Source: a virus. From it: DNA of 64,000 nt. Below, piece by piece: positions 1 to 64,000 of the stretch; position 1 is the stretch's first letter; the number at the start of each line of letters is the position of its first letter. The DNA is taken from IMG/VR virus record IMGVR_UViG_3300025598_000021, one strand, 5' to 3'. The position numbers were made by a program, and so were the translations under genes. Below the pieces are notes generated by a model. That model was not told the DNA's origin. It searched no databases and worked only from the letters and a program-made list of their open reading frames with translations.

Positions 1-2
1 CA

Positions 3-1385
3 ATTACTCTCGGTTATGAGACAGAATTCTATGACCAAGAGAGAATGGTAGCGAGCGTATCTAACGAAGTAGCCCGTATGGGTGGCGCGAAGTCTATGAC
101 TGTCCATTCTAACTTTACGACTGACACTCCTTTCGTGTCGCCTCTGATCGACACCGTTCGCGCGAACGCACTTATCATTAGAAACTTGGTAGACTATCCA
201 CAGTTCTCATATAACGAGTATTATAACAACGGTCTATCTAGAACAAAGTATATATCAAAGGTAGTTACTCTAGCTGCTGGACAAGACGCGCAGGACCTGC
301 AGGTAATTCTATCTGCCCATAGACCGCCTGGAACTGACATCAAGGTCTATGTTAAGCTTCTAAGCGGACAAGATCCAGACGTCATCAGCGCTAAGACTTG
401 GACGCCATTGAACAATCTGTCGTACACCATCTATGCAGATCCGAGTAATCCATCTGACATGAGAGAGTATACGTACTCGTTCTACAACGGCTATAGCCTA
501 GTTCCAACATCCGGAACCATCACCACGACAAGTGCGTGCACCGTGATCAACGGCGTAGGAACGCTGTTTGGCAGTGAGATCGACGTCGGGTACTACATCA
601 ACATGGCCGCTAACGCGACTTACGGTGAGACTGCTAGACAGGTAGTGTCTATCGCTAACTCCACACAGCTCACGCTGAACGCCCCGTTTGGAACGACATA
701 CACCGCTAACGCATACTACATCGTCCCTCCTCCAACAACTGCGTGGATGGCCACGAACGCTAACACGAGCATACTCGGCTCCGTCAGCATGTCGACCAGC
801 AACAACACAATCACCGGTACTTTCCAGACCTTCACGGCAAACACGCTAACGGTTTTCAACAACTCGATCTACATCACAAACGCTAATTCGTACTTCAACG
901 TAGGCGATAGAGTATACTACGCCGTACCTTCTGGTAATACTGCGATCGGCGGGTTGACCGGCAACACCAGCTACTACATCGCGACTTCTAATAGCACGGC
1001 CGTGACACTAAACATTCAGCAGAACAACACGTCACCGACTACTCTAACTGGAGCTACTACTAATCCTGGTCAGACGCACAGTCTCAACACGACGTACTTC
1101 ACTTCGCAGTTCAACGTCGGCAGCATAATCGGTATCGCCGGCGACAGACAGACTATCACAGCTATTCAGAACAACGTGTCTCTGTCTGTAGGTGAGCCTT
1201 GGAGCTCAACAGGCAGTCAAGTGAACGCCTATCTTGTAGCGTCAGGCGGTGCGTCGTATGTCTCTAACACTGGCGCTGCTTATACGAACTTCAAACAGTT
1301 CGCTATTAAGATCATTCTACAGTCAAAAGACAGCTCTAAGATTCCAATTATCGACAGTCTACAGGCACTGGCTCTACAACTATGA
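3..1385 (+). CDS. C-terminal part of a large baseplate/virion structural protein (DUF4815/VrlC-like); 5' truncated by the window
   Basis: Frame is open from nt 3. Motifs AHRPPGTDIKVYVK and FKQFAIKIIL...IPIIDSLQALAL resemble the C-terminus of large baseplate-region proteins of environmental T4-like phages. Confidence 0.65.
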   Translation: MTLGYETEFYDQERMVASVSNEVARMGGAKSMTVHSNFTTDTPFVSPLIDTVRANALIIRNLVDYPQFSYNEYYNNGLSRTKYISKVVTLAAGQDAQDLQVILSAHRPPGTDIKVYVKLLSGQDPDVISAKTWTPLNNLSYTIYADPSNPSDMREYTYSFYNGYSLVPTSGTITTTSACTVINGVGTLFGSEIDVGYYINMAANATYGETARQVVSIANSTQLTLNAPFGTTYTANAYYIVPPPTTAWMATNANTSILGSVSMSTSNNTITGTFQTFTANTLTVFNNSIYITNANSYFNVGDRVYYAVPSGNTAIGGLTGNTSYYIATSNSTAVTLNIQQNNTSPTTLTGATTNPGQTHSLNTTYFTSQFNVGSIIGIAGDRQTITAIQNNVSLSVGEPWSSTGSQVNAYLVASGGASYVSNTGAAYTNFKQFAIKIILQSKDSSKIPIIDSLQALALQL

Positions 1386-1612
1386 TCAATGAGACTCAAT
1401 ACATAAAAACAGACACAGAAGGGTTTGTTAAAGATCCTTCTTCTGGAGCGATTCTTAGCGTGGATAACGCAAAACTTGAAGCTTACAAGCGTCAGAAGCA
1501 GTTTATAAATAATACTACAAGAACTAATGAGAGAATCGAAAAAGTAGAGAAAGATCTCTCAGACATAAAAAATATGCTTCAAGCATTACTAAGAGAAAAT
1601 AATAAATGCTAA
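1382..1612 (+). CDS. small conserved T4-like phage protein with coiled-coil C-terminus
   Basis: FVKDPSSGAIL...LSDIKNMLQALL pattern, typical of the small gene following the large baseplate protein; ATGA overlap. Confidence 0.6.
   Translation: MINETQYIKTDTEGFVKDPSSGAILSVDNAKLEAYKRQKQFINNTTRTNERIEKVEKDLSDIKNMLQALLRENNKC
1504..1511 (+). promoter_or_regulatory. T4-type late promoter
   Basis: TATAAATA upstream of the 1606 ORF; gp55 is encoded in the window. Confidence 0.6.
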
Positions 1613-2328
1613 CAATCGCAAACACGAATCTAACGAACACATTTGACTACTGGAGATCGCGTACAAACGAGTTAGCAACTGCTATGTCAACTTGTGTTGT
1701 GACCACTGACGCTAATACCAGTTCTACTACCGCCGTTGGTAACGCGAGTATAACTGGAACTTTTACCTCAAACAATCAAATTGTAAATAATAACATATTC
1801 GCAAATACGCTAACGGTAAACTCTGTAGCCGTAAGCGCTGCAGGAATGTACGTCGGCAACTCTACGACCAACACCGTAATCTCATACAACACTGTCAGCT
1901 TAGCCAACTCTTCAAGCACTCTGACGCTAGGCATTCCTACCACGACCCAGGTGTCGAACGGCCAGTTCTTCTTGAACGCTAACGGATCATGGGCTGCTCT
2001 TTCAGGCTTCCCGTACTTAGCGGCCACCACGTTTAATACCGTAGGTGTCGGCCTCCAGCTAGTAGACTCATTCAACGCCGGTAACTTCACCACGGCCGAC
2101 TATATCATTCACGTTCGCGATAACATCAACAACATCGACTTCTCAACTAAAATATTTGTCATGGCGCTATCCACGGGCGTCCAGATGACTGAATACGCTC
2201 AGTTGACGACTGGATCTTCTATCGGATACTTCAACGTCACATGTGACGGTACCACATCGATACTGTACTTCACACCAACTAATGGTACGACATCAGCTAC
2301 CATCCGATTTGTTAGGATCACGACGTAA
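1606..2328 (+). CDS. virion structural/fibre-like protein
   Basis: N-terminal TNTFDYWRSRTNEL motif seen in T4-like fibre proteins; N/T/S-rich; late promoter at 1504. Confidence 0.55.
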   Translation: MLTIANTNLTNTFDYWRSRTNELATAMSTCVVTTDANTSSTTAVGNASITGTFTSNNQIVNNNIFANTLTVNSVAVSAAGMYVGNSTTNTVISYNTVSLANSSSTLTLGIPTTTQVSNGQFFLNANGSWAALSGFPYLAATTFNTVGVGLQLVDSFNAGNFTTADYIIHVRDNINNIDFSTKIFVMALSTGVQMTEYAQLTTGSSIGYFNVTCDGTTSILYFTPTNGTTSATIRFVRITT

Positions 2329-2714
2329 TGGCTAGTAAGACAAATATAGTCATAGATCAGGGAACGACATTCTCGACAGACTTAAATCTGACGGACGACA
2401 CAGGCTTTCCTCTAAATCTGTCTGGATTTTACGCTAACTCTATGATGAAGAAGTGGTATACTTCTTCAAACTCTATAGTATTCACCACTTCAGTAAACGC
2501 CCTAGCTGGTATAATCACGCTCAGTCTGACGGCTAATGTAACTTCTAGCATAACACCCGGTAGATACGTATACGATGTGGACATTACAGAATCCGCGTCA
2601 GGTGCAGTATCTAGAGTCGTAGAGGGCTTGGTTACAGTTACTCCTTCTGCGACCGCCGTGACTTATCCAGCACCAAACACGAACATATATCCAAATAGCG
2701 CACCGTTAACATAA
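2328..2714 (+). CDS. virion structural protein (Ig/BppU-like adaptor)
   Basis: NIVIDQGTTF...GRYVYDV...RVVEGLVTVTP motifs common in T4-like tail regions. Confidence 0.6.
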   Translation: MASKTNIVIDQGTTFSTDLNLTDDTGFPLNLSGFYANSMMKKWYTSSNSIVFTTSVNALAGIITLSLTANVTSSITPGRYVYDVDITESASGAVSRVVEGLVTVTPSATAVTYPAPNTNIYPNSAPLT

Positions 2715-2983
2715 TGGTAAATGTAGTAGTATCCAGAAAGAGAACAGTCAATGTATCGACCCACGGAACTGGTGGGATCATCGATACATCTGTTCCAGTT
2801 ACTTTAAAGAATATTCCTGTACTATCCACCGGCGTGAATAGTATAGATCAGATGGTAGACGTTAATTTAACTCAAAGATCAGATGGATCTACTCTTATAT
2901 ACGATCAACCGACAGATACTTACATAGTAAAGCACGTTGATTTTACCGAGATAGATGGCAATTTAGATGGTGGCGTTTTTTAA
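2714..2983 (+). CDS. small tail-associated protein
   Basis: Translationally coupled; ends LDGGVF, like the next fibre (LDGGAF). Confidence 0.5.
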   Translation: MVNVVVSRKRTVNVSTHGTGGIIDTSVPVTLKNIPVLSTGVNSIDQMVDVNLTQRSDGSTLIYDQPTDTYIVKHVDFTEIDGNLDGGVF

Positions 2984-2985
2984 AA

Positions 2986-2993
2986 TATAAATA
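2986..2993 (+). promoter_or_regulatory. T4-type late promoter
   Basis: Intergenic TATAAATA before the fibre gene at 3021. Confidence 0.8.
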
Positions 2994-3020
2994 ATTAAAA
3001 ATTTCAGGAGAACCATTTAA

Positions 3021-5138
3021 ATGGCCAATAACAAGATTCAAATCAAAAGATCGGTAGCCAACGCCGTTGTTACTGGTCTCTCAAATGGTGAGTTAGCATA
3101 TACCCAAGCCAGTAACACTCTCTGGATCGGCCTTCCAGATGGTTCGGGCGCAGCCGCAATCGCCGGAGCGCGTTATCCTGGTACGCTTACAGCCAACCAA
3201 GCGCTCGTAGCAAACGCCACTTCCGGCATCGATAGAATCATCGTCGCCAACGCCATCGTTACGACTCTTACCGCTAACGGCTCAGTTGGTACCAACGGAC
3301 AGGTTCTCGTCACAAACGGTACTGCGATATACTGGGGCACTGGTACTTCTGGCGCGAACACCAACATTCAGTTCAACGACTCTGGCGTCGCAAACGGCGT
3401 CGCCGGCTTTACGTTCGATAAGACTCAGAACAATCTATTCGTAGCTAATTCTCTATTCGTCGGCAACACCTCGCTCGTAAGTCCGACTGCAGTAGTTAAT
3501 ACTACAATAATGTACGTCGGTAACTCGGCCGGCAACACGACACAGAACACCACTTCATTCTTTATCTCCGGCAACGGCACGACTCTACCAACCGCCACTA
3601 TGACATCGAACGGTCTGGTCGTTGGTAACAGCTCGGTAATCGGCGCGCCGACACTCGTTCTTGCGAACTCAATAGGTAACACGGTCGTAAACACTACGTC
3701 CTATACCATGAGCAACGCGAACTACGTCGTTCTAGTAGCCAACACCTCCGGTTTCTTTGCCAACCAAGGCGCCATCCAATACGTCGGTAACACTACCGCT
3801 AACACAACTCAGAACTCATCGTCGTTCTTCATCACCGGTAATACTACCACACTACCGACTGCCACACTACTCGCTAACAACCTAACCATCGGTAACAGCT
3901 CAGTAACTGGTCTGCCAGGCATCAACATTGCCAACTCGACCGGCAATACTCTTATCTCAGTAACTTCATACGCTATAAGCAACTCTACAGCCAACGTAGT
4001 TACGATCAGCACGACTGGCATCGTCGGCAACACCGGCACGTCGATCGTCCTCGGTAACACTACGGTAAACACCGTAGCCAACTCATCTACTTTCCAGGTC
4101 GTCGGCAACACATCTACTCAGGCTACTGCTACTGTCAACTCTGCCGGTATCACGATCGGTAATACTACGATCACGAGCGCCGTCAACATCTACGTCGCTA
4201 ACACGACCGGTAACATATCAGTCAATACGACGTCGCTGGCCATCGGTGGTAATACTACCACGCTTGCAGCCGTATCGGTAACCGGCAACGGTGCGCTGTT
4301 CGGCAACGGTACGGTTACAGCGGCTCCTCAGCTCGCAGTATCTAACTCTACCGGCAACACGGTAATCAATACCACTTCGTTCTTGATGAGCAACGCCACA
4401 GGCACTGTCTACAGCATGAACACGACGTCTATGACGTTCAATGGTAACACATTCCTAAACGGTACAAACACGACTATCGCCTCTAACGTTACGATCTCCG
4501 GTGCGTACGTTAACGCTCCTGCTACTGATCTTACTATCAGAAACGTTTCGGTCGGTGGTAACCTCGTCGTCACTGGCACGGTATTCTCTGTTAATACCAT
4601 AACGCTTCAGGTAAACGACAACATCATCGAGCTCGGTGACAACAACACCACATCAGACGTCGTAGATACTGGCTGGTTCTCTCCTGCAGGTAACAGCACG
4701 AGCATCTGGTATTCTGGTATGGTTCGCGTCGCTAATAGATCGACGAACGCTAATCCATACTTCTGGCTATTTGGTTCTAATACTAATCCAAACACTGCAG
4801 TCAACATAGACACTTCTTCTAACTCAGCCACGGCTACCCTGCAGGCTTACCTAGTACCATACGGTGTCGGTGGTGGATTTGTAGCCAACTCTTCGAACGT
4901 CCAGATTACTGCCAACAGCACTCTCGGCGTTAATATAGTAGCAAATACTCTAACGTTATCAACTGCTCTTGCAGGAACTGAAGGTGGTACTGGTTATAAG
5001 ACTGTTACTAATAATGCGTTATTAGTTGGTAACTCAACAAATGGTTATAATCAACTAAGTCTTGGTACTTCTGGATACGTTCTTCAGTCTAACGGCACCA
5101 CTGTCGTTTACGATATTCTTGACGGTGGAGCTTTCTAA
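3021..5138 (+). CDS. tail fibre protein
   Basis: N-terminal IQIKRS...GELAY fibre anchor motif, beta-repeat N/T/S/G-rich body, C-terminal LDGGAF; RBS AGGAG and late promoter upstream. Confidence 0.75.
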   Translation: MANNKIQIKRSVANAVVTGLSNGELAYTQASNTLWIGLPDGSGAAAIAGARYPGTLTANQALVANATSGIDRIIVANAIVTTLTANGSVGTNGQVLVTNGTAIYWGTGTSGANTNIQFNDSGVANGVAGFTFDKTQNNLFVANSLFVGNTSLVSPTAVVNTTIMYVGNSAGNTTQNTTSFFISGNGTTLPTATMTSNGLVVGNSSVIGAPTLVLANSIGNTVVNTTSYTMSNANYVVLVANTSGFFANQGAIQYVGNTTANTTQNSSSFFITGNTTTLPTATLLANNLTIGNSSVTGLPGINIANSTGNTLISVTSYAISNSTANVVTISTTGIVGNTGTSIVLGNTTVNTVANSSTFQVVGNTSTQATATVNSAGITIGNTTITSAVNIYVANTTGNISVNTTSLAIGGNTTTLAAVSVTGNGALFGNGTVTAAPQLAVSNSTGNTVINTTSFLMSNATGTVYSMNTTSMTFNGNTFLNGTNTTIASNVTISGAYVNAPATDLTIRNVSVGGNLVVTGTVFSVNTITLQVNDNIIELGDNNTTSDVVDTGWFSPAGNSTSIWYSGMVRVANRSTNANPYFWLFGSNTNPNTAVNIDTSSNSATATLQAYLVPYGVGGGFVANSSNVQITANSTLGVNIVANTLTLSTALAGTEGGTGYKTVTNNALLVGNSTNGYNQLSLGTSGYVLQSNGTTVVYDILDGGAF

Positions 5139-5155
5139 ATAGGAGTGATTATATT

Positions 5156-5743
5156 ATGGAAAATGGTGATGAGGCGGCGAATATAGCAGTAGCGTATGTG
5201 CAGAGACAAGAACAGCTTCTAGTAGACTATATTAGAAAGACTATTCAGCTAGAAGTATCGTATGCCGGCCTTAAGGCTAAATTCGAAGAGCTCAGCGAAC
5301 ATAACTCCAATAATCTAAACATGATTAAAGAGTTATCCACCTCTCTAGAGCTTATAACTGTTGAGAGAAACGATCTAAAGAAAGCCGACACGAAGCTTCG
5401 CGATAGAATCGTTGAGATAGAAGAGATAAATAAACAAAAACTAATAGACGCAAAAGCCGAAGCCGACAAGAAGGTGAAAGAAGTAGAGGGTAAGACTTCT
5501 AACTATACCGTAGAATATACCAACCAGATCGGCGAACTAAATAATAATGTAACTGAATTAAAGACAAACTATGAATCTATAAAGAAGAATTTCGATACTC
5601 TAAATAGAGAATACGAGAGACAAAAGCAAGAACTACAGACTACATTTAATGAGAACGAATTATTAAAGTCAGAGCTGAGTAGATACTCAACAGATTTTAA
5701 GAAAGTAGCGAAGAAGAAGATACCAGAAGACAATACATTTTAA
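5156..5743 (+). CDS. coiled-coil protein, possibly a fibre assembly factor
   Basis: Charged heptad-rich 195 aa ORF between two fibre genes; RBS AGGAG. Confidence 0.55.
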   Translation: MENGDEAANIAVAYVQRQEQLLVDYIRKTIQLEVSYAGLKAKFEELSEHNSNNLNMIKELSTSLELITVERNDLKKADTKLRDRIVEIEEINKQKLIDAKAEADKKVKEVEGKTSNYTVEYTNQIGELNNNVTELKTNYESIKKNFDTLNREYERQKQELQTTFNENELLKSELSRYSTDFKKVAKKKIPEDNTF

Positions 5744-5773
5744 CGCCGGTATATACTGGTCTGAGGGAGCCAT

Positions 5774-8700
5774 ATGGCAGGTAATACAGTATTTCAGCTC
5801 AAGCGCTCTAGCGTCGCAGGCAAGAAGCCTACAACATCAACGCTAAACACCGGCGAGCTCGCGTTAAACTTAACTGACCGCAAGCTGTATTCATCTGATG
5901 GCACGAACATCTTTGAGACCGGCGCGAATCTAACTACCCTAGTAGTCTCCACAAACACGACAGTCAACAACGTCATCTTTGGCACCGGCGGCATATACGC
6001 CAACGGTTCGTTCGGTGGCTCAGGTGCGACCCTGTTCTCTAACGGCTCTTCGGTGTACTGGGGAACTGGCGCAGGCACTGGTACTGTCACACAAGTAAAC
6101 AGCGGCAACGGCCTGTTCGGCGGTCCTGTCACGACAGTCGGTACGATATACGTACTAGCGAATACCGGTATCATATCTAATACGTCCGGCGTGTTCGTAG
6201 ATCCGGTGTACATCAACACGATCACCACGCCTCCTGGATCTAACACTCAGATCGTGTTCAACGACTCAGGCAAGTCTAACGCTCTAGCGTCGTTCACGTT
6301 CAACAAGACCACAAATACTCTATTCGTATCTAACACGATAAACACAATAACTGTCGTAGCGAATACTATCAACGCTAACGGCGGCGTCGGTACTCTCGGC
6401 CAGGTACTGACGTCTAACGGCACGAGCTCGTTCTGGAGCAGTCTAAACACATCCACGCCCGTCAGACAGCAGTACACAGGCGATGGGTCTACTACGTTAT
6501 TCTTTGTTACAGGCGGTTACACGCCTGGCACTCTATCAGTATACGTCAACGGCGTACTCTCGAGAAACACTACAGAAGTAACCGCGACAAACGGCAGCTC
6601 TATAACTTTTGCGACACCGCCGAACAACGGCGCGCTGATCGACGTCATAGGATACGTAAACAACCTCCCATACTCGAACTTCGGTCCGAGCATACTAGTA
6701 TCACAACAGTACACCGCGAACGGTACGGCTAACAGCTTCGCTATAACCGGCGGATACATTCCTGGCGGTGTTCAAGTATATCTAAACGGCGTCAAACAGA
6801 TACCGTTCGTTGACGTCGATATATCTTCTGGTGCCAACGTAAACTTCTATGTCACACCGTCTAACACATGGGCGATTGACGTATTTGGGTTTCAGTCTCA
6901 AATCATATCGGCATCTTCTGTTCCTGATCCGCTGGTGGCCAACAACCTCTATATCGGTGGTAACGTAACTGTAACTAAGAGCTCGTTTACTTTTGGCAAC
7001 AGCACAGTAAACACGAATATCAACACGAGCGGCATAACGTTTGGCAACAGCGTAGCCAACACGAGCATCAACTCCAACGGCGTCAATCTAAGTAACACAG
7101 TACTCTACATCGGTAACTCTTCAGTAAACGTCGTAATCAACTCATCTTCGGTTTATGTCAACGGCGGACCACTCAGCGGCACCAACACCAATGCCCAGTA
7201 CGTCTGGTCTAACGCTCATACGTTCAACGCGAACGTAAATATTAATGGCAACGTGACCATTAGTACATCTGCCGGCATATCGGCTAATGGTTCATATGGT
7301 ACTGCTGGTCAGGCGCTCCTGTCTAACGGCTCTACAGTATACTGGGGTGCCGCTGGGGTTAACACTTCCGCGCAGTACACTTGGACTAATACACAATCAT
7401 TTAGCGCTAATGTCGTACTAAACGGTAATGTCGTTATAAGCAATACTATATACGCTAACGGCTCGGCCGGTGTTGCTGGACAGATACTGGTATCCAATGG
7501 CGCTGGAGTATACTGGTCTAACGCCGCTACTACCATCAGACAGTCTTTTACAGGTAATGGTTCAGCGACGAACTTTGCGATCACCGGCGGCTATACGCCG
7601 TTGAATCTAGACGTGTACGTTAACGGCGTCAAGCAAGAGAGTGTAGTAGACGTAAACTTAAGCTCTGGCGCTAACATAGTATTCACCGTCGCTCCTCCAA
7701 ACGGGGCATACATTGACGTCGTAGGTCTATCGCCGACTACATACACCTATGCTAACACGTCTGCGCAGTATAGCTGGACTAACACTCAGACGTTCTCTAA
7801 CCTAGTTATGATATCGACTGCAGGTATATCTGCGAACGGCTCGTATGGCACGAACGGCCAGGTACTGACGTCTAACGGCAGCTCTGTATACTGGAGCAAC
7901 AGCTCAGTGTTTGTCAGACAGACATTCACCGGTACAGGTTCTGCAACAACGTTCACGGTCACCGGCGGTTATACGCCAAACAACCTAGACGTCTATCTTA
8001 ACGGCGTGAGACAGAGCAACCCGACCGACGTCAACACCGGTTCAGGATCGATCATAGTATTCTCTACACCGCCTATTAATGGTTCTACCATTGACGTAGT
8101 AGGCGTCGTGCCCCTAAACTATACTATAACTAATACCTCTGCGCAGTACACTTGGACTAACACACACTCATTCACCAACGCCATTACGGCCAACGTCATT
8201 AACGCTAATAATATTACATCATCTAATGGTCTATACTCTATCGGTCCATTTAATGGGAGTTATTCAGATGGTATAGTCACAGACTATGTTACAGGTAATG
8301 GCAGAATAAGCGTTGGTCCATTAGATAACTTAACTTTCTATACCGGAGGCGTCGCTGCAAATCAGACGATGATTATTAATGCGACTGGTGTGTTCGTTAA
8401 TGGTACGATAAACTCATATTCTACTACATCATCTAATGGTCTATACTCTATCGGTCCATTTAATGGAAGTTATTCAGATGGTACAGTAATAGACTATGTG
8501 ACAGGTAATGGACGTATATCTGTAGGTCCAGGAGATGGTTTAAGTATATATAATGCTGGTGTCGGAGCAAATGCAATGGTCACGATACTTGCTAATGGAA
8601 ATATGGGTATAGCCTGCACCTCTCCGACTGGATTATTAGACGTATCTTCACGTGGTATCACCAAAGGTTCGATGCCAGCTGGTTCTATTATTCAAGTAGT

Positions 8701-9106
8701 AAACGTTCCATTTACGAATGTTGTTTCTACAACTTCTGCAACTGCAACTAATGTACCAAATTTTGCAGTATCAATAACGCCAAGTTTAGTATCTAGTAAA
8801 ATTCTTTTAATAATAAATTGTCAAATTGGTATGTCTACTGCGGGTGACGCCTACTGTCGCGTACTACGCAATGGAACACTTATTGACTCTAGCACTTCCG
8901 GTTCGTTTGGACATACTGCAGGCCAATATAATTTATCAACTAGTGATGCAAGTATTTGTTTTTTAGATAGTCCGGCAACAACTTCTTCTGTGACTTATCA
9001 AGTTCAATTTTGGACTGGGGCTGGAACAGTTTACGTAAATGGTAGAGGATATGCAGGAGATCAAACTACTAGCAGTGATATCACAGTCATGGAGTTAGCT
9101 CAATGA
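5774..9106 (+). CDS. long tail fibre protein with internal repeats
   Basis: FQLKRSSVAGKKPT...GELALNLTDRKLY anchor; four repeats of RQxxTGxGxxTxFxxTGGYxPxxLxVYxNGV; C-terminal GSIIQVV...ITVMELA tip domain. Confidence 0.8.
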   Translation: MAGNTVFQLKRSSVAGKKPTTSTLNTGELALNLTDRKLYSSDGTNIFETGANLTTLVVSTNTTVNNVIFGTGGIYANGSFGGSGATLFSNGSSVYWGTGAGTGTVTQVNSGNGLFGGPVTTVGTIYVLANTGIISNTSGVFVDPVYINTITTPPGSNTQIVFNDSGKSNALASFTFNKTTNTLFVSNTINTITVVANTINANGGVGTLGQVLTSNGTSSFWSSLNTSTPVRQQYTGDGSTTLFFVTGGYTPGTLSVYVNGVLSRNTTEVTATNGSSITFATPPNNGALIDVIGYVNNLPYSNFGPSILVSQQYTANGTANSFAITGGYIPGGVQVYLNGVKQIPFVDVDISSGANVNFYVTPSNTWAIDVFGFQSQIISASSVPDPLVANNLYIGGNVTVTKSSFTFGNSTVNTNINTSGITFGNSVANTSINSNGVNLSNTVLYIGNSSVNVVINSSSVYVNGGPLSGTNTNAQYVWSNAHTFNANVNINGNVTISTSAGISANGSYGTAGQALLSNGSTVYWGAAGVNTSAQYTWTNTQSFSANVVLNGNVVISNTIYANGSAGVAGQILVSNGAGVYWSNAATTIRQSFTGNGSATNFAITGGYTPLNLDVYVNGVKQESVVDVNLSSGANIVFTVAPPNGAYIDVVGLSPTTYTYANTSAQYSWTNTQTFSNLVMISTAGISANGSYGTNGQVLTSNGSSVYWSNSSVFVRQTFTGTGSATTFTVTGGYTPNNLDVYLNGVRQSNPTDVNTGSGSIIVFSTPPINGSTIDVVGVVPLNYTITNTSAQYTWTNTHSFTNAITANVINANNITSSNGLYSIGPFNGSYSDGIVTDYVTGNGRISVGPLDNLTFYTGGVAANQTMIINATGVFVNGTINSYSTTSSNGLYSIGPFNGSYSDGTVIDYVTGNGRISVGPGDGLSIYNAGVGANAMVTILANGNMGIACTSPTGLLDVSSRGITKGSMPAGSIIQVVNVPFTNVVSTTSATATNVPNFAVSITPSLVSSKILLIINCQIGMSTAGDAYCRVLRNGTLIDSSTSGSFGHTAGQYNLSTSDASICFLDSPATTSSVTYQVQFWTGAGTVYVNGRGYAGDQTTSSDITVMELAQ
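8215..8511 (+). repeat. near-identical intragenic direct repeat, 210 nt period
   Basis: tacatcatctaatggtctatactctatcggtccatttaatgg(g/a)agttattcagatggta at 8215 and 8425. Confidence 0.9.
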
Positions 9107-9414
9107 TTCATGACGCAGTTAAAATAGTTCATCCTAATGCTGTAACTATATCTACAGGTAATGATATTATAGAAGCGTGGGATGAATCTGGTAAATTAAT
9201 CAATATTGATAAAAATAAAATAGATATCGAGATCGATCGTCTAAAGCAGGAGTACTTAAAGAGCGAGTACCAGAGATCTAGAAAGACAGAGTATCCGTCT
9301 ATAGAAGACCAGCTCGACATGCTCTGGCACGCGATAGACGAGGGTAAGCTGGACAAGAATTCAGAATTCTATACGTCTATCAAGACAGTTAAAAATAAAT
9401 ATAAGAAACCATAA
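9103..9414 (+). CDS. tail fibre assembly chaperone-like protein
   Basis: YQRSRKTEYPSIEDQLDMLWH...IKTVKNKYKKP motif typical of small genes following fibre tips. Confidence 0.65.
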   Translation: MIHDAVKIVHPNAVTISTGNDIIEAWDESGKLINIDKNKIDIEIDRLKQEYLKSEYQRSRKTEYPSIEDQLDMLWHAIDEGKLDKNSEFYTSIKTVKNKYKKP

Positions 9415-9422
9415 GGTAAGTT

Positions 9423-10061
9423 ATGACACAGAACAGCCAACTAGGAACGCTAGCTCAGCTCGTCACGGTAAATACCGCGGCTAACTCTGTGCAATTTTCT
9501 AGTGGTTTTTCAGTAGGTAACGCTTCAGTTAATGTCGTTCATTCATCGACGGGATTTATAGTAAATGGAGTAAATGGATGGTTAGTACCGAGTGGTACTA
9601 TTCATACGTTTCAACAGTCTGCCGCTCCTACAGGATGGACAAAAGTTACTACATATCATGATTATGCGATGAGAATAGTATCTGGTTCTGTTGGAAATGG
9701 TGGATCTGTAGCATTCTCTTCCGCGTTTTCATCTCAGTCTGTCTCTGGTTCAATTAGTTCTGTTAGTGTTACTGGTACAAGTGATGGTCACACACTTTCT
9801 ACTTCAGAAATTCCAAGCCATCTTCATGGCGGCGGTGGTTATGAAACTATTCATATTCGTGGCAGCTTGGGTGGATATAGTAATGGTCCTCAAGCAGCTT
9901 CAGGAGGTGATGGATTTGCTGGATGGTATGATATAGGAGCGGGTGGTGGCGGTGCTCATAGCCATACATTCACGGCAACTTCTCATAATCACACATTCAC
10001 AGGTACTAATATAAATATGGCCGTAAATTATATTGACTTTATTCTAGCACAGGCAAATTAA
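9423..10061 (+). CDS. short fibre / tail-collar domain protein
   Basis: VPSGTIHTFQQSAAPTGW collar motif; HTLSTSEIPSHLH and AHSHTF His motifs typical of metal-binding fibre tips. Confidence 0.7.
   Translation: MTQNSQLGTLAQLVTVNTAANSVQFSSGFSVGNASVNVVHSSTGFIVNGVNGWLVPSGTIHTFQQSAAPTGWTKVTTYHDYAMRIVSGSVGNGGSVAFSSAFSSQSVSGSISSVSVTGTSDGHTLSTSEIPSHLHGGGGYETIHIRGSLGGYSNGPQAASGGDGFAGWYDIGAGGGGAHSHTFTATSHNHTFTGTNINMAVNYIDFILAQAN
10010..10017 (+). promoter_or_regulatory. T4-type late promoter
   Basis: TATAAATA about 50 nt before the 10065 ORF. Confidence 0.55.
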
Positions 10062-10064
10062 ATT

Positions 10065-10388
10065 ATGGAATTAAAACCAGGAAAATATTGTCCTTTACTT
10101 AAAAAAGATTGTGTGCAGTTACAGTGTAACTGGTTCATTCAAGTTCGTGGTAAAGATATGAATACTGGTAAAGAGATTGATGAATGGGGATGTTCAATTG
10201 CGTGGTTACCACATTTATTGATTGAAAACGCAGGACAAGTTAGACAAGGTGCTGCTGCCACAGAAAGTTTTAGAAACGAAATGGTTAAAGCATCAGAGAA
10301 CAGTATTCAAGCTATGTTGCAAATAGCAAATAGTAATAGAGAAGAAAATAAAACTATGAGGCTGATAGATGCGTCTGACAATAATTAG
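10065..10388 (+). CDS. conserved Cys-containing phage protein (fibre-associated)
   Basis: CPLLKKDC..LQCNWF...CSIAWLP...AATESFRNEMVK; late promoter at 10010. Confidence 0.55.
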   Translation: MELKPGKYCPLLKKDCVQLQCNWFIQVRGKDMNTGKEIDEWGCSIAWLPHLLIENAGQVRQGAAATESFRNEMVKASENSIQAMLQIANSNREENKTMRLIDASDNN

Positions 10389-10611
10389 AGAAGATAATGC
10401 TGTCTATGTAGATGGTATTGCTAAGAATATAGATTGTTCTGATTTACCTCCAGACTTTCATGCTTTACAATGGAATGGTTCTTCTGGTTGGATTGAATTT
10501 GTTAATAATTGTAAATTACAAGAAGAAATAACCGATATTTCAGATTATCAAAAATATATTGATATGTGGAATGCAAAAATCACACCAGTTTCTAATACAC
10601 AAGGTAACTAA
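10369..10611 (+). CDS. hypothetical fibre-associated protein/chaperone
   Basis: MRLTII..DNAVYVDG...HALQW....GWIEF motif; coupled to both neighbours. Confidence 0.5.
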   Translation: MRLTIIREDNAVYVDGIAKNIDCSDLPPDFHALQWNGSSGWIEFVNNCKLQEEITDISDYQKYIDMWNAKITPVSNTQGN

Positions 10612-11105
10612 TGTCACAGAACCAACAGCTCAGTGTACTCGGTCAGTTCGTAACGGCAAACGCCACGACCAACACCGCCACGTTCTCAAACGCGGTAGTG
10701 GCTGTCACCGGCTCTTTCACTAACCACACTTATGCCAACGGTGAGGGTGTTGGTACCACATACCTGATAGACGACTTCTCTCATCAGTTCAACGGGTTCT
10801 CAAACACGTTCGCGCTTACAGTAAACAGCGTATCGATTACACCATCAAATCCGAGTATGATAAATATAGTTATAGGCGGGATTCCTGTCACTCCAGCCAG
10901 CTACATTAGAGACTTTCAGAACCTACCAGAGCTATATACGTTCAAGTCTGGGTTTGTAGTAAGTGGTTCCAACGTATCATTCTCGACCGCGCCGATGCCG
11001 GGCATGAGTTTCTACGGGACCTACAGGACCAGTCAAGACGCTGCACCCAGTTTTTCATATAAGCAGACCCCGTTTTCTGCGATAAATATAATGTTTGGAG
11101 CATAG
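10611..11105 (+). CDS. virion structural protein
   Basis: DDFSHQFNG...F.LT motif; N-terminus paralogous to 9423 and 19256. Confidence 0.5.
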   Translation: MSQNQQLSVLGQFVTANATTNTATFSNAVVAVTGSFTNHTYANGEGVGTTYLIDDFSHQFNGFSNTFALTVNSVSITPSNPSMINIVIGGIPVTPASYIRDFQNLPELYTFKSGFVVSGSNVSFSTAPMPGMSFYGTYRTSQDAAPSFSYKQTPFSAINIMFGA

Positions 11106-11117
11106 AGGAAATTTACA

Positions 11118-14100
11118 ATGGCAAGAAGAGTAATTCTCGATACACAATATACGTTCTCACCATCTACTCAGACAGTGACGATTCCAAGAGCGCTCCCGCG
11201 CGAGCGCCTACTTCTTATCACCAACGTTACTACCAATCAGGTGATCTACAACTTCAGCGATCCTGCGCTCACTGCTACTTCCTATTCCATAACACAGGGA
11301 ACGAACACGACCAATCCTGTAACTACGGTGACGCTGAGCTTCAACACCACTGCGATGCTTGCCACACATCAGCTCCAGATCGTAGTAGACGAACCCGCTG
11401 AGCTGTTCGCTCCAGATGAGGCGTTTCTAGATCCGGTAGGTAAGATCAGAACATCGCAACCTCAGGCCCTTATCGATACCGACTTTGAGTACGGTCTACA
11501 GCCTACCAAGTGGGAGACACTCACTCTCCTGAATAACCGCCCGAGCTTCTACGTCAACACTCAGTCGCCATTCGCGATCAACGGTGTGTTCGCTACAAAC
11601 AGCTCTACGACAGTATACGTATCTACACCGCTGCAGACTACTACCAGTATCCCGTTCCTGATGCAGGACTCTCTGTTCCAAGGCGGTAACGGCCCGTTCC
11701 TAGTTGAAAACTCATACGCAGCTGGTTCTAGCTACACCATCTCGGCCGCGGCCGCAGGAACATACGTAGCTGGACAGGGTCTCTCTGTCGTATTAAGCGT
11801 CACATCAGGTACCGGTTTCGTGGCGGGTGCGTACGTCACGATCGCCGGCATCACCGGCTCGCTCGCAGGCTACAACACCTCTTCTTCTAATCCAGCATAC
11901 GTTCTCGTCGGCGGCACTACTTCAATTACGGTGTTGTTCCCAGGTCTGACAAGCAGCCTAGGCACATCGATCGCCGGCTCACCTACTATCCAGCAGAGCT
12001 CGTACTTCACGTACACGGCCCGCTACGCGTTCACAGGCACAACGGGTCAGGTATACAACTCAGCGCTGACACAGGTCTATACTGGCTCGTTCTACACCGG
12101 CGCCGCGTACACCCTTCCATCTCAGCCGACAGTGTCCGGCAACACAATCACGGTGGCCACCACAGAGCCTCACGGCCTTCAGGTCGGTGACGGCTGCTAT
12201 CTTGCAAACTCATCGGTGACGTCTGGCGGACCTATCAACTCGTCGTATCAGGTCGCGGCCGTGACTAACAGCACGTCGTTCCAGATTCTGACTACGACTT
12301 CTCCTTCCGGCACGGTGACTAACGCAGCGGTCTATCCAAGACCTGACGGTGTGTACCTGCATCGCGCGTTCGACGGCGGTGTTCAGTTCACGACTGGTAA
12401 CCAGGCGCACAATAACCAGACGATTCGTCAGACTCGCAGATACTTCCGCTACCAGTCTGGTAAGGGCATTCAGATCTCTACTGGTACTATTCTCAAGCCA
12501 AACATAAACGTAGACGATATCAGCTCTTCCGGAACGACGGTGACTGTAACTACTAAAGTAGCGCACCAGATCAACCCAGGCGCGACCATCGTAGTTTCTA
12601 GCGCGAACGAGACGGCGTACAACGGCACGTTCGTGGTCACATCAGTGCTGAACGCTTTCCAGTTCACCTACACCGCTCTGTCTACTCCTTCTGCGACTCC
12701 GGCTACAGGCCTTCCGACAGTTTCAGTATCTAGTTGGTACGGGGCAGTTACTCGTCTCGGACTGTTTGATAACCAGAACGGAATGTTCTTTGAGTTCGAC
12801 GGTCAGACGCTGTATGCAGTTCGCAGGAGATCCACAGACCAGATCGCAGGTTGGGTGTCAGTCACCAACGGCTCGGCGGTGATCACCGGCGCTACAGTAA
12901 ACGGTGTTACGACTAAGTTCACCAAGCAGCTCGTTCCTGGAGACTTCATCGTCATCCGCGGCTCTTCTTATCGCGTTCTCGATATCCTGTCTGACACGTC
13001 GATGACGATAACTCCTCCGTATCGCGGCGCTACTCTAGTGGCTCCAAACTACGCCATCATATCTAAGACCGTAGAGGTGCGCGTGCCTCAGTCACAGTTC
13101 AACATCGACAAGCTAGACGGCACCGGTCCTTCCGGCCTAGTTCTAGACCTATCGAAGATGCAGATGTTCTACCTCGACTACTCGTGGTACGGCGCAGGCT
13201 CACTTCGCCTAGGGTTTAGAGACAGTCAGGGTAAAGTAATCTACGTGCACAGGTTCGTCAACAACAACCAAAACACCGAAGCGTGGATGCGCTCTGGTAA
13301 CCTACCTGCGCGATACGAGACAAACACGATCGCGCCAAAGACTCTACTCGGCGCTACTATAGACGGCGTCAACACTTCGATCCTTCAGGTGGCAAACACC
13401 ACAGGATTCCCAAGCAACGGCACGCTGCTGGTCGCAGACCCAGCGTCCTACGAGTACATCAGCTATACCGGACTGTCAGGCAACACATTCACCGGTCTAA
13501 CCAGAGGCAAGCTGTCTAACACGGTCGCCTCGGTGCTGACGACGAACAACTCAGCCACTCTTACAACGACCAGCGCGGTGACCGGCGTTCAACCCGGCAT
13601 GCTCGTGACAGGTACCGGCATTCCAAACGGCACGTACGTGTACTCTATCGTTCCTGGCGCTCCTAACAACAACATCGTCATGACTCAGGCGGCGACTGCG
13701 ACCGGCACTGTCACGATAAACGTAAATCAGATGGCGTCTGCCAACGCGCCTCACACGTACTCGGCCGCGGCTCCTATCGGCGTATATCTACACGCTCCAC
13801 AGTTCGCACCGACCATCTCTCACTGGGGTACTTCGGTCATCATGGACGGTCAGTTTGACAACGATAAGTCTTTGATCTTTACGTTCGGTGAGACGATCCA
13901 GACGACTGCCGTCGCCGGAAACGTATCGTCGGTGACTGTCACGTCTGGCTCTAACACGGTCAGCATCGCTAACACGGTTCCGATCTGGCCAGGAATGCTC
14001 GTGTCCGGCACGAACATCCCAGCAGGCACGTACGTGTACTCGGTGACTCCTGGGTCTACGAACAACAGCATCGTGTTGTCGCAGGCAGGTGCTGGAACAG

Positions 14101-14669
14101 GTTCCACTACGGTGCAGTACAACCAACAGGTAGCGATGTTCAGCGTGCGGTCTTCACCGGCGGTCGACTCCGGCGTTCCTAGCTCTCTAGGTCTTAAAGA
14201 GATCCTCAACCGCATGCAGCTGACTCTGAACTCGACAGACGCTCTCGTCAACGGCTCGTTCCTGATCCAGCTGATTCTAAACGGCACGCCGATAGCTTCT
14301 ACGTCGACGACCACCAGCTACACGGGTCCAAACGGCAACCTCAGCACGTTCGCGCGTATCGCTACCGGTACGTCTTCGCTCGCTCAGATCGCGGATCACA
14401 CCGGCCCGTGCTACGTATCAGGCGGTGAGGTGATCTACGGGTTCTACGCGGTTAACTCGGCGGGTTCTACCAACCAGTCGGTCATCACGGCCGATCTGAC
14501 GAAGCTCAGAGATCTTGGTAACTCTATCCTCGGCGGTGGTCTCACCAACACTCCAGGCACTAGTATCTACCCAGACGGGCCGGACGTACTGACAGTCGTC
14601 GCCACCAACATCGGCACGGCGAACGCAGTCGTTCAGGGTCGTCTATCTTGGACGGAAGCGCAGGCGTAG
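11118..14669 (+). CDS. large virion structural protein (baseplate/fibre hub)
   Basis: 1183 aa; YTF.P...LLLITNVT.N..IYNF N-terminal domain, PQALIDTDFEYG.QPTKWE, RQTRRYFRYQSGKG, repeated HGL..GD beta domains, C-terminal RLSWTEAQA. Confidence 0.7.
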   Translation: MARRVILDTQYTFSPSTQTVTIPRALPRERLLLITNVTTNQVIYNFSDPALTATSYSITQGTNTTNPVTTVTLSFNTTAMLATHQLQIVVDEPAELFAPDEAFLDPVGKIRTSQPQALIDTDFEYGLQPTKWETLTLLNNRPSFYVNTQSPFAINGVFATNSSTTVYVSTPLQTTTSIPFLMQDSLFQGGNGPFLVENSYAAGSSYTISAAAAGTYVAGQGLSVVLSVTSGTGFVAGAYVTIAGITGSLAGYNTSSSNPAYVLVGGTTSITVLFPGLTSSLGTSIAGSPTIQQSSYFTYTARYAFTGTTGQVYNSALTQVYTGSFYTGAAYTLPSQPTVSGNTITVATTEPHGLQVGDGCYLANSSVTSGGPINSSYQVAAVTNSTSFQILTTTSPSGTVTNAAVYPRPDGVYLHRAFDGGVQFTTGNQAHNNQTIRQTRRYFRYQSGKGIQISTGTILKPNINVDDISSSGTTVTVTTKVAHQINPGATIVVSSANETAYNGTFVVTSVLNAFQFTYTALSTPSATPATGLPTVSVSSWYGAVTRLGLFDNQNGMFFEFDGQTLYAVRRRSTDQIAGWVSVTNGSAVITGATVNGVTTKFTKQLVPGDFIVIRGSSYRVLDILSDTSMTITPPYRGATLVAPNYAIISKTVEVRVPQSQFNIDKLDGTGPSGLVLDLSKMQMFYLDYSWYGAGSLRLGFRDSQGKVIYVHRFVNNNQNTEAWMRSGNLPARYETNTIAPKTLLGATIDGVNTSILQVANTTGFPSNGTLLVADPASYEYISYTGLSGNTFTGLTRGKLSNTVASVLTTNNSATLTTTSAVTGVQPGMLVTGTGIPNGTYVYSIVPGAPNNNIVMTQAATATGTVTINVNQMASANAPHTYSAAAPIGVYLHAPQFAPTISHWGTSVIMDGQFDNDKSLIFTFGETIQTTAVAGNVSSVTVTSGSNTVSIANTVPIWPGMLVSGTNIPAGTYVYSVTPGSTNNSIVLSQAGAGTGSTTVQYNQQVAMFSVRSSPAVDSGVPSSLGLKEILNRMQLTLNSTDALVNGSFLIQLILNGTPIASTSTTTSYTGPNGNLSTFARIATGTSSLAQIADHTGPCYVSGGEVIYGFYAVNSAGSTNQSVITADLTKLRDLGNSILGGGLTNTPGTSIYPDGPDVLTVVATNIGTANAVVQGRLSWTEAQA

Positions 14670-14672
14670 TAC

Positions 14673-15119
14673 ATGTCAGTAAACAAGCTACAGCTCGAGA
14701 CAGACGGACTGGTTGTTGGAGTCAACCAGCTCGTCACCTCGGGTAACGGTGTAAGCGTAGGAAACAACCTAGTAGTTCGCGGTAACACGTACCTCAGTCC
14801 GGCGTCCGGACTGTTCATCGGTAACTCGACGGTAAATGTGGTCGTCAACTCGTCCTCAGTGTACGTCAACGGCGGGCCACTGAGCGGCACAAACACTTCT
14901 GCCCAGTACACGTGGACCAACACGCACACGTTCAACGCGCAGGTCGTATTGAACTCACAGATAACGCTAGCTACTACGCCGTTCTACGAGAACGCGACTA
15001 ACGTTACAGCTAACTACACGATATCAAACGGCATGAACGCGTTCTCTGCAGGTCCTATAACGATAAACTCCGGCGTAGTGGTGACCGTACCGGTCGGCTC
15101 GACTTGGTCAGTAAGTTAG
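14673..15119 (+). CDS. short fibre-like adaptor protein
   Basis: Shares the GNS.VNVV.NSSSVYVNGGPLSGTNT.AQY.W segment with 5774; C-terminal AGPITINSG..VTVP.GS.W motif. Confidence 0.55.
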   Translation: MSVNKLQLETDGLVVGVNQLVTSGNGVSVGNNLVVRGNTYLSPASGLFIGNSTVNVVVNSSSVYVNGGPLSGTNTSAQYTWTNTHTFNAQVVLNSQITLATTPFYENATNVTANYTISNGMNAFSAGPITINSGVVVTVPVGSTWSVS

Positions 15120-15129
15120 GAATTAAGAT

Positions 15130-16227
15130 ATGGCGTTAACACTCAGCGGTAACGGTGCGATAAGCGGTCCACTAAACCTAAACACAACCAACGCCGTGTC
15201 TATAGCTAACACGCTGAGCTTCGGCGACTCTACACAGATGAGTACGACTAACTCTCTTGGACCTAGAAATCGTATCATCAACGGTGACTTTAAGATATTT
15301 CAAAGATCAGCGACTGCTACAACAGTAACATTAAACGGTGTGGGTTATACAGGACCAGATAGGTTCTTTGTTTATCAGAATGGAACTGCCGGCGTACAAA
15401 CTACACAAGTTGCTTCAGGACTTACTGGATTTCAGTACGCACTAAAGTGGGGCAGACCAGTATCAAATACAACAACTGGTGTTACGGTTTTAGGTCAAGC
15501 ATTAGAAACTATAAATTCTGTAGATCTGCAAGGTCAGTCTGTCACTCTGTCTTTCTGGGCAAAAGCTGGCGCTAACTTCTCTGCTGCATCTAGTCAGATA
15601 TATGTTGCATTATACACTGGTACCGGAACAGATCAGTCTGCAGCAAATATGACTACAGGTTCATGGACAGGATCTGCTACACCTATAAGCGCGACTGCAA
15701 CTCTAACTACTTCATGGCAGAGGTTTTCATTTACTGCAACACTAGGTTCAACAGTAACACAGACAGGTGTCTATATAAACTGGTCTCCAGTGGGTACAGC
15801 AGGCGCTGATGACAACGTGTATATCACTGGTGTCCAACTAGAACAAGGTTCAGTAGCGACGCCGTTCGAACGTAGATCATATGGTATAGAGTTAGCGTTG
15901 TGTCAAAGATATTTCTTATCGTATTCAGGAAATAATCAAAATATTTGTTGTGGATCGGATAATGGCAATGCAGGCGCTCAAGGAAACGTTGTATTTCCTG
16001 TAACAATGAGGGTTGTACCTACTGCTTCTGTTAGTTCGGTAAGTCATTTCAGTTGGTATGCTAGTAAATCAGCGACAATTGTTGTTTTATCATCAATAAC
16101 TCATTGGAATTTATCTACTACTGGAGATGTTTTTGTTTTTACTGTAGGCAATCAAGGCGTTGGAGTTCCATACTCTGTATACATAAACACCGCTTCTGGT
16201 TATCTTTGGTACAACGCAGAATTATAA
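15130..16227 (+). CDS. tail fibre / receptor-binding protein with carbohydrate-binding-like domain
   Basis: RNRIINGDF.IFQR...VTLSFWAK...ITGVQLE.GS.ATPFERR.YG.ELALCQRY signature. Confidence 0.7.
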   Translation: MALTLSGNGAISGPLNLNTTNAVSIANTLSFGDSTQMSTTNSLGPRNRIINGDFKIFQRSATATTVTLNGVGYTGPDRFFVYQNGTAGVQTTQVASGLTGFQYALKWGRPVSNTTTGVTVLGQALETINSVDLQGQSVTLSFWAKAGANFSAASSQIYVALYTGTGTDQSAANMTTGSWTGSATPISATATLTTSWQRFSFTATLGSTVTQTGVYINWSPVGTAGADDNVYITGVQLEQGSVATPFERRSYGIELALCQRYFLSYSGNNQNICCGSDNGNAGAQGNVVFPVTMRVVPTASVSSVSHFSWYASKSATIVVLSSITHWNLSTTGDVFVFTVGNQGVGVPYSVYINTASGYLWYNAEL

Positions 16228-16237
16228 AGGTAATTAA

Positions 16238-16852
16238 ATGCCACTAAAACTACTATCACCAGGCGGAGGTTCGGTCACGCTAAACGCTGCGAGCACAGCT
16301 GCGACGACTACTCTTAATATTCCTGCTGTTAACGGAAACATCATCACTTCTGCTGATACTGGTACAGTTGTTCCTACATTATTAGCTAATCCTCTTACAA
16401 CACTTGGTTCTCAAACACTATCAGGAACTTATACAAATTTCACTAATATACCTTCTTGGGTTAGGCGAATTACTATTATGATAAGTTATTTACAAAATAA
16501 TAGCGGATCAGACAAATGTATTCAATTAGGAACATCAAGCGGATTTGTTACTACTGGATATGTTGGCGGAGAGGCTTATACTGGCGGATCAAGTGCCGCT
16601 GGTAACTGGAGTAGTGGAATAGTATTTCCAACAGGTTCTTCTAATGATATTATGCATGGTATAGTTACGATGTGTTTATTAACAGCAAACACTTGGGTAA
16701 TTTCTGGTTGTGGCGCTTATTCTAGTTCTAATAATACTTGGGAACTTGGTGGAACAATAGCACTTTCTTCAACACTAACTCAGTTTAGATTTGGATCCGT
16801 TGCTGGCACTGCGACTTGGACTCAAGGTACAGTCAACGCCTTATATGAATAA
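16238..16852 (+). CDS. tail fibre-like protein
   Basis: GSVTL.A..TA...L.IPA anchor motif; FTNIPSWVRRITI domain. Confidence 0.55.
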   Translation: MPLKLLSPGGGSVTLNAASTAATTTLNIPAVNGNIITSADTGTVVPTLLANPLTTLGSQTLSGTYTNFTNIPSWVRRITIMISYLQNNSGSDKCIQLGTSSGFVTTGYVGGEAYTGGSSAAGNWSSGIVFPTGSSNDIMHGIVTMCLLTANTWVISGCGAYSSSNNTWELGGTIALSSTLTQFRFGSVAGTATWTQGTVNALYE

Positions 16853-16861
16853 GGAACATTA

Positions 16862-17920
16862 ATGTCATATCTTAAAGTCGTAAACCTACAGCATCCAACT
16901 AGCGCGAACGTCAATATAACTCTCGACGCTAACAGCAACATGTATGTGAACAACACCGCGATAAACTACTATCAGGGTATGAAGAACCGTATCATCAACG
17001 GTGGTATGCAATTTTGGCAGAGAGGTACGTCTAATACTACAATTGGTAACGTTACAACGTATGTTGCAGACAGATGGTATGGATTTGTTGGAGCGCACGT
17101 CTTTCAACAGCAGATAGTTCAGAGCTCTAGCGTTCCTACTGGGTTTAATTACTCTGCAGCGTTTGGAAGACCATCGGGAAATACTAACGTAAATTCTGTA
17201 TGGTTTGCACAGAATATAGAATCAGTCAATATGATCGATCTGCAGTCTCAGTCTGTCACTCTGTCTTTCTGGGCAAAGACCGGAGCTAATTATTCTGGCG
17301 GCACAATGACAGTTCGCGTTTGTACTGGAACATCTGCAGACGAATCTGCTGCGACATTCAGTGCGGGTCCAGCGTCAGGGTATACTGGAAACGCTTATGT
17401 AGTGAACGCTACGCAGACTCTTACTGCTACTTGGACTAGATACTCATTCACTGGATCTGTAGCGTCTAATGCTCTAGAAATGGCAGTGGCTTTTGGATAT
17501 ACACCGACCGGTACAGCAGGTGCTGATGATAACATCTATATCACAGGAGTCCAACTCGAAGCGGGTTCTGCCGCTACTGCGTTTGAGAGAAGACTATATG
17601 GAACTGAATTAGCGCTGTGTCAGAGATATTATTATACTTCTGGAACATCTACAGCGCCTGGAGTCATGTTTCAAGCGCAAGGCACGACTACTACAGTTTC
17701 TTTTGTTCAGCATCCAGTCAAAATGAGAGTAACTCCAACATTTTCATATTCAGGAACTTGGACATATTCTATCAACGGAAGTGATACTTCAACTTCATCA
17801 GTAACTTCTAGTTCTATTACAGACTTTATTGCACAAATAGAAACAGCAACAAGTGGTTTAACTGTCGGTCAAGCTGGACGAATTAGAGGTGGTATATACA
17901 ACTTTTCAGCAGATTTTTAA
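16862..17920 (+). CDS. tail fibre / receptor-binding protein, paralog of 15130
   Basis: KNRIINGGMQFWQRG...VTLSFWAK...ITGVQLEAG...ELALCQRY. Confidence 0.7.
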   Translation: MSYLKVVNLQHPTSANVNITLDANSNMYVNNTAINYYQGMKNRIINGGMQFWQRGTSNTTIGNVTTYVADRWYGFVGAHVFQQQIVQSSSVPTGFNYSAAFGRPSGNTNVNSVWFAQNIESVNMIDLQSQSVTLSFWAKTGANYSGGTMTVRVCTGTSADESAATFSAGPASGYTGNAYVVNATQTLTATWTRYSFTGSVASNALEMAVAFGYTPTGTAGADDNIYITGVQLEAGSAATAFERRLYGTELALCQRYYYTSGTSTAPGVMFQAQGTTTTVSFVQHPVKMRVTPTFSYSGTWTYSINGSDTSTSSVTSSSITDFIAQIETATSGLTVGQAGRIRGGIYNFSADF

Positions 17921-17930
17921 GGAATTGGAC

Positions 17931-18191
17931 ATGACATACACTCTTACATCAACATCAATTATTATCAGAGATGCTGATAAATCTTGTATTCCAGCTGATC
18001 CAGGTAACGTGGACTATCAGCAGTACCTAGCTTGGGTCGCAGACGGTAACACGCCAAACCCATACGTCCCTCCACCGCCGCCTCCCGCGTCTCCTCAGCC
18101 GACCATCGCAGAGCTGCAGGCTCAGCTCGCGGCTATAGCGGCTCAGATAGCGGCGCTGGCCAACACCTCGACATCTAACACGGGAAGCTAA
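17931..18191 (+). CDS. fibre chaperone-like small protein (probable start ATG 17931)
   Basis: IPADPGNVDYQQYLAW.A.GNTP motif, Pro linker, short coiled coil. Confidence 0.55.
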   Translation: MTYTLTSTSIIIRDADKSCIPADPGNVDYQQYLAWVADGNTPNPYVPPPPPPASPQPTIAELQAQLAAIAAQIAALANTSTSNTGS

Positions 18192-19228
18192 TGTCACTAG
18201 AGAACGCACTCGCCAACCTAGCAAACTCTGCTAACGTACTCGCTACGGCGATCACGGTAAACGCTACTGCGATCACATCGATAAACGCTGCAAGTTATAG
18301 TGTCAGTACTAACGTCGTGGCGAACACGTCCGGCATATTCACTATCGGCGTGCCTATCGTATCTGGTAACGGGCTCTACTCTAACTCTACTTTCAATGGC
18401 ACGTATGGTGACGGTATAGTAGTCGACTACGTCACCGGCAATGGAAGAATCTCAGTTGGTGCAGCTGACTCACTGAGCTTCTATACCAACAACGTGGCCG
18501 GTAACCTGATGTTACAGATGAGCGCTACCGGTACTATCGTTAACGGTTCTATAAACGCCGCCTCTCATACGGTAGGAACTTCGTTTACTGCTAATTCTAC
18601 CATGACAAATACGGTGTCACTTGTCGTTTCTACTAACACTGCTACTATTGGAACTGGAACTTATTTTGTATCTAACGGTAACGTCGGTATAGGTAACTCT
18701 GCGCCGACTACTGCCCTGTCGGTGACAGGTGACATCAGCTATTCTGGTAACATAAACTTTCTGACCAACAACAAGTACCTGAACTTCAAGACCACAAACG
18801 GAAACACAGTCAACTTCGTCCAGCAGAACGACGACAACTTCGTCATGTACTCTACAAACACCGTCGGCGGTGCGAGACCAATATGGTCTGTGTACGCTAA
18901 CAGTATAACTTCTAATGTGAACTTTTCTGTGCCAGTAAATATATCAGGAAACATTCTAGGTCTTGGAAGTTCTTCTATAACCGCTAACGGATATACGTAT
19001 CTACCAAATGGATTACTACTTCAGTGGGGATCTGCACCTGCTTCTACTAGTGGTGTCACTTCTAACTTTCCTACACCATTTCCCACTAACGCTTTTGCAA
19101 TTGTGGCAGTAAACAACAATCAGACTAACCCTCCAGCCCCATCTGCAACTATTGTTAGCAGGTCTCAATTTAATCTAATCGTTTCAGCTGGATCGCCACA
19201 GTGTTATTATTTTGCGATAGGTAACTAG
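18191..19228 (+). CDS. tail fibre protein with gp53-like C-terminal domain
   Basis: NGYTYLPNGLLLQWG...FPTPFP...YFAIGN C-terminus; GNVGIG..P...L.V.G fibre repeat. Confidence 0.7.
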   Translation: MSLENALANLANSANVLATAITVNATAITSINAASYSVSTNVVANTSGIFTIGVPIVSGNGLYSNSTFNGTYGDGIVVDYVTGNGRISVGAADSLSFYTNNVAGNLMLQMSATGTIVNGSINAASHTVGTSFTANSTMTNTVSLVVSTNTATIGTGTYFVSNGNVGIGNSAPTTALSVTGDISYSGNINFLTNNKYLNFKTTNGNTVNFVQQNDDNFVMYSTNTVGGARPIWSVYANSITSNVNFSVPVNISGNILGLGSSSITANGYTYLPNGLLLQWGSAPASTSGVTSNFPTPFPTNAFAIVAVNNNQTNPPAPSATIVSRSQFNLIVSAGSPQCYYFAIGN

Positions 19229-19231
19229 AGA

Positions 19232-19239
19232 TATAAATA
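19232..19239 (+). promoter_or_regulatory. T4-type late promoter
   Basis: Intergenic TATAAATA. Confidence 0.8.
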
Positions 19240-19255
19240 TCTAAAAAGGTAATAG

Positions 19256-19597
19256 ATGGCACAGAACCAAAGACTAAGTTCACTCGGTGACGCGTTAAGT
19301 ACTGCGCAGTCTAACGGTCAGCTGTTAGCCGCTAATGGCGCCGGTGGATACTACTGGACCACACCTGGTGGTATACTAACTGTTAATACTACTCCACCCG
19401 CATCTGCTAACAGCGCGGACATGTGGCTGAACCCTTCTGATGGTATACTGTACACTTATATAAATACTGGATCGAGCAGTCAATGGATAGAATATGGTCC
19501 TAATGAGTTATATACTCCGACATACGTAGTCGATGGTGGCGCTGCTAATACGATCTATCAATTAACGCCATTGGTTGGCGGAGGAGCTGCTGGATGA
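19256..19597 (+). CDS. small tail-associated protein
   Basis: PP..A..ADMWLN..DGILY.Y...SSQWIE motif; late promoter at 19232. Confidence 0.55.
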   Translation: MAQNQRLSSLGDALSTAQSNGQLLAANGAGGYYWTTPGGILTVNTTPPASANSADMWLNPSDGILYTYINTGSSSQWIEYGPNELYTPTYVVDGGAANTIYQLTPLVGGGAAG

Positions 19598-19959
19598 CGA
19601 TTCAATATCAATATCGTAGAGACACGTCTGCGAATTGGACTGCAAACAATACTACGCTCGCTGTCGGCGAACCAGGTTATGAGATCGATACAGGTCGTCT
19701 CAAGATCGGCACGGGTTCTACCCCATGGAACTCACTAGCGTATACTTCAGTAAACCCTGCAGGCTCTAACACCAACGTCATATTCAACGGATCCGGATCT
19801 TTCGCAGCTAACGCTTCTTTCAGCTTCAACCAGGCTACGACGACTCTTACGATCGGTAACTCCTCAGTGAACACGTCGATGTCTAATACTGGCATAGCGA
19901 TCAACGGCGTCGCTGTTCCGTCTATAGTCACCATGCTAACGTATAACCTAGCGTTCTAA
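19594..19959 (+). CDS. Mtd_N-like (major tropism determinant N-terminal) domain protein
   Basis: QYRRDTSANW..NNT.LA.GEPGYE.DTGRLKIG.G.TPWNSLAY. Confidence 0.7.
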   Translation: MTIQYQYRRDTSANWTANNTTLAVGEPGYEIDTGRLKIGTGSTPWNSLAYTSVNPAGSNTNVIFNGSGSFAANASFSFNQATTTLTIGNSSVNTSMSNTGIAINGVAVPSIVTMLTYNLAF

Positions 19960-20612
19960 TGGCAATAAGCTTCCCAACTAGTCCAACAGTAGGTCAGACG
20001 TATACTTATAACAACCGTACATGGATATGGAACGGTTCCGGTTGGGCTATTCAACAGACTACACTGAACGCTATAGAGATCGCCACCGGTCTCGGCTATA
20101 TCCCGTTCTCTGAGAACGGCGGGCGCATCAACACTCTAGGACAGTCCGGTGAGACCGTAATATACGGCAACAACGTCACGACACCAAACCTCTATACGGC
20201 TAATCACTTCTTTGAGTCCACGCAGAACAACTACATACAGTACAATGGTTCTAATGCGTATTCGTTCATAGCCGGCGGTGCGAACGTAGGGTATGCAAAC
20301 AGCAGCTCGTTTAACTTTGGCAACACGGTAAGTAACAACGTCGTCAGTAATACTATAATAGCAAACAGTTATATAATAAGTAACGGCTATATAACAGCTA
20401 ATAGCTATATGTCTGTTGGTAACACGACTGTTAATACTTCAGCAAACGGTCTAATGTTTCACGCGCATATGGGATACACGAACGAGAAGACATTTGGTCT
20501 TGGATCGTACTCCACTAACGCAAGCCTAAATATGGTAATAGTCGGTCCATACACGATCGCGACCGGAAATACTTTTGTAGTAACTACTGGATCTAGAGTA
20601 GTCATAGTCTAA
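19959..20612 (+). CDS. fibre adaptor protein
   Basis: MAISFP.SP.VGQTYT...RTW.WNG..W N-terminus; C-terminal VGPYTIA.G....T.GSRVVIV. Confidence 0.55.
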   Translation: MAISFPTSPTVGQTYTYNNRTWIWNGSGWAIQQTTLNAIEIATGLGYIPFSENGGRINTLGQSGETVIYGNNVTTPNLYTANHFFESTQNNYIQYNGSNAYSFIAGGANVGYANSSSFNFGNTVSNNVVSNTIIANSYIISNGYITANSYMSVGNTTVNTSANGLMFHAHMGYTNEKTFGLGSYSTNASLNMVIVGPYTIATGNTFVVTTGSRVVIV

Positions 20613-20621
20613 GGAATTATT

Positions 20622-21929
20622 ATGAGTACTTTGTCTGTAACAACTATCACTTCAGCAAACGGAACGACCGATCTCACTCTATCTTCTGGCAATACGACCG
20701 CCGGACAGATGGTGGTGTTGTCGAACGGTGCCGGCGTGGTGCTAAAGAGCAACGCGACGTCTACTTCTCTTGGCGTATATTCTAACGGCACCATGACTCT
20801 GACTGGCAATCTAGTAGCCAGTAACATATCGTTTGGCACCAACACGAGCTTCGCGGCCAACGTAGGTATCGGCACGGCAAATCCAGCCGTCACGCTAGAC
20901 ATGAGTGCGAAGACAGACTCGATTCTTCTACCCATCGGTAACACTGCTAACAGAAACATTCTCACGTCCAACGGACAGCTCAGGTTCAACAACGACGTCG
21001 CTAGAAAAGAGTACTGCACTGCGGGTTTTTGGATAAACGAGCAGAACGGATATACGCAGGTCACCGGTAAGACTAGAGTAGCATTTCAGTACACTGGAGC
21101 TCTACAGTCTTGGACTATACCTTCTAACGTCAACTACATCTTCGTGAAGTTGTGGGGTGCAGGCGGTGGTGGTGGCTCATACGGCAGTTGGAGACAGGGT
21201 GCGACCGGCGGCGGTGGTGGATATTCTGAGGGAATAGTTCCGGTGGTCCCCGGTCAGACCCTGTACATTCGCGTCGGTCAGAACGGCTATGCCAGATGGT
21301 CTTCAAATAAAGCGTATCCGGACGGCGGCGCTTCTTCTACTTCTACAGGCGATAACCAGTACTGCGGAGCCGGTGGCGGCTCTACGAGCATCGCGACGCC
21401 AAACGTCAACGCAAATAACTGGTGTATGTACGCCGGAGGCGGTGGCGGTGGCGGATCCGTAAACGGTTGGGGTAGAAATCCTGGTGGCGCCGGCGGCGGT
21501 CTAACAGGTGAAGACGGTTTTACTGAGTTAACGTCCTATACACCATACGCGTACGTAGGCAAGGCAGGAACGCAGTCTGCAGGTGGAGCAGGTGGTACCG
21601 GCGGTACCGCAGTAGGTGGGGCTGGTTCAGCGAACCAAGGTGGTACTACTCAGAACGGTAACAGCTACGGTGGCGGTGGTGGCGGCGGCTACTACGGCGG
21701 TGGGTCTGGATCTTACGCAGGCTCTTCAATGGCTGGCGGCGGAGGTGGATCAGGCTACATTCATCCATCGATCATCAGAGGCGTGACTCTTACTGGCATT
21801 AGAGAATATCCAGCTATGCCTAACGACCCAGACGCTATAGCGTATTCACTTAACGGCATTAATAGGATAGGCGTCGGTGGCGACGAGGGTTCTAACGGCG
21901 GCTATGGTCTAGCCATAGTATACTACTGA
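20622..21929 (+). CDS. glycine-rich receptor-binding/adhesin-like tail protein
   Basis: NVGIGT.NP fibre repeat followed by WGAGGGGG...GGGGGGYYGGG...GGGGGSGY glycine-rich domain. Confidence 0.7.
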   Translation: MSTLSVTTITSANGTTDLTLSSGNTTAGQMVVLSNGAGVVLKSNATSTSLGVYSNGTMTLTGNLVASNISFGTNTSFAANVGIGTANPAVTLDMSAKTDSILLPIGNTANRNILTSNGQLRFNNDVARKEYCTAGFWINEQNGYTQVTGKTRVAFQYTGALQSWTIPSNVNYIFVKLWGAGGGGGSYGSWRQGATGGGGGYSEGIVPVVPGQTLYIRVGQNGYARWSSNKAYPDGGASSTSTGDNQYCGAGGGSTSIATPNVNANNWCMYAGGGGGGGSVNGWGRNPGGAGGGLTGEDGFTELTSYTPYAYVGKAGTQSAGGAGGTGGTAVGGAGSANQGGTTQNGNSYGGGGGGGYYGGGSGSYAGSSMAGGGGGSGYIHPSIIRGVTLTGIREYPAMPNDPDAIAYSLNGINRIGVGGDEGSNGGYGLAIVYY

Positions 21930-21936
21930 GGTTGAG

Positions 21937-22260
21937 ATGAACAGAGATCAAATAACACAAGCTCTAATGTTCTACGCGCCTCAGGCAAAGTGGGAATTCA
22001 CTCCCATGATAGATATGGAGAACGCTGGATACACCAACATCATATGGAAAGATCCTTTCTATAAGAAGCCGACCATGAAAGAGCTTCAGCAGTACTACAG
22101 AGACTCTGTAGAGGCTTATAAGAATCAAGTGCTGTATAAGCTCGAGAGACAACACCACTATCCATCGGTAGAAGAGCAGCTAGACTTTATATATCACAAC
22201 GGTATCGACGCTTGGAAAGAAAGAATCAAAGCAGTTAAAGATAAGTTTCCAAAGAAGTAA
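21937..22260 (+). CDS. tail fibre assembly chaperone-like protein
   Basis: YPSVEEQLD.IYH.GIDAWK..IKAVKDKFPK; paralog of 9103. Confidence 0.65.
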   Translation: MNRDQITQALMFYAPQAKWEFTPMIDMENAGYTNIIWKDPFYKKPTMKELQQYYRDSVEAYKNQVLYKLERQHHYPSVEEQLDFIYHNGIDAWKERIKAVKDKFPKK

Positions 22261-22273
22261 GCAGGATTAAAGT

Positions 22274-22936
22274 ATGTCTACGTTACAAGTCGCCAATATA
22301 TATTTTGAATCTTCTGGCAACAACAGGATCCAGTATCTTGGATCTAATAACTATTCTTTTTATGCCGGCGGCTTGCCTACACTCACTGTCAACACGTCCA
22401 CAGTACTGTTTACAGCTTCTATGTCGTTTACGAGCATCGGTGCAAACACAGCCAGCGCTAATACGCTTACAGCAAACTCGTTTACCGTCGTGAATAACTA
22501 CTTTGTAGCTAACGGCTGGGTAGGACTAGGCAACTCGACTCCGATAGATAAGTTCTACGTGCAGGGTAACATCGTCGCATCCGGCGACGTGACTACCTCA
22601 TACTCAGACGAGAGACTAAAGACTCTGCTCTATAAGATCGAGCGTCCTCTAGAAAAGATAAATAGTCTAAACGGCTGGGCCTATAGCCCATCTGCTCTAT
22701 CTCTGAAGTTAAATCCTGAACAGAAGAATGAAATAAAACTAGGTGTTATAGCGCAAGAAGTCGAGAGCGTACTGCCTGAGATAGTTTCTATCGCTCCTTT
22801 TGATAGAAACGCTAATGGAGAGTCTGTCTCTGGCGATAAATACCTTACGGTTAGTTATGATAGAATTGTACCTGTTTTAATTGAGGCTATAAAAGAACTG
22901 ACTTCTAGAATAGAGAAATTAGAATCTAGGAGGTAG
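22274..22936 (+). CDS. short tail fibre with peptidase S74 intramolecular chaperone
   Basis: YSDERLK cleavage motif, GVIAQEVESVLPEIV, V.YDRIVPVLIEAIKEL coiled coil. Confidence 0.85.
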   Translation: MSTLQVANIYFESSGNNRIQYLGSNNYSFYAGGLPTLTVNTSTVLFTASMSFTSIGANTASANTLTANSFTVVNNYFVANGWVGLGNSTPIDKFYVQGNIVASGDVTTSYSDERLKTLLYKIERPLEKINSLNGWAYSPSALSLKLNPEQKNEIKLGVIAQEVESVLPEIVSIAPFDRNANGESVSGDKYLTVSYDRIVPVLIEAIKELTSRIEKLESRR

Positions 22937-22938
22937 CT

Positions 22939-23112
22939 ATGGCGTTTAAGATTGGTTCGACTACTATAGTAAATAATAGTATTCAGATACCATGGTCTCA
23001 GATCGATCTTTCGTCGTATGGAAACTATATCAATTCAGTATATTTTACCGGTTCTGATAAGATCATCAACGTTTATAACTCCGGTTCAGTCTTATACATC
23101 ATAAGGACTTAA
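22939..23112 (+). CDS. 57-aa mini-protein, paralog 1 of the Cys-tailed peptide (not in ORF track)
   Basis: Manual translation MAFKIGSTTIVNNSIQIPWSQIDLSSYGNYINSVYFTGSDKIINVYNSGSVLYIIRT*; strong RBS AGGAGG; fills the gap exactly. Confidence 0.8.
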   Translation: MAFKIGSTTIVNNSIQIPWSQIDLSSYGNYINSVYFTGSDKIINVYNSGSVLYIIRT

Positions 23113-23116
23113 TAGA

Positions 23117-23293
23117 ATGGCTTTTAAGATCGGAAGCACTGTCGTTATCGATAATTCCGGAAACGTTCCATGGTCTACTGTAGGATCCATTCCTTCTGGT
23201 ACCGTGATATCTATATCGGCGCCGAGCAGCGGCGGTGGCGTATATAGAGTAAGTGGGTGGGACGGTTACAATCTGACTTTCTATAGATCATAG
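23117..23293 (+). CDS. 58-aa mini-protein, paralog 2 (not in ORF track)
   Basis: Manual translation MAFKIGSTVVIDNSGNVPWSTVGSIPSGTVISISAPSSGGGVYRVSGWDGYNLTFYRS*; RBS AAGGA; same N-terminus as its neighbours. Confidence 0.8.
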   Translation: MAFKIGSTVVIDNSGNVPWSTVGSIPSGTVISISAPSSGGGVYRVSGWDGYNLTFYRS

Positions 23294-23304
23294 GTCAACA
23301 CACG

Positions 23305-23562
23305 ATGGCGTTAAAAGTAAACACGACTACGGTCTTCAACAACAGCGCAAAGATTCCATACACGCAGGTGAGTGGTTTTCCACAGCTTGTGACTTCTGCT
23401 AGTTCTACTCCTACAGGTGATGGCACTAATCCGATCGGTGGCACAGGCACCTACTGCTACGCTTTCAGCTTCAGTGGTGGATCGCTAGTCGCTACATTTG
23501 ATACTAACTGTGCATGCGTTTGTGCGTGCTGCTGTTGTTGCGCCTGCTGTTGTAACTGTTAG
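23305..23562 (+). CDS. Cys-tailed peptide; candidate radical SAM substrate (RiPP-like precursor / fibre-tip subunit)
   Basis: Ends NCACVCACCCCCACCCNC*; N-terminus MALKVNTTTVFNNS..IPY paralogous to the two upstream mini-ORFs; lies near an rSAM/SPASM gene. Confidence 0.8.
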   Translation: MALKVNTTTVFNNSAKIPYTQVSGFPQLVTSASSTPTGDGTNPIGGTGTYCYAFSFSGGSLVATFDTNCACVCACCCCCACCCNC

Positions 23563-23570
23563 TTAGAGTT

Positions 23571-24458
23571 ATGGCAACTAATTTAAAGATATTCACATAT
23601 GGTTCGAACAATCCATCAATAGCGTCGATTACAGAATCATCTAATGGAAATATTGAAATAAGAATTAAGGCGGTCGATCAGCTATCTTATGACATGCCTA
23701 ATGAAGACGCGTGCAACTATATTTGGAACTTCAATCCAAAAGAATTATTAAAGTCTAAAGACCAATGTCCAAATAAAGCAGGAGTCTTTGATCTAGTAGG
23801 TTTTTCGACCAAAGACATAGTGAAGGGGACACCGATAGTTACTCCTCCGCTAGTCAATAGACTTAAGACGTACTATCAGTCTAACTTTAAAAGACTAGAG
23901 AGTAATGACTTCTTTGGCTCAATAGATATAAATCCTAAACACACAAATATATCTCTGCGCATGCAGGCCAACTGCAAGATAATTTCAAACCTATCATATG
24001 ATACCTTTGATTATGTAAAAGACAATGGTTATACGCAAGCACTTGGCACGTCTATATTAATTACGCCGCCGTCGAATAAGCACCAAGGAAACACCACGCC
24101 AGTGCCACAAGACGTGTATCCTTTTACTCTTTCATACAGTGGTCCTACGCAGATACCACTAAGTGGCGGAATATTTAATATATCATTCGACTTTGATAAT
24201 CATGGAATAAAAGGTAAAGGTGGTAAGAACAAGAATCCAGGTAAAAAACCAGGTCAAGAGTATCATGACTTGTGCGACTACAACGTAGTATATGCCAACG
24301 CTGATAAAGGTAAGATCGATCCTTCTTGTAAGATAATAAATAAAAAAGGAAGTATAAGCTTTGATCCTACTGGGCTGTCAGTAGGAGACACAGTTACGGT
24401 AGATATTGGAGTGCACTGGTTTCTACTATCAATAAGAATACAGTTTCAAATAATATAA
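23571..24458 (+). CDS. hypothetical protein with beta-rich/Ig-like C-terminus; accessory of the rSAM cluster
   Basis: 295 aa ORF between the peptide and the rSAM; C-terminal G.ISF...GL..GDTVTV.IG beta-strand pattern. Confidence 0.5.
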   Translation: MATNLKIFTYGSNNPSIASITESSNGNIEIRIKAVDQLSYDMPNEDACNYIWNFNPKELLKSKDQCPNKAGVFDLVGFSTKDIVKGTPIVTPPLVNRLKTYYQSNFKRLESNDFFGSIDINPKHTNISLRMQANCKIISNLSYDTFDYVKDNGYTQALGTSILITPPSNKHQGNTTPVPQDVYPFTLSYSGPTQIPLSGGIFNISFDFDNHGIKGKGGKNKNPGKKPGQEYHDLCDYNVVYANADKGKIDPSCKIINKKGSISFDPTGLSVGDTVTVDIGVHWFLLSIRIQFQII

Positions 24459-24475
24459 ATGATAAGGATTTTATT

Positions 24476-25792
24476 ATGTTTGAATTGATTATGATAGATC
24501 AAGAAAATAAAAGACGTTCTATATTTTATGATCCACATAAGTCTACCGTCTCTGATAAAGATGGAAAAGATATACTAATAACTGATGTTAAACCTCATTC
24601 TTGCTTTAAGAAAGCAATAGGTATATCGCCGACAAATCCTGGCTCAAAGGTATCCAAATTAAGTAAAATTCGTATCCAGTTAGGACTCGGGTGTAACTAT
24701 TCATGCTCGTACTGTCTTCAGAAAGATCAAATTAAAGATTCAACAAAGACAAGTCTTAGAGACGCTGAAATATTCATGAAGAATCTAGACAAGTGGGTAG
24801 AAGGAGCTCCAGCAGAGATTGAGTTCTGGGGAGGTGAGCCTCTTCTTTATTGGAATAAGATTAAGTTTCTTCTTGAAAAATTAACTGAAAGATTTCCGGA
24901 AGTTTCATATCTTATTATCACCAACGGAAGCTTGATAGATGACGATTTTATTGAGACCGTAGAGAAATATAACATTAGAGTCGCTATATCTCATGATGGT
25001 CCTGGTCAGTATAACCGAGGACCAGATCCATTAGACAATCCTATACAGTTTGAGATGATTAAGAAGTTCTTCGATCGTAGAAAAAACAACATGAGTTTTA
25101 ACTCAGTGATCACCCCTTCTAATATGAATCTCGATAAGATAGAACAGTTCTTTAAATCAAAGTTTGGTCAAGAAGCGAGAATAAGTTTTGAAGGTGTAGT
25201 GATAAACTACGACGACGGTGAGTCAAATACTTTTACTACTGAGCAGTATAATGAACTTTCTAAGAACGTAGCGATGTCTTGTATGAGACCATTTGAGAAT
25301 CTACCTAATACGTTCCAGATAAAGATTCGCGAATTCATGAAGACTCTACAGAATAAGTTAAGTTCTGATTCTGTATTTCAGAAGTGCGGAATGGACAGAG
25401 AAGACTATATAGCCGTAGATCTATTAGGTAACGTCATGACGTGTCAGAATACTGGTTCTACTGGAAAGCATAGAATTGGACACGTCTATTCGCTAGATAA
25501 AGTTAAACTTAATACGTCGTGGCATTGGTCGCAGAGAGAAGAATGCTCCCACTGTCCCGTGCTGCAGCTATGTGCAGGATCGTGCATGTATGTTGAGGGT
25601 CCAAGCTGGTATCACTCGTGCAACAATGAATACTACTACAACATGGGAATACTCGCAGGAGCGATGTATCATATGACTGGAATGATCTTAGAAGAAGTAA
25701 AAGGAGAGACCTGGAGGCCGGATCCAGCTGACTATGGCGTTACTATTAAAGATCATAGTCAAAATATAGTTGATGGACTTTTAGAAGTATGA
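24476..25792 (+). CDS. radical SAM enzyme with SPASM domain (peptide/protein maturase type)
   Basis: CNYSCSYC (CxxxCxxC), FWGGEPLL, ITNG, ISHDG; SPASM Cys pattern CG...C...CSHC...CAGSC...C. Confidence 0.92.
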   Translation: MFELIMIDQENKRRSIFYDPHKSTVSDKDGKDILITDVKPHSCFKKAIGISPTNPGSKVSKLSKIRIQLGLGCNYSCSYCLQKDQIKDSTKTSLRDAEIFMKNLDKWVEGAPAEIEFWGGEPLLYWNKIKFLLEKLTERFPEVSYLIITNGSLIDDDFIETVEKYNIRVAISHDGPGQYNRGPDPLDNPIQFEMIKKFFDRRKNNMSFNSVITPSNMNLDKIEQFFKSKFGQEARISFEGVVINYDDGESNTFTTEQYNELSKNVAMSCMRPFENLPNTFQIKIREFMKTLQNKLSSDSVFQKCGMDREDYIAVDLLGNVMTCQNTGSTGKHRIGHVYSLDKVKLNTSWHWSQREECSHCPVLQLCAGSCMYVEGPSWYHSCNNEYYYNMGILAGAMYHMTGMILEEVKGETWRPDPADYGVTIKDHSQNIVDGLLEV

Positions 25793-26535
25793 GACAGCTA
25801 AAGATAGATGAGACCGTTTGTCTTGATGATTTAGTAGATGTAGAAGAACTTAAGTCTCTTCATGATAGATTATGTGTGTCTATAGCCAATGCGTACGACG
25901 ACGGAAGAGTTTCAGTACAGTCTCTTGGAAATTTGCTGTCTGAGAGATATCCATATCCTAGCATACTAGATAAATTTATTCAATTTGGAAAAGCTAAAGT
26001 AAATATTCCTAAAGAAATAGACAATAATGACAAGCTATTAAGATACATAATGTTCACTGAAAAGACTACCGGAATAGCTAGTGTAATAAGTATATTTAAT
26101 TATAAAATCAGCGATGATCATAAAATTAGTAAAAACTATAAAGAATTTTATTCTATAATAGAGTGGATAAAGAAACAGGATCTATACTCAGAACTTATAC
26201 AGTGTAATCTAGTATTAAGTCAGAGCGGTGAACCAACACCTATTCACGATCATCCTAGACCAAAGAGTTTTCCAAATAGCTTTGAAGAAATAGACGAAGA
26301 GACAAGATTTTCTTTATGGATAAGACTTAACACTGATAGAAAATTATTCATGTACGATCATAAAACAAAAACTAAACACTATATAAAAGACAAAGATGGC
26401 GGTGGACTGGTGTTCTATTGGGATTCTAGCAGCTTCCATGGTGCCGATCCGTCATGGAACGCCACGTACGCGTTCGTGATAACGGGTATTCCATCAAAAA
26501 AACTGTTTGATTTTATTGATCAAAAACTCAAATAA
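25789..26535 (+). CDS. cupin/DSBH Fe(II) oxygenase-like protein
   Basis: TPIHDH...FYWDSSSFHGAD metal-ligand spacing; ATGA-coupled to the rSAM gene. Confidence 0.6.
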   Translation: MRQLKIDETVCLDDLVDVEELKSLHDRLCVSIANAYDDGRVSVQSLGNLLSERYPYPSILDKFIQFGKAKVNIPKEIDNNDKLLRYIMFTEKTTGIASVISIFNYKISDDHKISKNYKEFYSIIEWIKKQDLYSELIQCNLVLSQSGEPTPIHDHPRPKSFPNSFEEIDEETRFSLWIRLNTDRKLFMYDHKTKTKHYIKDKDGGGLVFYWDSSSFHGADPSWNATYAFVITGIPSKKLFDFIDQKLK

Positions 26536-26563
26536 ATAAATTAAAAAAAGATAGGATAAACAG

Positions 26564-27247
26564 ATGTCAACATTAACGGTAGGTAACATCACAGGAACGC
26601 CTATAATTAGTTCTGGACCTATAACAGGTACCGGTGATTTTACTACTACCGGCAATATAACTGCCAATAATCTAACAGCTAATGGTACTTTTACCGGTAA
26701 TAATCTTACAGGTAATAGCTTTTCTGGTAATAATTTTTACGGCATCAACGCATCGATTAATACTCTGCAGCCAAGATCTGGTAATCTTATAAGTGTTCCT
26801 GTTGGTTATAATATCTATTCTCCAGGTACTCCTGTGCAGACCGTTATAAACAGAGTCACGTCTTCATATAGTACATCGTCTTCAACTCTTAGTAATTTTT
26901 TTAATACTTCTATAACTATTAAAACGGTGGCTCCTATAATTATGGTTTTTCTACACTGTAAGCAGAGGTGTGACGTTAGTGGAACTTGGAATCTAGCGTA
27001 TTTTCAGATATACGAAAATCTTACAGCAACACCGGTAGCGTATTCTGGATATAACGGTGTTAACGCTTCTGGTTGGATTCATGATTATACTACAGAAAAA
27101 CCGTTCTATGCTCCTGGAGCTATAGGAACAACATATACATTTGCGCTTAATGTCGGTTCGTATAGTGGAACACAGTATTTTAATTCTCCATCAAACTCAT
27201 CAGATGATGGTTATGCAATAATGAAATTAACAGAGATAGCGAGATAA
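26564..27247 (+). CDS. tail fibre tip protein
   Basis: MSTLTVGNI start; PGTPVQTV...MKLTEIA tip domain like the C-terminus of 5774. Confidence 0.65.
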   Translation: MSTLTVGNITGTPIISSGPITGTGDFTTTGNITANNLTANGTFTGNNLTGNSFSGNNFYGINASINTLQPRSGNLISVPVGYNIYSPGTPVQTVINRVTSSYSTSSSTLSNFFNTSITIKTVAPIIMVFLHCKQRCDVSGTWNLAYFQIYENLTATPVAYSGYNGVNASGWIHDYTTEKPFYAPGAIGTTYTFALNVGSYSGTQYFNSPSNSSDDGYAIMKLTEIAR

Positions 27248-27249
27248 AG

Positions 27250-27633
27250 ATGAAATACACTATAATAGAAGCTCTTTCTGTTTTATCTCCTGGTTCAGAA
27301 TGGAGCATAAGAGACACTGATTACTCTTCAATCCAATGGATGAGTCCAGGTTATCCACCTTATTTAGAATCTCTAGAATCTAAAGTATTAGAACTAAACA
27401 CTGCTGAGCCGATGAGACTGCTTAGGTTGGAACGAGACAGAAGATTGTCAGAAACAGACTGGATGGCCGTGTCTGACAGGATTATGACAGACGATCAAAA
27501 GACTTATAGGCAGGCTCTTAGAGACCTACCAGATAAGATAACAACTTCTCCAAAATTAAATGAAATTTTTGAGCTAGATGTGTCCAGCGTAGACTGGCCT
27601 GTTCTGGGAAATACTGCGACGGCGACTAATTAA
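27250..27633 (+). CDS. tail fibre assembly chaperone
   Basis: LRLERDRRLSETDW...YRQALRDLP...V.WP. Confidence 0.75.
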   Translation: MKYTIIEALSVLSPGSEWSIRDTDYSSIQWMSPGYPPYLESLESKVLELNTAEPMRLLRLERDRRLSETDWMAVSDRIMTDDQKTYRQALRDLPDKITTSPKLNEIFELDVSSVDWPVLGNTATATN

Positions 27634-27644
27634 ACCCTAAAACG

Positions 27645-27652
27645 TATAAATA
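27645..27652 (+). promoter_or_regulatory. T4-type late promoter
   Basis: Intergenic TATAAATA. Confidence 0.8.
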
Positions 27653-27680
27653 AGATTATACCAAAACCAGGAAAAAAGCA

Positions 27681-29255
27681 TTGGCAACGACTTATCAGAA
27701 AATCTCGGGTTTAACCACCGCTTCTGGCGCGGGTGCGAACGATAGATTCGTAATCCTAACCAATGCCACGTCTACGCCTCTCCTGCAGACGATATCCTAC
27801 CCTGTAGTTCTTACTACAATATCTGGCAGCTTCGTCAACACGACGTCTCCTATTATCTCCAATTCTATTACCGTAAATACTTACTTCGCGGCTAATACCT
27901 CAGGCACATACACGGTAAACGCCTACGCCAATAACCTGACGGTAAACACCGCAAACGTCAACGTCAAGCTACAGGTCGGCAACGCTGCCGTAGGATTCGC
28001 GTTCGGCGCCGCGGCTTTGGTTCAGGTAGACGGCAACCAGAATACGTATGTACAGACTATCCTACAGAACGCTAACTCCGGCACAAACGCTACTACCGAT
28101 CTAATACTCACGGCCGATACTGGCACAGACTCTATAAACTATCTAGACATCGGCATCAACAGTTCTACTTATTCTAATACGCAGTATACCATCGGCAGCC
28201 CACTAGACGGCTACATATACGCTAGTAACTCTAATCTAACGATAGGCACCGCCACGGCGAATGAGCTAGTATTTCACGCTAACGGTACCACGAGCTCAGA
28301 TAGAAAATTAACCGTAAACGCCACTTCAGTATACGTATCAAATAACGTAAGCTTTATATCAAATTCCGGAACGTTCTATGGAGCGGTGACTGTAGGAACG
28401 AACCTAACGGTCAATGGAAACTTCTCAGTAACTGGCAACGTAACGTTCGCCGGTAACACCACGTTTATTAACGCCACCGTCATAACCACTAACGACAAGA
28501 ACTTCATACTAGCAAACAATGCCGCCACTGCTCTAGCGGCTGACGGTGCAGGTATCATCATTGGATCTTATGCCAACCTCGTATATGACAACGTAACAAA
28601 CTCTTGGCAGTCCAACGTAGGTATCACGCCTCTCACTAATAACTTAAATCTCGGCAATACCAGTCTAGTATGGAATATATTCTCTAATAATATCACAGCT
28701 GCAAACGTTCTAGTCGGCACTACTTCGGGCTTCACTAGAGCTAACTCTTCAGCGGTCTCAGTAGGTAACTCTACGGTAAACACCACCATCACGTCTACGA
28801 CTGTCACAATAGCAGCAAACAATCTAGGTGGATTCTACGTCGGTAACACCGTCAGTAACTCGTACGTAAACGCTACTGGATTCTTTACCACCGGTAAGAT
28901 CGGCGTCTCTAACGCTGCTTCTTCTGACACGATCAGAGTCGAGGGAACGATCAGCGCTCTAGCGTCACTCGCGGTCAGCAACTCGTCCGGCGTCATTACT
29001 CTCGCTAATACGTCTGGTCTCTTTATAAATAATGCATCTGGTTCAATAAACGTTGGTAACTCAACGGTAAATACATTTTCAAATTCTACTTACTTATTCT
29101 CAGGTAACTCGACATTCTACGGATTTGTCAATTCAACTGCAGAAGCTATAGTGAGTCCTACCAGTAATACGATAATTACCGCAAACGGAATAACCACAAA
29201 CGGAATACCGTATCCTACTGTAGTAACAATGTTAACTTATAATCTAGCCTTCTAA
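27681..29255 (+). CDS. tail fibre protein (TTG start)
   Basis: KISGLT N-terminal motif, beta-repeat N/T/S-rich body, C-terminal VTMLTYNLAF; late promoter at 27645. Confidence 0.7.
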   Translation: MATTYQKISGLTTASGAGANDRFVILTNATSTPLLQTISYPVVLTTISGSFVNTTSPIISNSITVNTYFAANTSGTYTVNAYANNLTVNTANVNVKLQVGNAAVGFAFGAAALVQVDGNQNTYVQTILQNANSGTNATTDLILTADTGTDSINYLDIGINSSTYSNTQYTIGSPLDGYIYASNSNLTIGTATANELVFHANGTTSSDRKLTVNATSVYVSNNVSFISNSGTFYGAVTVGTNLTVNGNFSVTGNVTFAGNTTFINATVITTNDKNFILANNAATALAADGAGIIIGSYANLVYDNVTNSWQSNVGITPLTNNLNLGNTSLVWNIFSNNITAANVLVGTTSGFTRANSSAVSVGNSTVNTTITSTTVTIAANNLGGFYVGNTVSNSYVNATGFFTTGKIGVSNAASSDTIRVEGTISALASLAVSNSSGVITLANTSGLFINNASGSINVGNSTVNTFSNSTYLFSGNSTFYGFVNSTAEAIVSPTSNTIITANGITTNGIPYPTVVTMLTYNLAF

Positions 29256-29266
29256 GGACTTGAACA

Positions 29267-29740
29267 ATGTCAAAACAATTAGTATCTAAATACGTAGCGG
29301 CGTTCAATCCAACAGCCCAGACTTTGGATTTTACTTCGATACCAAACTTTACTATCAGTAAGCTATACGCTGTCATCAACGTCACTAGAGGCACTCCGAT
29401 CTACGTCGCCGGCGCCCCTGGTCTTGGCGCCTCTGTCAGCGCGACCAGTCCTAACGTTATCAGTCTGACGTATAACACATCGACTCATGCGGCTTCTGAT
29501 ATACTAAATATCTACTACGATACTGCAGCCGGTGTTGAGAGTAATACGGTTGCGGAAACCGGCGGTCAGCTCGAGCTGATGCAGGAAAAGATGGATCAGA
29601 TACTTTCAGAACTTAAAGTAATGACCGAAGTGCTGATCCAAGGGTTTAACGGGTTTCCTCTTTCACAAGAAGATTCTCGCTCACTTCGCAATGATATAAA
29701 TAATCCATCGAATGTCGATAACATTGAAAATACTCAATAA
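29267..29740 (+). CDS. virion structural protein, paralog of the 11118 N-terminal domain
   Basis: FNP..QTLDF...LYAVINVTR..PIY...L.YNT......D.L.IYYD. Confidence 0.55.
   Translation: MSKQLVSKYVAAFNPTAQTLDFTSIPNFTISKLYAVINVTRGTPIYVAGAPGLGASVSATSPNVISLTYNTSTHAASDILNIYYDTAAGVESNTVAETGGQLELMQEKMDQILSELKVMTEVLIQGFNGFPLSQEDSRSLRNDINNPSNVDNIENTQ
29695..29702 (+). promoter_or_regulatory. T4-type late promoter
   Basis: TATAAATA before the 29754 ORF. Confidence 0.65.
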
Positions 29741-29753
29741 AGGAGAGTAAAAT

Positions 29754-30398
29754 ATGCTTATTCAAGGTCAGGTTGGTCAACCATCCGTTTCGTCTATTCA
29801 GGCCGGCGCTACGCCAGCCATTCGCCAGGGCCAACTTGGCGATGTGATCGTATCAGAACTCCATGGTCGTTATTACGAGTCCACTTATCGTAGAAATATG
29901 TACTCAGCTGTTCTTAACGCTGGTACTACTACTTCTGCCGGTCTCGCTACCACGTTCACTGGTCTTCTCCTCTTTAACCCACAGAACTCGACTGTCAACG
30001 TCGCGATCAACAAGGTCGGCTTGTCATTCCTAGTTGCTTTCGGTGCTGGCTCGACTGTCGGTCTTATGTCCGGTGTCGCTCCTACCAACCCAGGTACGTC
30101 GACTTCTAACATCACTGTTAGAGCTAACTACGTTGGTCTACCAAACGGTTCCGGTCAGGCTCTTGCCTACTCGACTGCTACCCTAACTGCAACTGGCGCG
30201 ACTCCTGTCCTCCATTCAGTATTCGGTGCTGGTCTAACTGGCGCAATCACTACTGTTCCACAGGTTCCTGGCTTCTTCTTCGACTACGAAGGCTCATTGA
30301 TCCTTCCACCAGGCACCTACATCGCTACTTACACTTCAACTGCTTCCGGTACGTCTTCATTGATCGCATCGTTCCAGTACGAAGAAATTCCTCTCTAA
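29754..30398 (+). CDS. virion structural protein (putatively abundant)
   Basis: Strong RBS AAGGAG, late promoter at 29695, codon usage resembling capsid genes, downstream hairpin. Confidence 0.5.
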   Translation: MLIQGQVGQPSVSSIQAGATPAIRQGQLGDVIVSELHGRYYESTYRRNMYSAVLNAGTTTSAGLATTFTGLLLFNPQNSTVNVAINKVGLSFLVAFGAGSTVGLMSGVAPTNPGTSTSNITVRANYVGLPNGSGQALAYSTATLTATGATPVLHSVFGAGLTGAITTVPQVPGFFFDYEGSLILPPGTYIATYTSTASGTSSLIASFQYEEIPL

Positions 30399-30420
30399 GC
30401 AATTAGAGTAATTAAGATCT

Positions 30421-30442
30421 GGGTTGTCCTACGGGACAACCC
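30421..30442 (+). terminator. stable hairpin with C(UACG)G tetraloop; terminator or processing/stability element
   Basis: gggttgtcc-tacg-ggacaaccc, 9-bp perfect stem; weak U-tract. Confidence 0.55.
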
Positions 30443-30468
30443 TCTACTGTCAAAAGGGAGAGTGAACT

Positions 30469-31614
30469 TTGGCAACAAACACAGCGTTCGTAATCAAGAA
30501 CGGTCTAATAGTAAATACAAATGTCCTGTTTGCAAATGCCGGTCAAGTCGGCATCAACACGACTAGCCCATCATCAAATCTTACAGTAGTTGGTACTACC
30601 AACATCACCGGAAACACGTCACTGGGTGGTACACTTACTGTTACAGGTATAGCGACATTCGCTAACCAGCTCTCATTCTCAGGAAACGGTACATTTAGCA
30701 ACTCACTCTCAGTGACGGGCAATGCTACGTTCTCCAATCTAGTGACCATTGGAGGAAGTTTATCAGTAACTGGTAACTCTACTTTCTCAAATACTATATC
30801 AGTCACTGGTAACGCTACGTTCTCAAACTTAGTTACTATATCTGGTGGTCTTTCGGTAACTGGTCAGTCTACGTTCTCAAACACGATGACTATCACCGGT
30901 GCGGTAAACGCCGTATCTATCTCGATCGGCTCTAACACCTCTACGTCAAACTCAATTATCGCGTTTACTAACACCGGATATGCTATCAGCGGGTATTCAA
31001 ACTCGTCTGCCGGCATCTACGGCATATCCACATCAAATACCGGCGTCTATGGATTTTCAAACAACGCTACCGGTATTTCTGGACAGTCTAATTCTTCATA
31101 CGCTGGCTACTTCACTTCTAACACAGGCGCTCCACTATACGTAGGTAATAACAGCGCTGCGTTCTTAACAGTGTACGCTAATGGGTTGTCTGTTCCAATA
31201 CTGATGACAGTATCAGGTAACACACAGATACAGTCTCTCGGTGTCGGCACACCGGCGTCAGGAACCACAGGTGAGATTAGAGCCAACAACAACATCACAG
31301 CATACTATTCATCAGATCAGTCGCTAAAGACTAACGTTAAGAATATATCTAACGCTCTAGACAAGCTCAACATGATCAACGGCGTAGAGTTTGACTGGAC
31401 AGACGAGTGGATCGACGAGCACGGCGGTGAAGACGGCTACTTCGTTCGCAGACACGACGTCGGCGTAATCGCACAGCAGATCGAAAAGGTATTGCCAGAA
31501 GTCGTAGCTACTAGAGAAGACGGTATCAAGGCTGTCAAATATGATAGAATCGTTCCTCTACTAATAGAAGCTATTAAAGAGCTGTCAGGTAAGATTGAGA
31601 AACTAGATAAATGA
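30469..31614 (+). CDS. tail fibre with peptidase S74 chaperone (TTG start)
   Basis: FVIKNGL N-terminus, tandem GN.TFSN....G.LSVT repeats, YYSSD..LK cleavage site, GVIAQ..E.VLPEVV, YDRIVPLLIEAIKEL. Confidence 0.85.
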   Translation: MATNTAFVIKNGLIVNTNVLFANAGQVGINTTSPSSNLTVVGTTNITGNTSLGGTLTVTGIATFANQLSFSGNGTFSNSLSVTGNATFSNLVTIGGSLSVTGNSTFSNTISVTGNATFSNLVTISGGLSVTGQSTFSNTMTITGAVNAVSISIGSNTSTSNSIIAFTNTGYAISGYSNSSAGIYGISTSNTGVYGFSNNATGISGQSNSSYAGYFTSNTGAPLYVGNNSAAFLTVYANGLSVPILMTVSGNTQIQSLGVGTPASGTTGEIRANNNITAYYSSDQSLKTNVKNISNALDKLNMINGVEFDWTDEWIDEHGGEDGYFVRRHDVGVIAQQIEKVLPEVVATREDGIKAVKYDRIVPLLIEAIKELSGKIEKLDK

Positions 31615-31661
31615 GACTCTGCCGTCAGATAAATAGATAGTATAATAAGCGGAGAGTTTAA

Positions 31662-32402
31662 ATGGCAATACCAGTAGATAGAGCGACGTTCACAGAGTAC
31701 TGTCTCAGACGTCTCGGAAAACCATTAAACGAGATAAACATAGACGACGATCAGCTACAAGATCGCGTCGATGACGCTCTCCAGTATTTCTGGGACTATC
31801 ACTTCTCCGGCTCAGAAAAGACGTACTACAAGTATCAGATTCAGCCGGCTGACAAGGTGAACAAGTACATCACTCTACCAGACAACATCGTCGGCGTAGT
31901 GAACATGTTTCCTGTTGGTCAGGCTCTCAACACGAACAATCTCTTCAACATCAGATATCAGATCGCTCTTAACGACCTATACACGCTCACTTCGGTGTCT
32001 ATGGTTCCTTACTATATGGCGCTGCAACACGTTCAGTTCTTAGAGCAGATGCTGGTCGGTCAGCAGCCGCTCAGATACAATCGATACATCAACCGCTGCT
32101 ACATCGACATGGACTGGTCTATAGTCAACGCAGGCGACTACATCATCCTTGAAGCTTATCAGGTAGTAGATCCAGTCATATACACTAAGGTGTGGACAGA
32201 TCGCTGGCTACAGAGATACGCGACTTGCCTGATTAAACAGCAGTATGGTACCAATCTCAAGAAGTACGGGTCGATGCCGCTTCCTGGTGGACTCGTGTTT
32301 AACGGTCAGAAGATATACGACGAGGCTACGGAAGAGCGCAAAGAACTAGAAGACGAGATGATCAATTCGTATTCACTTCCCGTTACGGACATGATCGGTT
32401 GA
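31662..32402 (+). CDS. gp13: neck protein gp13
   Basis: YCLRRLGKP..EINID.DQ..DR.DDALQ.F..YH; IKQQYG.NL.KY...LPGG..FNG; synteny. Confidence 0.92.
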   Translation: MAIPVDRATFTEYCLRRLGKPLNEINIDDDQLQDRVDDALQYFWDYHFSGSEKTYYKYQIQPADKVNKYITLPDNIVGVVNMFPVGQALNTNNLFNIRYQIALNDLYTLTSVSMVPYYMALQHVQFLEQMLVGQQPLRYNRYINRCYIDMDWSIVNAGDYIILEAYQVVDPVIYTKVWTDRWLQRYATCLIKQQYGTNLKKYGSMPLPGGLVFNGQKIYDEATEERKELEDEMINSYSLPVTDMIG

Positions 32403-32406
32403 TCTG

Positions 32407-33132
32407 ATGCCAGGAACGTCAGTATTCTTCAACAACTTTGGGGCATCTGCAGAGCAGGAAATGCTCACAGATCTTATCATAGAAGCGATAAGCATCTATG
32501 GTCAAGACATGTACTACATCCCACGTCAGTTGAACAACTACGACAACGTCTATGGAGCGGACGACCAGAGCAGCTACACGTATGCAGTACTAGTTCCAAT
32601 CTACATCGAGTCGTTTGATGGGTTCGGCGGTGACGGTAACTTCATGTCAAAGTTCGGCGTTGAGATTCGCGATCAGGTAACGTTCACGATAGCGCAGAGA
32701 ATATTCGATCAAGAAGTAAGTGTCAACACGACACAGCCTAGACCGAACGAAGGCGATCTCATATACTTTCCATTAAACAATAAGTGTTTTCAGATCAAGT
32801 ATGTAGACAAGTTCCAGATGTTCTATCCATTGGGATCTCTATATACTTGGAAGATGACGTGCGAGCTCTTCGAATACTCTAACGAGAGAATAAGCACAGG
32901 CATTCCACAGATAGATGCGCTGCAGAAGAAATTTGATATTAACGTTATAGACTGGACGATTAAAGACACTAGAGGCAATATACTTCTAACTGAAGATGGC
33001 GATTACATAGTATTAGAAAATTCAAGCACGAGCGATCTGGTACCAGGCGATGACGCCAATGAGATTCAGAAAGAATCAAACACGTTTGTTGACTTCTCAA
33101 TAACTGATCCATTCAGCTTGGGCAACATATAA
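32407..33132 (+). CDS. gp14: neck protein gp14
   Basis: EQ....DL..E.I..YG.D.YYIPR; SKFG.EIRD; RPNEGDLIYFP; CELFEYS.E. Confidence 0.92.
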   Translation: MPGTSVFFNNFGASAEQEMLTDLIIEAISIYGQDMYYIPRQLNNYDNVYGADDQSSYTYAVLVPIYIESFDGFGGDGNFMSKFGVEIRDQVTFTIAQRIFDQEVSVNTTQPRPNEGDLIYFPLNNKCFQIKYVDKFQMFYPLGSLYTWKMTCELFEYSNERISTGIPQIDALQKKFDINVIDWTIKDTRGNILLTEDGDYIVLENSSTSDLVPGDDANEIQKESNTFVDFSITDPFSLGNI

Positions 33133-33135
33133 ATA
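33128..33135 (+). promoter_or_regulatory. T4-type late promoter (gp15)
   Basis: TATAAATA overlapping the gp14 stop codon. Confidence 0.75.
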
Positions 33136-33170
33136 TCTCTTTAACATAAAGATAAAGTGGAGTATACCGC

Positions 33171-34022
33171 TTGTTCGGCCAGACATTCTATTTCAGCTCC
33201 ATACGCAAGTATGTCATTCTTGTCGGTACGCTATTCAACGATATTCGCGTAGTAAAGACAGATCCAAAATCCAACAATGAGATCTCTCTAGTTCGCGTTC
33301 CAATCACGTACGCGCCAAAAGACAAGATGCTCGCACGCGTGTTTCAGGACCCGAACATCGATCGTCCTTCTGCTACGATGCCTCTTCCTATGATCTCCTT
33401 TGAGATGGGTAAGATGACGTATGACGGTACTAGAAAATTGCATACTACCGGCAGGACGGCCGTGCAGAGCAACACAAATCCTAGTAACTTCAACTATCAA
33501 TATAATCCAGTACCGTATAACATAGACTTTAAAGTCCACGTATATACTAAGAACGTCGAAGACGGCACTAAGATCGTAGAGCAGATACTCCCATTCTTCA
33601 CTCCTGACTGGACTACTAGAGTAAATCTAATTCCAGAGATGAACATCATCATGGATATTCCTGTCGTTCTTAACAACATAGAATATGCTGACAACTACGA
33701 GGGTGAGTTTAAAGACAGAAGAGAGATAGTGTGGACGATGGACTTAACCGTGAAGGGTTATCTATACGGTCCTGTTAAGACTTCTGGAATCATTAAGTTC
33801 GTCAACGTCGATTTCTACATACCTGAAGTTCCAGACGGACAGCTCGCCTCAGCAGTCGGAAACACTAGCATAGACTACAAGTTTACTGTTCAACCCGGTC
33901 TGACTGCCAACGGTCAACCTACTTCTAATGCTCAACAGACTATACCATATCAACAGATTCAAGCCTCAGACGACTATGGATTTATTACACAGATTTATGA
34001 TATAGCAACACATGGTGAATAA
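33171..34022 (+). CDS. gp15: tail sheath stabilizer/completion protein gp15
   Basis: FY..SIRKY....GTLFNDI; VPI.YAPK.K; PVPY; I.EQILPFF.P. Confidence 0.92.
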   Translation: MFGQTFYFSSIRKYVILVGTLFNDIRVVKTDPKSNNEISLVRVPITYAPKDKMLARVFQDPNIDRPSATMPLPMISFEMGKMTYDGTRKLHTTGRTAVQSNTNPSNFNYQYNPVPYNIDFKVHVYTKNVEDGTKIVEQILPFFTPDWTTRVNLIPEMNIIMDIPVVLNNIEYADNYEGEFKDRREIVWTMDLTVKGYLYGPVKTSGIIKFVNVDFYIPEVPDGQLASAVGNTSIDYKFTVQPGLTANGQPTSNAQQTIPYQQIQASDDYGFITQIYDIATHGE

Positions 34023-34445
34023 ATGGATGATGATAATGATCCTATTGGTAAGGCCTTAGGTATTAATCTAAGTCCAATAGAGAATAAGATTGACGTTATA
34101 GACAAGATGATAGTCGATAGTCATAACGACTCAGCCTCCAAAGACTTTGAGACCGCTCGCGCCAACCTTCATGAGATGATTCAAGACGGTAAAGACGCCA
34201 TGTTCAAGCTAGCTGAAATAGCTGCGTCGAGTCAGCACCCGCGGGCGTTCGAGGTGTATGCTAAACTCATGGACACGCTGATAAGCGCCAATGAAAAGCT
34301 ATTAGATTTTCAGACAAAGATACGGGACATTCAGCACGCAGAATCTCCGATGAACGAGCAAGCGAAGAACGTGACTAATAACCTTTTTGTCGGTTCGACC
34401 GCCGAGCTGCAGAAGGTATTAAAAGAGATGAAGAAAGATGAATGA
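34023..34445 (+). CDS. gp16: terminase small subunit gp16
   Basis: DFE.AR.NL; HPRAFEV; NNLFVGSTAELQK. Confidence 0.92.
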   Translation: MDDDNDPIGKALGINLSPIENKIDVIDKMIVDSHNDSASKDFETARANLHEMIQDGKDAMFKLAEIAASSQHPRAFEVYAKLMDTLISANEKLLDFQTKIRDIQHAESPMNEQAKNVTNNLFVGSTAELQKVLKEMKKDE

Positions 34446-36078
34446 TAAACCAATCGGCGGCTATAAGGGTAACGTACTCCTTAAGAAGTCTAATCAAAAC
34501 ATAGAGTGGACGCCAGAACTAGTTCAAGAGTATGTGAAGTGTCAAGAAGATCCAGTATACTTCACAGAGAACTATATGAAGATCATCACGCTCAACGATG
34601 GTCTTAAGAACTTTAATCTATATCCATATCAGAAGAATATGGTTAGGTCGTTTGAGGACAACAGGTACACGATCGTCACCACGGCCCGTCAGGCTGGTAA
34701 GTCTACCACTACATGCGCCTTCATCCTCTGGTACATTATATTTCACGCAGATAAGACCGTCGCGCTTCTAGCCAACAAGGGCGATACCGCCAGAGAAATT
34801 CTATCGCGCGTCCAGCTCGCGTATCAACATCTTCCTAAATGGTTGCAGCAGGGTGTATTAGAATGGAACAAGGGCTCGTTCGTTCTAGAAAACAACTCGC
34901 GTGTTCTTGCGGCCGCGACGTCCGCATCGGCAATTCGCGGTTATACCATCAACCTACTGTTCATCGACGAGGCCGCGCACATCGAGAACTGGGACGAGTT
35001 CTTCACGTCGGTCTATCCTACTATTTCGTCTGGTCAAGACTCTAAGATCATCCTTGTCTCTACGCCAAACGGTCTAAACCACTTCTATTCTACGTGGGTA
35101 AACGCTCTAGAGAAAAGAAACGGCTATGAGGCTATACTCGTAAACTGGAAAGAAGTACCAGGCAGGGACGAGAAGTGGAAGCAAGACACTCTAGCCGGTA
35201 TGAACTTTGACGTTGAGAAGTTCAATCAGGAAATGGAGTGCGAATTCTTAGGTTCGTCCGGTACTCTTATCTCCGGTTGGAAGCTAAAGGAGCTCGTCCA
35301 TCAGGCTCCTATGATCGAGAAAGAAGGTCTGATCCAGTATTTTCAACCGATCAAAGATCATATCTATATGGCGGTGTGCGACGTGTCTCGAGGCAAGGGT
35401 CTCGACTACTCTGCATTCCAGCTAGTAGACGTGACGAGCATGCCTTATCAACAGACGTGCGTCTATAGAAATAACTCAGTGACTCCTGTAGACTACGCCG
35501 AAGTCATTCACAGGGTGGCGAAGGCGTACAACAACGCTTCAGTTCTGGTAGAAGTAAACGACATCGGCGAGCAGGTGTCTCACTCGCTACACTACGACTT
35601 CGGCTATGAGCACGTGTTGTTCACAGAGAACGCTGGTCGATCAGGCAAGCGCATCACCGCTGGATTTGGTGGTGGCAGCGTTGACAAGGGCATTAGGACT
35701 ACTAAGGTCGTTAAGTCTGTTGGATGCTCTATACTAAAGCTACTGATTGAACAGAATCAGTTTGTCGTAAATGACTTTCATACCATCAACGAACTTTCTA
35801 CATTCTCTAAGAAGGGAAATTCATACGAGGCAGAACCTGGAAAACACGACGATCTTGTGATGTGCTTGGTGCTGTTCGCTTGGTTGTCTGAGCAGCAGTA
35901 CTTTAAAGATTATACGAATATAAATACCCTCCAATCACTCAGGGACAAGTCTGAAGAAGATATGGAGCAAGACATGGCGCCTTTCGGATTCATGGAAGAC
36001 GGCAGAGATACTATAGATGAAGAGTATGAGATATACAATCCTGACGCTTGGATGTGGTCTACACAGCCAGACTTTTGA
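34438..36078 (+). CDS. gp17: terminase large subunit gp17
   Basis: RQAGKST Walker A, LFIDEAAH Walker B, STPNG, DVSRG..LDYSAF, HDDLVM nuclease motifs. Confidence 0.97.
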   Translation: MNDKPIGGYKGNVLLKKSNQNIEWTPELVQEYVKCQEDPVYFTENYMKIITLNDGLKNFNLYPYQKNMVRSFEDNRYTIVTTARQAGKSTTTCAFILWYIIFHADKTVALLANKGDTAREILSRVQLAYQHLPKWLQQGVLEWNKGSFVLENNSRVLAAATSASAIRGYTINLLFIDEAAHIENWDEFFTSVYPTISSGQDSKIILVSTPNGLNHFYSTWVNALEKRNGYEAILVNWKEVPGRDEKWKQDTLAGMNFDVEKFNQEMECEFLGSSGTLISGWKLKELVHQAPMIEKEGLIQYFQPIKDHIYMAVCDVSRGKGLDYSAFQLVDVTSMPYQQTCVYRNNSVTPVDYAEVIHRVAKAYNNASVLVEVNDIGEQVSHSLHYDFGYEHVLFTENAGRSGKRITAGFGGGSVDKGIRTTKVVKSVGCSILKLLIEQNQFVVNDFHTINELSTFSKKGNSYEAEPGKHDDLVMCLVLFAWLSEQQYFKDYTNINTLQSLRDKSEEDMEQDMAPFGFMEDGRDTIDEEYEIYNPDAWMWSTQPDF

Positions 36079-36147
36079 GTAAAAGATGAGATTTGATAAA
36101 TAAATTTAAATTTGGATTATTAATTTCTTGTCTAAAAGGAGAAAATA

Positions 36148-38493
36148 ATGGCTACTTTACTTAGTCCAGGCGTAAACGTTACAGAAATCGACCTAACTAC
36201 GATCGTCCCTTCGGTATCTACTTCGGTCGGTGCTATCGCAGGTCTATTTCGTTGGGGTCCAGTTGGCCAGAGAGCTCTCATCAATTCAGAAACTACTCTA
36301 GTTCAGCAGTTCGGTTCACCAACTAGCTACAACGCAGAGACGTTCTTCACCGCTGCTAACTTCCTATCATATACAAACTCTCTATACGTCGTCCGTGCGG
36401 CCAACACTACTGGCGGCACCGGCAACGCTACTTTCTATTCAGTCGGTGCAAACACGCTCAACCCAAACACTATCCTAACTCTAGCTGGCGGCGGTGTCAC
36501 AAACCTACTATCTTCCAGCATCGTTTCTGGAATGTACGTCACTCAGTCGACTAATACTTCGATCGTTTCAACTAACACTGTAGTGACTGTTATCAACTCT
36601 ACTGCCATAAGCGTCAACGCTAACGTTACTAGTAACTCTCAGCTGACTCTATACATGGGTTACGCTCAGACTAGCTACTCAGCTCTTGCAGTAAAGCCAG
36701 GCACTAACTACGTAAGTAACCTCGTCAACCAGATCGTCACCGGCGACGTAAGCTACAGTAATAAAGTCGCTAACTCAGCTCTCAACTTCGATACTAACGT
36801 CTACTGGGTAGCTAAGTATCCTGGTGAGATGGGTAACTCGTTGAAAATTTCAGTAGTTGATACGGCTAACGCGTTTAGCTCAAACGTCAATCTTTCTGGT
36901 ACGCTAACTGGTAACACCATTGCTGGTAGCATCTCAATTAATACTGGTAACACTTCAGCTACTGTGGTACTAACCGGTGACGGTATTAGTGGTACAGCCG
37001 GCGCTTTCGCAAACGTCGTTCTAGGTAACTTTGGTGTTGGTGACCAGATCCTATTTGGTAATACTACTATCAACCAGCAGTATATGCAGCTTAGCTCGGT
37101 CAGCAACGTTACTACTAACTCTTCTGCTAGTACTTTCACGCTAAACTTTGGTACGCCATACAGACTATCGACTGCATACTCTGCGAACAGCTTCCAGAGA
37201 CAGTGGCAGTATTACATATCAGTAGGAACTGCTCCTGGTCAGTCTAGCTGGCAGCTATACAACGGTAACACTTCGGCTCAAGACGAGCTACACATCGTAG
37301 TAGTCGACGAAGACGGTAAGTTCACCGGTACTCCTGGCACTATTCTTGAGACCTTTAAAGGTCTATCAAGAGCTACAGACGCCATGAACCAAGGTGGTAC
37401 TACCAACTACTACGCTACTGTGATCAACAAGAACTCTAAGTATATCTGGTTCGCAAATGATAGAACTCTTGCTACATCTAACACCGGCGTAAATCTTGCA
37501 TCTTCGCTAAATCCTGCGCCATTGAGTGTAAGTCTATCGCTAGGTCACGACGGTAACAACGAAGCTAATATCGATCTTGCCACTATCACGAACGGCTATG
37601 GCATGTTCGTTTCTAAAGAAGACGTTACTATCGACATTCTTCTACAAGGTAAACCAATCGGTGGTTCTACTGCCGGCGTCAACGTTGGTTCGGTAAACAA
37701 CTATCTACTCGCCAACTACCTTATTGAGAACGTCGTCAACGTAAGAAAAGACTGCGTACTCTGCGTATCACCAGATTCAAGCTTAACGTTGAATGGTTAC
37801 GGTCAGCAGGCTCTCGGTCTTATCGACTGGAGAAACGTTATCGATTCCAGCTCATATACTATCATGGATACTGGTTATAAGTATCAGTACGATCGCTATA
37901 ACGACGTCTATCGTTGGATCCCAATGAACGGCGACATCGGCGGCGTGCTAGCTAGAACCGATCACACAAACGCTCCTTGGTGGTCGCCTGCAGGTTATAA
38001 CCGCGGTCAGATCAACAACGTCGTTAAGTTGGCTTACAATCCTAACCAGTCTGATAGAGATCTTCTCTACTCAAACGGTATTGACCCTGTAGTTACTTTC
38101 CCAGGTCAAGGAACTATCCTATTTGGTGATAAGACCCTACAGACTAAGCCTTCAGCATTCGACAGAATTAACGTTCGCAGACTGTTCTTGGTTCTTGAAA
38201 GAGCCATCTCAATTGCGGCTAAATATTCACTGTTCGAGTTCAACGATACCTTCACTCAGACACAGTTTAAGAATATGATCAACCCATATCTAAGAACTGT
38301 TCAGGGTGCTCGCGGTATCACTGACTTCCTAGTCGTTTGTGACGGCACTAACAACACTCCTCAGATTGTTGATTCTAACCAGTTTGTTGGCGATATCTAC
38401 ATTAAGCCTGCAAGAAGCATCAACTTCATCCAGCTTAACTTCGTCGCTGTTGCTACTGGCGTTCAGTTCTCAACAGTTGTTGGACAGTTTTAA
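36148..38493 (+). CDS. gp18: tail sheath protein gp18
   Basis: LSPGV...EIDLT; WGP; PWWSPAG.NRG; FDRINVRRLF; IKPARSINFI.LNF. Confidence 0.97.
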   Translation: MATLLSPGVNVTEIDLTTIVPSVSTSVGAIAGLFRWGPVGQRALINSETTLVQQFGSPTSYNAETFFTAANFLSYTNSLYVVRAANTTGGTGNATFYSVGANTLNPNTILTLAGGGVTNLLSSSIVSGMYVTQSTNTSIVSTNTVVTVINSTAISVNANVTSNSQLTLYMGYAQTSYSALAVKPGTNYVSNLVNQIVTGDVSYSNKVANSALNFDTNVYWVAKYPGEMGNSLKISVVDTANAFSSNVNLSGTLTGNTIAGSISINTGNTSATVVLTGDGISGTAGAFANVVLGNFGVGDQILFGNTTINQQYMQLSSVSNVTTNSSASTFTLNFGTPYRLSTAYSANSFQRQWQYYISVGTAPGQSSWQLYNGNTSAQDELHIVVVDEDGKFTGTPGTILETFKGLSRATDAMNQGGTTNYYATVINKNSKYIWFANDRTLATSNTGVNLASSLNPAPLSVSLSLGHDGNNEANIDLATITNGYGMFVSKEDVTIDILLQGKPIGGSTAGVNVGSVNNYLLANYLIENVVNVRKDCVLCVSPDSSLTLNGYGQQALGLIDWRNVIDSSSYTIMDTGYKYQYDRYNDVYRWIPMNGDIGGVLARTDHTNAPWWSPAGYNRGQINNVVKLAYNPNQSDRDLLYSNGIDPVVTFPGQGTILFGDKTLQTKPSAFDRINVRRLFLVLERAISIAAKYSLFEFNDTFTQTQFKNMINPYLRTVQGARGITDFLVVCDGTNNTPQIVDSNQFVGDIYIKPARSINFIQLNFVAVATGVQFSTVVGQF

Positions 38494-38527
38494 TAAATAA
38501 AAATAAAACTCTAAAGGAGTAAAGTAG

Positions 38528-39142
38528 ATGCCATTTAATATTAACGCATTCAAACAACAGGGTCTGGTGTACGGTGGCGCCAGACCATCACTGTTCAACG
38601 TATATTTGACAGTACCAGCCGGTATTGGTATTAACAATATTTCAGTTCAGAAGTTCAGCTTCGTGGCTCGCGCCGCGGAGCTACCAGCCTCAGAAGTCGC
38701 TTCTTTCGACGTTCCATACTTTGGAAGAAAGATCAAGGTCGCTGGTGATAGAACTTTCGCTGACTGGCGTGTCACCATCATGAACGACGAAGACTTCGCT
38801 GTTCGCTCGATGCTCGAAGCTTGGTCAAACGCTATTAACCGTATGGTCGCTAACGTTCGCGATCCTGCTCTTGACTCAGAGCTATATAAAGCAGATCTCC
38901 AGGTAATTCAGTACGGTAAAGACGGCGTGCCACTAAGATCATACGCTATCGTCGGCGCTTTCCCAACTGTGATCGACGCTATCGCTCTAGACTGGAATCA
39001 GACTAACGCGATCGAAGAATTCGCAGTAACGTTCGCATACGACTACTGGATCCCTGTAGTTGAGACTTCAACTTTCGAGGCCGGCGGCGTTAACACCTAC
39101 GGATCTCGCGCGGTCACTAACGGCCCAATGGGTCCAAATTAA
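38528..39142 (+). CDS. gp19: tail tube protein gp19
   Basis: GGARPSLF; FGRKIKVAGDRTF.DW..TI.NDEDF; IEEF.VTFAYDYW. Confidence 0.95.
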   Translation: MPFNINAFKQQGLVYGGARPSLFNVYLTVPAGIGINNISVQKFSFVARAAELPASEVASFDVPYFGRKIKVAGDRTFADWRVTIMNDEDFAVRSMLEAWSNAINRMVANVRDPALDSELYKADLQVIQYGKDGVPLRSYAIVGAFPTVIDAIALDWNQTNAIEEFAVTFAYDYWIPVVETSTFEAGGVNTYGSRAVTNGPMGPN

Positions 39143-39145
39143 TAT

Positions 39146-39153
39146 TATAAATA
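39146..39153 (+). promoter_or_regulatory. T4-type late promoter (gp20)
   Basis: Intergenic TATAAATA. Confidence 0.75.
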
Positions 39154-39169
39154 TTCTATACTTTGACAA

Positions 39170-39196
39170 GAGGGGAGTAGATCTCCCCTCATTTTT
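39170..39196 (+). terminator. Rho-independent terminator after gp19
   Basis: gaggggag-tagat-ctcccctc-attttt. Confidence 0.7.
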
Positions 39197-39206
39197 GGAG
39201 ATTTAA

Positions 39207-41015
39207 ATGGCTGTTAAACTTTTCGGGTTTGAATTCAAACGTAAAACCCAAGATCAAGATCCAATCCCATCATTCACACCAAAAGAATCAGATGATGGTG
39301 CAGTAACAATTGCTGCCGGTGGTGCGTATGGCACTTACGTAGATCTTGATGGTACTGTAAGAACAGAAGCTGAGTTAGTCACTAAGTATCGCGAGATGTC
39401 GCTCCATCCAGAGTGTGACGCCGCGGTAGATGAGATAGTCAATGAGTCTATATCTATCGACGAAGAAGACATAGTAACCATCGATCTAGACGATACCGAA
39501 TTATCAGATCCAGTCAAAAAAGCCATCACAGAAGAGTTTGATAATTGTCTAAAGATCTTAGACTTTAAAAATCACGCTTATGATATCTATCGCCGCTGGT
39601 ATGTCGATGGTAGACTATACTATCACGTCATCGTAGATCCTAATGATCCTAAGGCTGGTATCAAAGAAGTAAGATACATCGATCCTCGCAAGATTCGCAA
39701 AGTCAGAGAGATATCAAAGAAGAGAGTAGCGTCAGAGAATCCAGGTGACGCTTCTATCGCTAAGGTAGTCAACGAATACTTCATCTTTAACGATAAAGGA
39801 TTTAACTACGGCAATAAAGTAGTTGGTCCGTCGACGTCTGGATTGAAGATCTCTAGAGACTCTATACTACACATCGTATCTGGTCTCACTGACAACCAGG
39901 GAACGATGGTCTTATCGTATCTTCATAAAGCAATTAAGGCGCTAAATCAGCTCCGCACGCTAGAAGACGCGCTTGTGATCTACAGACTATCGCGCGCTCC
40001 TGAACGACGTATCTGGTACATCGACGTCGGCAACCTACCAAAGATGAAGGCTGAGCAGTACGTTCGCGACATCATGGTCAAGCACAAGAACAGACTTATC
40101 TACGACGGCAACACAGGTGAAGTAAGAGACGATCGCAAGTTCATGACCATGCTCGAGGACTACTGGCTACCTCGTCGTGAGGGTGGAAGAGGAACTGAAG
40201 TCACGACACTTCCTGGTGGTCAGACGCTAGGTCAGATGGATGACGTTCTATACTTCCAAAAGAAATTCTTAAACTGTCTAAACGTTCCAATCTCACGCTT
40301 AAATTCAGACGCACTCTTTTCAATGGGTCGCGCAACTGAGATCACGCGCGACGAACTAAAGTTTGCTAGATTCGTTATCAGACTACGTCATAAGTTCACT
40401 ATGCTGTTCCTAAAGATGCTAGAGAAGCAGGTCGTTCTAAAAGGCGTGATGACAATCGAAGACTGGCAGAACGTATGGACAGACATCAAGTTCGACTACG
40501 CTAAAGATAACTACTTCACCGAGTTAAAGAACGCAGAGATCGCTCAGAATCGCGTGCAGCTGGTGCAGACGTTCGATCAGGCAGGTATCATCGGCAAGTA
40601 CGTGTCGCATGAGTATATTCGCAAGAGCGTGATGCAACAGACCGATGAGGATATATCTGAGCAGGATAAGTTAATCAAGAAAGAAAATAATTCTGGCGAC
40701 AGCAGGTGGATCAATCCCGCGATCGAACAGAACATCGACATGATGAATCAGATGCAAGTTCAGAACGCGCAGCAGCAGCAACAGATGCAAGGCGACGCTG
40801 ACAAGGGTCAAGGTGATCAAGATCAAGATCAAGATCCGGAACAGTCTAAAAAGATGGAGGCCCTTCGCCAGGCAATGGTGTTGATCGATCAAATGAAACA
40901 AAAAGGAAAGTCCGGAAGATCTATTCAGGACGAAGCTAGATATAAGTCTGCACTGCAGCTTGTAGCTCAGAACAAAGATATGCTTAGTCAGATGGGTCAA
41001 CCAACTAATAAATGA
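39207..41015 (+). CDS. gp20: portal protein gp20
   Basis: WYVDGR; YRLSRAPERRIWYIDVGNLPK.KAEQY; EDYWLPRREGGRGTE. Confidence 0.97.
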   Translation: MAVKLFGFEFKRKTQDQDPIPSFTPKESDDGAVTIAAGGAYGTYVDLDGTVRTEAELVTKYREMSLHPECDAAVDEIVNESISIDEEDIVTIDLDDTELSDPVKKAITEEFDNCLKILDFKNHAYDIYRRWYVDGRLYYHVIVDPNDPKAGIKEVRYIDPRKIRKVREISKKRVASENPGDASIAKVVNEYFIFNDKGFNYGNKVVGPSTSGLKISRDSILHIVSGLTDNQGTMVLSYLHKAIKALNQLRTLEDALVIYRLSRAPERRIWYIDVGNLPKMKAEQYVRDIMVKHKNRLIYDGNTGEVRDDRKFMTMLEDYWLPRREGGRGTEVTTLPGGQTLGQMDDVLYFQKKFLNCLNVPISRLNSDALFSMGRATEITRDELKFARFVIRLRHKFTMLFLKMLEKQVVLKGVMTIEDWQNVWTDIKFDYAKDNYFTELKNAEIAQNRVQLVQTFDQAGIIGKYVSHEYIRKSVMQQTDEDISEQDKLIKKENNSGDSRWINPAIEQNIDMMNQMQVQNAQQQQQMQGDADKGQGDQDQDQDPEQSKKMEALRQAMVLIDQMKQKGKSGRSIQDEARYKSALQLVAQNKDMLSQMGQPTNK

Positions 41016-41028
41016 CAGGAGTTTATAA

Positions 41029-41220
41029 ATGTTAGAAGATGATAAATATAGTGTAGATGATTTAATCTCTAACGCCGCCGATCAAAAGCCAACAGAGTTC
41101 GAAAACACATTCAGCTCACTAGTGATGGATAGAATCAGGACTGCAGTAGAGACAAAGAAACAAGAAATCGCAGCTCAGATGTATAACTACAATCCTGAGA
41201 CTGAAGCATCAGGAGAATAA
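41029..41220 (+). CDS. small prohead core protein (gp67-like position)
   Basis: Acidic 63 aa ORF immediately after the portal gene. Confidence 0.5.
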   Translation: MLEDDKYSVDDLISNAADQKPTEFENTFSSLVMDRIRTAVETKKQEIAAQMYNYNPETEASGE

Positions 41221-41225
41221 AAGTA

Positions 41226-42269
41226 ATGGCAAAATTTCTTAAGTCCATTTTAGAAGATAAACGTCTAGAAGGCGTTAAGAAATCAACGACTGTTCCTGGT
41301 CATACCGGAGACGTTCCAGGTGTAGATTACGACCCAAAAGCTCCTGAAGATCAGAAATTCGTAGCCATTCACGATACAGAAAAGCATGCTAGCCGTGCAG
41401 GCAACGGTCCCGACGTTTTCGCCGGCGCTAAGCAGAAACCAGCTCTATCGACTCCACAAGCTAAGCATATGGGACGTAAGAATCTCAAAGACGCTATGAA
41501 GGTAAATGAAGAAGAGATCGAAGAAAAGTATCTAGGTTTTGGTAAATTAAAGGCCGCTCTATCGCACAAGAGCGGCATTAAAGATCCAGGAGCTCTTGCA
41601 GCCTCTATCGGTCGCGAGAAGTATGGAAAGGCTAAGTTTCAAAAAGCTGCAGCCGCAGATCACAAGATGAAAGAAGACGTCGAAGTCGATGAGGCTGCTG
41701 AGTGTAATCACACTCCTGCTGGAACTAAATGTCCGATGCACTACCTTGCCGACTGCTCAGGTATGACAGGCAAGAGCAAGCATCTGCTCGTAGACAAGAA
41801 AGTAAACGAAGACGTTGCTATTGACGAATCTATCGCTGATCGTAAAGCGCACAGCGACCATATGCATCTTATAGCTAAGACAGGTAAGACTAATACCGGC
41901 GCTACTGCTAGCAAAGCTCTAAGAGACAAAGCTCATGCGTTCATAAAGCAGAAACAAAGCAATAAGACAGTAGCAAAAGAAGACGTTCAGATCGACGAGG
42001 TATTGACTGCTAAAGATCCAGCGTCAAAGTGGATACACGACTTCATTCACTCCGACAATCCTAAGTTTGCAGGCAAGTCAAAGAAAGAGCGTCAGCAGCA
42101 GGCACTAGCTGCTTACTACTCTAAGAAGCGTTCAGTAAAAGAAGACGCTGCAGAGCCTATGCTCGAGGGTGGAAAGAAAAAGAAATTAAAGAAAGAATCA
42201 GGACCAGACTCACAGATGGTTCCAAACGGTTATACGAATGTTAAAGCAGACACGGGATATTCAATATGA
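41226..42269 (+). CDS. prohead core/internal head protein with repeated protease-site-like linkers
   Basis: Lies between gp20 and gp21; repeated (K/N)E(D/E)xxxxE linkers separating basic modules. Confidence 0.55.
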   Translation: MAKFLKSILEDKRLEGVKKSTTVPGHTGDVPGVDYDPKAPEDQKFVAIHDTEKHASRAGNGPDVFAGAKQKPALSTPQAKHMGRKNLKDAMKVNEEEIEEKYLGFGKLKAALSHKSGIKDPGALAASIGREKYGKAKFQKAAAADHKMKEDVEVDEAAECNHTPAGTKCPMHYLADCSGMTGKSKHLLVDKKVNEDVAIDESIADRKAHSDHMHLIAKTGKTNTGATASKALRDKAHAFIKQKQSNKTVAKEDVQIDEVLTAKDPASKWIHDFIHSDNPKFAGKSKKERQQQALAAYYSKKRSVKEDAAEPMLEGGKKKKLKKESGPDSQMVPNGYTNVKADTGYSI

Positions 42270-42508
42270 TCATTAAACCACTAGGCGCAGAAGTCTCTAT
42301 CGCATCTGCAAACTCAGTAGCTAATTCTATGCTCGTAAGAGTAATTAACACCGGTGCAGCTGCTGTTTTACATATAGCTTCAAATACTGGAACAGAGTAT
42401 GCAAACCTGACTGTTTCGAATGCACAGTATGTCGTCATACAGAAAAACACCACAGACACACTTACTGGAGCTAATATGTTAGCCGTTCCAGTAGCATACA
42501 AATACTAA
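42266..42508 (+). CDS. hypothetical head-region protein
   Basis: Coupled ORF before gp21. Confidence 0.5.
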   Translation: MIIKPLGAEVSIASANSVANSMLVRVINTGAAAVLHIASNTGTEYANLTVSNAQYVVIQKNTTDTLTGANMLAVPVAYKY

Positions 42509-42517
42509 GGAAAAGAA

Positions 42518-43189
42518 ATGAAGCTAATATCGGAACTAGTAGAAGAAACAAGTGTTATTACCGAATTAAACGAAAACGGTAAGAAAGACTATTATATTAC
42601 CGGCCGCTTCATGACTGCCGATGAGCCTAATAAGAACGGAAGACTCTACGAGAAGAAGATTCTAGAAAATGAAGTCTCCAGATATGTTAGAGAGATGGTC
42701 AATACTAAAAGAGCGCTAGGCGAGCTCAACCATCCACAGGGTCCGACTATCAATCTTGACAGAGTATCACACATGATAACTGAATTATCGTGGGATAGAA
42801 ACTATGTCAATGGTAAGGCTAAGATCACAGATACTCCTATGGGTCAGATCGTTAAGGGTCTATTAGAAGGTGGATGGAAGGGCGGCGTCTCTACTCGCGG
42901 CATGGGTTCGCTAAAAGAGTCAAATGGTATAATGGTAGTTCAGTCAGACTTTAAGCTTTCAACAGTAGACATCGTCTCTGATCCATCAGGTCCAGGCTGC
43001 TTCGTCAATGGTATCATGGAAAACGTAGAATGGATATATGATCCAGTCAAAGGTACTTGGCATGAAGAACAGCTTCATACGATGAAGGAAGAGATTCATA
43101 AGATGTCTATCAAAGAGATAGAAGAGAAGAAATTGGAGCTATTTGAAAACTATATTGCTTCTCTGACAGTAAAAAACCACTTAATATAA
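42518..43189 (+). CDS. gp21: prohead protease gp21
   Basis: NKNGR.Y; ALGELNHP; GVSTRGMGSL; DIVSDPS. Confidence 0.96.
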   Translation: MKLISELVEETSVITELNENGKKDYYITGRFMTADEPNKNGRLYEKKILENEVSRYVREMVNTKRALGELNHPQGPTINLDRVSHMITELSWDRNYVNGKAKITDTPMGQIVKGLLEGGWKGGVSTRGMGSLKESNGIMVVQSDFKLSTVDIVSDPSGPGCFVNGIMENVEWIYDPVKGTWHEEQLHTMKEEIHKMSIKEIEEKKLELFENYIASLTVKNHLI

Positions 43190-43192
43190 ATA
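43185..43192 (+). promoter_or_regulatory. T4-type late promoter (gp22)
   Basis: TATAAATA overlapping the gp21 stop codon. Confidence 0.8.
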
Positions 43193-43222
43193 ATTATAAA
43201 TTTTTAAAAGGAGACTATTCTA

Positions 43223-44437
43223 ATGGCTAACTTAGAAAACGAAACAGACTTCGAAGACGTTGCTGATAACAGCGCTGAAGTTGTTGAGGAAGAGGTAGAG
43301 AACGTAGACGAAGCCGAAGAAGGATGGTCTGCTTCTAACAAGAAAGACGCTAAATTGACAAAGAAACAAGAAAAAGCAGAGAACAAGGGTGCCGCCGTTA
43401 AAGAAGACACTGTAGCTGCTGAAACTATCAAAGCTCATAAGTCAGCTGACAAGTCAAACGCCGGCAGCGATGACAAGGCTCTTACTTGTTCAAAAGTTTC
43501 AATGATGCAGCACATGGTCAACGCTATGGCCGGCATGACTAAGACAGACGCCGTTGAGTGGTTCAACAAAGCCATGGCTGTCTACGGTCCTGGCAAGTCA
43601 CACGGTGTTGGCGACGTTTCTAAATCAAACGAAGCTTCAATCGACACTACTCTAGGTAAGGGTCCAAAGACTGCATACCCAATGCCTAAGCTCGATTCAA
43701 AGAATCACTGGGCTGAAGACGTTGAGGGAATGTTCGACGATCAAGAGAACCTCTCTGAAGACTTCAAAGAAAAAGCAACTACTATATTCGAAGCAGCTGT
43801 TGGCGCTCGTGTCACTACTGAAATCGCTCGTCTCGAAGAAGAGTTCGAGACTAAGCTCGATGAGCAGGTCGAAGTAATTAGAGAAGAGCTATCATCAAAG
43901 CTCGACACTTATCTAGACTACGTCGTTGAGAACTGGATGAAAGAAAACGAAGTTGCTATCGAGTCAACTCTCCGTAACGAGATCATGGAAGAGTTCATCG
44001 AAGGTCTTAAAGGTCTATTCGCTGAGCACTACATCAACGTTCCTGAGACTAAGGTCGATGTTCTAGAAGCTCTCGCTGACAAGGTAGAGTCACTAGAGGC
44101 AAAACTCGACGAGCAGATCACTAAGAATGCTGAGCTCGAGGAAGTACTAATTGAAGAAGCTAAGAAAGACATCTTCGAAGAGATCTCTTCCGATCTTGCT
44201 CTCACGCAGCAGGAAAAGTTTGCTTCACTAGCCGAAGGCATTGAGTTCAATGGCGATCTCGAGACTTACACTAAGAAACTAAAGATCGTTAAGGAAAACT
44301 ATTTCAAGGCTCCAACCACTCACTCTTCAAACATCACTGAAGAGACTTTTGAGGGTGACGTCACTGACACTGTTGTTTCTGTCGATCCAAGCGTAAATCG
44401 TTACGTTCAAGCAATCGCAAGAACTGTTAAGAAATAA
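43223..44437 (+). CDS. gp22: prohead scaffold protein gp22
   Basis: LSEDFKEKA.TIFEAAV; YLDYVVE.WM.EN..AIE; LF.EHYI.VP. Confidence 0.93.
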   Translation: MANLENETDFEDVADNSAEVVEEEVENVDEAEEGWSASNKKDAKLTKKQEKAENKGAAVKEDTVAAETIKAHKSADKSNAGSDDKALTCSKVSMMQHMVNAMAGMTKTDAVEWFNKAMAVYGPGKSHGVGDVSKSNEASIDTTLGKGPKTAYPMPKLDSKNHWAEDVEGMFDDQENLSEDFKEKATTIFEAAVGARVTTEIARLEEEFETKLDEQVEVIREELSSKLDTYLDYVVENWMKENEVAIESTLRNEIMEEFIEGLKGLFAEHYINVPETKVDVLEALADKVESLEAKLDEQITKNAELEEVLIEEAKKDIFEEISSDLALTQQEKFASLAEGIEFNGDLETYTKKLKIVKENYFKAPTTHSSNITEETFEGDVTDTVVSVDPSVNRYVQAIARTVKK

Positions 44438-44442
44438 TTAGT

Positions 44443-44450
44443 TATAAATA
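44443..44450 (+). promoter_or_regulatory. T4-type late promoter (gp23)
   Basis: Intergenic TATAAATA. Confidence 0.85.
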
Positions 44451-44482
44451 ATTAATAAACCTTAGTAAAGAAAGGAAAATAA

Positions 44483-45886
44483 ATGTATCTAGCTGAGGAA
44501 ATTCAAAACAAGTGGGCACCAGTGCTCGACCATGACGCTCTTGGAGAAATCAAAGACGCTCATCGTCGTTCGGTCACTGCCCTTATGCTCGAGAACACTG
44601 AGAATGCTCTTCGCGAGTCAGCAGCTCATGGCAGCTACCAGACTCTAACTGAGACTTCTTCTGCTCTCCCTGCAAACTTCATGGGCTCTTCAAGCTCAAC
44701 TGCTGGTGCAGGCGGTATCGATACTTTCGATCCTGTTCTTATCAGCCTAGTTCGTCGCGCAATGCCTAACCTCATTGCATACGACATCTGCGGCGTTCAG
44801 CCAATGACTGGCCCAACTGGTCTTATCTTTGCTATGCGTTCGCGCTACGCAAACCAGACTGGTGCAAACGGTCTTGCAAACGGTGCAGTTCAAGACAACG
44901 AAACCTTCTACAACGAAGTCAACACTGCGTTCACTGGTCTCGGCGGTCTTACTGGCGTCAATCCAAACACCTACGGTCAGGGCTTCACCGGCACTATCCC
45001 AGGTGCGACTAACACCACACCACTAACTGCCACCAACACCTATAACACTGGTTTTGGTATGTCAACTGCACAGGGCGAAGCTCTCGGCGTTGATTCCGGC
45101 AACACCTTCCCTCAGATGGCTTTCACTATCGAGAAGGTTACTGTTACTGCTAACACTCGCGCCCTAAAGGCAGAGTACACTATGGAACTCGCTCAAGATC
45201 TTAAAGCCATTCACGGCCTAGACGCTGAGACTGAACTCTCCAACATCCTTTCAGCAGAAATTCTTGCTGAAATCAACCGTGAAATCGTTCGCACGATCAA
45301 CATCACTGCAGTTCCTGGTGCTCAGCTGAACACTACTACTGCCGGCGTGTTCGATCTCGACACTGATTCAAACGGTCGTTGGTCGGTTGAGAAGTTCAAA
45401 GGTCTTATGTTCCAGCTCGAAAGAGAAGCTAACCAGATCGCTAAGCAGACTCGTAGAGGGAAAGGTAACATCGTTATCTGTTCTTCGGATGTTGCATCCG
45501 CTCTACAGATGGCCGGCGTTCTCGACTACGCTCCAGCTCTTAACAGCAACAAACTAGAAGTTGACGATACTGGCAACACTTTCGCTGGTGTTCTCAATGG
45601 TCGCCTAAAAGTCTATATCGACCCATACGCTATCGGTGGTAACTACATCACTGTCGGCTATAAGGGTTCTTCGGCTTTCGATGCTGGCCTATTCTACTGC
45701 CCATACGTTCCACTTCAGATGGTTCGTGCAGTTGATCAGTCAACTTTCCAGCCAAAGATTGGCTTCAAGACTCGTTACGGCGTTGTCGCGAATCCTTTCG
45801 CTCAGGGCCTCACTAAGGGTTCTGGTGCACTTGCTATCAGCACTAACGTCTACTATCGTAGAGTTATTGTTAACAACCTTATGTAA
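44483..45886 (+). CDS. gp23: major capsid protein gp23
   Basis: LVRR.MPNLIAYDICGVQPM.GPTGLIFAMR; RALKAEYT.ELAQDLKAIHGLDAE; GLFYCPYVPLQM. Confidence 0.99.
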   Translation: MYLAEEIQNKWAPVLDHDALGEIKDAHRRSVTALMLENTENALRESAAHGSYQTLTETSSALPANFMGSSSSTAGAGGIDTFDPVLISLVRRAMPNLIAYDICGVQPMTGPTGLIFAMRSRYANQTGANGLANGAVQDNETFYNEVNTAFTGLGGLTGVNPNTYGQGFTGTIPGATNTTPLTATNTYNTGFGMSTAQGEALGVDSGNTFPQMAFTIEKVTVTANTRALKAEYTMELAQDLKAIHGLDAETELSNILSAEILAEINREIVRTINITAVPGAQLNTTTAGVFDLDTDSNGRWSVEKFKGLMFQLEREANQIAKQTRRGKGNIVICSSDVASALQMAGVLDYAPALNSNKLEVDDTGNTFAGVLNGRLKVYIDPYAIGGNYITVGYKGSSAFDAGLFYCPYVPLQMVRAVDQSTFQPKIGFKTRYGVVANPFAQGLTKGSGALAISTNVYYRRVIVNNLM

Positions 45887-45929
45887 TATAAGGCTAAGTA
45901 GACCCCGTAAACAAGGGGGCGAGAAACTT

Positions 45930-45954
45930 GGGGAGTCTTCGGACTCCCCTTTTT
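45930..45954 (+). terminator. Rho-independent terminator after gp23 with C(UUCG)G loop
   Basis: ggggagtc-ttcg-gactcccc-ttttt. Confidence 0.92.
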
Positions 45955-45958
45955 CATA

Positions 45959-45966
45959 TATAAATA
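45959..45966 (+). promoter_or_regulatory. T4-type late promoter (gp3)
   Basis: TATAAATA directly after the gp23 terminator. Confidence 0.8.
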
Positions 45967-45983
45967 CATAAAAGGAGTGTGGC

Positions 45984-46508
45984 ATGACGGCGATTGATGA
46001 TACCCCAACTAATCTTAATTATCTTACACCGTTAAACTTTAAGTTCGCTATCAAGAGAGCTCCACACGTAGAATTCTTTATTCAAAAGATCAGTATTCCA
46101 AGCATAGTGCTCGTTGAGGTAGACGCTCCGAGTCCACTCGTTAAGATTCCGTATCCAGGTGATCATATCAACTATGGTAATCTAGAGATAACGTTTAAGG
46201 TAGACGAGAAGCTTCAGAACTATCTAGAGATTCATAACTGGCTGAGAGCGCTAGGTAAACCAACTAGTACAGACGAGTACGCCGCTATAGAGGCTAATCC
46301 ATCTTGGACTGGTAAGGGTATATATTCCGATATAACTCTGTCTATTCTCAGTAATATTAAAACTATAAACTACGACGTCACCTTTGTCGATGCTTTCCCC
46401 ATTGGTGTATCTAGTGTCACCTTTAATACTACCGATGAGGACGTACAATACGTAGAGGCTTCAGCTACATTCAAATATAGCTACTATAATATATCTCAAA
46501 GCGTCTAA
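45984..46508 (+). CDS. gp3: tail tube terminator gp3
   Basis: NYL.P..FKF; PGD...YG.L.I.F.VDE.L.NY.EIHNW; F.DAFP; synteny after gp23. Confidence 0.88.
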   Translation: MTAIDDTPTNLNYLTPLNFKFAIKRAPHVEFFIQKISIPSIVLVEVDAPSPLVKIPYPGDHINYGNLEITFKVDEKLQNYLEIHNWLRALGKPTSTDEYAAIEANPSWTGKGIYSDITLSILSNIKTINYDVTFVDAFPIGVSSVTFNTTDEDVQYVEASATFKYSYYNISQSV

Positions 46509-46534
46509 TAGATAACTCTGTTTGGATAAGATCT

Positions 46535-46563
46535 ATTATAACCAAATCTTCCACATGTGTCAA
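46535..46563 (-). promoter_or_regulatory. perfect sigma70-type promoter on the minus strand (antisense to late genes)
   Basis: Reverse complement reads TTGACA-17 nt-TATAAT. Confidence 0.75.
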
Positions 46564-46571
46564 CTTTTTTA

Positions 46572-46599
46572 TGTACAATCGTAGTATTTTTGTTATAAT
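46572..46599 (+). promoter_or_regulatory. sigma70-type promoter for uvsY (extended -10)
   Basis: TGTACA-16 nt-TATAAT with TGn upstream of the -10. Confidence 0.65.
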
Positions 46600-46625
46600 A
46601 TAAAAAATGACAGCTGGAGATATGT

Positions 46626-47060
46626 ATGAATATTGAAGACATCATGAAGTTATGGGAGTCTGATACTAAGATAGATAAGACAGAGTTGGGCGACGAGTCT
46701 TTAAATATACCGAAGCTTCATTCTAAATACTATAACGTACTACTCAAAGAAAGACTCCTTCTTAGAAAGTTAGAGTCTGAGATGAAGCAGCTCAAGCTAG
46801 ATAAGTACGAGTTCTTTACACAGGGTCCTAACGAAGAGACCAAAGACAGAGGATGGAAGCTACCGCCTAAAGGTATGATATTAAAGTCTGATATTCCGAT
46901 GTACATGGACGCAGATCAAGACGTTATCAATCTGAGTCTAAAGATCGGCATGCAGCAGGAGAAGATTGAGTTTCTAGACTCAATAATTAAGACTATAATA
47001 AACAGAAATTTCTTGATAAAGAACGCTATTGATTTTATGAAATTTATTAATGGTCAATAG
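46626..47060 (+). CDS. uvsY: recombination mediator UvsY
   Basis: W..D..ID...L..ES..IPKLHSKY; Y.DAD; R.F.IKNAIDF.KF..G. Confidence 0.9.
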   Translation: MNIEDIMKLWESDTKIDKTELGDESLNIPKLHSKYYNVLLKERLLLRKLESEMKQLKLDKYEFFTQGPNEETKDRGWKLPPKGMILKSDIPMYMDADQDVINLSLKIGMQQEKIEFLDSIIKTIINRNFLIKNAIDFMKFINGQ

Positions 47061-47069
47061 CAGTCTTTA

Positions 47070-47077
47070 TATAAATA
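47070..47077 (+). promoter_or_regulatory. T4-type late promoter (homing endonuclease/uvsW)
   Basis: Intergenic TATAAATA. Confidence 0.75.
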
Positions 47078-47098
47078 AAGTCATAGGAGGAACTAACT

Positions 47099-47656
47099 AT
47101 GACTTATCATATAATATATAAAACTACTAATATTATAAATGGTAATTATTATTATGGAATACATTCTACAGAAAATTTAAAAGATGATTATTTTGGTTCT
47201 GGATCTAAATTGCAAAATGCTATAAAAAAATATGGTATTGAAAATTTTAAAAAAGAAATTATTTGTTATTTTGATAGTAGAGAAGAAGCTTTAATTTATG
47301 AATCTAAAATAGTGAATGAAGAACTTGTTAATGATCCTATGTGTTATAATTTAACTATAGGAGGTGGTGCGCCACCAAGTCAAAAGGGAAAAGTTTCTGT
47401 TACTAATAAATTAAAAGGTGAAGAAAGAACAGAAAAACAAAAAGAAGCATCTAAAAGACATTCAGAAACAATGAGAGGAAGATTAGTTTGGAATAAAGGA
47501 AAAAGAGGTGTTCAAACTGGGTGGAATAAAGGTACTAAATATGAAAGTGGAAAAAAACAAGCCAAAATAAAATATATTTGCCCTCATTGTGAAAAAGAAG
47601 GATTTGGAAATCTTATGAAAAGATGGCACTTCGATAATTGTAAAATGAGAAAATAA
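47099..47656 (+). mobile_element. free-standing GIY-YIG (Seg-like) homing endonuclease
   Basis: IIYKTTN.ING..YYG.H...Y.GSG..L..AIKKYG.ENF.KEII; YNL..GG; WNKG repeats; CPHC; very AT-rich; own TATAAATA promoter. Confidence 0.85.
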
Positions 47657-49110
47657 TGGATATAGTTCAGGTCGAACGTTTCGACGAAGTTTATATTAAG
47701 ATCAAGGCCGATCCCGGCGTCATGATGGAGCTTAGCGAGTACTTTACGTTTGACGTGCCCGGCGCTAAATTCATGCCTGCATATAAGATGAAGGTTTGGG
47801 ACGGAAAGGTCAGACTGTTAAACGTGATGACCGGACTGTTGTTTGCCGGACTGTTGAGATATGTCGAGGAGTTCTGCAGATCTAGAGAGTATATCGTAGA
47901 GCATCTGTCTGACTTCTCTTCTGAGGAGTTCTCTCTTAAAGAGGCAGACGAGTTCGTATCAAAATTAAAACCAACGATGCAGCCGAGAGACTATCAGCTC
48001 GACGCGTTCGTTCACGCCGTGAGGGAGAGAAGAGCGCTGCTGCTATCACCGACGGCTTCAGGCAAGTCATTCATAATCTATCTATTAACGAGGTACTATG
48101 CGAGTCGCACTCTTATTATTGTTCCAACTACTTCTCTTGTTTCTCAGCTTGCCTCTGATTTTGCTGACTACGGGTTTGATTCTGATTGTTTCGTACATCG
48201 TGTATTTTCTGGACAGGATAAAGTATCAGATAAGCCGATTACCATCACGACCTGGCAGTCGATTTACAAACTACCTAAGACGTATTTCTCAAACTTTGAT
48301 GTAGTGATCGGCGATGAGGCGCATCTTTTTAAAGCAAAATCGCTTACTTCTATTCTTTCTAAGCTTGATAACTGTAAATATCGCTTTGGCTTTACCGGAA
48401 CTCTGGATGGAAGTGAAACAAACAAGCTCGTTCTTGAGGGACTGTTTGGTCCTGTTCGTAAAGTAATAACCACGTCTGAGCTTATTGAGAAGAAGCATCT
48501 AGCTGAGTTTCAGATTAAAGCTCTCGTGCTCAGCTACTCTGACGAGATCCGCAAGCACGTATCTACGCTCAAGTATCAAGATGAGATCGACTATATCGTA
48601 AGACTTCCAGAGCGTAACAACTTCGTAAAGAACCTAGCACTGTCGCTGAAGGGAAACACTCTACTGCTGTTCCAATTTGTTGACAAACACGGAAAAGTAT
48701 TGTATGATATAATCAAGAAAGAAGCTGGTGAGAGGAAGGTGTTCTATGTTTCTGGATCAGTTGATGGAGAAGAGCGGGAAGAGATTAGAAAGATTGTAGA
48801 GAGTGAAAGAGACGCGATTATTGTGGCTTCTTACGGGACTTTTAGCACTGGTGTCAACATACGCAATCTACACAATATTATTTTTAGCTCTCCTTCCAAG
48901 TCTCGGATACGCAATCTACAAAGTATAGGTAGAGGTCTAAGAAAGTCAGACACTAAAGACGCTGCGACACTATACGATATAGCAGACGATCTCACGTGGA
49001 AGAACAAGAAGAACTTTACGATACTACATTTCATGGAAAGAATTAAGATATACAATGAAGAGAAATTTAAATATAAACTCTATCAAGTAAAGATTAAGGT
49101 AAAACAATGA
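47656..49110 (+). CDS. uvsW: DNA helicase UvsW
   Basis: PRDYQ; SPTASGKS; DEAH; GFTGT; FSTG.NI; LQSIGRGLR. Confidence 0.96.
   Translation: MDIVQVERFDEVYIKIKADPGVMMELSEYFTFDVPGAKFMPAYKMKVWDGKVRLLNVMTGLLFAGLLRYVEEFCRSREYIVEHLSDFSSEEFSLKEADEFVSKLKPTMQPRDYQLDAFVHAVRERRALLLSPTASGKSFIIYLLTRYYASRTLIIVPTTSLVSQLASDFADYGFDSDCFVHRVFSGQDKVSDKPITITTWQSIYKLPKTYFSNFDVVIGDEAHLFKAKSLTSILSKLDNCKYRFGFTGTLDGSETNKLVLEGLFGPVRKVITTSELIEKKHLAEFQIKALVLSYSDEIRKHVSTLKYQDEIDYIVRLPERNNFVKNLALSLKGNTLLLFQFVDKHGKVLYDIIKKEAGERKVFYVSGSVDGEEREEIRKIVESERDAIIVASYGTFSTGVNIRNLHNIIFSSPSKSRIRNLQSIGRGLRKSDTKDAATLYDIADDLTWKNKKNFTILHFMERIKIYNEEKFKYKLYQVKIKVKQ
48680..48708 (+). promoter_or_regulatory. sigma70-type promoter inside uvsW, upstream of gp55
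   Basis: TTGACA-17-TATGAT. Confidence 0.65.
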
Positions 49111-49664
49111 AAACAGATGAGAAGAAGCCTAGAAAGAAAGTTAACTACATAAACAATAAGACTCTGTATGGCTCAATGATTCATCACAAGAATGAAGTTA
49201 CTGAGGCTAAACGTGAGAACAGACAGCCGCCGATCGTACCTAAGTATATCGGTGAGTCTATCTTATTGATCTGTAGCAACTTGGCTAAGAAACCAAACTT
49301 CTCCGGCTACACGTATAAGACCGACATGATCTCTGACGCTATAATGGACTGTGTGGCCGCTGTCGATAATTTTGATCCAGAAAAGACTAATAACCCATTC
49401 GCGTACTTTACTCAGATCGCTTGGAACGCTTTCATACGTCGTATCCAGAAAGAAAAGAAGCAGACGTATATTAAACATAAAAACTTTGAGAACAGCTTTA
49501 TCATGAACGAACTATGGTCTGACGCTGAGAACATTCACCTTAAGGCTAACGAATACTCATCTGAGATAGTCAGATCTTTTGAAGATAAGAATAAGTTGAC
49601 AAAGACTAAGAAAGCGAATAAAATGGTTGGAGTCGAGAAGTTCTCGGGAGAAGAAAATGAATAA
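49107..49664 (+). CDS. gp55: late transcription sigma factor gp55
   Basis: YINNK; YIGE; KPNFSGYTY..DMISD; NFDP.K..NPFAYFTQI...AF.RRIQKEKKQ. Confidence 0.95.
   Translation: MKTDEKKPRKKVNYINNKTLYGSMIHHKNEVTEAKRENRQPPIVPKYIGESILLICSNLAKKPNFSGYTYKTDMISDAIMDCVAAVDNFDPEKTNNPFAYFTQIAWNAFIRRIQKEKKQTYIKHKNFENSFIMNELWSDAENIHLKANEYSSEIVRSFEDKNKLTKTKKANKMVGVEKFSGEENE
49596..49624 (+). promoter_or_regulatory. sigma70-type promoter in the 3' end of gp55
   Basis: TTGACA-17-TAAAAT. Confidence 0.65.
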
Positions 49665-49842
49665 GAACCTACATCTTGTGCCGATCAACGTCGTCGATAT
49701 CGTTGAGCGCCTTAACAGTAAAGACCTGAGAGACAACGAGCGACAGATCCTTCTTCAGAGACTAGAGACTATTCGCGACTACTGCGCGGCAGCGGTAGTT
49801 AAGATCAATGGTGGCTCACAGAACATTCGTAGAATCAAGTAA
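49657..49842 (+). CDS. small hypothetical protein (probable start ATG 49657)
   Basis: RBS GGGAG before ATG; RLETIRDYC motif; TAATG-coupled to gp47. Confidence 0.55.
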   Translation: MNKNLHLVPINVVDIVERLNSKDLRDNERQILLQRLETIRDYCAAAVVKINGGSQNIRRIK

Positions 49843-50912
49843 TGAAGATAGCGCTAATAACGGACTCGCACGCTGGTGTCAGAAATGACTCTCTAGCGTT
49901 TCATGACTACATGAAAAAGTTCTATGACAACATATTTTTTAAATATCTCAGTGAACACAGTATACGCACCGTGGTCCATTGCGGCGACATCATCGATCGT
50001 CGTAAGTATATCAACATCAACACGGCGTATCGTCTACGCAGAGATCTTATCGAGCCGGCACTAAATCAAGGAATCGAGTGGCACCAGATCATCGGTAACC
50101 ACGATACATATCATAAGAACACCAACGAGGTGAGTTCTTTTACTGAACTTTTTGGTTCATACGAGAACTATACAACCCTAAATATATATGATACCACAAC
50201 AGAAGTCATGTTCGGTGACACTAAGATACTGTTGATTCCTTGGATTTGTGATGACAATAAAGAACATTCCTTCGATCTAATAAGGAACACAGATGCGCAA
50301 ATCGCGTTCGGTCACTTGGAACTCCAAGGCTTTGAGATGTTCAAGGGCTCAATTGTCTCACACGGATATGACCCAGAATCTTTTGGACGGTTTGATATTG
50401 TTTGCTCTGGGCATTATCATCATCGCTCAAACCGTGGCAATATTTACTATCTCGGTTCTCCTGCAGAGTATACTTGGTCTGATTACAATGATCCTAGAGG
50501 GTTTCATATATTTGACACAGAGACGAGACAGCTAGAGTTCATTGAAAATCCATACAAGATGTTCAAGAAGGTATGGTATAACGACGGGAGCGAAGAGTTC
50601 CTAGAGAGTGAGATGGACTATTCTCAGTTTGAGAACAGTATGGTCAAGGTGATCGTCCAAGAGAAGAACAATCCTTACTGGTTCGATAAGTTTATTGAGA
50701 ACATTGAGAAGCAGAACCCAGTAGACCTGCAGGTCGTAGAAGATCATCTCAACTTAGGTCTAGAAGAAGATCAAGACATCATCGACGAAGCTGAGTCTAC
50801 GCTTGATATATTTAAGAAGTATATTGGAACTGCCGAAATAAAAGGCGTGAATAAAGTAAAGTTAGAGAATAAGATAACTGAATTGTATCATGAGGCTTTG
50901 ACTATAGAATGA
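49842..50912 (+). CDS. gp47: recombination endonuclease subunit gp47 (Mre11/SbcD-like)
   Basis: DSH, GD..DRRK, GNHD, GHLE, SGHYH metallophosphoesterase motifs. Confidence 0.95.
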   Translation: MKIALITDSHAGVRNDSLAFHDYMKKFYDNIFFKYLSEHSIRTVVHCGDIIDRRKYININTAYRLRRDLIEPALNQGIEWHQIIGNHDTYHKNTNEVSSFTELFGSYENYTTLNIYDTTTEVMFGDTKILLIPWICDDNKEHSFDLIRNTDAQIAFGHLELQGFEMFKGSIVSHGYDPESFGRFDIVCSGHYHHRSNRGNIYYLGSPAEYTWSDYNDPRGFHIFDTETRQLEFIENPYKMFKKVWYNDGSEEFLESEMDYSQFENSMVKVIVQEKNNPYWFDKFIENIEKQNPVDLQVVEDHLNLGLEEDQDIIDEAESTLDIFKKYIGTAEIKGVNKVKLENKITELYHEALTIE

Positions 50913-52615
50913 TATACTTTAAAAAGATTAGATGGAAGAACTTACTCTCTACTGGTAATGTCTTCACCGAGATAGACCTGTGCGGAAGAGACACAACACT
51001 TATTGTCGGTACTAACGGTGCCGGTAAGTCTACTCTATTAGACGCTCTATCTTTTGGTCTGTTTGGTAAACCATTTCGTAAGATCAACAAGCCACAACTT
51101 GTTAACTCTATCACAGAAAAGAACTGTGTCGTAGAGTTAGAGTTCTCTATTGGTTCGAACCAGTACAAGATCATCCGTGGTATTAAACCAAATATCTTTG
51201 AAGTATATCAGAATGATAATCTTCTCAATCAGTCTGCTGAGGTGAAAGACTATCAAGAGATACTTGAAAAGCAGATTCTAAAAGTAAATCATAAGACATT
51301 TAATCAGGTAGTCATACTAGGATCAGCTACATTTCAGCCGTTCATGCAGCTTCCCGGTGGTCAGCGCAGAGACGTAATTGAAGATCTTCTAGACCTTCAG
51401 ATATTCACGACGATGAATTCACTCCTTAAAGATAAGATACTCTTTAATAATGAGAATATAAATTCTGTTGTATCTGAAAAGAAATTAATCGAGTCTAAAA
51501 TCGAGATGACTAAAGAACATCTCAAAGAACTACAGACAAACAACGATAAACTTATAGAAGAGAAGCAGGAACTCTTAAAAGATACGTTTAATCAGTTAGC
51601 AGAGTTGAACGCAAAACACGTATTAATAGAAGAGGATATTGAAAAGCTTCAATCACAGATCGAAGATAACGACAGCATCTCTAAGAAGATAAGCAAGTTG
51701 TCTAAGCTCCGTCATCAGATCGAGGCGAAGGCGTCACTGTTGAATGACGACGTTAAGTTCTTTCACGATCATAAGAACTGTCCTACCTGCAAGCAGGACA
51801 TCGAAGAAGATTTTCGTGAGAACACTATCGCTAGCAAGATGATAGAGATCAGAGAGATAGATAATGGTCTAGAGCTCCTATCTAAAGAATATGAGGCCGC
51901 TAACGATAGACTAAAAGAGATAATGGAGATTAATAGTAAAATACAGTCTTTTCAGATGGAAAAGATCGAACTTAATACTAATATAAACTCTATGACTCGC
52001 TACTGCAAGCAGCTACAGAAAGATATCAGAGACATACATGAGAAGCATACTGCTGAAAAAGATATAAAGATTGTCGACTTTGAAAACACTCTTAAAGAGA
52101 TAGAAGACAAGTACAACGAGCTGTCTGAGGAGAAGAATGTTTTAGCCGTAGCTAGTTCTATGCTCAAAGATGGTGGTATTAAGGCTAAGATCATCAAACA
52201 GTATATTCCTGTGATAAATAAGCTCATCAATAAATATCTATCATCTATGGACTTCTTTGTATCATTTGAATTAAATGAAGAGTTTAATGAGAGTATTAAG
52301 TCCAGACATAGAGATGATTTTACGTATGCTTCCTTCTCTGAAGGAGAAAAACAAAAGATAGATCTTGCACTACTGTTTACGTGGAGAGCAGTCGCTAAAC
52401 TTAGAAACTCTATCAATACAAACTTATTAATCATGGATGAAGTATTTGACTCATCTCTAGATCAGAACGCGACAGACTATCTAATGAACATCATTAGAGA
52501 TATATCTAAAGACAGTAACATCTTTATTATATCTCACAAAGAACATATGAACGAAAAGTTCACTAACGTATTAAGATTTCAGAAACATAAGAATTTCTCG
52601 CAATTACAGGAGTAA
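50909..52615 (+). CDS. gp46: recombination endonuclease subunit gp46 (Rad50/SbcC-like)
   Basis: GTNGAGKST, CPTC zinc hook, FSEGEK, LIMDEVFD, ISH. Confidence 0.96.
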   Translation: MIYFKKIRWKNLLSTGNVFTEIDLCGRDTTLIVGTNGAGKSTLLDALSFGLFGKPFRKINKPQLVNSITEKNCVVELEFSIGSNQYKIIRGIKPNIFEVYQNDNLLNQSAEVKDYQEILEKQILKVNHKTFNQVVILGSATFQPFMQLPGGQRRDVIEDLLDLQIFTTMNSLLKDKILFNNENINSVVSEKKLIESKIEMTKEHLKELQTNNDKLIEEKQELLKDTFNQLAELNAKHVLIEEDIEKLQSQIEDNDSISKKISKLSKLRHQIEAKASLLNDDVKFFHDHKNCPTCKQDIEEDFRENTIASKMIEIREIDNGLELLSKEYEAANDRLKEIMEINSKIQSFQMEKIELNTNINSMTRYCKQLQKDIRDIHEKHTAEKDIKIVDFENTLKEIEDKYNELSEEKNVLAVASSMLKDGGIKAKIIKQYIPVINKLINKYLSSMDFFVSFELNEEFNESIKSRHRDDFTYASFSEGEKQKIDLALLFTWRAVAKLRNSINTNLLIMDEVFDSSLDQNATDYLMNIIRDISKDSNIFIISHKEHMNEKFTNVLRFQKHKNFSQLQE

Positions 52616-52618
52616 GAC

Positions 52619-53155
52619 ATGTTTAATTGGCTAAAGAAGATGTTCAATTTCAACGAATTTAATTTTAGTGCACAGCCGCTAACTCTATATTCTGCTCCAG
52701 ATTTTGATCCAAATACTCTCAAAGGAAAAGACCGACCTCTGTATGTAAAACAGGTTCTCATCGATCTTGGTTGGAAAGACTTTCAGGCCGCCGCTATGGT
52801 TGGTCAGTTCATGCAGGAGAGCTATACAGATCTTCGATGTGGAGTGTGGGGCGATAAACATACGGCTTTTGGACTGGCTCAGTGGAGAGGAGATAGGCTT
52901 GCAGATCTACAGAAGTTTGCTAATAATATCAACAGACCAATTGAAGATCTAGATACGCAGGCTCGTTTCGTACACTGGGAACTCACAAAGGGTTCTGAAA
53001 AGAGTGTAGGTTCGAAGCTCAAGAAGACTACTAATATTGACGACGCGCTGTTAATCGCTATCGCTTATGAGCGTCCACGCGGTTATACAGCTGCTCATCC
53101 TGAGAACGGTGATGGTTTTGCTAATCGCTGTAAGTATGCAAAGAGTCTAATGTGA
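52619..53155 (+). CDS. phage tail-lysozyme-like muramidase (Phage_lysozyme2 type)
   Basis: AAAMVG..MQES...AFGLAQW...R...Q..F...EL...YERP. Confidence 0.75.
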   Translation: MFNWLKKMFNFNEFNFSAQPLTLYSAPDFDPNTLKGKDRPLYVKQVLIDLGWKDFQAAAMVGQFMQESYTDLRCGVWGDKHTAFGLAQWRGDRLADLQKFANNINRPIEDLDTQARFVHWELTKGSEKSVGSKLKKTTNIDDALLIAIAYERPRGYTAAHPENGDGFANRCKYAKSLM

Positions 53156-53162
53156 GGTCGAC

Positions 53163-53633
53163 ATGGAACTTAGTGATGTATACTTGAATAAAAAATGTGA
53201 AGAGTTCGACTTTAAAGAGCCGCCGTTCGATCCAATTGAGTTTGCTAAAGAGCTGATGGCGTTCATGTATGAAAAGAATGGTCTTGGTCTCGCTGCAAAT
53301 CAGGTAGGAGTTCCATATCGAATATTTGCCATGCGTGGCGCTCCTGAAAACTTCGTGTGCTTCAATCCTAAGATAGTGACGCACTCAAAAGATGATATCG
53401 TGCTAGAAGAGGGTTGTCTTAGCTATCCAGGATTACTCGTTAAAGTCAAGAGACCATCGATGATTCGTGTGAGATTCACTACACCTAACAGTGACACTAT
53501 CACGAGACAGTTTATTGGAATGTCTGCACGCGTATTTCAACACGAATACGACCACCTAGATGGTATTAAATTTATAGATCGTGCTAATAAATTCCATAGA
53601 GATCAGGCTATGCGAAAATGGAAAAGAAAATAA
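53163..53633 (+). CDS. def: peptide deformylase
   Basis: GLGLAANQVG, EGCLS, QHEYDHLDG. Confidence 0.95.
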   Translation: MELSDVYLNKKCEEFDFKEPPFDPIEFAKELMAFMYEKNGLGLAANQVGVPYRIFAMRGAPENFVCFNPKIVTHSKDDIVLEEGCLSYPGLLVKVKRPSMIRVRFTTPNSDTITRQFIGMSARVFQHEYDHLDGIKFIDRANKFHRDQAMRKWKRK

Positions 53634-54061
53634 TCGTTCCAGCAAGGATCGCAGATACGGTCCTTTTAAAGAATATCGACGACGTTAGCTTCAATAAAGA
53701 GTTCCATGAAGACATATCTTACTATGAAGATTGTTTTAAAAATGGATACGACTGCTATCTGCTCATGGTAGACAGTCTACCCGCAGGAGAGCTCATTCTT
53801 AGATTCGACGAAGAAGATACTCTAGGTCTTGAGTCTTTTGCTATAGTCCCTCAGTATCGCGGTAGAGGTTATAGTAAGTTCTTATTAGACTTCGTGGATG
53901 CGTATGCCAAACAAAATTTTAAGAGAATCGTGCTAGAAGTTTCCACAGATAATAAGAAAGCTATTGACATTTACAAGAAACAAGGTTATAATATAAGTCA
54001 TACTATTATGGACTTCTATAAGTTTGGAATGAACGCTTATGTTATGGAGAAAATTCTGTGA
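53618..54061 (+). CDS. GNAT family acetyltransferase (RimI-like)
   Basis: IVPQYRGRGYSK acetyl-CoA motif; LEV...N.KAI..Y.K.GY. Confidence 0.85.
   Translation: MEKKIIVPARIADTVLLKNIDDVSFNKEFHEDISYYEDCFKNGYDCYLLMVDSLPAGELILRFDEEDTLGLESFAIVPQYRGRGYSKFLLDFVDAYAKQNFKRIVLEVSTDNKKAIDIYKKQGYNISHTIMDFYKFGMNAYVMEKIL
53964..53992 (+). promoter_or_regulatory. perfect sigma70-type promoter inside the GNAT gene
   Basis: TTGACA-17-TATAAT. Confidence 0.75.
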
Positions 54062-54183
54062 AGTACTTTCCCTTTAATCAGCTAGAAGATAAACTTCAGT
54101 ACGTAGATGACTGGATCAATCTAATTCTAATTGTGTCTATTACTTATGTTTTAGTAAAGAAATTCTTAGAATGGGATAATTGA
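54058..54183 (+). CDS. 41-aa small membrane protein (GTG start; not in ORF track)
   Basis: MKYFPFNQLEDKLQYVDDWINLILIVSITYVLVKKFLEWDN*; GGAG RBS 8 nt upstream; overlaps both neighbours by 4 nt. Confidence 0.55.
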   Translation: MKYFPFNQLEDKLQYVDDWINLILIVSITYVLVKKFLEWDN

Positions 54184-54722
54184 TGAATATATTTTATCTT
54201 AGTGAGAATCCTTTAGAAGCTGCGCAGTGGATGGTTGACAAACATGTTGTCAAGATGATCCTAGAGTCTGCGCAGCTTTTGTCTACCGCTCATCGCATAC
54301 TCGACGGTGATGAGCAAGTAGAACTATCTGAGACTGGAAGAAAAAAGAAAAGGTATAAACTCTATGACGCACGTGAACCAGTTATGTACTCAGCTACGCA
54401 CATTAATCACCCGAGTGCTGTATGGTGCAGGAGCAGCGTTGAAAATTATAATTGGCTTGTAGACCATTTCTTCGCACTCATGCAGGAATATACTTATCGC
54501 TATGACAAAGAGCATAAGTGTTATGGCGAACTGAGCTATCAGCTATCGTCTCCACCAAAGAATCTAGATAAATTTGATATGACTCCGATGCCGTCGTGTA
54601 TGGATGACAAGTATATTATATCTGCTAATCCTATCGATAACTATAGAAACTACTACAAGAACGGCAAGACGCATCTACATAAATGGAAAAGACGTGAGGC
54701 TCCTGCGTGGATTATCAACTAA
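54180..54722 (+). CDS. pyrimidine-dimer DNA glycosylase (DenV)-like conserved phage protein
   Basis: MNIFYL...DKHVVKMILESAQLLSTAH...TH.NHPSAVW...NY.WL...YR.YY. Confidence 0.65.
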   Translation: MMNIFYLSENPLEAAQWMVDKHVVKMILESAQLLSTAHRILDGDEQVELSETGRKKKRYKLYDAREPVMYSATHINHPSAVWCRSSVENYNWLVDHFFALMQEYTYRYDKEHKCYGELSYQLSSPPKNLDKFDMTPMPSCMDDKYIISANPIDNYRNYYKNGKTHLHKWKRREAPAWIIN

Positions 54723-55288
54723 AAGAAACTACAGTACTAGATAATATCATTCCAAAAGATCTACAAGATAAGTTTCATGATCTAGTCATGTCACAGTCTT
54801 TTAAGTTCTTAAAGGACATGTCTTATGCAGACGGCGATATTAAGTACCCGTCTTATGGTTTTAATTTGTTGTTTAAACACCCACAACATGGTATAATGTC
54901 TCCACTATATGAGACTGTCTGTGTTCCTATAGTAAACGCTCTTCTAGAAGAACTAGTTCTTAAAGTAAACGATATCTACTATACTAGAGCGTTTCTTCAG
55001 GTACCGCTCGCAGATAACTTCTACAAGGGACAAAACGGGGCCCACATAGATATTCCAGATCCGCACTACGCTTGTGTCTATTATATGAATGACTCAGATG
55101 GCGATACTATTATCTATGAACAGAATATACACGACACTCCACCAGGATCAAAACATATCGATCTAGTAGAACATAAGAGAGTAACCCCTAAGAAGGGAAG
55201 AATAGCAATATTTGATGGAGCAAGATATCACTGCTCTAGTCAGCCGAGAGAAAATTATCGTTGTATTATTAACTTTGTTCTTGTATGA
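54707..55288 (+). CDS. 2OG-Fe(II) oxygenase
   Basis: HID...YY.NDSDG.T...PKKGR..IFDG..YH.S..P....R..INF. Confidence 0.85.
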   Translation: MDYQLKETTVLDNIIPKDLQDKFHDLVMSQSFKFLKDMSYADGDIKYPSYGFNLLFKHPQHGIMSPLYETVCVPIVNALLEELVLKVNDIYYTRAFLQVPLADNFYKGQNGAHIDIPDPHYACVYYMNDSDGDTIIYEQNIHDTPPGSKHIDLVEHKRVTPKKGRIAIFDGARYHCSSQPRENYRCIINFVLV

Positions 55289-55500
55289 AAGGATTAAAGA
55301 TGGATGATAAGTTAGATGAAATTGCAAGACTGATGGCTCCAATCGATGAGCAGATTACTCTGTGTGAGAGCGGCAGTGAACAGATCATGCTTGCGTGTGG
55401 AATGATGCAGAGAGTAAAAGAGATATTGAACCACCACCTTGGAGTAGAAGGCGCGGCTAATATCTTAAAGGAATATGTTAACACTACAACTCTACAGTGA
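55285..55500 (+). CDS. hypothetical protein
   Basis: Coupled ORF, helical. Confidence 0.5.
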   Translation: MKGLKMDDKLDEIARLMAPIDEQITLCESGSEQIMLACGMMQRVKEILNHHLGVEGAANILKEYVNTTTLQ

Positions 55501-55912
55501 GGTTATAATGAGTGCTAATTGGGTAGACGACATTTATAAGATGCACCTACACTATAAGGTACATCCAGTGATTAATGTTATGGACAAAGAGAAACTAGCA
55601 AAATTTCTAGAGTTTCGCGCTAACTTTCTACAAGAAGAGTTGAATGAGCTTAAAGAAGCCAAGTCTGCGGAAGACGTAGTAGACGCGCTTATCGATCTAT
55701 GCGTAGTGGCTATCGGCACGCTAGACGGATTTGGAGTAAACTCTTATAAAGCGTGGGACGAGGTTCTTAAGGCTAATATGAATAAGACTCCTGGAGTAAA
55801 GCCTTCACGACCTAACCCGCTTGGACTTCCAGATCTTATTAAGCCAGAGGGCTGGGTTGGACCTTCGCACGAAGGTAATCACGGACTTGTGAGTAAAATC
55901 TTCGAGGACTGA
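55475..55912 (+). CDS. all-alpha NTP pyrophosphohydrolase (MazG/PRA-PH-like; candidate dCTPase/dUTPase; probable start 55508)
   Basis: EEL.EL...DALID..V...G...AWDEV..ANM.K...DLIKPEGW. Confidence 0.8.
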   Translation: MLTLQLYSEVIMSANWVDDIYKMHLHYKVHPVINVMDKEKLAKFLEFRANFLQEELNELKEAKSAEDVVDALIDLCVVAIGTLDGFGVNSYKAWDEVLKANMNKTPGVKPSRPNPLGLPDLIKPEGWVGPSHEGNHGLVSKIFED

Positions 55913-55913
55913 G

Positions 55914-56357
55914 ATGACCGATATTCGTTATGAAATGGGTAATATAGGTGAGCTTGCAGTAGAAGAACACTTTGATTCACAGAGAACAGACGATTGGTAT
56001 GACTCTCGTAAGGATGGAATGATCAACAATATGTCCTACGAGGTCAAGACCTTTCGTCTAAATGGAAAGACTAAAGGATTTTGGATTGATAAGTCTCAAT
56101 GGAAGAAAGTAGATGGAGTAGACATTCTTATCTTTGTGAGAGTACCTGAGACTACCGATGAAAGAGCTAGAATATACGTATGTATAAATCATAAAAACTG
56201 TTGGCAAAAAGCTTATAGAAACGATGGAACCGGAGTAAGATCTTATCCATTGACAAATTGCATATATATTGGTACAATAGGTGAAGAAAGATCATTACAA
56301 CTATATGAGCATTCTGTAAAGATCTCTAAACATAAGAGGTTAATCAATGCCGCATGA
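55914..56357 (+). CDS. hypothetical protein, possible PD-(D/E)XK fold
   Basis: G.IGE...DG......YEVKT pattern. Confidence 0.4.
   Translation: MTDIRYEMGNIGELAVEEHFDSQRTDDWYDSRKDGMINNMSYEVKTFRLNGKTKGFWIDKSQWKKVDGVDILIFVRVPETTDERARIYVCINHKNCWQKAYRNDGTGVRSYPLTNCIYIGTIGEERSLQLYEHSVKISKHKRLINAA
56250..56278 (+). promoter_or_regulatory. sigma70-type promoter upstream of the DNA modification genes
   Basis: TTGACA-17-TACAAT. Confidence 0.7.
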
Positions 56358-56754
56358 ACGTTACTCAGTCCAAGTTCTACAAGAGTGCATAGACCTCCAG
56401 AACAAGAAGTCTAACGACTATCAGAACCCAAACTCTACTATTAAGCAGGCTGACTATTATCCAAATGGTTGTCAGACTATCTTGGATACTATCCAAGCTA
56501 AAGTTCTTCGCATGCGTTCTGTTATGGAAGCTATGCAGTATGATAAGAACTATAAACCAAACTTCGAATCACTTGAAGATTCAGCTAAAGATCTTATCAA
56601 CTACGCTTCTTTCTTTGTGACGTTCTCGCGTGGTAAGATGGAAGGTCAAGATCCTAATCGCGACTTTCTTAATAAACAAAAACAAGTAGTGTCATACACC
56701 AGCCATACTATCACGGTAACAGCTAGTAATGAGGTAGAAGATGCAGGTTGCTAG
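56347..56754 (+). CDS. nucleotide-modification-associated (DUF1599/Nmad1-like) protein
   Basis: KKSNDY...K..R..S...ESLEDS..DLINYA.F. Confidence 0.65.
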   Translation: MPHERYSVQVLQECIDLQNKKSNDYQNPNSTIKQADYYPNGCQTILDTIQAKVLRMRSVMEAMQYDKNYKPNFESLEDSAKDLINYASFFVTFSRGKMEGQDPNRDFLNKQKQVVSYTSHTITVTASNEVEDAGC

Positions 56755-57391
56755 AGTCCAAGACATCAGAGAGTACTTCTACGATCAGTTAAAGAAACAA
56801 AACTTTGTAACTGATAAGACTGGTGTTAAGACTATCGAACTCATTGGCGCTAACTTCATTGCCAATGAGCCTACTATCTTTGGAGAAGTAAACGAAGATT
56901 ATATCCGTAAAGAATTGGCTTGGTATAAGTCGATGTCTCTAAACGTTAATGATCTAGAAGACACGCCTGCTATATGGAAGAAAGTAGCAGACGAAGATGG
57001 TTATATCAACTCAAACTACGGCTGGTGTATCTGGTCGCACGATAATCACTATCAATATCATAACGCGTTGAATGAGCTTAATAAGAATCCAGACTCACGC
57101 CGCGCTATCATGATCTATACAAGACCATCGATGTGGCACGACTATGACTATCACGGCATGTCAGATTTTATGTGTACTAACACCGTGCAGTATTTGATCC
57201 GTGATAATAGACTTAACGCTGTAGTTCAGATGAGATCTAACGACGTAGTCTATGGCTATCGCAATGACTACGCTTGGCAGGACTACGTATTAGACAAGAT
57301 GGCAAATGAGTTAAAAGTTGCTCGCGGCGATATTTATTGGAATGTAGGATCTCTTCATGTCTATGAAAGACACTTCGACTTGGTCATCTAA
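56741..57391 (+). CDS. gp42: dCMP hydroxymethylase
   Basis: Near-identical motifs to T4 gp42 as I recall it: DKTGVKTIE, INSNYGW.IWS, NPDSRR.IMIYTRPSM, GMSDFMCTNTVQYLIRD, MRSNDVV.G.RNDYAWQ (cytosine-specifying Asp), WNVGSLHVY.RHF. Confidence 0.93.
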   Translation: MQVARVQDIREYFYDQLKKQNFVTDKTGVKTIELIGANFIANEPTIFGEVNEDYIRKELAWYKSMSLNVNDLEDTPAIWKKVADEDGYINSNYGWCIWSHDNHYQYHNALNELNKNPDSRRAIMIYTRPSMWHDYDYHGMSDFMCTNTVQYLIRDNRLNAVVQMRSNDVVYGYRNDYAWQDYVLDKMANELKVARGDIYWNVGSLHVYERHFDLVI

Positions 57392-57833
57392 GTATTTAAA
57401 TCTAGCAAAACACGTAGCGACTTGGTCTAAAGATCCATCCACTAAAATCGGCGCTGTAGCTGTAGGAGAACGCGGCCAGATACTAAGTACTGGCTATAAT
57501 GGTTTTCCTAGAAATATTGAAGACAGACCGGACAGGCTAAACGATAGAGAGTCAAAGTATAAGTACGTAGTTCACGGTGAGATGAACTGCATATATAATG
57601 CGACACTCAATGGTGTGAGTTTAAATGAAGCAGACTTATACGTGTATGGATTGCCTATATGCTCTGAGTGCGCTAAGGGTGTAATACAGGTCGGCATCAA
57701 GCGCGCTTTCATGTGCTATCCTGAGAATACAAGAGACAAGTGGAAAGACTCTTATAAGATTACTTCTGAGATGTTTAATGAAGTCGGAATATATCATGAG
57801 GTCGTGTATGAGAGCGATAGTGGTAGGAATTAA
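57357..57833 (+). CDS. cd: dCMP deaminase
   Basis: SKDPSTKIGAV, GYNGFP, HGE.N, P.CSEC zinc motifs. Confidence 0.9.
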   Translation: MSMKDTSTWSSKYLNLAKHVATWSKDPSTKIGAVAVGERGQILSTGYNGFPRNIEDRPDRLNDRESKYKYVVHGEMNCIYNATLNGVSLNEADLYVYGLPICSECAKGVIQVGIKRAFMCYPENTRDKWKDSYKITSEMFNEVGIYHEVVYESDSGRN

Positions 57834-58170
57834 TCCTTCTAATCATAAGACTGTCGATAAGCACTGTATTACCATAAAGCGTCTATTCAAATGGATGGAC
57901 GACTTGAATATCAAGTATTTCTCGTTCGTAAACTGTATACCAAGTCCAGGAAGATATAATAAATCTGACATCGACTACGATATGATAGACGTCTGCACGA
58001 GAGACTATAAAGTAGTACTGGCGCTTGGTAACTTTCCATCTGAAGCTTTAAACAAAATTAACGTAAAGCACTTTAAATTGCCACATCCTTCTGGGCTAAA
58101 TAGACAATTAAATGACGTCAAATATGAATTAGACATGTTGAGACAGTGCAGGAACTATATCTATGGCTAA
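57778..58170 (+). CDS. uracil-DNA-glycosylase-superfamily small protein (probable start 57808)
   Basis: VVGINPS, LALG, LPHPSGLN motifs. Confidence 0.7.
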   Translation: MKSEYIMRSCMRAIVVGINPSNHKTVDKHCITIKRLFKWMDDLNIKYFSFVNCIPSPGRYNKSDIDYDMIDVCTRDYKVVLALGNFPSEALNKINVKHFKLPHPSGLNRQLNDVKYELDMLRQCRNYIYG

Positions 58171-59257
58171 AAAGATTTTAATAACTGGTTTTAATAAAGA
58201 GCAGTGCACACGCGACTACTTTCTTACCAAAGAACTTAGAATTTTAAACTCACACTACTCTCTAATTCGATGTCTAGAAGACATGGGATTCGAGGTAGAG
58301 CAGCGACCTGTAGACATCGGCGAAGACCTATCCGGATACGATCGCGTAATCATATATCTACATTCTATACAGTCGTTCTGCCAATTCTTGTATGACGGTC
58401 TATACGCTATTAAGGCTCGTCCGGACGCGATTCTAGCGTTTGATGACTGGCAGGTAGATCAGGTCATGGCGTGTTTTCCACAGTTTAAGCGTAACTTACT
58501 CGACGAAGAGAAGTATAATCCATTTAGACAATATCTACTAGATCTCTATTATGGATCTTCAGACGAAGCCACTATTCGCGCTCACAAGCAAGACTATCTA
58601 GAAAGTATAGAGCAGGTACTATCTTATCAAAACAAGTTGATGATCTGTGCCTACTCAGGCGGTGACCTAAGCAAGTTTAAACTCGGATGGTCAAGCGACA
58701 AGTTGTTCAGCTTTAATCCTAACCCCTACAATCTTAATCGTGGACCGCATAACAACTTTGGCGAAGAATCTACAGGTCTAAACGCTTTCTTTGAGGAGGA
58801 CACTCCTAAAGAGAAGATCAGGGCTTGGGTGTTCTCATCGCTGAATCACAAGAAAAACGATGCAGTTGTTAAGAAGAATAATTTTACGTGGGACGTCGCC
58901 ATGTATGGTCCACGACGTGGTGAATATAAAGCGCAGCGTCTAAAAGAACCTGATATGTGCAGAGAGTATGTAAAGCACTGGGGTTGTCTATTACCAAAAT
59001 ACTATCACGCCGGCTCAGGATGGTGGCGATCTAGAGTACAGCAGGTGGCAGACGCCGGCTCTATTCTACTATGTGACGACGTTGAAGGCGTAATCTATGG
59101 CGACGCGTATGTCGGTCTAAACATTGCAGATATAGAAAGCATGGACAACACGCAGCTAGAAAAGCTGGCTAAATATCAGCACGACTGTTTGTATGATAAT
59201 CATCCGCTAGACAAGAAAGTGCAGCGCGATGAATTGACTAAGATCTTGGAGATTTAA
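58163..59257 (+). CDS. DNA glycosyltransferase, remote T4 beta-glucosyltransferase (GT-B)-like
   Basis: Recalled alignment to T4 BGT: EDMGFEV/SEMGLNV, DLSGYDRVII/DVNDYDRLIV, RVQQVADAGSILLCD/RVWETMASDAVMLID, QHDCL/QHDIL; similar length; next to gp42. Confidence 0.65.
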   Translation: MAKKILITGFNKEQCTRDYFLTKELRILNSHYSLIRCLEDMGFEVEQRPVDIGEDLSGYDRVIIYLHSIQSFCQFLYDGLYAIKARPDAILAFDDWQVDQVMACFPQFKRNLLDEEKYNPFRQYLLDLYYGSSDEATIRAHKQDYLESIEQVLSYQNKLMICAYSGGDLSKFKLGWSSDKLFSFNPNPYNLNRGPHNNFGEESTGLNAFFEEDTPKEKIRAWVFSSLNHKKNDAVVKKNNFTWDVAMYGPRRGEYKAQRLKEPDMCREYVKHWGCLLPKYYHAGSGWWRSRVQQVADAGSILLCDDVEGVIYGDAYVGLNIADIESMDNTQLEKLAKYQHDCLYDNHPLDKKVQRDELTKILEI

Positions 59258-60457
59258 ATGAAGCACGCCGCAATCATTCCACTCATCGGTGGAGAAGCGC
59301 TAGCATCAGCGGCCGTATTTGGTAGTAGACCAGACTATATTTTAAGTTATACGCCATTTAAAAATCACGATGCGCACCTGCTTAATTATTGGGACCACGA
59401 AGTTCCATACTATCTACTAGACGAAGGTGGAAGGCATCCTCATAAAGTAGACGTCGTGTCTAGCGTGTGTCCGTGCGCCGGCCTGTCAATGTTGTCTACC
59501 GGCTATGGCGAACACAATCCAAATAATAAATGGATGTTAGAATCTGCAGAATACGTATTAGGTGAGATGCAGCCTAAAGTATTCTGGGGTGAGAACGCTC
59601 CTGCGCTCGCTGGAAAGATCGGAGAACCTATTAGAAACCAACTAATTGATATTGGTAATAAACACGGTTATACGATGACTCTCTATCGCACTAAGAGTCT
59701 TCTACACGGCGTGCCACAAGTTAGAGAGCGAACGTTCTACTTCTTCTGGAAAGGTGATAAGACACCAATTCTTAACTACTACAACGTTCCATACGATAAG
59801 ATCGAAGACGTAATATTGAGAATCAAAGCTAATTCTCAGATGGAACCTATCAATAAGAATAAGCCGAGCGAAGACCCGTATTATAAGTATCTCCTAGAAG
59901 TAGTCTATGGTGGTATCACTCATCGCGAACATTTTGATAAAATCGATCCTAATAACATATCCGTGAGAAGCTATGATTCGAAAAGTCTTATCGAAACTTT
60001 TGGCCATGATTATAGGCAAGTCGGCGCGTGGATGGAAGCAAATGGATATGAAAGAGAAGTCAGTAAGTGTGATCGTATGTTTAACAAGCTCGCATCGGGT
60101 AAAAACATCATGCGTCGCGGTACTATCGTACCGAAAGAATACATCGGTGCTTTTGTCGGTCACTACCCTACCATGCTTACGCACCCGCACGAAGACAGAT
60201 ACATAACATACAGAGAGGCGATGTCTATCATGGGTCTGCCTGAAGACTTTGAACTTCTAGACCCAAAGAAAAACTACAACCATATCTGTCAAAACGTTCC
60301 ATTTCGCACTGCAGTAGACATGGCTAAAGAAGTCAAGGCAGTACTAGAAGGTGAGAGAGAATTTGTTGACAATCGCTTAGTTTATCAGTATAATAGTAAT
60401 AGGAAACACGTGTTAGCTGATAAAAGACAGAACAGTCTAGCTGAATTTTTTAATTGA
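59258..60457 (+). CDS. C5 cytosine methyltransferase-fold protein with atypical SAM-binding motifs
   Basis: PCAGLS (motif IV), GEN (VI), PQ.RER (VIII), R..T.RE...MG.P.DF (IX); motif I reads IPLIGG. Confidence 0.8.
   Translation: MKHAAIIPLIGGEALASAAVFGSRPDYILSYTPFKNHDAHLLNYWDHEVPYYLLDEGGRHPHKVDVVSSVCPCAGLSMLSTGYGEHNPNNKWMLESAEYVLGEMQPKVFWGENAPALAGKIGEPIRNQLIDIGNKHGYTMTLYRTKSLLHGVPQVRERTFYFFWKGDKTPILNYYNVPYDKIEDVILRIKANSQMEPINKNKPSEDPYYKYLLEVVYGGITHREHFDKIDPNNISVRSYDSKSLIETFGHDYRQVGAWMEANGYEREVSKCDRMFNKLASGKNIMRRGTIVPKEYIGAFVGHYPTMLTHPHEDRYITYREAMSIMGLPEDFELLDPKKNYNHICQNVPFRTAVDMAKEVKAVLEGEREFVDNRLVYQYNSNRKHVLADKRQNSLAEFFN
60366..60394 (+). promoter_or_regulatory. perfect sigma70-type promoter in the 3' end of the MTase gene
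   Basis: TTGACA-17-TATAAT. Confidence 0.75.
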
Positions 60458-60464
60458 TGGAGGA

Positions 60465-60884
60465 GTGATGAGCGTCTTTAAGAATAACCCTACTATGGTA
60501 AACGGCGGAGGAACCATGATTGGATCTATAACCGCCGATGATTTATACAAGTTCGAGAACGGCAAGACATATCATGCTAGCGTTAGTTCTTCGGCTTCAG
60601 TACCAAATATCCAGTATAAATACAACGAAGGTCGTATCATTGACGACTTTCGCGCCTATATCGATAAGACATATGGGCAGCACTATATGACCGAAGACCA
60701 AAATATAGAATGTTTTGACGTGTGGCTAGCTCTCGGCGATTCAATGCCTACCTTCAGAAACACAGCTATTAAGTATCTCTGGCGCTATGGAAAGAAAAAT
60801 GGCACCAATAGAGACGACTTGATGAAAGTATTGCATTATACTCTAATGATGTTGTATGTAGACCATTACAAGAAAGGTGAATAA
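60465..60884 (+). CDS. DUF3310/SaV-like conserved phage protein
   Basis: KYNE......YID.TY..HY...KY.WRYGKK.G.N..DL.K..HY. Confidence 0.7.
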   Translation: MMSVFKNNPTMVNGGGTMIGSITADDLYKFENGKTYHASVSSSASVPNIQYKYNEGRIIDDFRAYIDKTYGQHYMTEDQNIECFDVWLALGDSMPTFRNTAIKYLWRYGKKNGTNRDDLMKVLHYTLMMLYVDHYKKGE

Positions 60885-60887
60885 AAT

Positions 60888-61745
60888 ATGGAAATTCAGA
60901 TCCCAGTTGAAAAGTTGCGCGAACGAGGTCTCTTTGTAGCAACTCCAATGTATGGCGGACAGTGCGCCGGTATGTTTGCACGATCCGTTGCAGATCTATC
61001 TGCTCTATGTACAAAGTATGGTATTCCTCTACAGTTCTACTTCCTGTTTAATGAGTCATTGATCACGCGCGCTAGAAACTATTGCTGCGATGAATTCATG
61101 CGCTCACAGACGCAGCACATGATGTTTATTGACTCCGACATCGGCTTTAATCCACAAGACGTTATCGCTCTTATGGCGCTGCAGGCCAATGATGAAGATA
61201 AGTATGATATCATCGGCGGTCCATATCCTAAGAAGTGTATCTCTTGGGAAAAGATCAAGCACGCTGTCGATAAGGGTGTCGCTGACGAAGATCCTAACGT
61301 ACTTGAGAAGTTCGTTGGTGACTACGTCTTTAATCCTAAGGGCGATCAGCAGAGTATCCCACTCAGCGAGCCAGTCGAGGTTCTCGAGATCGGAACGGGC
61401 TTCATGATGGTCACTAAGAAAGCCATGCAGAAGTTCTACGACAGCTACAAGGACCAGTACTCATACAAGCCAGATCACGTTCGCACAGAGCACTTCGACG
61501 GCTCACGTGAGATTCTAATGTTCTTCCAGGCTGAAGTAGATCCAGCGTCTAAGCGCTATCTCTCAGAAGACTATTGGTTCTGTCAGAAAGCTCAGCAGAT
61601 CGGTCTTAAGACTTGGTTCTGTCCGTGGATGGTTCTACAACACGTTGGTACGTATATCTTCGGCGGTTCACTTGCTGATATTGCTTCTGTCGGTGCAGCT
61701 GCAACCGCTGATCCATCAAAAATTGGTGGTAAAAAGAAGAAGTAA
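60888..61745 (+). CDS. GT-A-fold glycosyltransferase-like protein
   Basis: VATPMYGG, ESLITRARN, FIDSDIGF (DxD), GTGFM, LSEDY.FC, L.HVG. Confidence 0.75.
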   Translation: MEIQIPVEKLRERGLFVATPMYGGQCAGMFARSVADLSALCTKYGIPLQFYFLFNESLITRARNYCCDEFMRSQTQHMMFIDSDIGFNPQDVIALMALQANDEDKYDIIGGPYPKKCISWEKIKHAVDKGVADEDPNVLEKFVGDYVFNPKGDQQSIPLSEPVEVLEIGTGFMMVTKKAMQKFYDSYKDQYSYKPDHVRTEHFDGSREILMFFQAEVDPASKRYLSEDYWFCQKAQQIGLKTWFCPWMVLQHVGTYIFGGSLADIASVGAAATADPSKIGGKKKK

Positions 61746-61762
61746 GTGAAAGGAACTATATA

Positions 61763-62419
61763 ATGCAGATAAGTGTTAATACAATAAACGTATTAAAGAA
61801 TTTCTCATCTATCAATCCTTCAATTATCATCAACGAAGGTAACGTTATTGAGACTATCTCTAATATGAAGACAGTCAAGGCAAAGGCGAAGGTCGATACG
61901 ACCTTCCCACGCCGCTTTGCGATGTATAACCTCAATAAGCTGATCTCTATTCTCAGCCTATATGACAACGCAGACGTGCGATTTGAAGATAACAATCTAG
62001 TTATCTCAGACGGTGATAATAAGATCACCAACTTGACATACTCTGACGAGTCTACTATCATCAAACCACCAAAGACGATCAATCTACCAAGCGTAGATGT
62101 TTCAGTGTCTGTGACCAATGAAAATATCAAGGACGTCGAGAAGGCTCTTGGAGTCCTATCAGTTCGTAATATTATAATCTCAGGTGATGGTGAGTTCGTA
62201 TATCTCCAGGCCGCTGACGGTGGTAACCCATCTGGCGATGTTTATTCCATCAAGCTTGGTATGTCAGAAAAGAAGTTCAAGGCCGTGTTTAAGGCTGAGA
62301 ACATTAAAGTACTTCCTGGTAACTACACGATTGAAATTAGTTCTAAAGGAATTTCAAGGTTCTACAACGACGACGTCGAATACTTCATCGCCGTTGAGTC
62401 TGAGCTTTCGAAATTCTAA
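61763..62419 (+). CDS. gp45: DNA polymerase sliding clamp gp45
   Basis: T..VLKNFSSINPSI; F..Y.LN; EN.K.LPGNY...IS.KGIS.F; Y.IA.E. Confidence 0.92.
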   Translation: MQISVNTINVLKNFSSINPSIIINEGNVIETISNMKTVKAKAKVDTTFPRRFAMYNLNKLISILSLYDNADVRFEDNNLVISDGDNKITNLTYSDESTIIKPPKTINLPSVDVSVSVTNENIKDVEKALGVLSVRNIIISGDGEFVYLQAADGGNPSGDVYSIKLGMSEKKFKAVFKAENIKVLPGNYTIEISSKGISRFYNDDVEYFIAVESELSKF

Positions 62420-62425
62420 CTTGAA

Positions 62426-62453
62426 GGGGGACCCAGTGTCCCCCACTTTTTTT
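62426..62453 (+). terminator. Rho-independent terminator after gp45
   Basis: gggggac-ccagt-gtccccc-ac-ttttttt. Confidence 0.8.
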
Positions 62454-62469
62454 ATTATGATGAGGTGTT

Positions 62470-63411
62470 ATGATGAATGAACAGTTCTTGTGGGTCGAGA
62501 AGTATCGTCCAAAGACTATTGAAGAGACAGTTCTACCGTGTGACTTAAAATCAGTATTTCAACAGTTCGTCGATCAAAAGAGTATTCCGAATTTGATATT
62601 GACCGGCAGCGCCGGTGTCGGAAAGACGACCGTAGCTAAAGCAATGCTCGAAGAGCTGGAATGTGACTATATCGTAATCAATGGATCTATGAATGGCAAT
62701 ATCGATACCCTACGAAACGAAATCCACAATTTTGCATCAGCCGTCTCATTATCGGGTGGACGCAAATACGTTATCCTTGATGAGGCAGACTACCTTAATG
62801 CCAACAGCACTCAACCTGCACTTCGCAACTTCATGGAAGAATTTTCCAGAAACTGTGGATTTATTCTCACATGTAACTTCAAAAATAGAATTATCGAACC
62901 GTTACATTCTCGGTGCTCTGTCATAGATTTTAAGATCAACAAGAAAGCGACAGCGAAGCTAGCAGCTCAGTTCTTTAAGCGCTGCTGCACAATACTCGAA
63001 CAGGAAGGAATAACATATGACAAAGCGGTCGTTGCAGAAGTTATCAACAAACATTTTCCAGACTGGCGCCGGGTACTTAACGAGCTGCAAAGATATTCTG
63101 CTACTGGCAGCATTGATTCTGGTATTCTTGCCAATCTTAAAGAGACTTCCATCAAGCAGCTCATTGAGCTTCTAAAGGATAAAAACTTCACAGAGGTTCG
63201 TAAGTGGGTCGTAGAGAATCTAGACTACAACGTCAATGAGCTTTTTCGTAAGTTGTATGACACGTCTTCAGAATATCTAAAGCCAAACGAGGTTCCTGCA
63301 TTTATCCTTCTTATCAGCCGGTATCAGTATCAGGCCGCGTTTGTCGCAGATCAAGAGATCAACCTGATGGCGTTCTTCGCTCAGGTGATGCTTGAAGGAT
63401 TCTACGCATGA
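62470..63411 (+). CDS. gp44: clamp loader large subunit gp44
   Basis: LWVEKYRP, GSAGVGKTT, ILDEAD, SRC, FPDWRR. Confidence 0.96.
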   Translation: MMNEQFLWVEKYRPKTIEETVLPCDLKSVFQQFVDQKSIPNLILTGSAGVGKTTVAKAMLEELECDYIVINGSMNGNIDTLRNEIHNFASAVSLSGGRKYVILDEADYLNANSTQPALRNFMEEFSRNCGFILTCNFKNRIIEPLHSRCSVIDFKINKKATAKLAAQFFKRCCTILEQEGITYDKAVVAEVINKHFPDWRRVLNELQRYSATGSIDSGILANLKETSIKQLIELLKDKNFTEVRKWVVENLDYNVNELFRKLYDTSSEYLKPNEVPAFILLISRYQYQAAFVADQEINLMAFFAQVMLEGFYA

Positions 63412-63770
63412 ACCCGTTCGACATAATTAACGATATATCATACGCTAAGAGATACATACTAGAAGATGATAAAGATTATATACCATATATAGTCAATAAC
63501 CACTTCTCATACTTTGGTGATTCCATATTCTTTGCAAACCAGATGAATATGAAATCAAATCTTGATAAGAGGCTGCAGCACGATTACTACTTTCACTCGC
63601 TCCGTAAGAGTAAGAGAAAGACAAAGTGGGCAAAGAAAGAAAAGTCTGATATCTTAGAGTGTGTGCAGAAATACTATAACTATGGACCTGATCAGGCCAA
63701 AGAGGCAATTAGGCTGTTAACTAAGAAACAGATAGACTATATTGTAGACAAAGTAACTCCAAAGGATTAA
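63408..63770 (+). CDS. gp62: clamp loader small subunit gp62
   Basis: Y.PYIVN..FS...D....AN.MN; Q.DY....LRK.KR...WAK; YY.Y....A. Confidence 0.9.
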   Translation: MNPFDIINDISYAKRYILEDDKDYIPYIVNNHFSYFGDSIFFANQMNMKSNLDKRLQHDYYFHSLRKSKRKTKWAKKEKSDILECVQKYYNYGPDQAKEAIRLLTKKQIDYIVDKVTPKD

Positions 63771-63781
63771 TTCTTATGAAT

Positions 63782-63789
63782 TATAAATA
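63782..63789 (+). promoter_or_regulatory. T4-type late promoter upstream of regA
   Basis: Intergenic TATAAATA. Confidence 0.6.
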
Positions 63790-63821
63790 ATCAGTGCATA
63801 ATAATAAGAAAAGGTTTAACT

Positions 63822-64000
63822 ATGAACAATATTTTAGAATCTCTAGTAGAGGTAAAGATCGATGGAGAAGAGTCCTTCTTAAAGATCAAAGAGACCCTCA
63901 CTAGAATTGGCGTGGCTTCTCGGAAAGAGAATAAACTCTATCAATCTTGCCATATCTTCCATAAACAAGGACACTATTACATAGTACACTTTAAGGAAAT
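63822..64000 (+). CDS. regA: translational repressor RegA (3' truncated)
   Basis: FLKIKETLTRIGVASRK..KLYQSCHI.HKQG.YYIVHFKE. Confidence 0.95.
   Translation, partial: MNNILESLVEVKIDGEESFLKIKETLTRIGVASRKENKLYQSCHIFHKQGHYYIVHFKE

Follow-up and report, generated by a model that had tools for sequence, protein, structure and literature searches.

What a T4-like phage does to its cytosines when genes for a dCMP hydroxymethylase, two glycosyltransferases and a cytosine-C5-methyltransferase-fold protein lie close together is the question raised by positions 55475-61745 of the window, the 64,000-nucleotide stretch analysed here, which comes from an IMG/VR record (about 74% complete) of an uncultured freshwater T4-like phage. 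The block is bounded by two backbone anchors, the gene for the SbcC-like recombination nuclease subunit gp46 (50909-52615; SMC_N and AAA_23 matches, with synteny to T4, DLP6, Cr30 and phiM12) and that for the gp45 sliding clamp (61763-62419; PF09116, 40.5 bits), past the end of which is a terminator-like hairpin at 62426-62444. According to the ORF map it holds 10 co-directional ORFs, tightly packed or overlapping and, like both anchors, on the + strand; an earlier note had listed 9, and all of the components it named are present. That note had read the block as a hydroxymethylcytosine (hmC) hypermodification cluster. The reading is upheld in its essentials -- a gp42-type hydroxymethylase, glycosyltransferases and an unexplained MTase-fold enzyme -- and we consider it probable that this is a module for pre-replicative modification and glycosylation of cytosine built around a true gp42-type hydroxymethylase. 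Judging from the sequence, the product is most likely hexosyl-hmC DNA, a new modification being possible.

The thymidylate synthase (TS) homolog at 56741-57391 scores 300 bits against T4 gp42 (PDB 1b49/1b5e), with about 62% identity by tblastn, and has the same hydroxymethylase strings as T4, MSDFMCTNT (including Cys148) and MRSNDVV.G.RNDYAWQ (including Asp179). It carries Asp at the positions of ThyA residues 143, 169 and 177; Asp at 169 separates hydroxymethylases from the 5hodCMP synthases, whose diagnostic change is D169N (PMC13326640). Because all three are kept, it would not be a 5-hydroxy-dCMP synthase or an enzyme acting on dUMP; on this evidence it is a T4-type dCMP hydroxymethylase, as had been called, predicted to convert dCMP to 5-hydroxymethyl-dCMP before replication. 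The MazG-type NTP pyrophosphohydrolase that opens the block (55475-55912; PF01503, 34.6 bits against a cut-off of 21.3; phrog_671, 1.8e-17) probably removes dCTP at this stage, as T4 gp56 does; pairwise comparison with gp56 gave no similarity, and the similarity behind the role is weak or generic. Its relatives are about 11 residues shorter, and the true start may be at 55508. The T4 cd-type dCMP deaminase (57357-57833; PF00383, 61.8 bits; phrog_174, 1e-37) has an ordinary explanation, since the phage encodes a ThyX (genome position C1:23554-24129): going by gene content, it would supply the dUMP that ThyX turns into dTMP.

Several small accessory proteins are encoded around these enzymes. The 147-aa product of 55914-56357 gave no Pfam, PHROG or NCBIfam match, and its gene is found in only some relatives. 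D34...V44-K45-T46 is invariant in 9 homologs, the residue before the Val being Glu in 6 and Ala in 3; this D..E-x-K motif, together with the nearest named Atlas clusters, PDDEXK_16 and PDDEXK_14, points to what is probably a PD-(D/E)xK nuclease, one that probably attacks unmodified (host) DNA. The Nmad-like protein of the earlier note is encoded by the next gene, 56347-56754, rather than by this neighbor. PF07659 (DUF1599/Nmad1) is matched by 20 of its 24 family members, with a best E of 6e-7 (0.051 for the window's own protein); its gene always lies immediately 5' of the hydroxymethylase gene, and phrog_18404 matches it in its C-terminal half and the MazG gene in its N-terminal half. The UDG-like call has proved a weak one, carried mainly by two family-conserved motifs in a 130-aa protein (57778-58170). 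Mug/TDG (family 2) enzymes have a motif A of the form G-I-N-P-(G/S), with Asn replacing the family-1 Asp, and a P-S-G-L-type loop as motif B. The window protein shares both features, as G-I-N-P-S (G-x-N-P-S family-wide) and H-P-S-(G/P)-x-N-R, but unlike those enzymes it is only 130 aa long, stays below the Pfam UDG cut-off (E 6e-4, 20.4 bits against 24.3) and as a profile finds nothing significant in the PDB, only 3ikb at E 0.02. It probably removes U or hmU from an hmC genome; for this role, as for that of the nuclease, the similarity is weak or generic. The DUF3310-domain protein (60465-60884; PF11753, 23.5 bits, just below the cut-off of 24; phrog_480, 4e-25) is encoded by a constant partner 5' of the GT-A gene; hhalign pairs it with the T7 gp1.7 kinase at 90% probability over residues 123-184 only, and a nucleotide-binding or kinase function is speculative.

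For the GT-B protein (58163-59257; phrog_14998), Pfam profiles assigned no family and no sequence similarity was seen to T4 BGT or AGT. The BGT-like call nevertheless holds at the level of fold: T4 BGT is the top PDB match of its AF2 model (pLDDT 90.6), with a Foldseek E of 3.5e-7 and, by VIA, a Z of 18.4 and an rmsd of 3.7 Å over 299 residues, a Z only about 2 higher than the value of about 16 for generic GT-B enzymes. It has 414 unnamed homologs; the cultured Aeromonas phage 25 has a GT-B homolog along with a gp42 at 59% identity. The slot that the gene occupies, with the deaminase/UDG genes on one side and the MTase-fold gene on the other, is hypervariable. Among the slot ORFs of relatives, the largest cluster, of 35, consists of PF11440 AGT homologs, while other relatives have an epimerase, a UDP-glucose dehydrogenase, an NTP-transferase plus APH, or GT1-like genes there, all of them sugar or DNA-modification enzymes. 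The modeled protein is a probable hmC-DNA glycosyltransferase; from its fold, its slot position and the occurrence of a homolog in a cultured phage with gp42 we infer that, after replication, it would glycosylate the hmC of the DNA with a hexose taken from a host NDP-sugar.

The other glycosyltransferase (60888-61745; phrog_1574), immediately 5' of gp45, has a GT-A fold: all top PDB matches of its AF2 model (pLDDT 80.5) are GT-A enzymes, Foldseek giving STIV A197, LH3, Mimivirus R699 and GalNAc-T2. R61, D82-S-D84 and E227-D228-Y229 are invariant in the family alignment, and the DxD and EDY motifs resemble those of published phage GT-A DNA glycosyltransferases. Syntenic homologs occur in Stenotrophomonas phage DLP6, Caulobacter phage Cr30 and Sinorhizobium phage phiM12, which encode either a canonical ThyA or no homolog of TS at all; by these comparisons it belongs to the backbone of the interval between gp46 and gp45, T4-like phages that have no hydroxymethylase included, and for that reason gives no evidence of an extra hmC step. 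The second glycosyltransferase that had been taken to point to a different modification is thus present, but it loses that meaning. It may add a further sugar or, being part of the phage backbone, serve another acceptor.

There remains the C5-cytosine-MTase-fold enzyme, here called mtl (59258-60457). With 68 bits to PF00145 it passes the Pfam C5-MTase threshold; its catalytic motifs CPCAGLS, GENAP and Q-x-R-x-R are invariant in 34 diverse homologs, and motifs IV, VI, VIII and IX are intact. The cofactor motifs have been altered: motif I reads PLIGG, its Phe and first Gly replaced, motif II lacks its Glu, and motif X reads CQNVP, its Asn replaced. The GG of motif I is retained, as is an Asp in the place of motif III; given the GG and Asp55, ordinary use of SAM is possible. 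The C-terminal tail, NSLAEFFN, is a peptide of clamp-binding type, comparable to the STLEDFFG that the phage's DNA polymerase, gp43, carries, and it also matches T4 gp43/gp55. Of 311 ORFs, 2 have the strict motif and 5 the loose one, which is present in 32 of 34 mtl family members. Distant mtl homologs in S-TIM5 and XG4 likewise lie close to genes for dCMP-type TS homologs. The gp45 clamp is the probable docking partner of this tail: mtl would dock through its SLxEFF peptide and attack C6 of flipped-out cytosines in new DNA. We tentatively suggest, at somewhat less than even confidence, that cytosines left unreplaced are "patched" by mtl, which would put a methyl or another one-carbon group on them; non-methyl chemistry, with C or hmC as its substrate, is less likely. 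Of 51 gp42-anchored loci, 24 have no mtl, so the pathway can do without it; the gene is ancestral in this clade, with at least two losses. Of the extra MTase-fold enzyme as a sign of something different, then, the altered cofactor motifs remain, set against its dispensability in part of the clade.

The threshold score, the intact motifs and the retained GG and motif III Asp would also suit an ordinary SAM-dependent orphan cytosine-C5 methyltransferase, in a genome of hmC or hexosyl-hmC in which 5mC marks leftover or specific cytosines, without any new chemistry. Orphan MTases are common phage accessory genes, and mtl is dispensable in one clade. Each of the replacements in motifs I, II and X is, however, invariant across the mtl family, the N-terminal 50 residues align to nothing in Pfam, the PDB or a canonical phage MTase, the NCBIfam dcm score (36) is far under the cut-off of 100.65, and motif-disrupted phage C5-MT-like proteins of a different family were inactive as methylases in E. 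coli (PMC8256090), so that this is a minority possibility, if the strongest competitor. More doubtful is that mtl, by way of a covalent Cys-C6 intermediate, turns hmC or sugar-hmC into a different, undescribed C5 adduct, as the earlier note had suggested in its possibly undescribed modification; the base in virions would then be something other than plain hexosyl-hmC. The protein retains the residues that activate cytosine alongside rebuilt cofactor motifs, the gene directly follows the modification slot, and it is linked to dCMP-type TS homologs over 31-96% identity. C5-MTases without SAM can, moreover, exchange or substitute the 5-hydroxymethyl group in vitro. Against this, no gene for a donor-making enzyme lies beside mtl in the window, and about half of the close gp42-bearing relatives do without mtl although the remainder of the cluster is there.

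The neighborhood conservation proposed as a check was found: well over 100 IMG/VR contigs, with identities as low as about 51%, share the gene order, so the grouping is not due to chance. The combination, claimed to be unusual, is accordingly not so for its lineage, the same architecture recurring in hundreds of uncultured T4-like phages, and metavirome mining has catalogued GT-A and GT-B genes beside ThyS, dCMP deaminase, methyltransferase and clamp genes (bioRxiv 10.1101/2023.12.21.572611). That the genes are merely neighbors in the early/replication region, sharing no single pathway, could be argued from the GT-A, MazG, peptide deformylase and DenV-like genes, which are backbone genes also present in gp42-free phages; it is made very improbable by the fixed order Nmad1-gp42-deaminase-UDG-like-slot-mtl, around which the flanks vary, and by a slot holding only sugar or DNA-modification enzymes. 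Least credible of all is another product for the TS homolog, either 5-hydroxy-dCMP (the RB69/DLP3 case) or, on the way to hypermodified thymidine, hm-dUMP, with the glycosyltransferases decorating that base: recent work showed TS homologs close to gp42 to act as 5hodCMP synthases (PMC13326640), and a deaminase and a UDG-like gene adjoin, but the D169N change is absent, Asp177 is dCMP-specific and the active-site strings are those of T4 gp42.

The module for hmC synthesis and glycosylation thus favored can be set beside several known systems. It shares with the arabinosyl-5-hydroxycytosine pathway of RB69/DLP3 (PMC13326640) a TS homolog and DNA glycosyltransferases in a Straboviridae-like phage, and differs in lacking D169N and NDP-arabinose genes and in its predicted product, hmC rather than 5hoC. 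Like the phage C5-MT partners of TET/5mYOX, especially clades III-VI, mtl is a phage-specific C5-MT-fold protein beside hypermodification genes, and some of those proteins, their motifs altered but the catalytic Cys kept, are without methylase activity in E. coli (PMC8256090). In mtl, by contrast, motifs VIII and IX are intact and I, II and X altered, hmC would be supplied before replication, and no TET/JBP was found here, the adjoining 2OG oxygenase belonging to phrog_274. The metavirome ThyS-GT clusters resemble this one in their GT-Bs of T4-BGT-like fold (Foldseek E 1e-5 to 1e-7), in their GT-As with R...DxD...EDY in the same gene company, and in diverse slot contents (epimerase, APH, second GTs); that study tested MT/TET-linked GTs and only counted the ThyS-linked clusters, and the part of it considered here gives no methyltransferase role in the ThyS context, no clamp tail and no rebuilt motifs (10.1101/2023.12.21.572611). 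From the T-even glucosyl-hmC system (gp42, gp56, gp1, cd, alpha-GT, beta-GT) the module differs in having its genes in one block and a GT unlike BGT/AGT in sequence, in the extra Nmad1, UDG-like, PD-(D/E)xK-like, clamp-tailed MTase-fold and DUF3310 proteins, and in that gp56, a gp1-type kinase, Dam and AGT were not found in the 74%-complete record; yet it lies in the same replication-gene region, gp46...gp45-44-62, and has the same gp42-type enzyme, cd-type deaminase, all-alpha NTP pyrophosphohydrolase and BGT-fold glycosyltransferase.

The 125.5-kb linear IMG/VR virus record that carries the window is about 74% complete (CheckV) and encodes the T4-like replication genes gp43, uvsX, gp41, gp61, gp55, gp47, gp46, gp45, gp44, gp62 and regA. 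Between gp46 (50909-52615) and gp45 (61763-62419) the + strand carries closely packed genes, which overlap or stand a few bases apart; ten of them fall in 55475-61745. No convincing terminator was detected within those coordinates; the sole strong intrinsic-terminator-like hairpin of the region (62426-62444; 7 bp, 6 GC, with a T-run) lies 3' of gp45, so that this modification block and gp45 may be co-transcribed. Matches to the sigma70 consensus promoter are seen at 60366-60394 (12/12; in the 3' end of the gene for the methyltransferase-like protein, about 70 nt ahead of the DUF3310 gene), at 56250-56278 (11/12; in the 3' end of a 147-AA gene, ahead of Nmad1 and gp42) and at 62033-62061 (11/12; inside coding sequence). 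These intragenic promoters look like T4-style early promoters that would subdivide the block. Ahead of it, at 53163-54061 and 54180-55288, lie genes for a peptide deformylase, a GNAT acetyltransferase, a DenV-like/phrog_624 protein and a P4H-like 2OG-Fe(II) oxygenase (phrog_274); the deformylase and DenV-like genes are kept in many relatives.

At the core of the block is a protein of the thymidylate synthase fold (56741-57391; PF00303, 76.7 bits) which matches T4 dCMP hydroxymethylase, gp42, at 300 bits and E. coli ThyA at about 58. It keeps the catalytic Cys (T4 Cys148), its MSDFMCTNT being that of T4 in the phmmer alignment. RNDYAWQ is also the same as in T4, with Asp at the position of ThyA N177 (T4 Asp179), the residue at which the D179N mutant entry 6l18 exactly departs from it; Asp here is the criterion for dCMP specificity (PMC13326640). 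In RB69 and DLP3, enzymes closely related to gp42 yield 5-hydroxy-dCMP, for which ThyA-D169N is the diagnostic change (PMC13326640). The present protein has Asp, not Asn, at the D169 position (M-R-S-N-D-V-V), and Asp again at that of ThyA L143 (S-D-F-M-C). Because Asp is retained at 169, 143 and 177, it is predicted to be a T4-type hydroxymethylase with hm-dCMP as its product. The 5-hydroxycytosine pathway of RB69 and DLP3 was rejected, since the D169N signature is not there, and hypermodification of thymidine by way of 5hmU was rejected on Asp177; aGPT-Pplase and HMUDK are also absent from the window.

The first gene of the cluster (55475-55912) encodes a MazG-type pyrophosphohydrolase (PF01503, phrog_671) which has no similarity to T4 gp56 by BLASTP and would serve to remove dCTP. 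The dCMP deaminase (57357-57833) is a standard cd-type enzyme. A ThyX (135 bits) is encoded elsewhere in the record, outside the window (C1:23554-24129), so ordinary dUMP supply suffices to explain the deaminase. This ThyX stands in place of a ThyA-type td, and a tblastn search of the record with T4 gp42 found the hydroxymethylase as the only ThyA-fold gene. Neither T4 gp1, gp56, Dam, AGT nor BGT was detected by tblastn in this approximately 74%-complete record, nor was a Thymidylate_kin. Assignment by homology gives putative steps of hm-dCMP synthesis, dCMP deamination, NTP pyrophosphohydrolysis and transfer by a DNA-type GT-B and a GT-A.

In almost all of the best 80 of 370 contigs (51-96% identity to the methyltransferase-like protein), the gene order is kept as MazG - (147-AA) - Nmad1 - gp42 - deaminase - (UDG-like) - a variable 1.1-5 kb - MTase-like - DUF3310 - GT-A - gp45 - gp44 - gp62. 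The largest cluster of ORFs from the variable slot (35 members) is a homolog of the T4 alpha-glucosyltransferase (PF11440, 257 bits), while the slot of the present phage and a few others is filled by a different family, discussed below. Elsewhere it holds an NAD-epimerase/dehydratase, a UDP-glucose dehydrogenase, an NTP-transferase with an APH kinase, a GT1-like enzyme, an inositol-1-phosphate synthase or a 5-hmdU-DNA-kinase-like protein. In locus L060, for instance, an inositol-1-phosphate-synthase-like gene (1172-2365) is found along with one for a 5-hmdU-DNA-kinase-helical-domain protein (3459-4739); L062 has an NTP-transferase and APH-kinase fusion (1071-2669) and L053 an epimerase and UDP-glucose-dehydrogenase pair (4088-5985). 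The presence of such genes suggests non-hexose or phosphorylated decorations of hmC in those phages. In L105 (9977-14045), from a clade that lacks the methyltransferase-like gene, the slot contains four genes of no recognisable GT family, one with a weak match to a PLP enzyme (PALP, E 1.5e-4); this type, which may make a non-sugar adduct of hmC, is also found together with the methyltransferase-like gene (L010-L027). No description of the slot architecture in the present lineage was found in the literature searched.

The 364-AA protein in the slot of the present phage (GT-B, 58163-59257) belongs to no Pfam or NCBIfam family. Sequence homology to T4 BGT or AGT was dropped as its basis, no similarity to either being detectable (for BGT, PF09198 and GT63, BLASTP E 0.45 and hhalign probability 2.9%). 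A confident AlphaFold model built from 42 homologs (pLDDT 90.6) has T4 BGT as the first-ranked solved structure in both searches (Foldseek E 3.5e-7; VIA-align Z 18.4, as against about 16 for generic GT-B enzymes and T4 AGT). Residues 3-364 of the model superpose on BGT 1-351 with an rmsd of 3.7 A over 299 residues, giving the two-domain GT-B fold at full length. D94-D95-W96-Q97 is invariant in the family and is a candidate equivalent of the BGT catalytic Asp100. Cultured T4-like phages of Aeromonas have members of the family too, among them Aeromonas phage 25, in which a gp42 at 59% identity is present as well. The fold match in the model, the position in the slot and the co-occurrence in phage 25 make this GT-B a probable hmC-DNA glycosyltransferase. 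It would add a hexose to hmC, and the likely donor would be a host NDP-hexose, since no sugar-nucleotide gene lies beside it. In the literature searched the BGT-fold family has no assignment, and more than 400 unnamed proteins would gain an annotation.

A second putative glycosyltransferase (GT-A, 285 AA, 60888-61745) gave nothing in a profile search against the PDB. Its model has the GT-A fold, with STIV A197, LH3, Mimivirus R699 and GalNAc-T2 as the top structural matches, and its invariant residues, R61, D82-x-D84 and E227-D228-Y229, make up the R...DxD...EDY/F motifs known from phage GT-A DNA glycosyltransferases and from trypanosome JGT. Homologs lie in the same gp46-gp45 interval of Stenotrophomonas phage DLP6 (68% identity), a phage without a TS homolog, and of Caulobacter phage Cr30 (57%) and Sinorhizobium phage phiM12 (44%), both with a canonical ThyA (Leu143, Asn177). 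Judged by the TS homologs of these 44-68% relatives, the GT-A is not tied to an enzyme making a 5-hydroxymethylpyrimidine in the same genome, and it is not specific to hmC phages. The proposal that it is an hmC-specific second sugar transferase is weakened accordingly, and the argument of the earlier note, that a second GT points to a different modification, loses most of its force. In the present phage it may still glycosylate hmC or sugar-hmC. The genes in Cr30 (L169, 6001-6849) and phiM12 (L170, 6001-6978) carry the DNA-GT-like motifs; in T4-like phages with canonical thymidylate synthase, a GT-A gene of this kind is conserved next to that for the sliding clamp.

For the small accessory genes the functions are guesses of graded strength. 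The Nmad-like protein, encoded at 56347-56754, scores below the cut-off for PF07659 (DUF1599; 14.4 bits as against 25) and gave nothing useful in a profile search of the PDB, though 20 of 24 homologs match that family (best E 6e-7). MazG and Nmad1 match the N- and C-terminal halves, respectively, of phrog_18404, so that in other phages the two are apparently fused into one protein; between them in the window lies the 147-AA nuclease-like gene (55914-56357). This last protein falls in no family, but has an invariant D...V-K-T, with Glu before the Val in 6 of 9 homologs and Ala in 3. The named Atlas clusters nearest to it are PD-(D/E)xK families; as a protein of that kind it might attack unmodified DNA. 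The UDG-like protein (57778-58170) also falls short of its cut-off (PF03167, 20.4 bits as against 24.3), its best PDB profile match being 3ikb (E 0.02). G-x-N-P-S and H-P-S-(G/P)-x-N-R are both conserved in 19 homologs and are similar to the two motifs of the UDG superfamily as they occur in Mug/TDG; a Mug-like protein could repair U or hmU. The DUF3310 protein (60465-60884) aligns only with residues 123-184 of the T7 gp1.7 kinase (probability 90%), a shared 60-residue domain with no full-length similarity, and was set aside as a gp1.7-like nucleotide kinase.

The methyltransferase-like protein, mtl (59258-60457), combines the cytosine-attacking machinery of the C5-methyltransferases with an altered cofactor site and the clamp-binding peptide of the polymerase, and it is this combination that makes it of interest. 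It passes PF00145 (68 bits, cut-off 22) and fails NCBIfam dcm (TIGR00675; 36.2, cut-off 100.65). The cytosine-activating motifs are invariant across 34 diverse homologs: CPCAGLS (IV), GENAP (VI), Q-x-R-x-R (VIII, here PQVRER) and motif IX. The canonical SAM-binding motifs I, II and X are not present. Motif I, canonically F-x-G-x-G-G, is shorter by one residue and reads PLIGG; the Glu of motif II is replaced by a variable residue following an invariant Tyr31; and motif X is CQNVP rather than the expected G-N-x-V, all three changes being themselves invariant in the family. Neither Pfam, PDB profiles nor hhalign with a canonical phage MTase aligned the N-terminal 50-60 residues. In E. coli, methylase activity is lacking in some C5-MT-like proteins of phages whose motifs are disrupted (PMC8256090); these are of a family different from mtl.

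The C-terminus of mtl reads NSLAEFFN, to be compared with the STLEDFFG that ends the phage's own DNA polymerase, gp43. In T4, the peptides that bind gp45 are SLDFLFG in gp43 and SLDFLY in gp55, at or close to the C-terminus, and mtl has a similar peptide, (S/T)-L-x-x-F-(F/L), at its extreme C-terminus. Among 311 ORFs the strict form of the pattern is found in gp43 and mtl only; the loose form is found in 32 of 34 members of the mtl family, as against 5 of the 311. With a tail of this clamp-binding type, mtl very probably acts on DNA at the fork or behind it. Tail and motifs support the view of mtl as a clamp-tethered enzyme forming a Cys-C6 intermediate on the cytosines of nascent DNA. It could add the methyl group of SAM to leftover cytosines, use a one-carbon donor other than SAM, or take hmC itself as substrate. 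A bolder proposal, which we think unlikely, is that mtl represents a novel type of DNA cytosine-C5 enzyme which would ride gp45 behind the fork with a non-SAM cofactor or none and either hydroxymethylate or otherwise cap escaped cytosines or turn hmC into an undescribed adduct. If so, it would act after replication to proofread or edit a hypermodified genome; any non-methyl chemistry on DNA would count as a new activity in DNA modification and make mtl a candidate tool enzyme. Neither a function for the mtl family nor a clamp-tailed, motif-rebuilt MTase-fold family was found described in the literature searched.

A search of IMG/VR with mtl gave 370 contigs, and homologs at 31-33% identity are still linked to dCMP-type TS homologs: in cyanophage S-TIM5 the mtl homolog lies about 2.4 kb from a ThyA with Asp177, and in Pseudoalteromonas phage XG4 it is separated by about 5 kb from a gp42 at 52% identity. 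From this pairing, S-TIM5 may have modified cytosine; its annotated ThyA (L001, 4766-5602) has Cys at 143, and its mtl homolog (7986-9203) is 33% identical. The gene is absent, on the other hand, from 24 of 51 gp42-anchored loci with adequate flank, mostly in one clade, which rules out an obligatory core role. On a gp42 tree, made by a quick search and with the first 80 loci chosen for carrying mtl, the mtl-minus state is concentrated in that clade, requiring a minimum of 4 changes versus 19.7 with shuffled labels. Our reading of these sequences is that mtl was probably ancestral in the clade and lost at least twice. A post-replicative route by MT plus TET was rejected, the 2OG oxygenase at 54707-55288 being phrog_274/P4H-like; a Tet_JBP search gave no match, which is weak evidence, as control genomes gave none either.

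Glycosylated hmC is a textbook phage counter-defence. The cluster shows how an hmC pathway can be built outside the T-even phages, with a conserved hydroxymethylase core and a hypervariable slot where genes for glycosyltransferases and sugar-nucleotide enzymes replace one another, modification-dependent restriction being the probable pressure, and it includes in mtl a widespread enzyme found on about 370 IMG/VR contigs. As a pathway it is a variation on the glucosyl-hmC system of the T-even phages, and it belongs with the ThyS-associated GT clusters that metavirome mining has counted (bioRxiv 10.1101/2023.12.21.572611).
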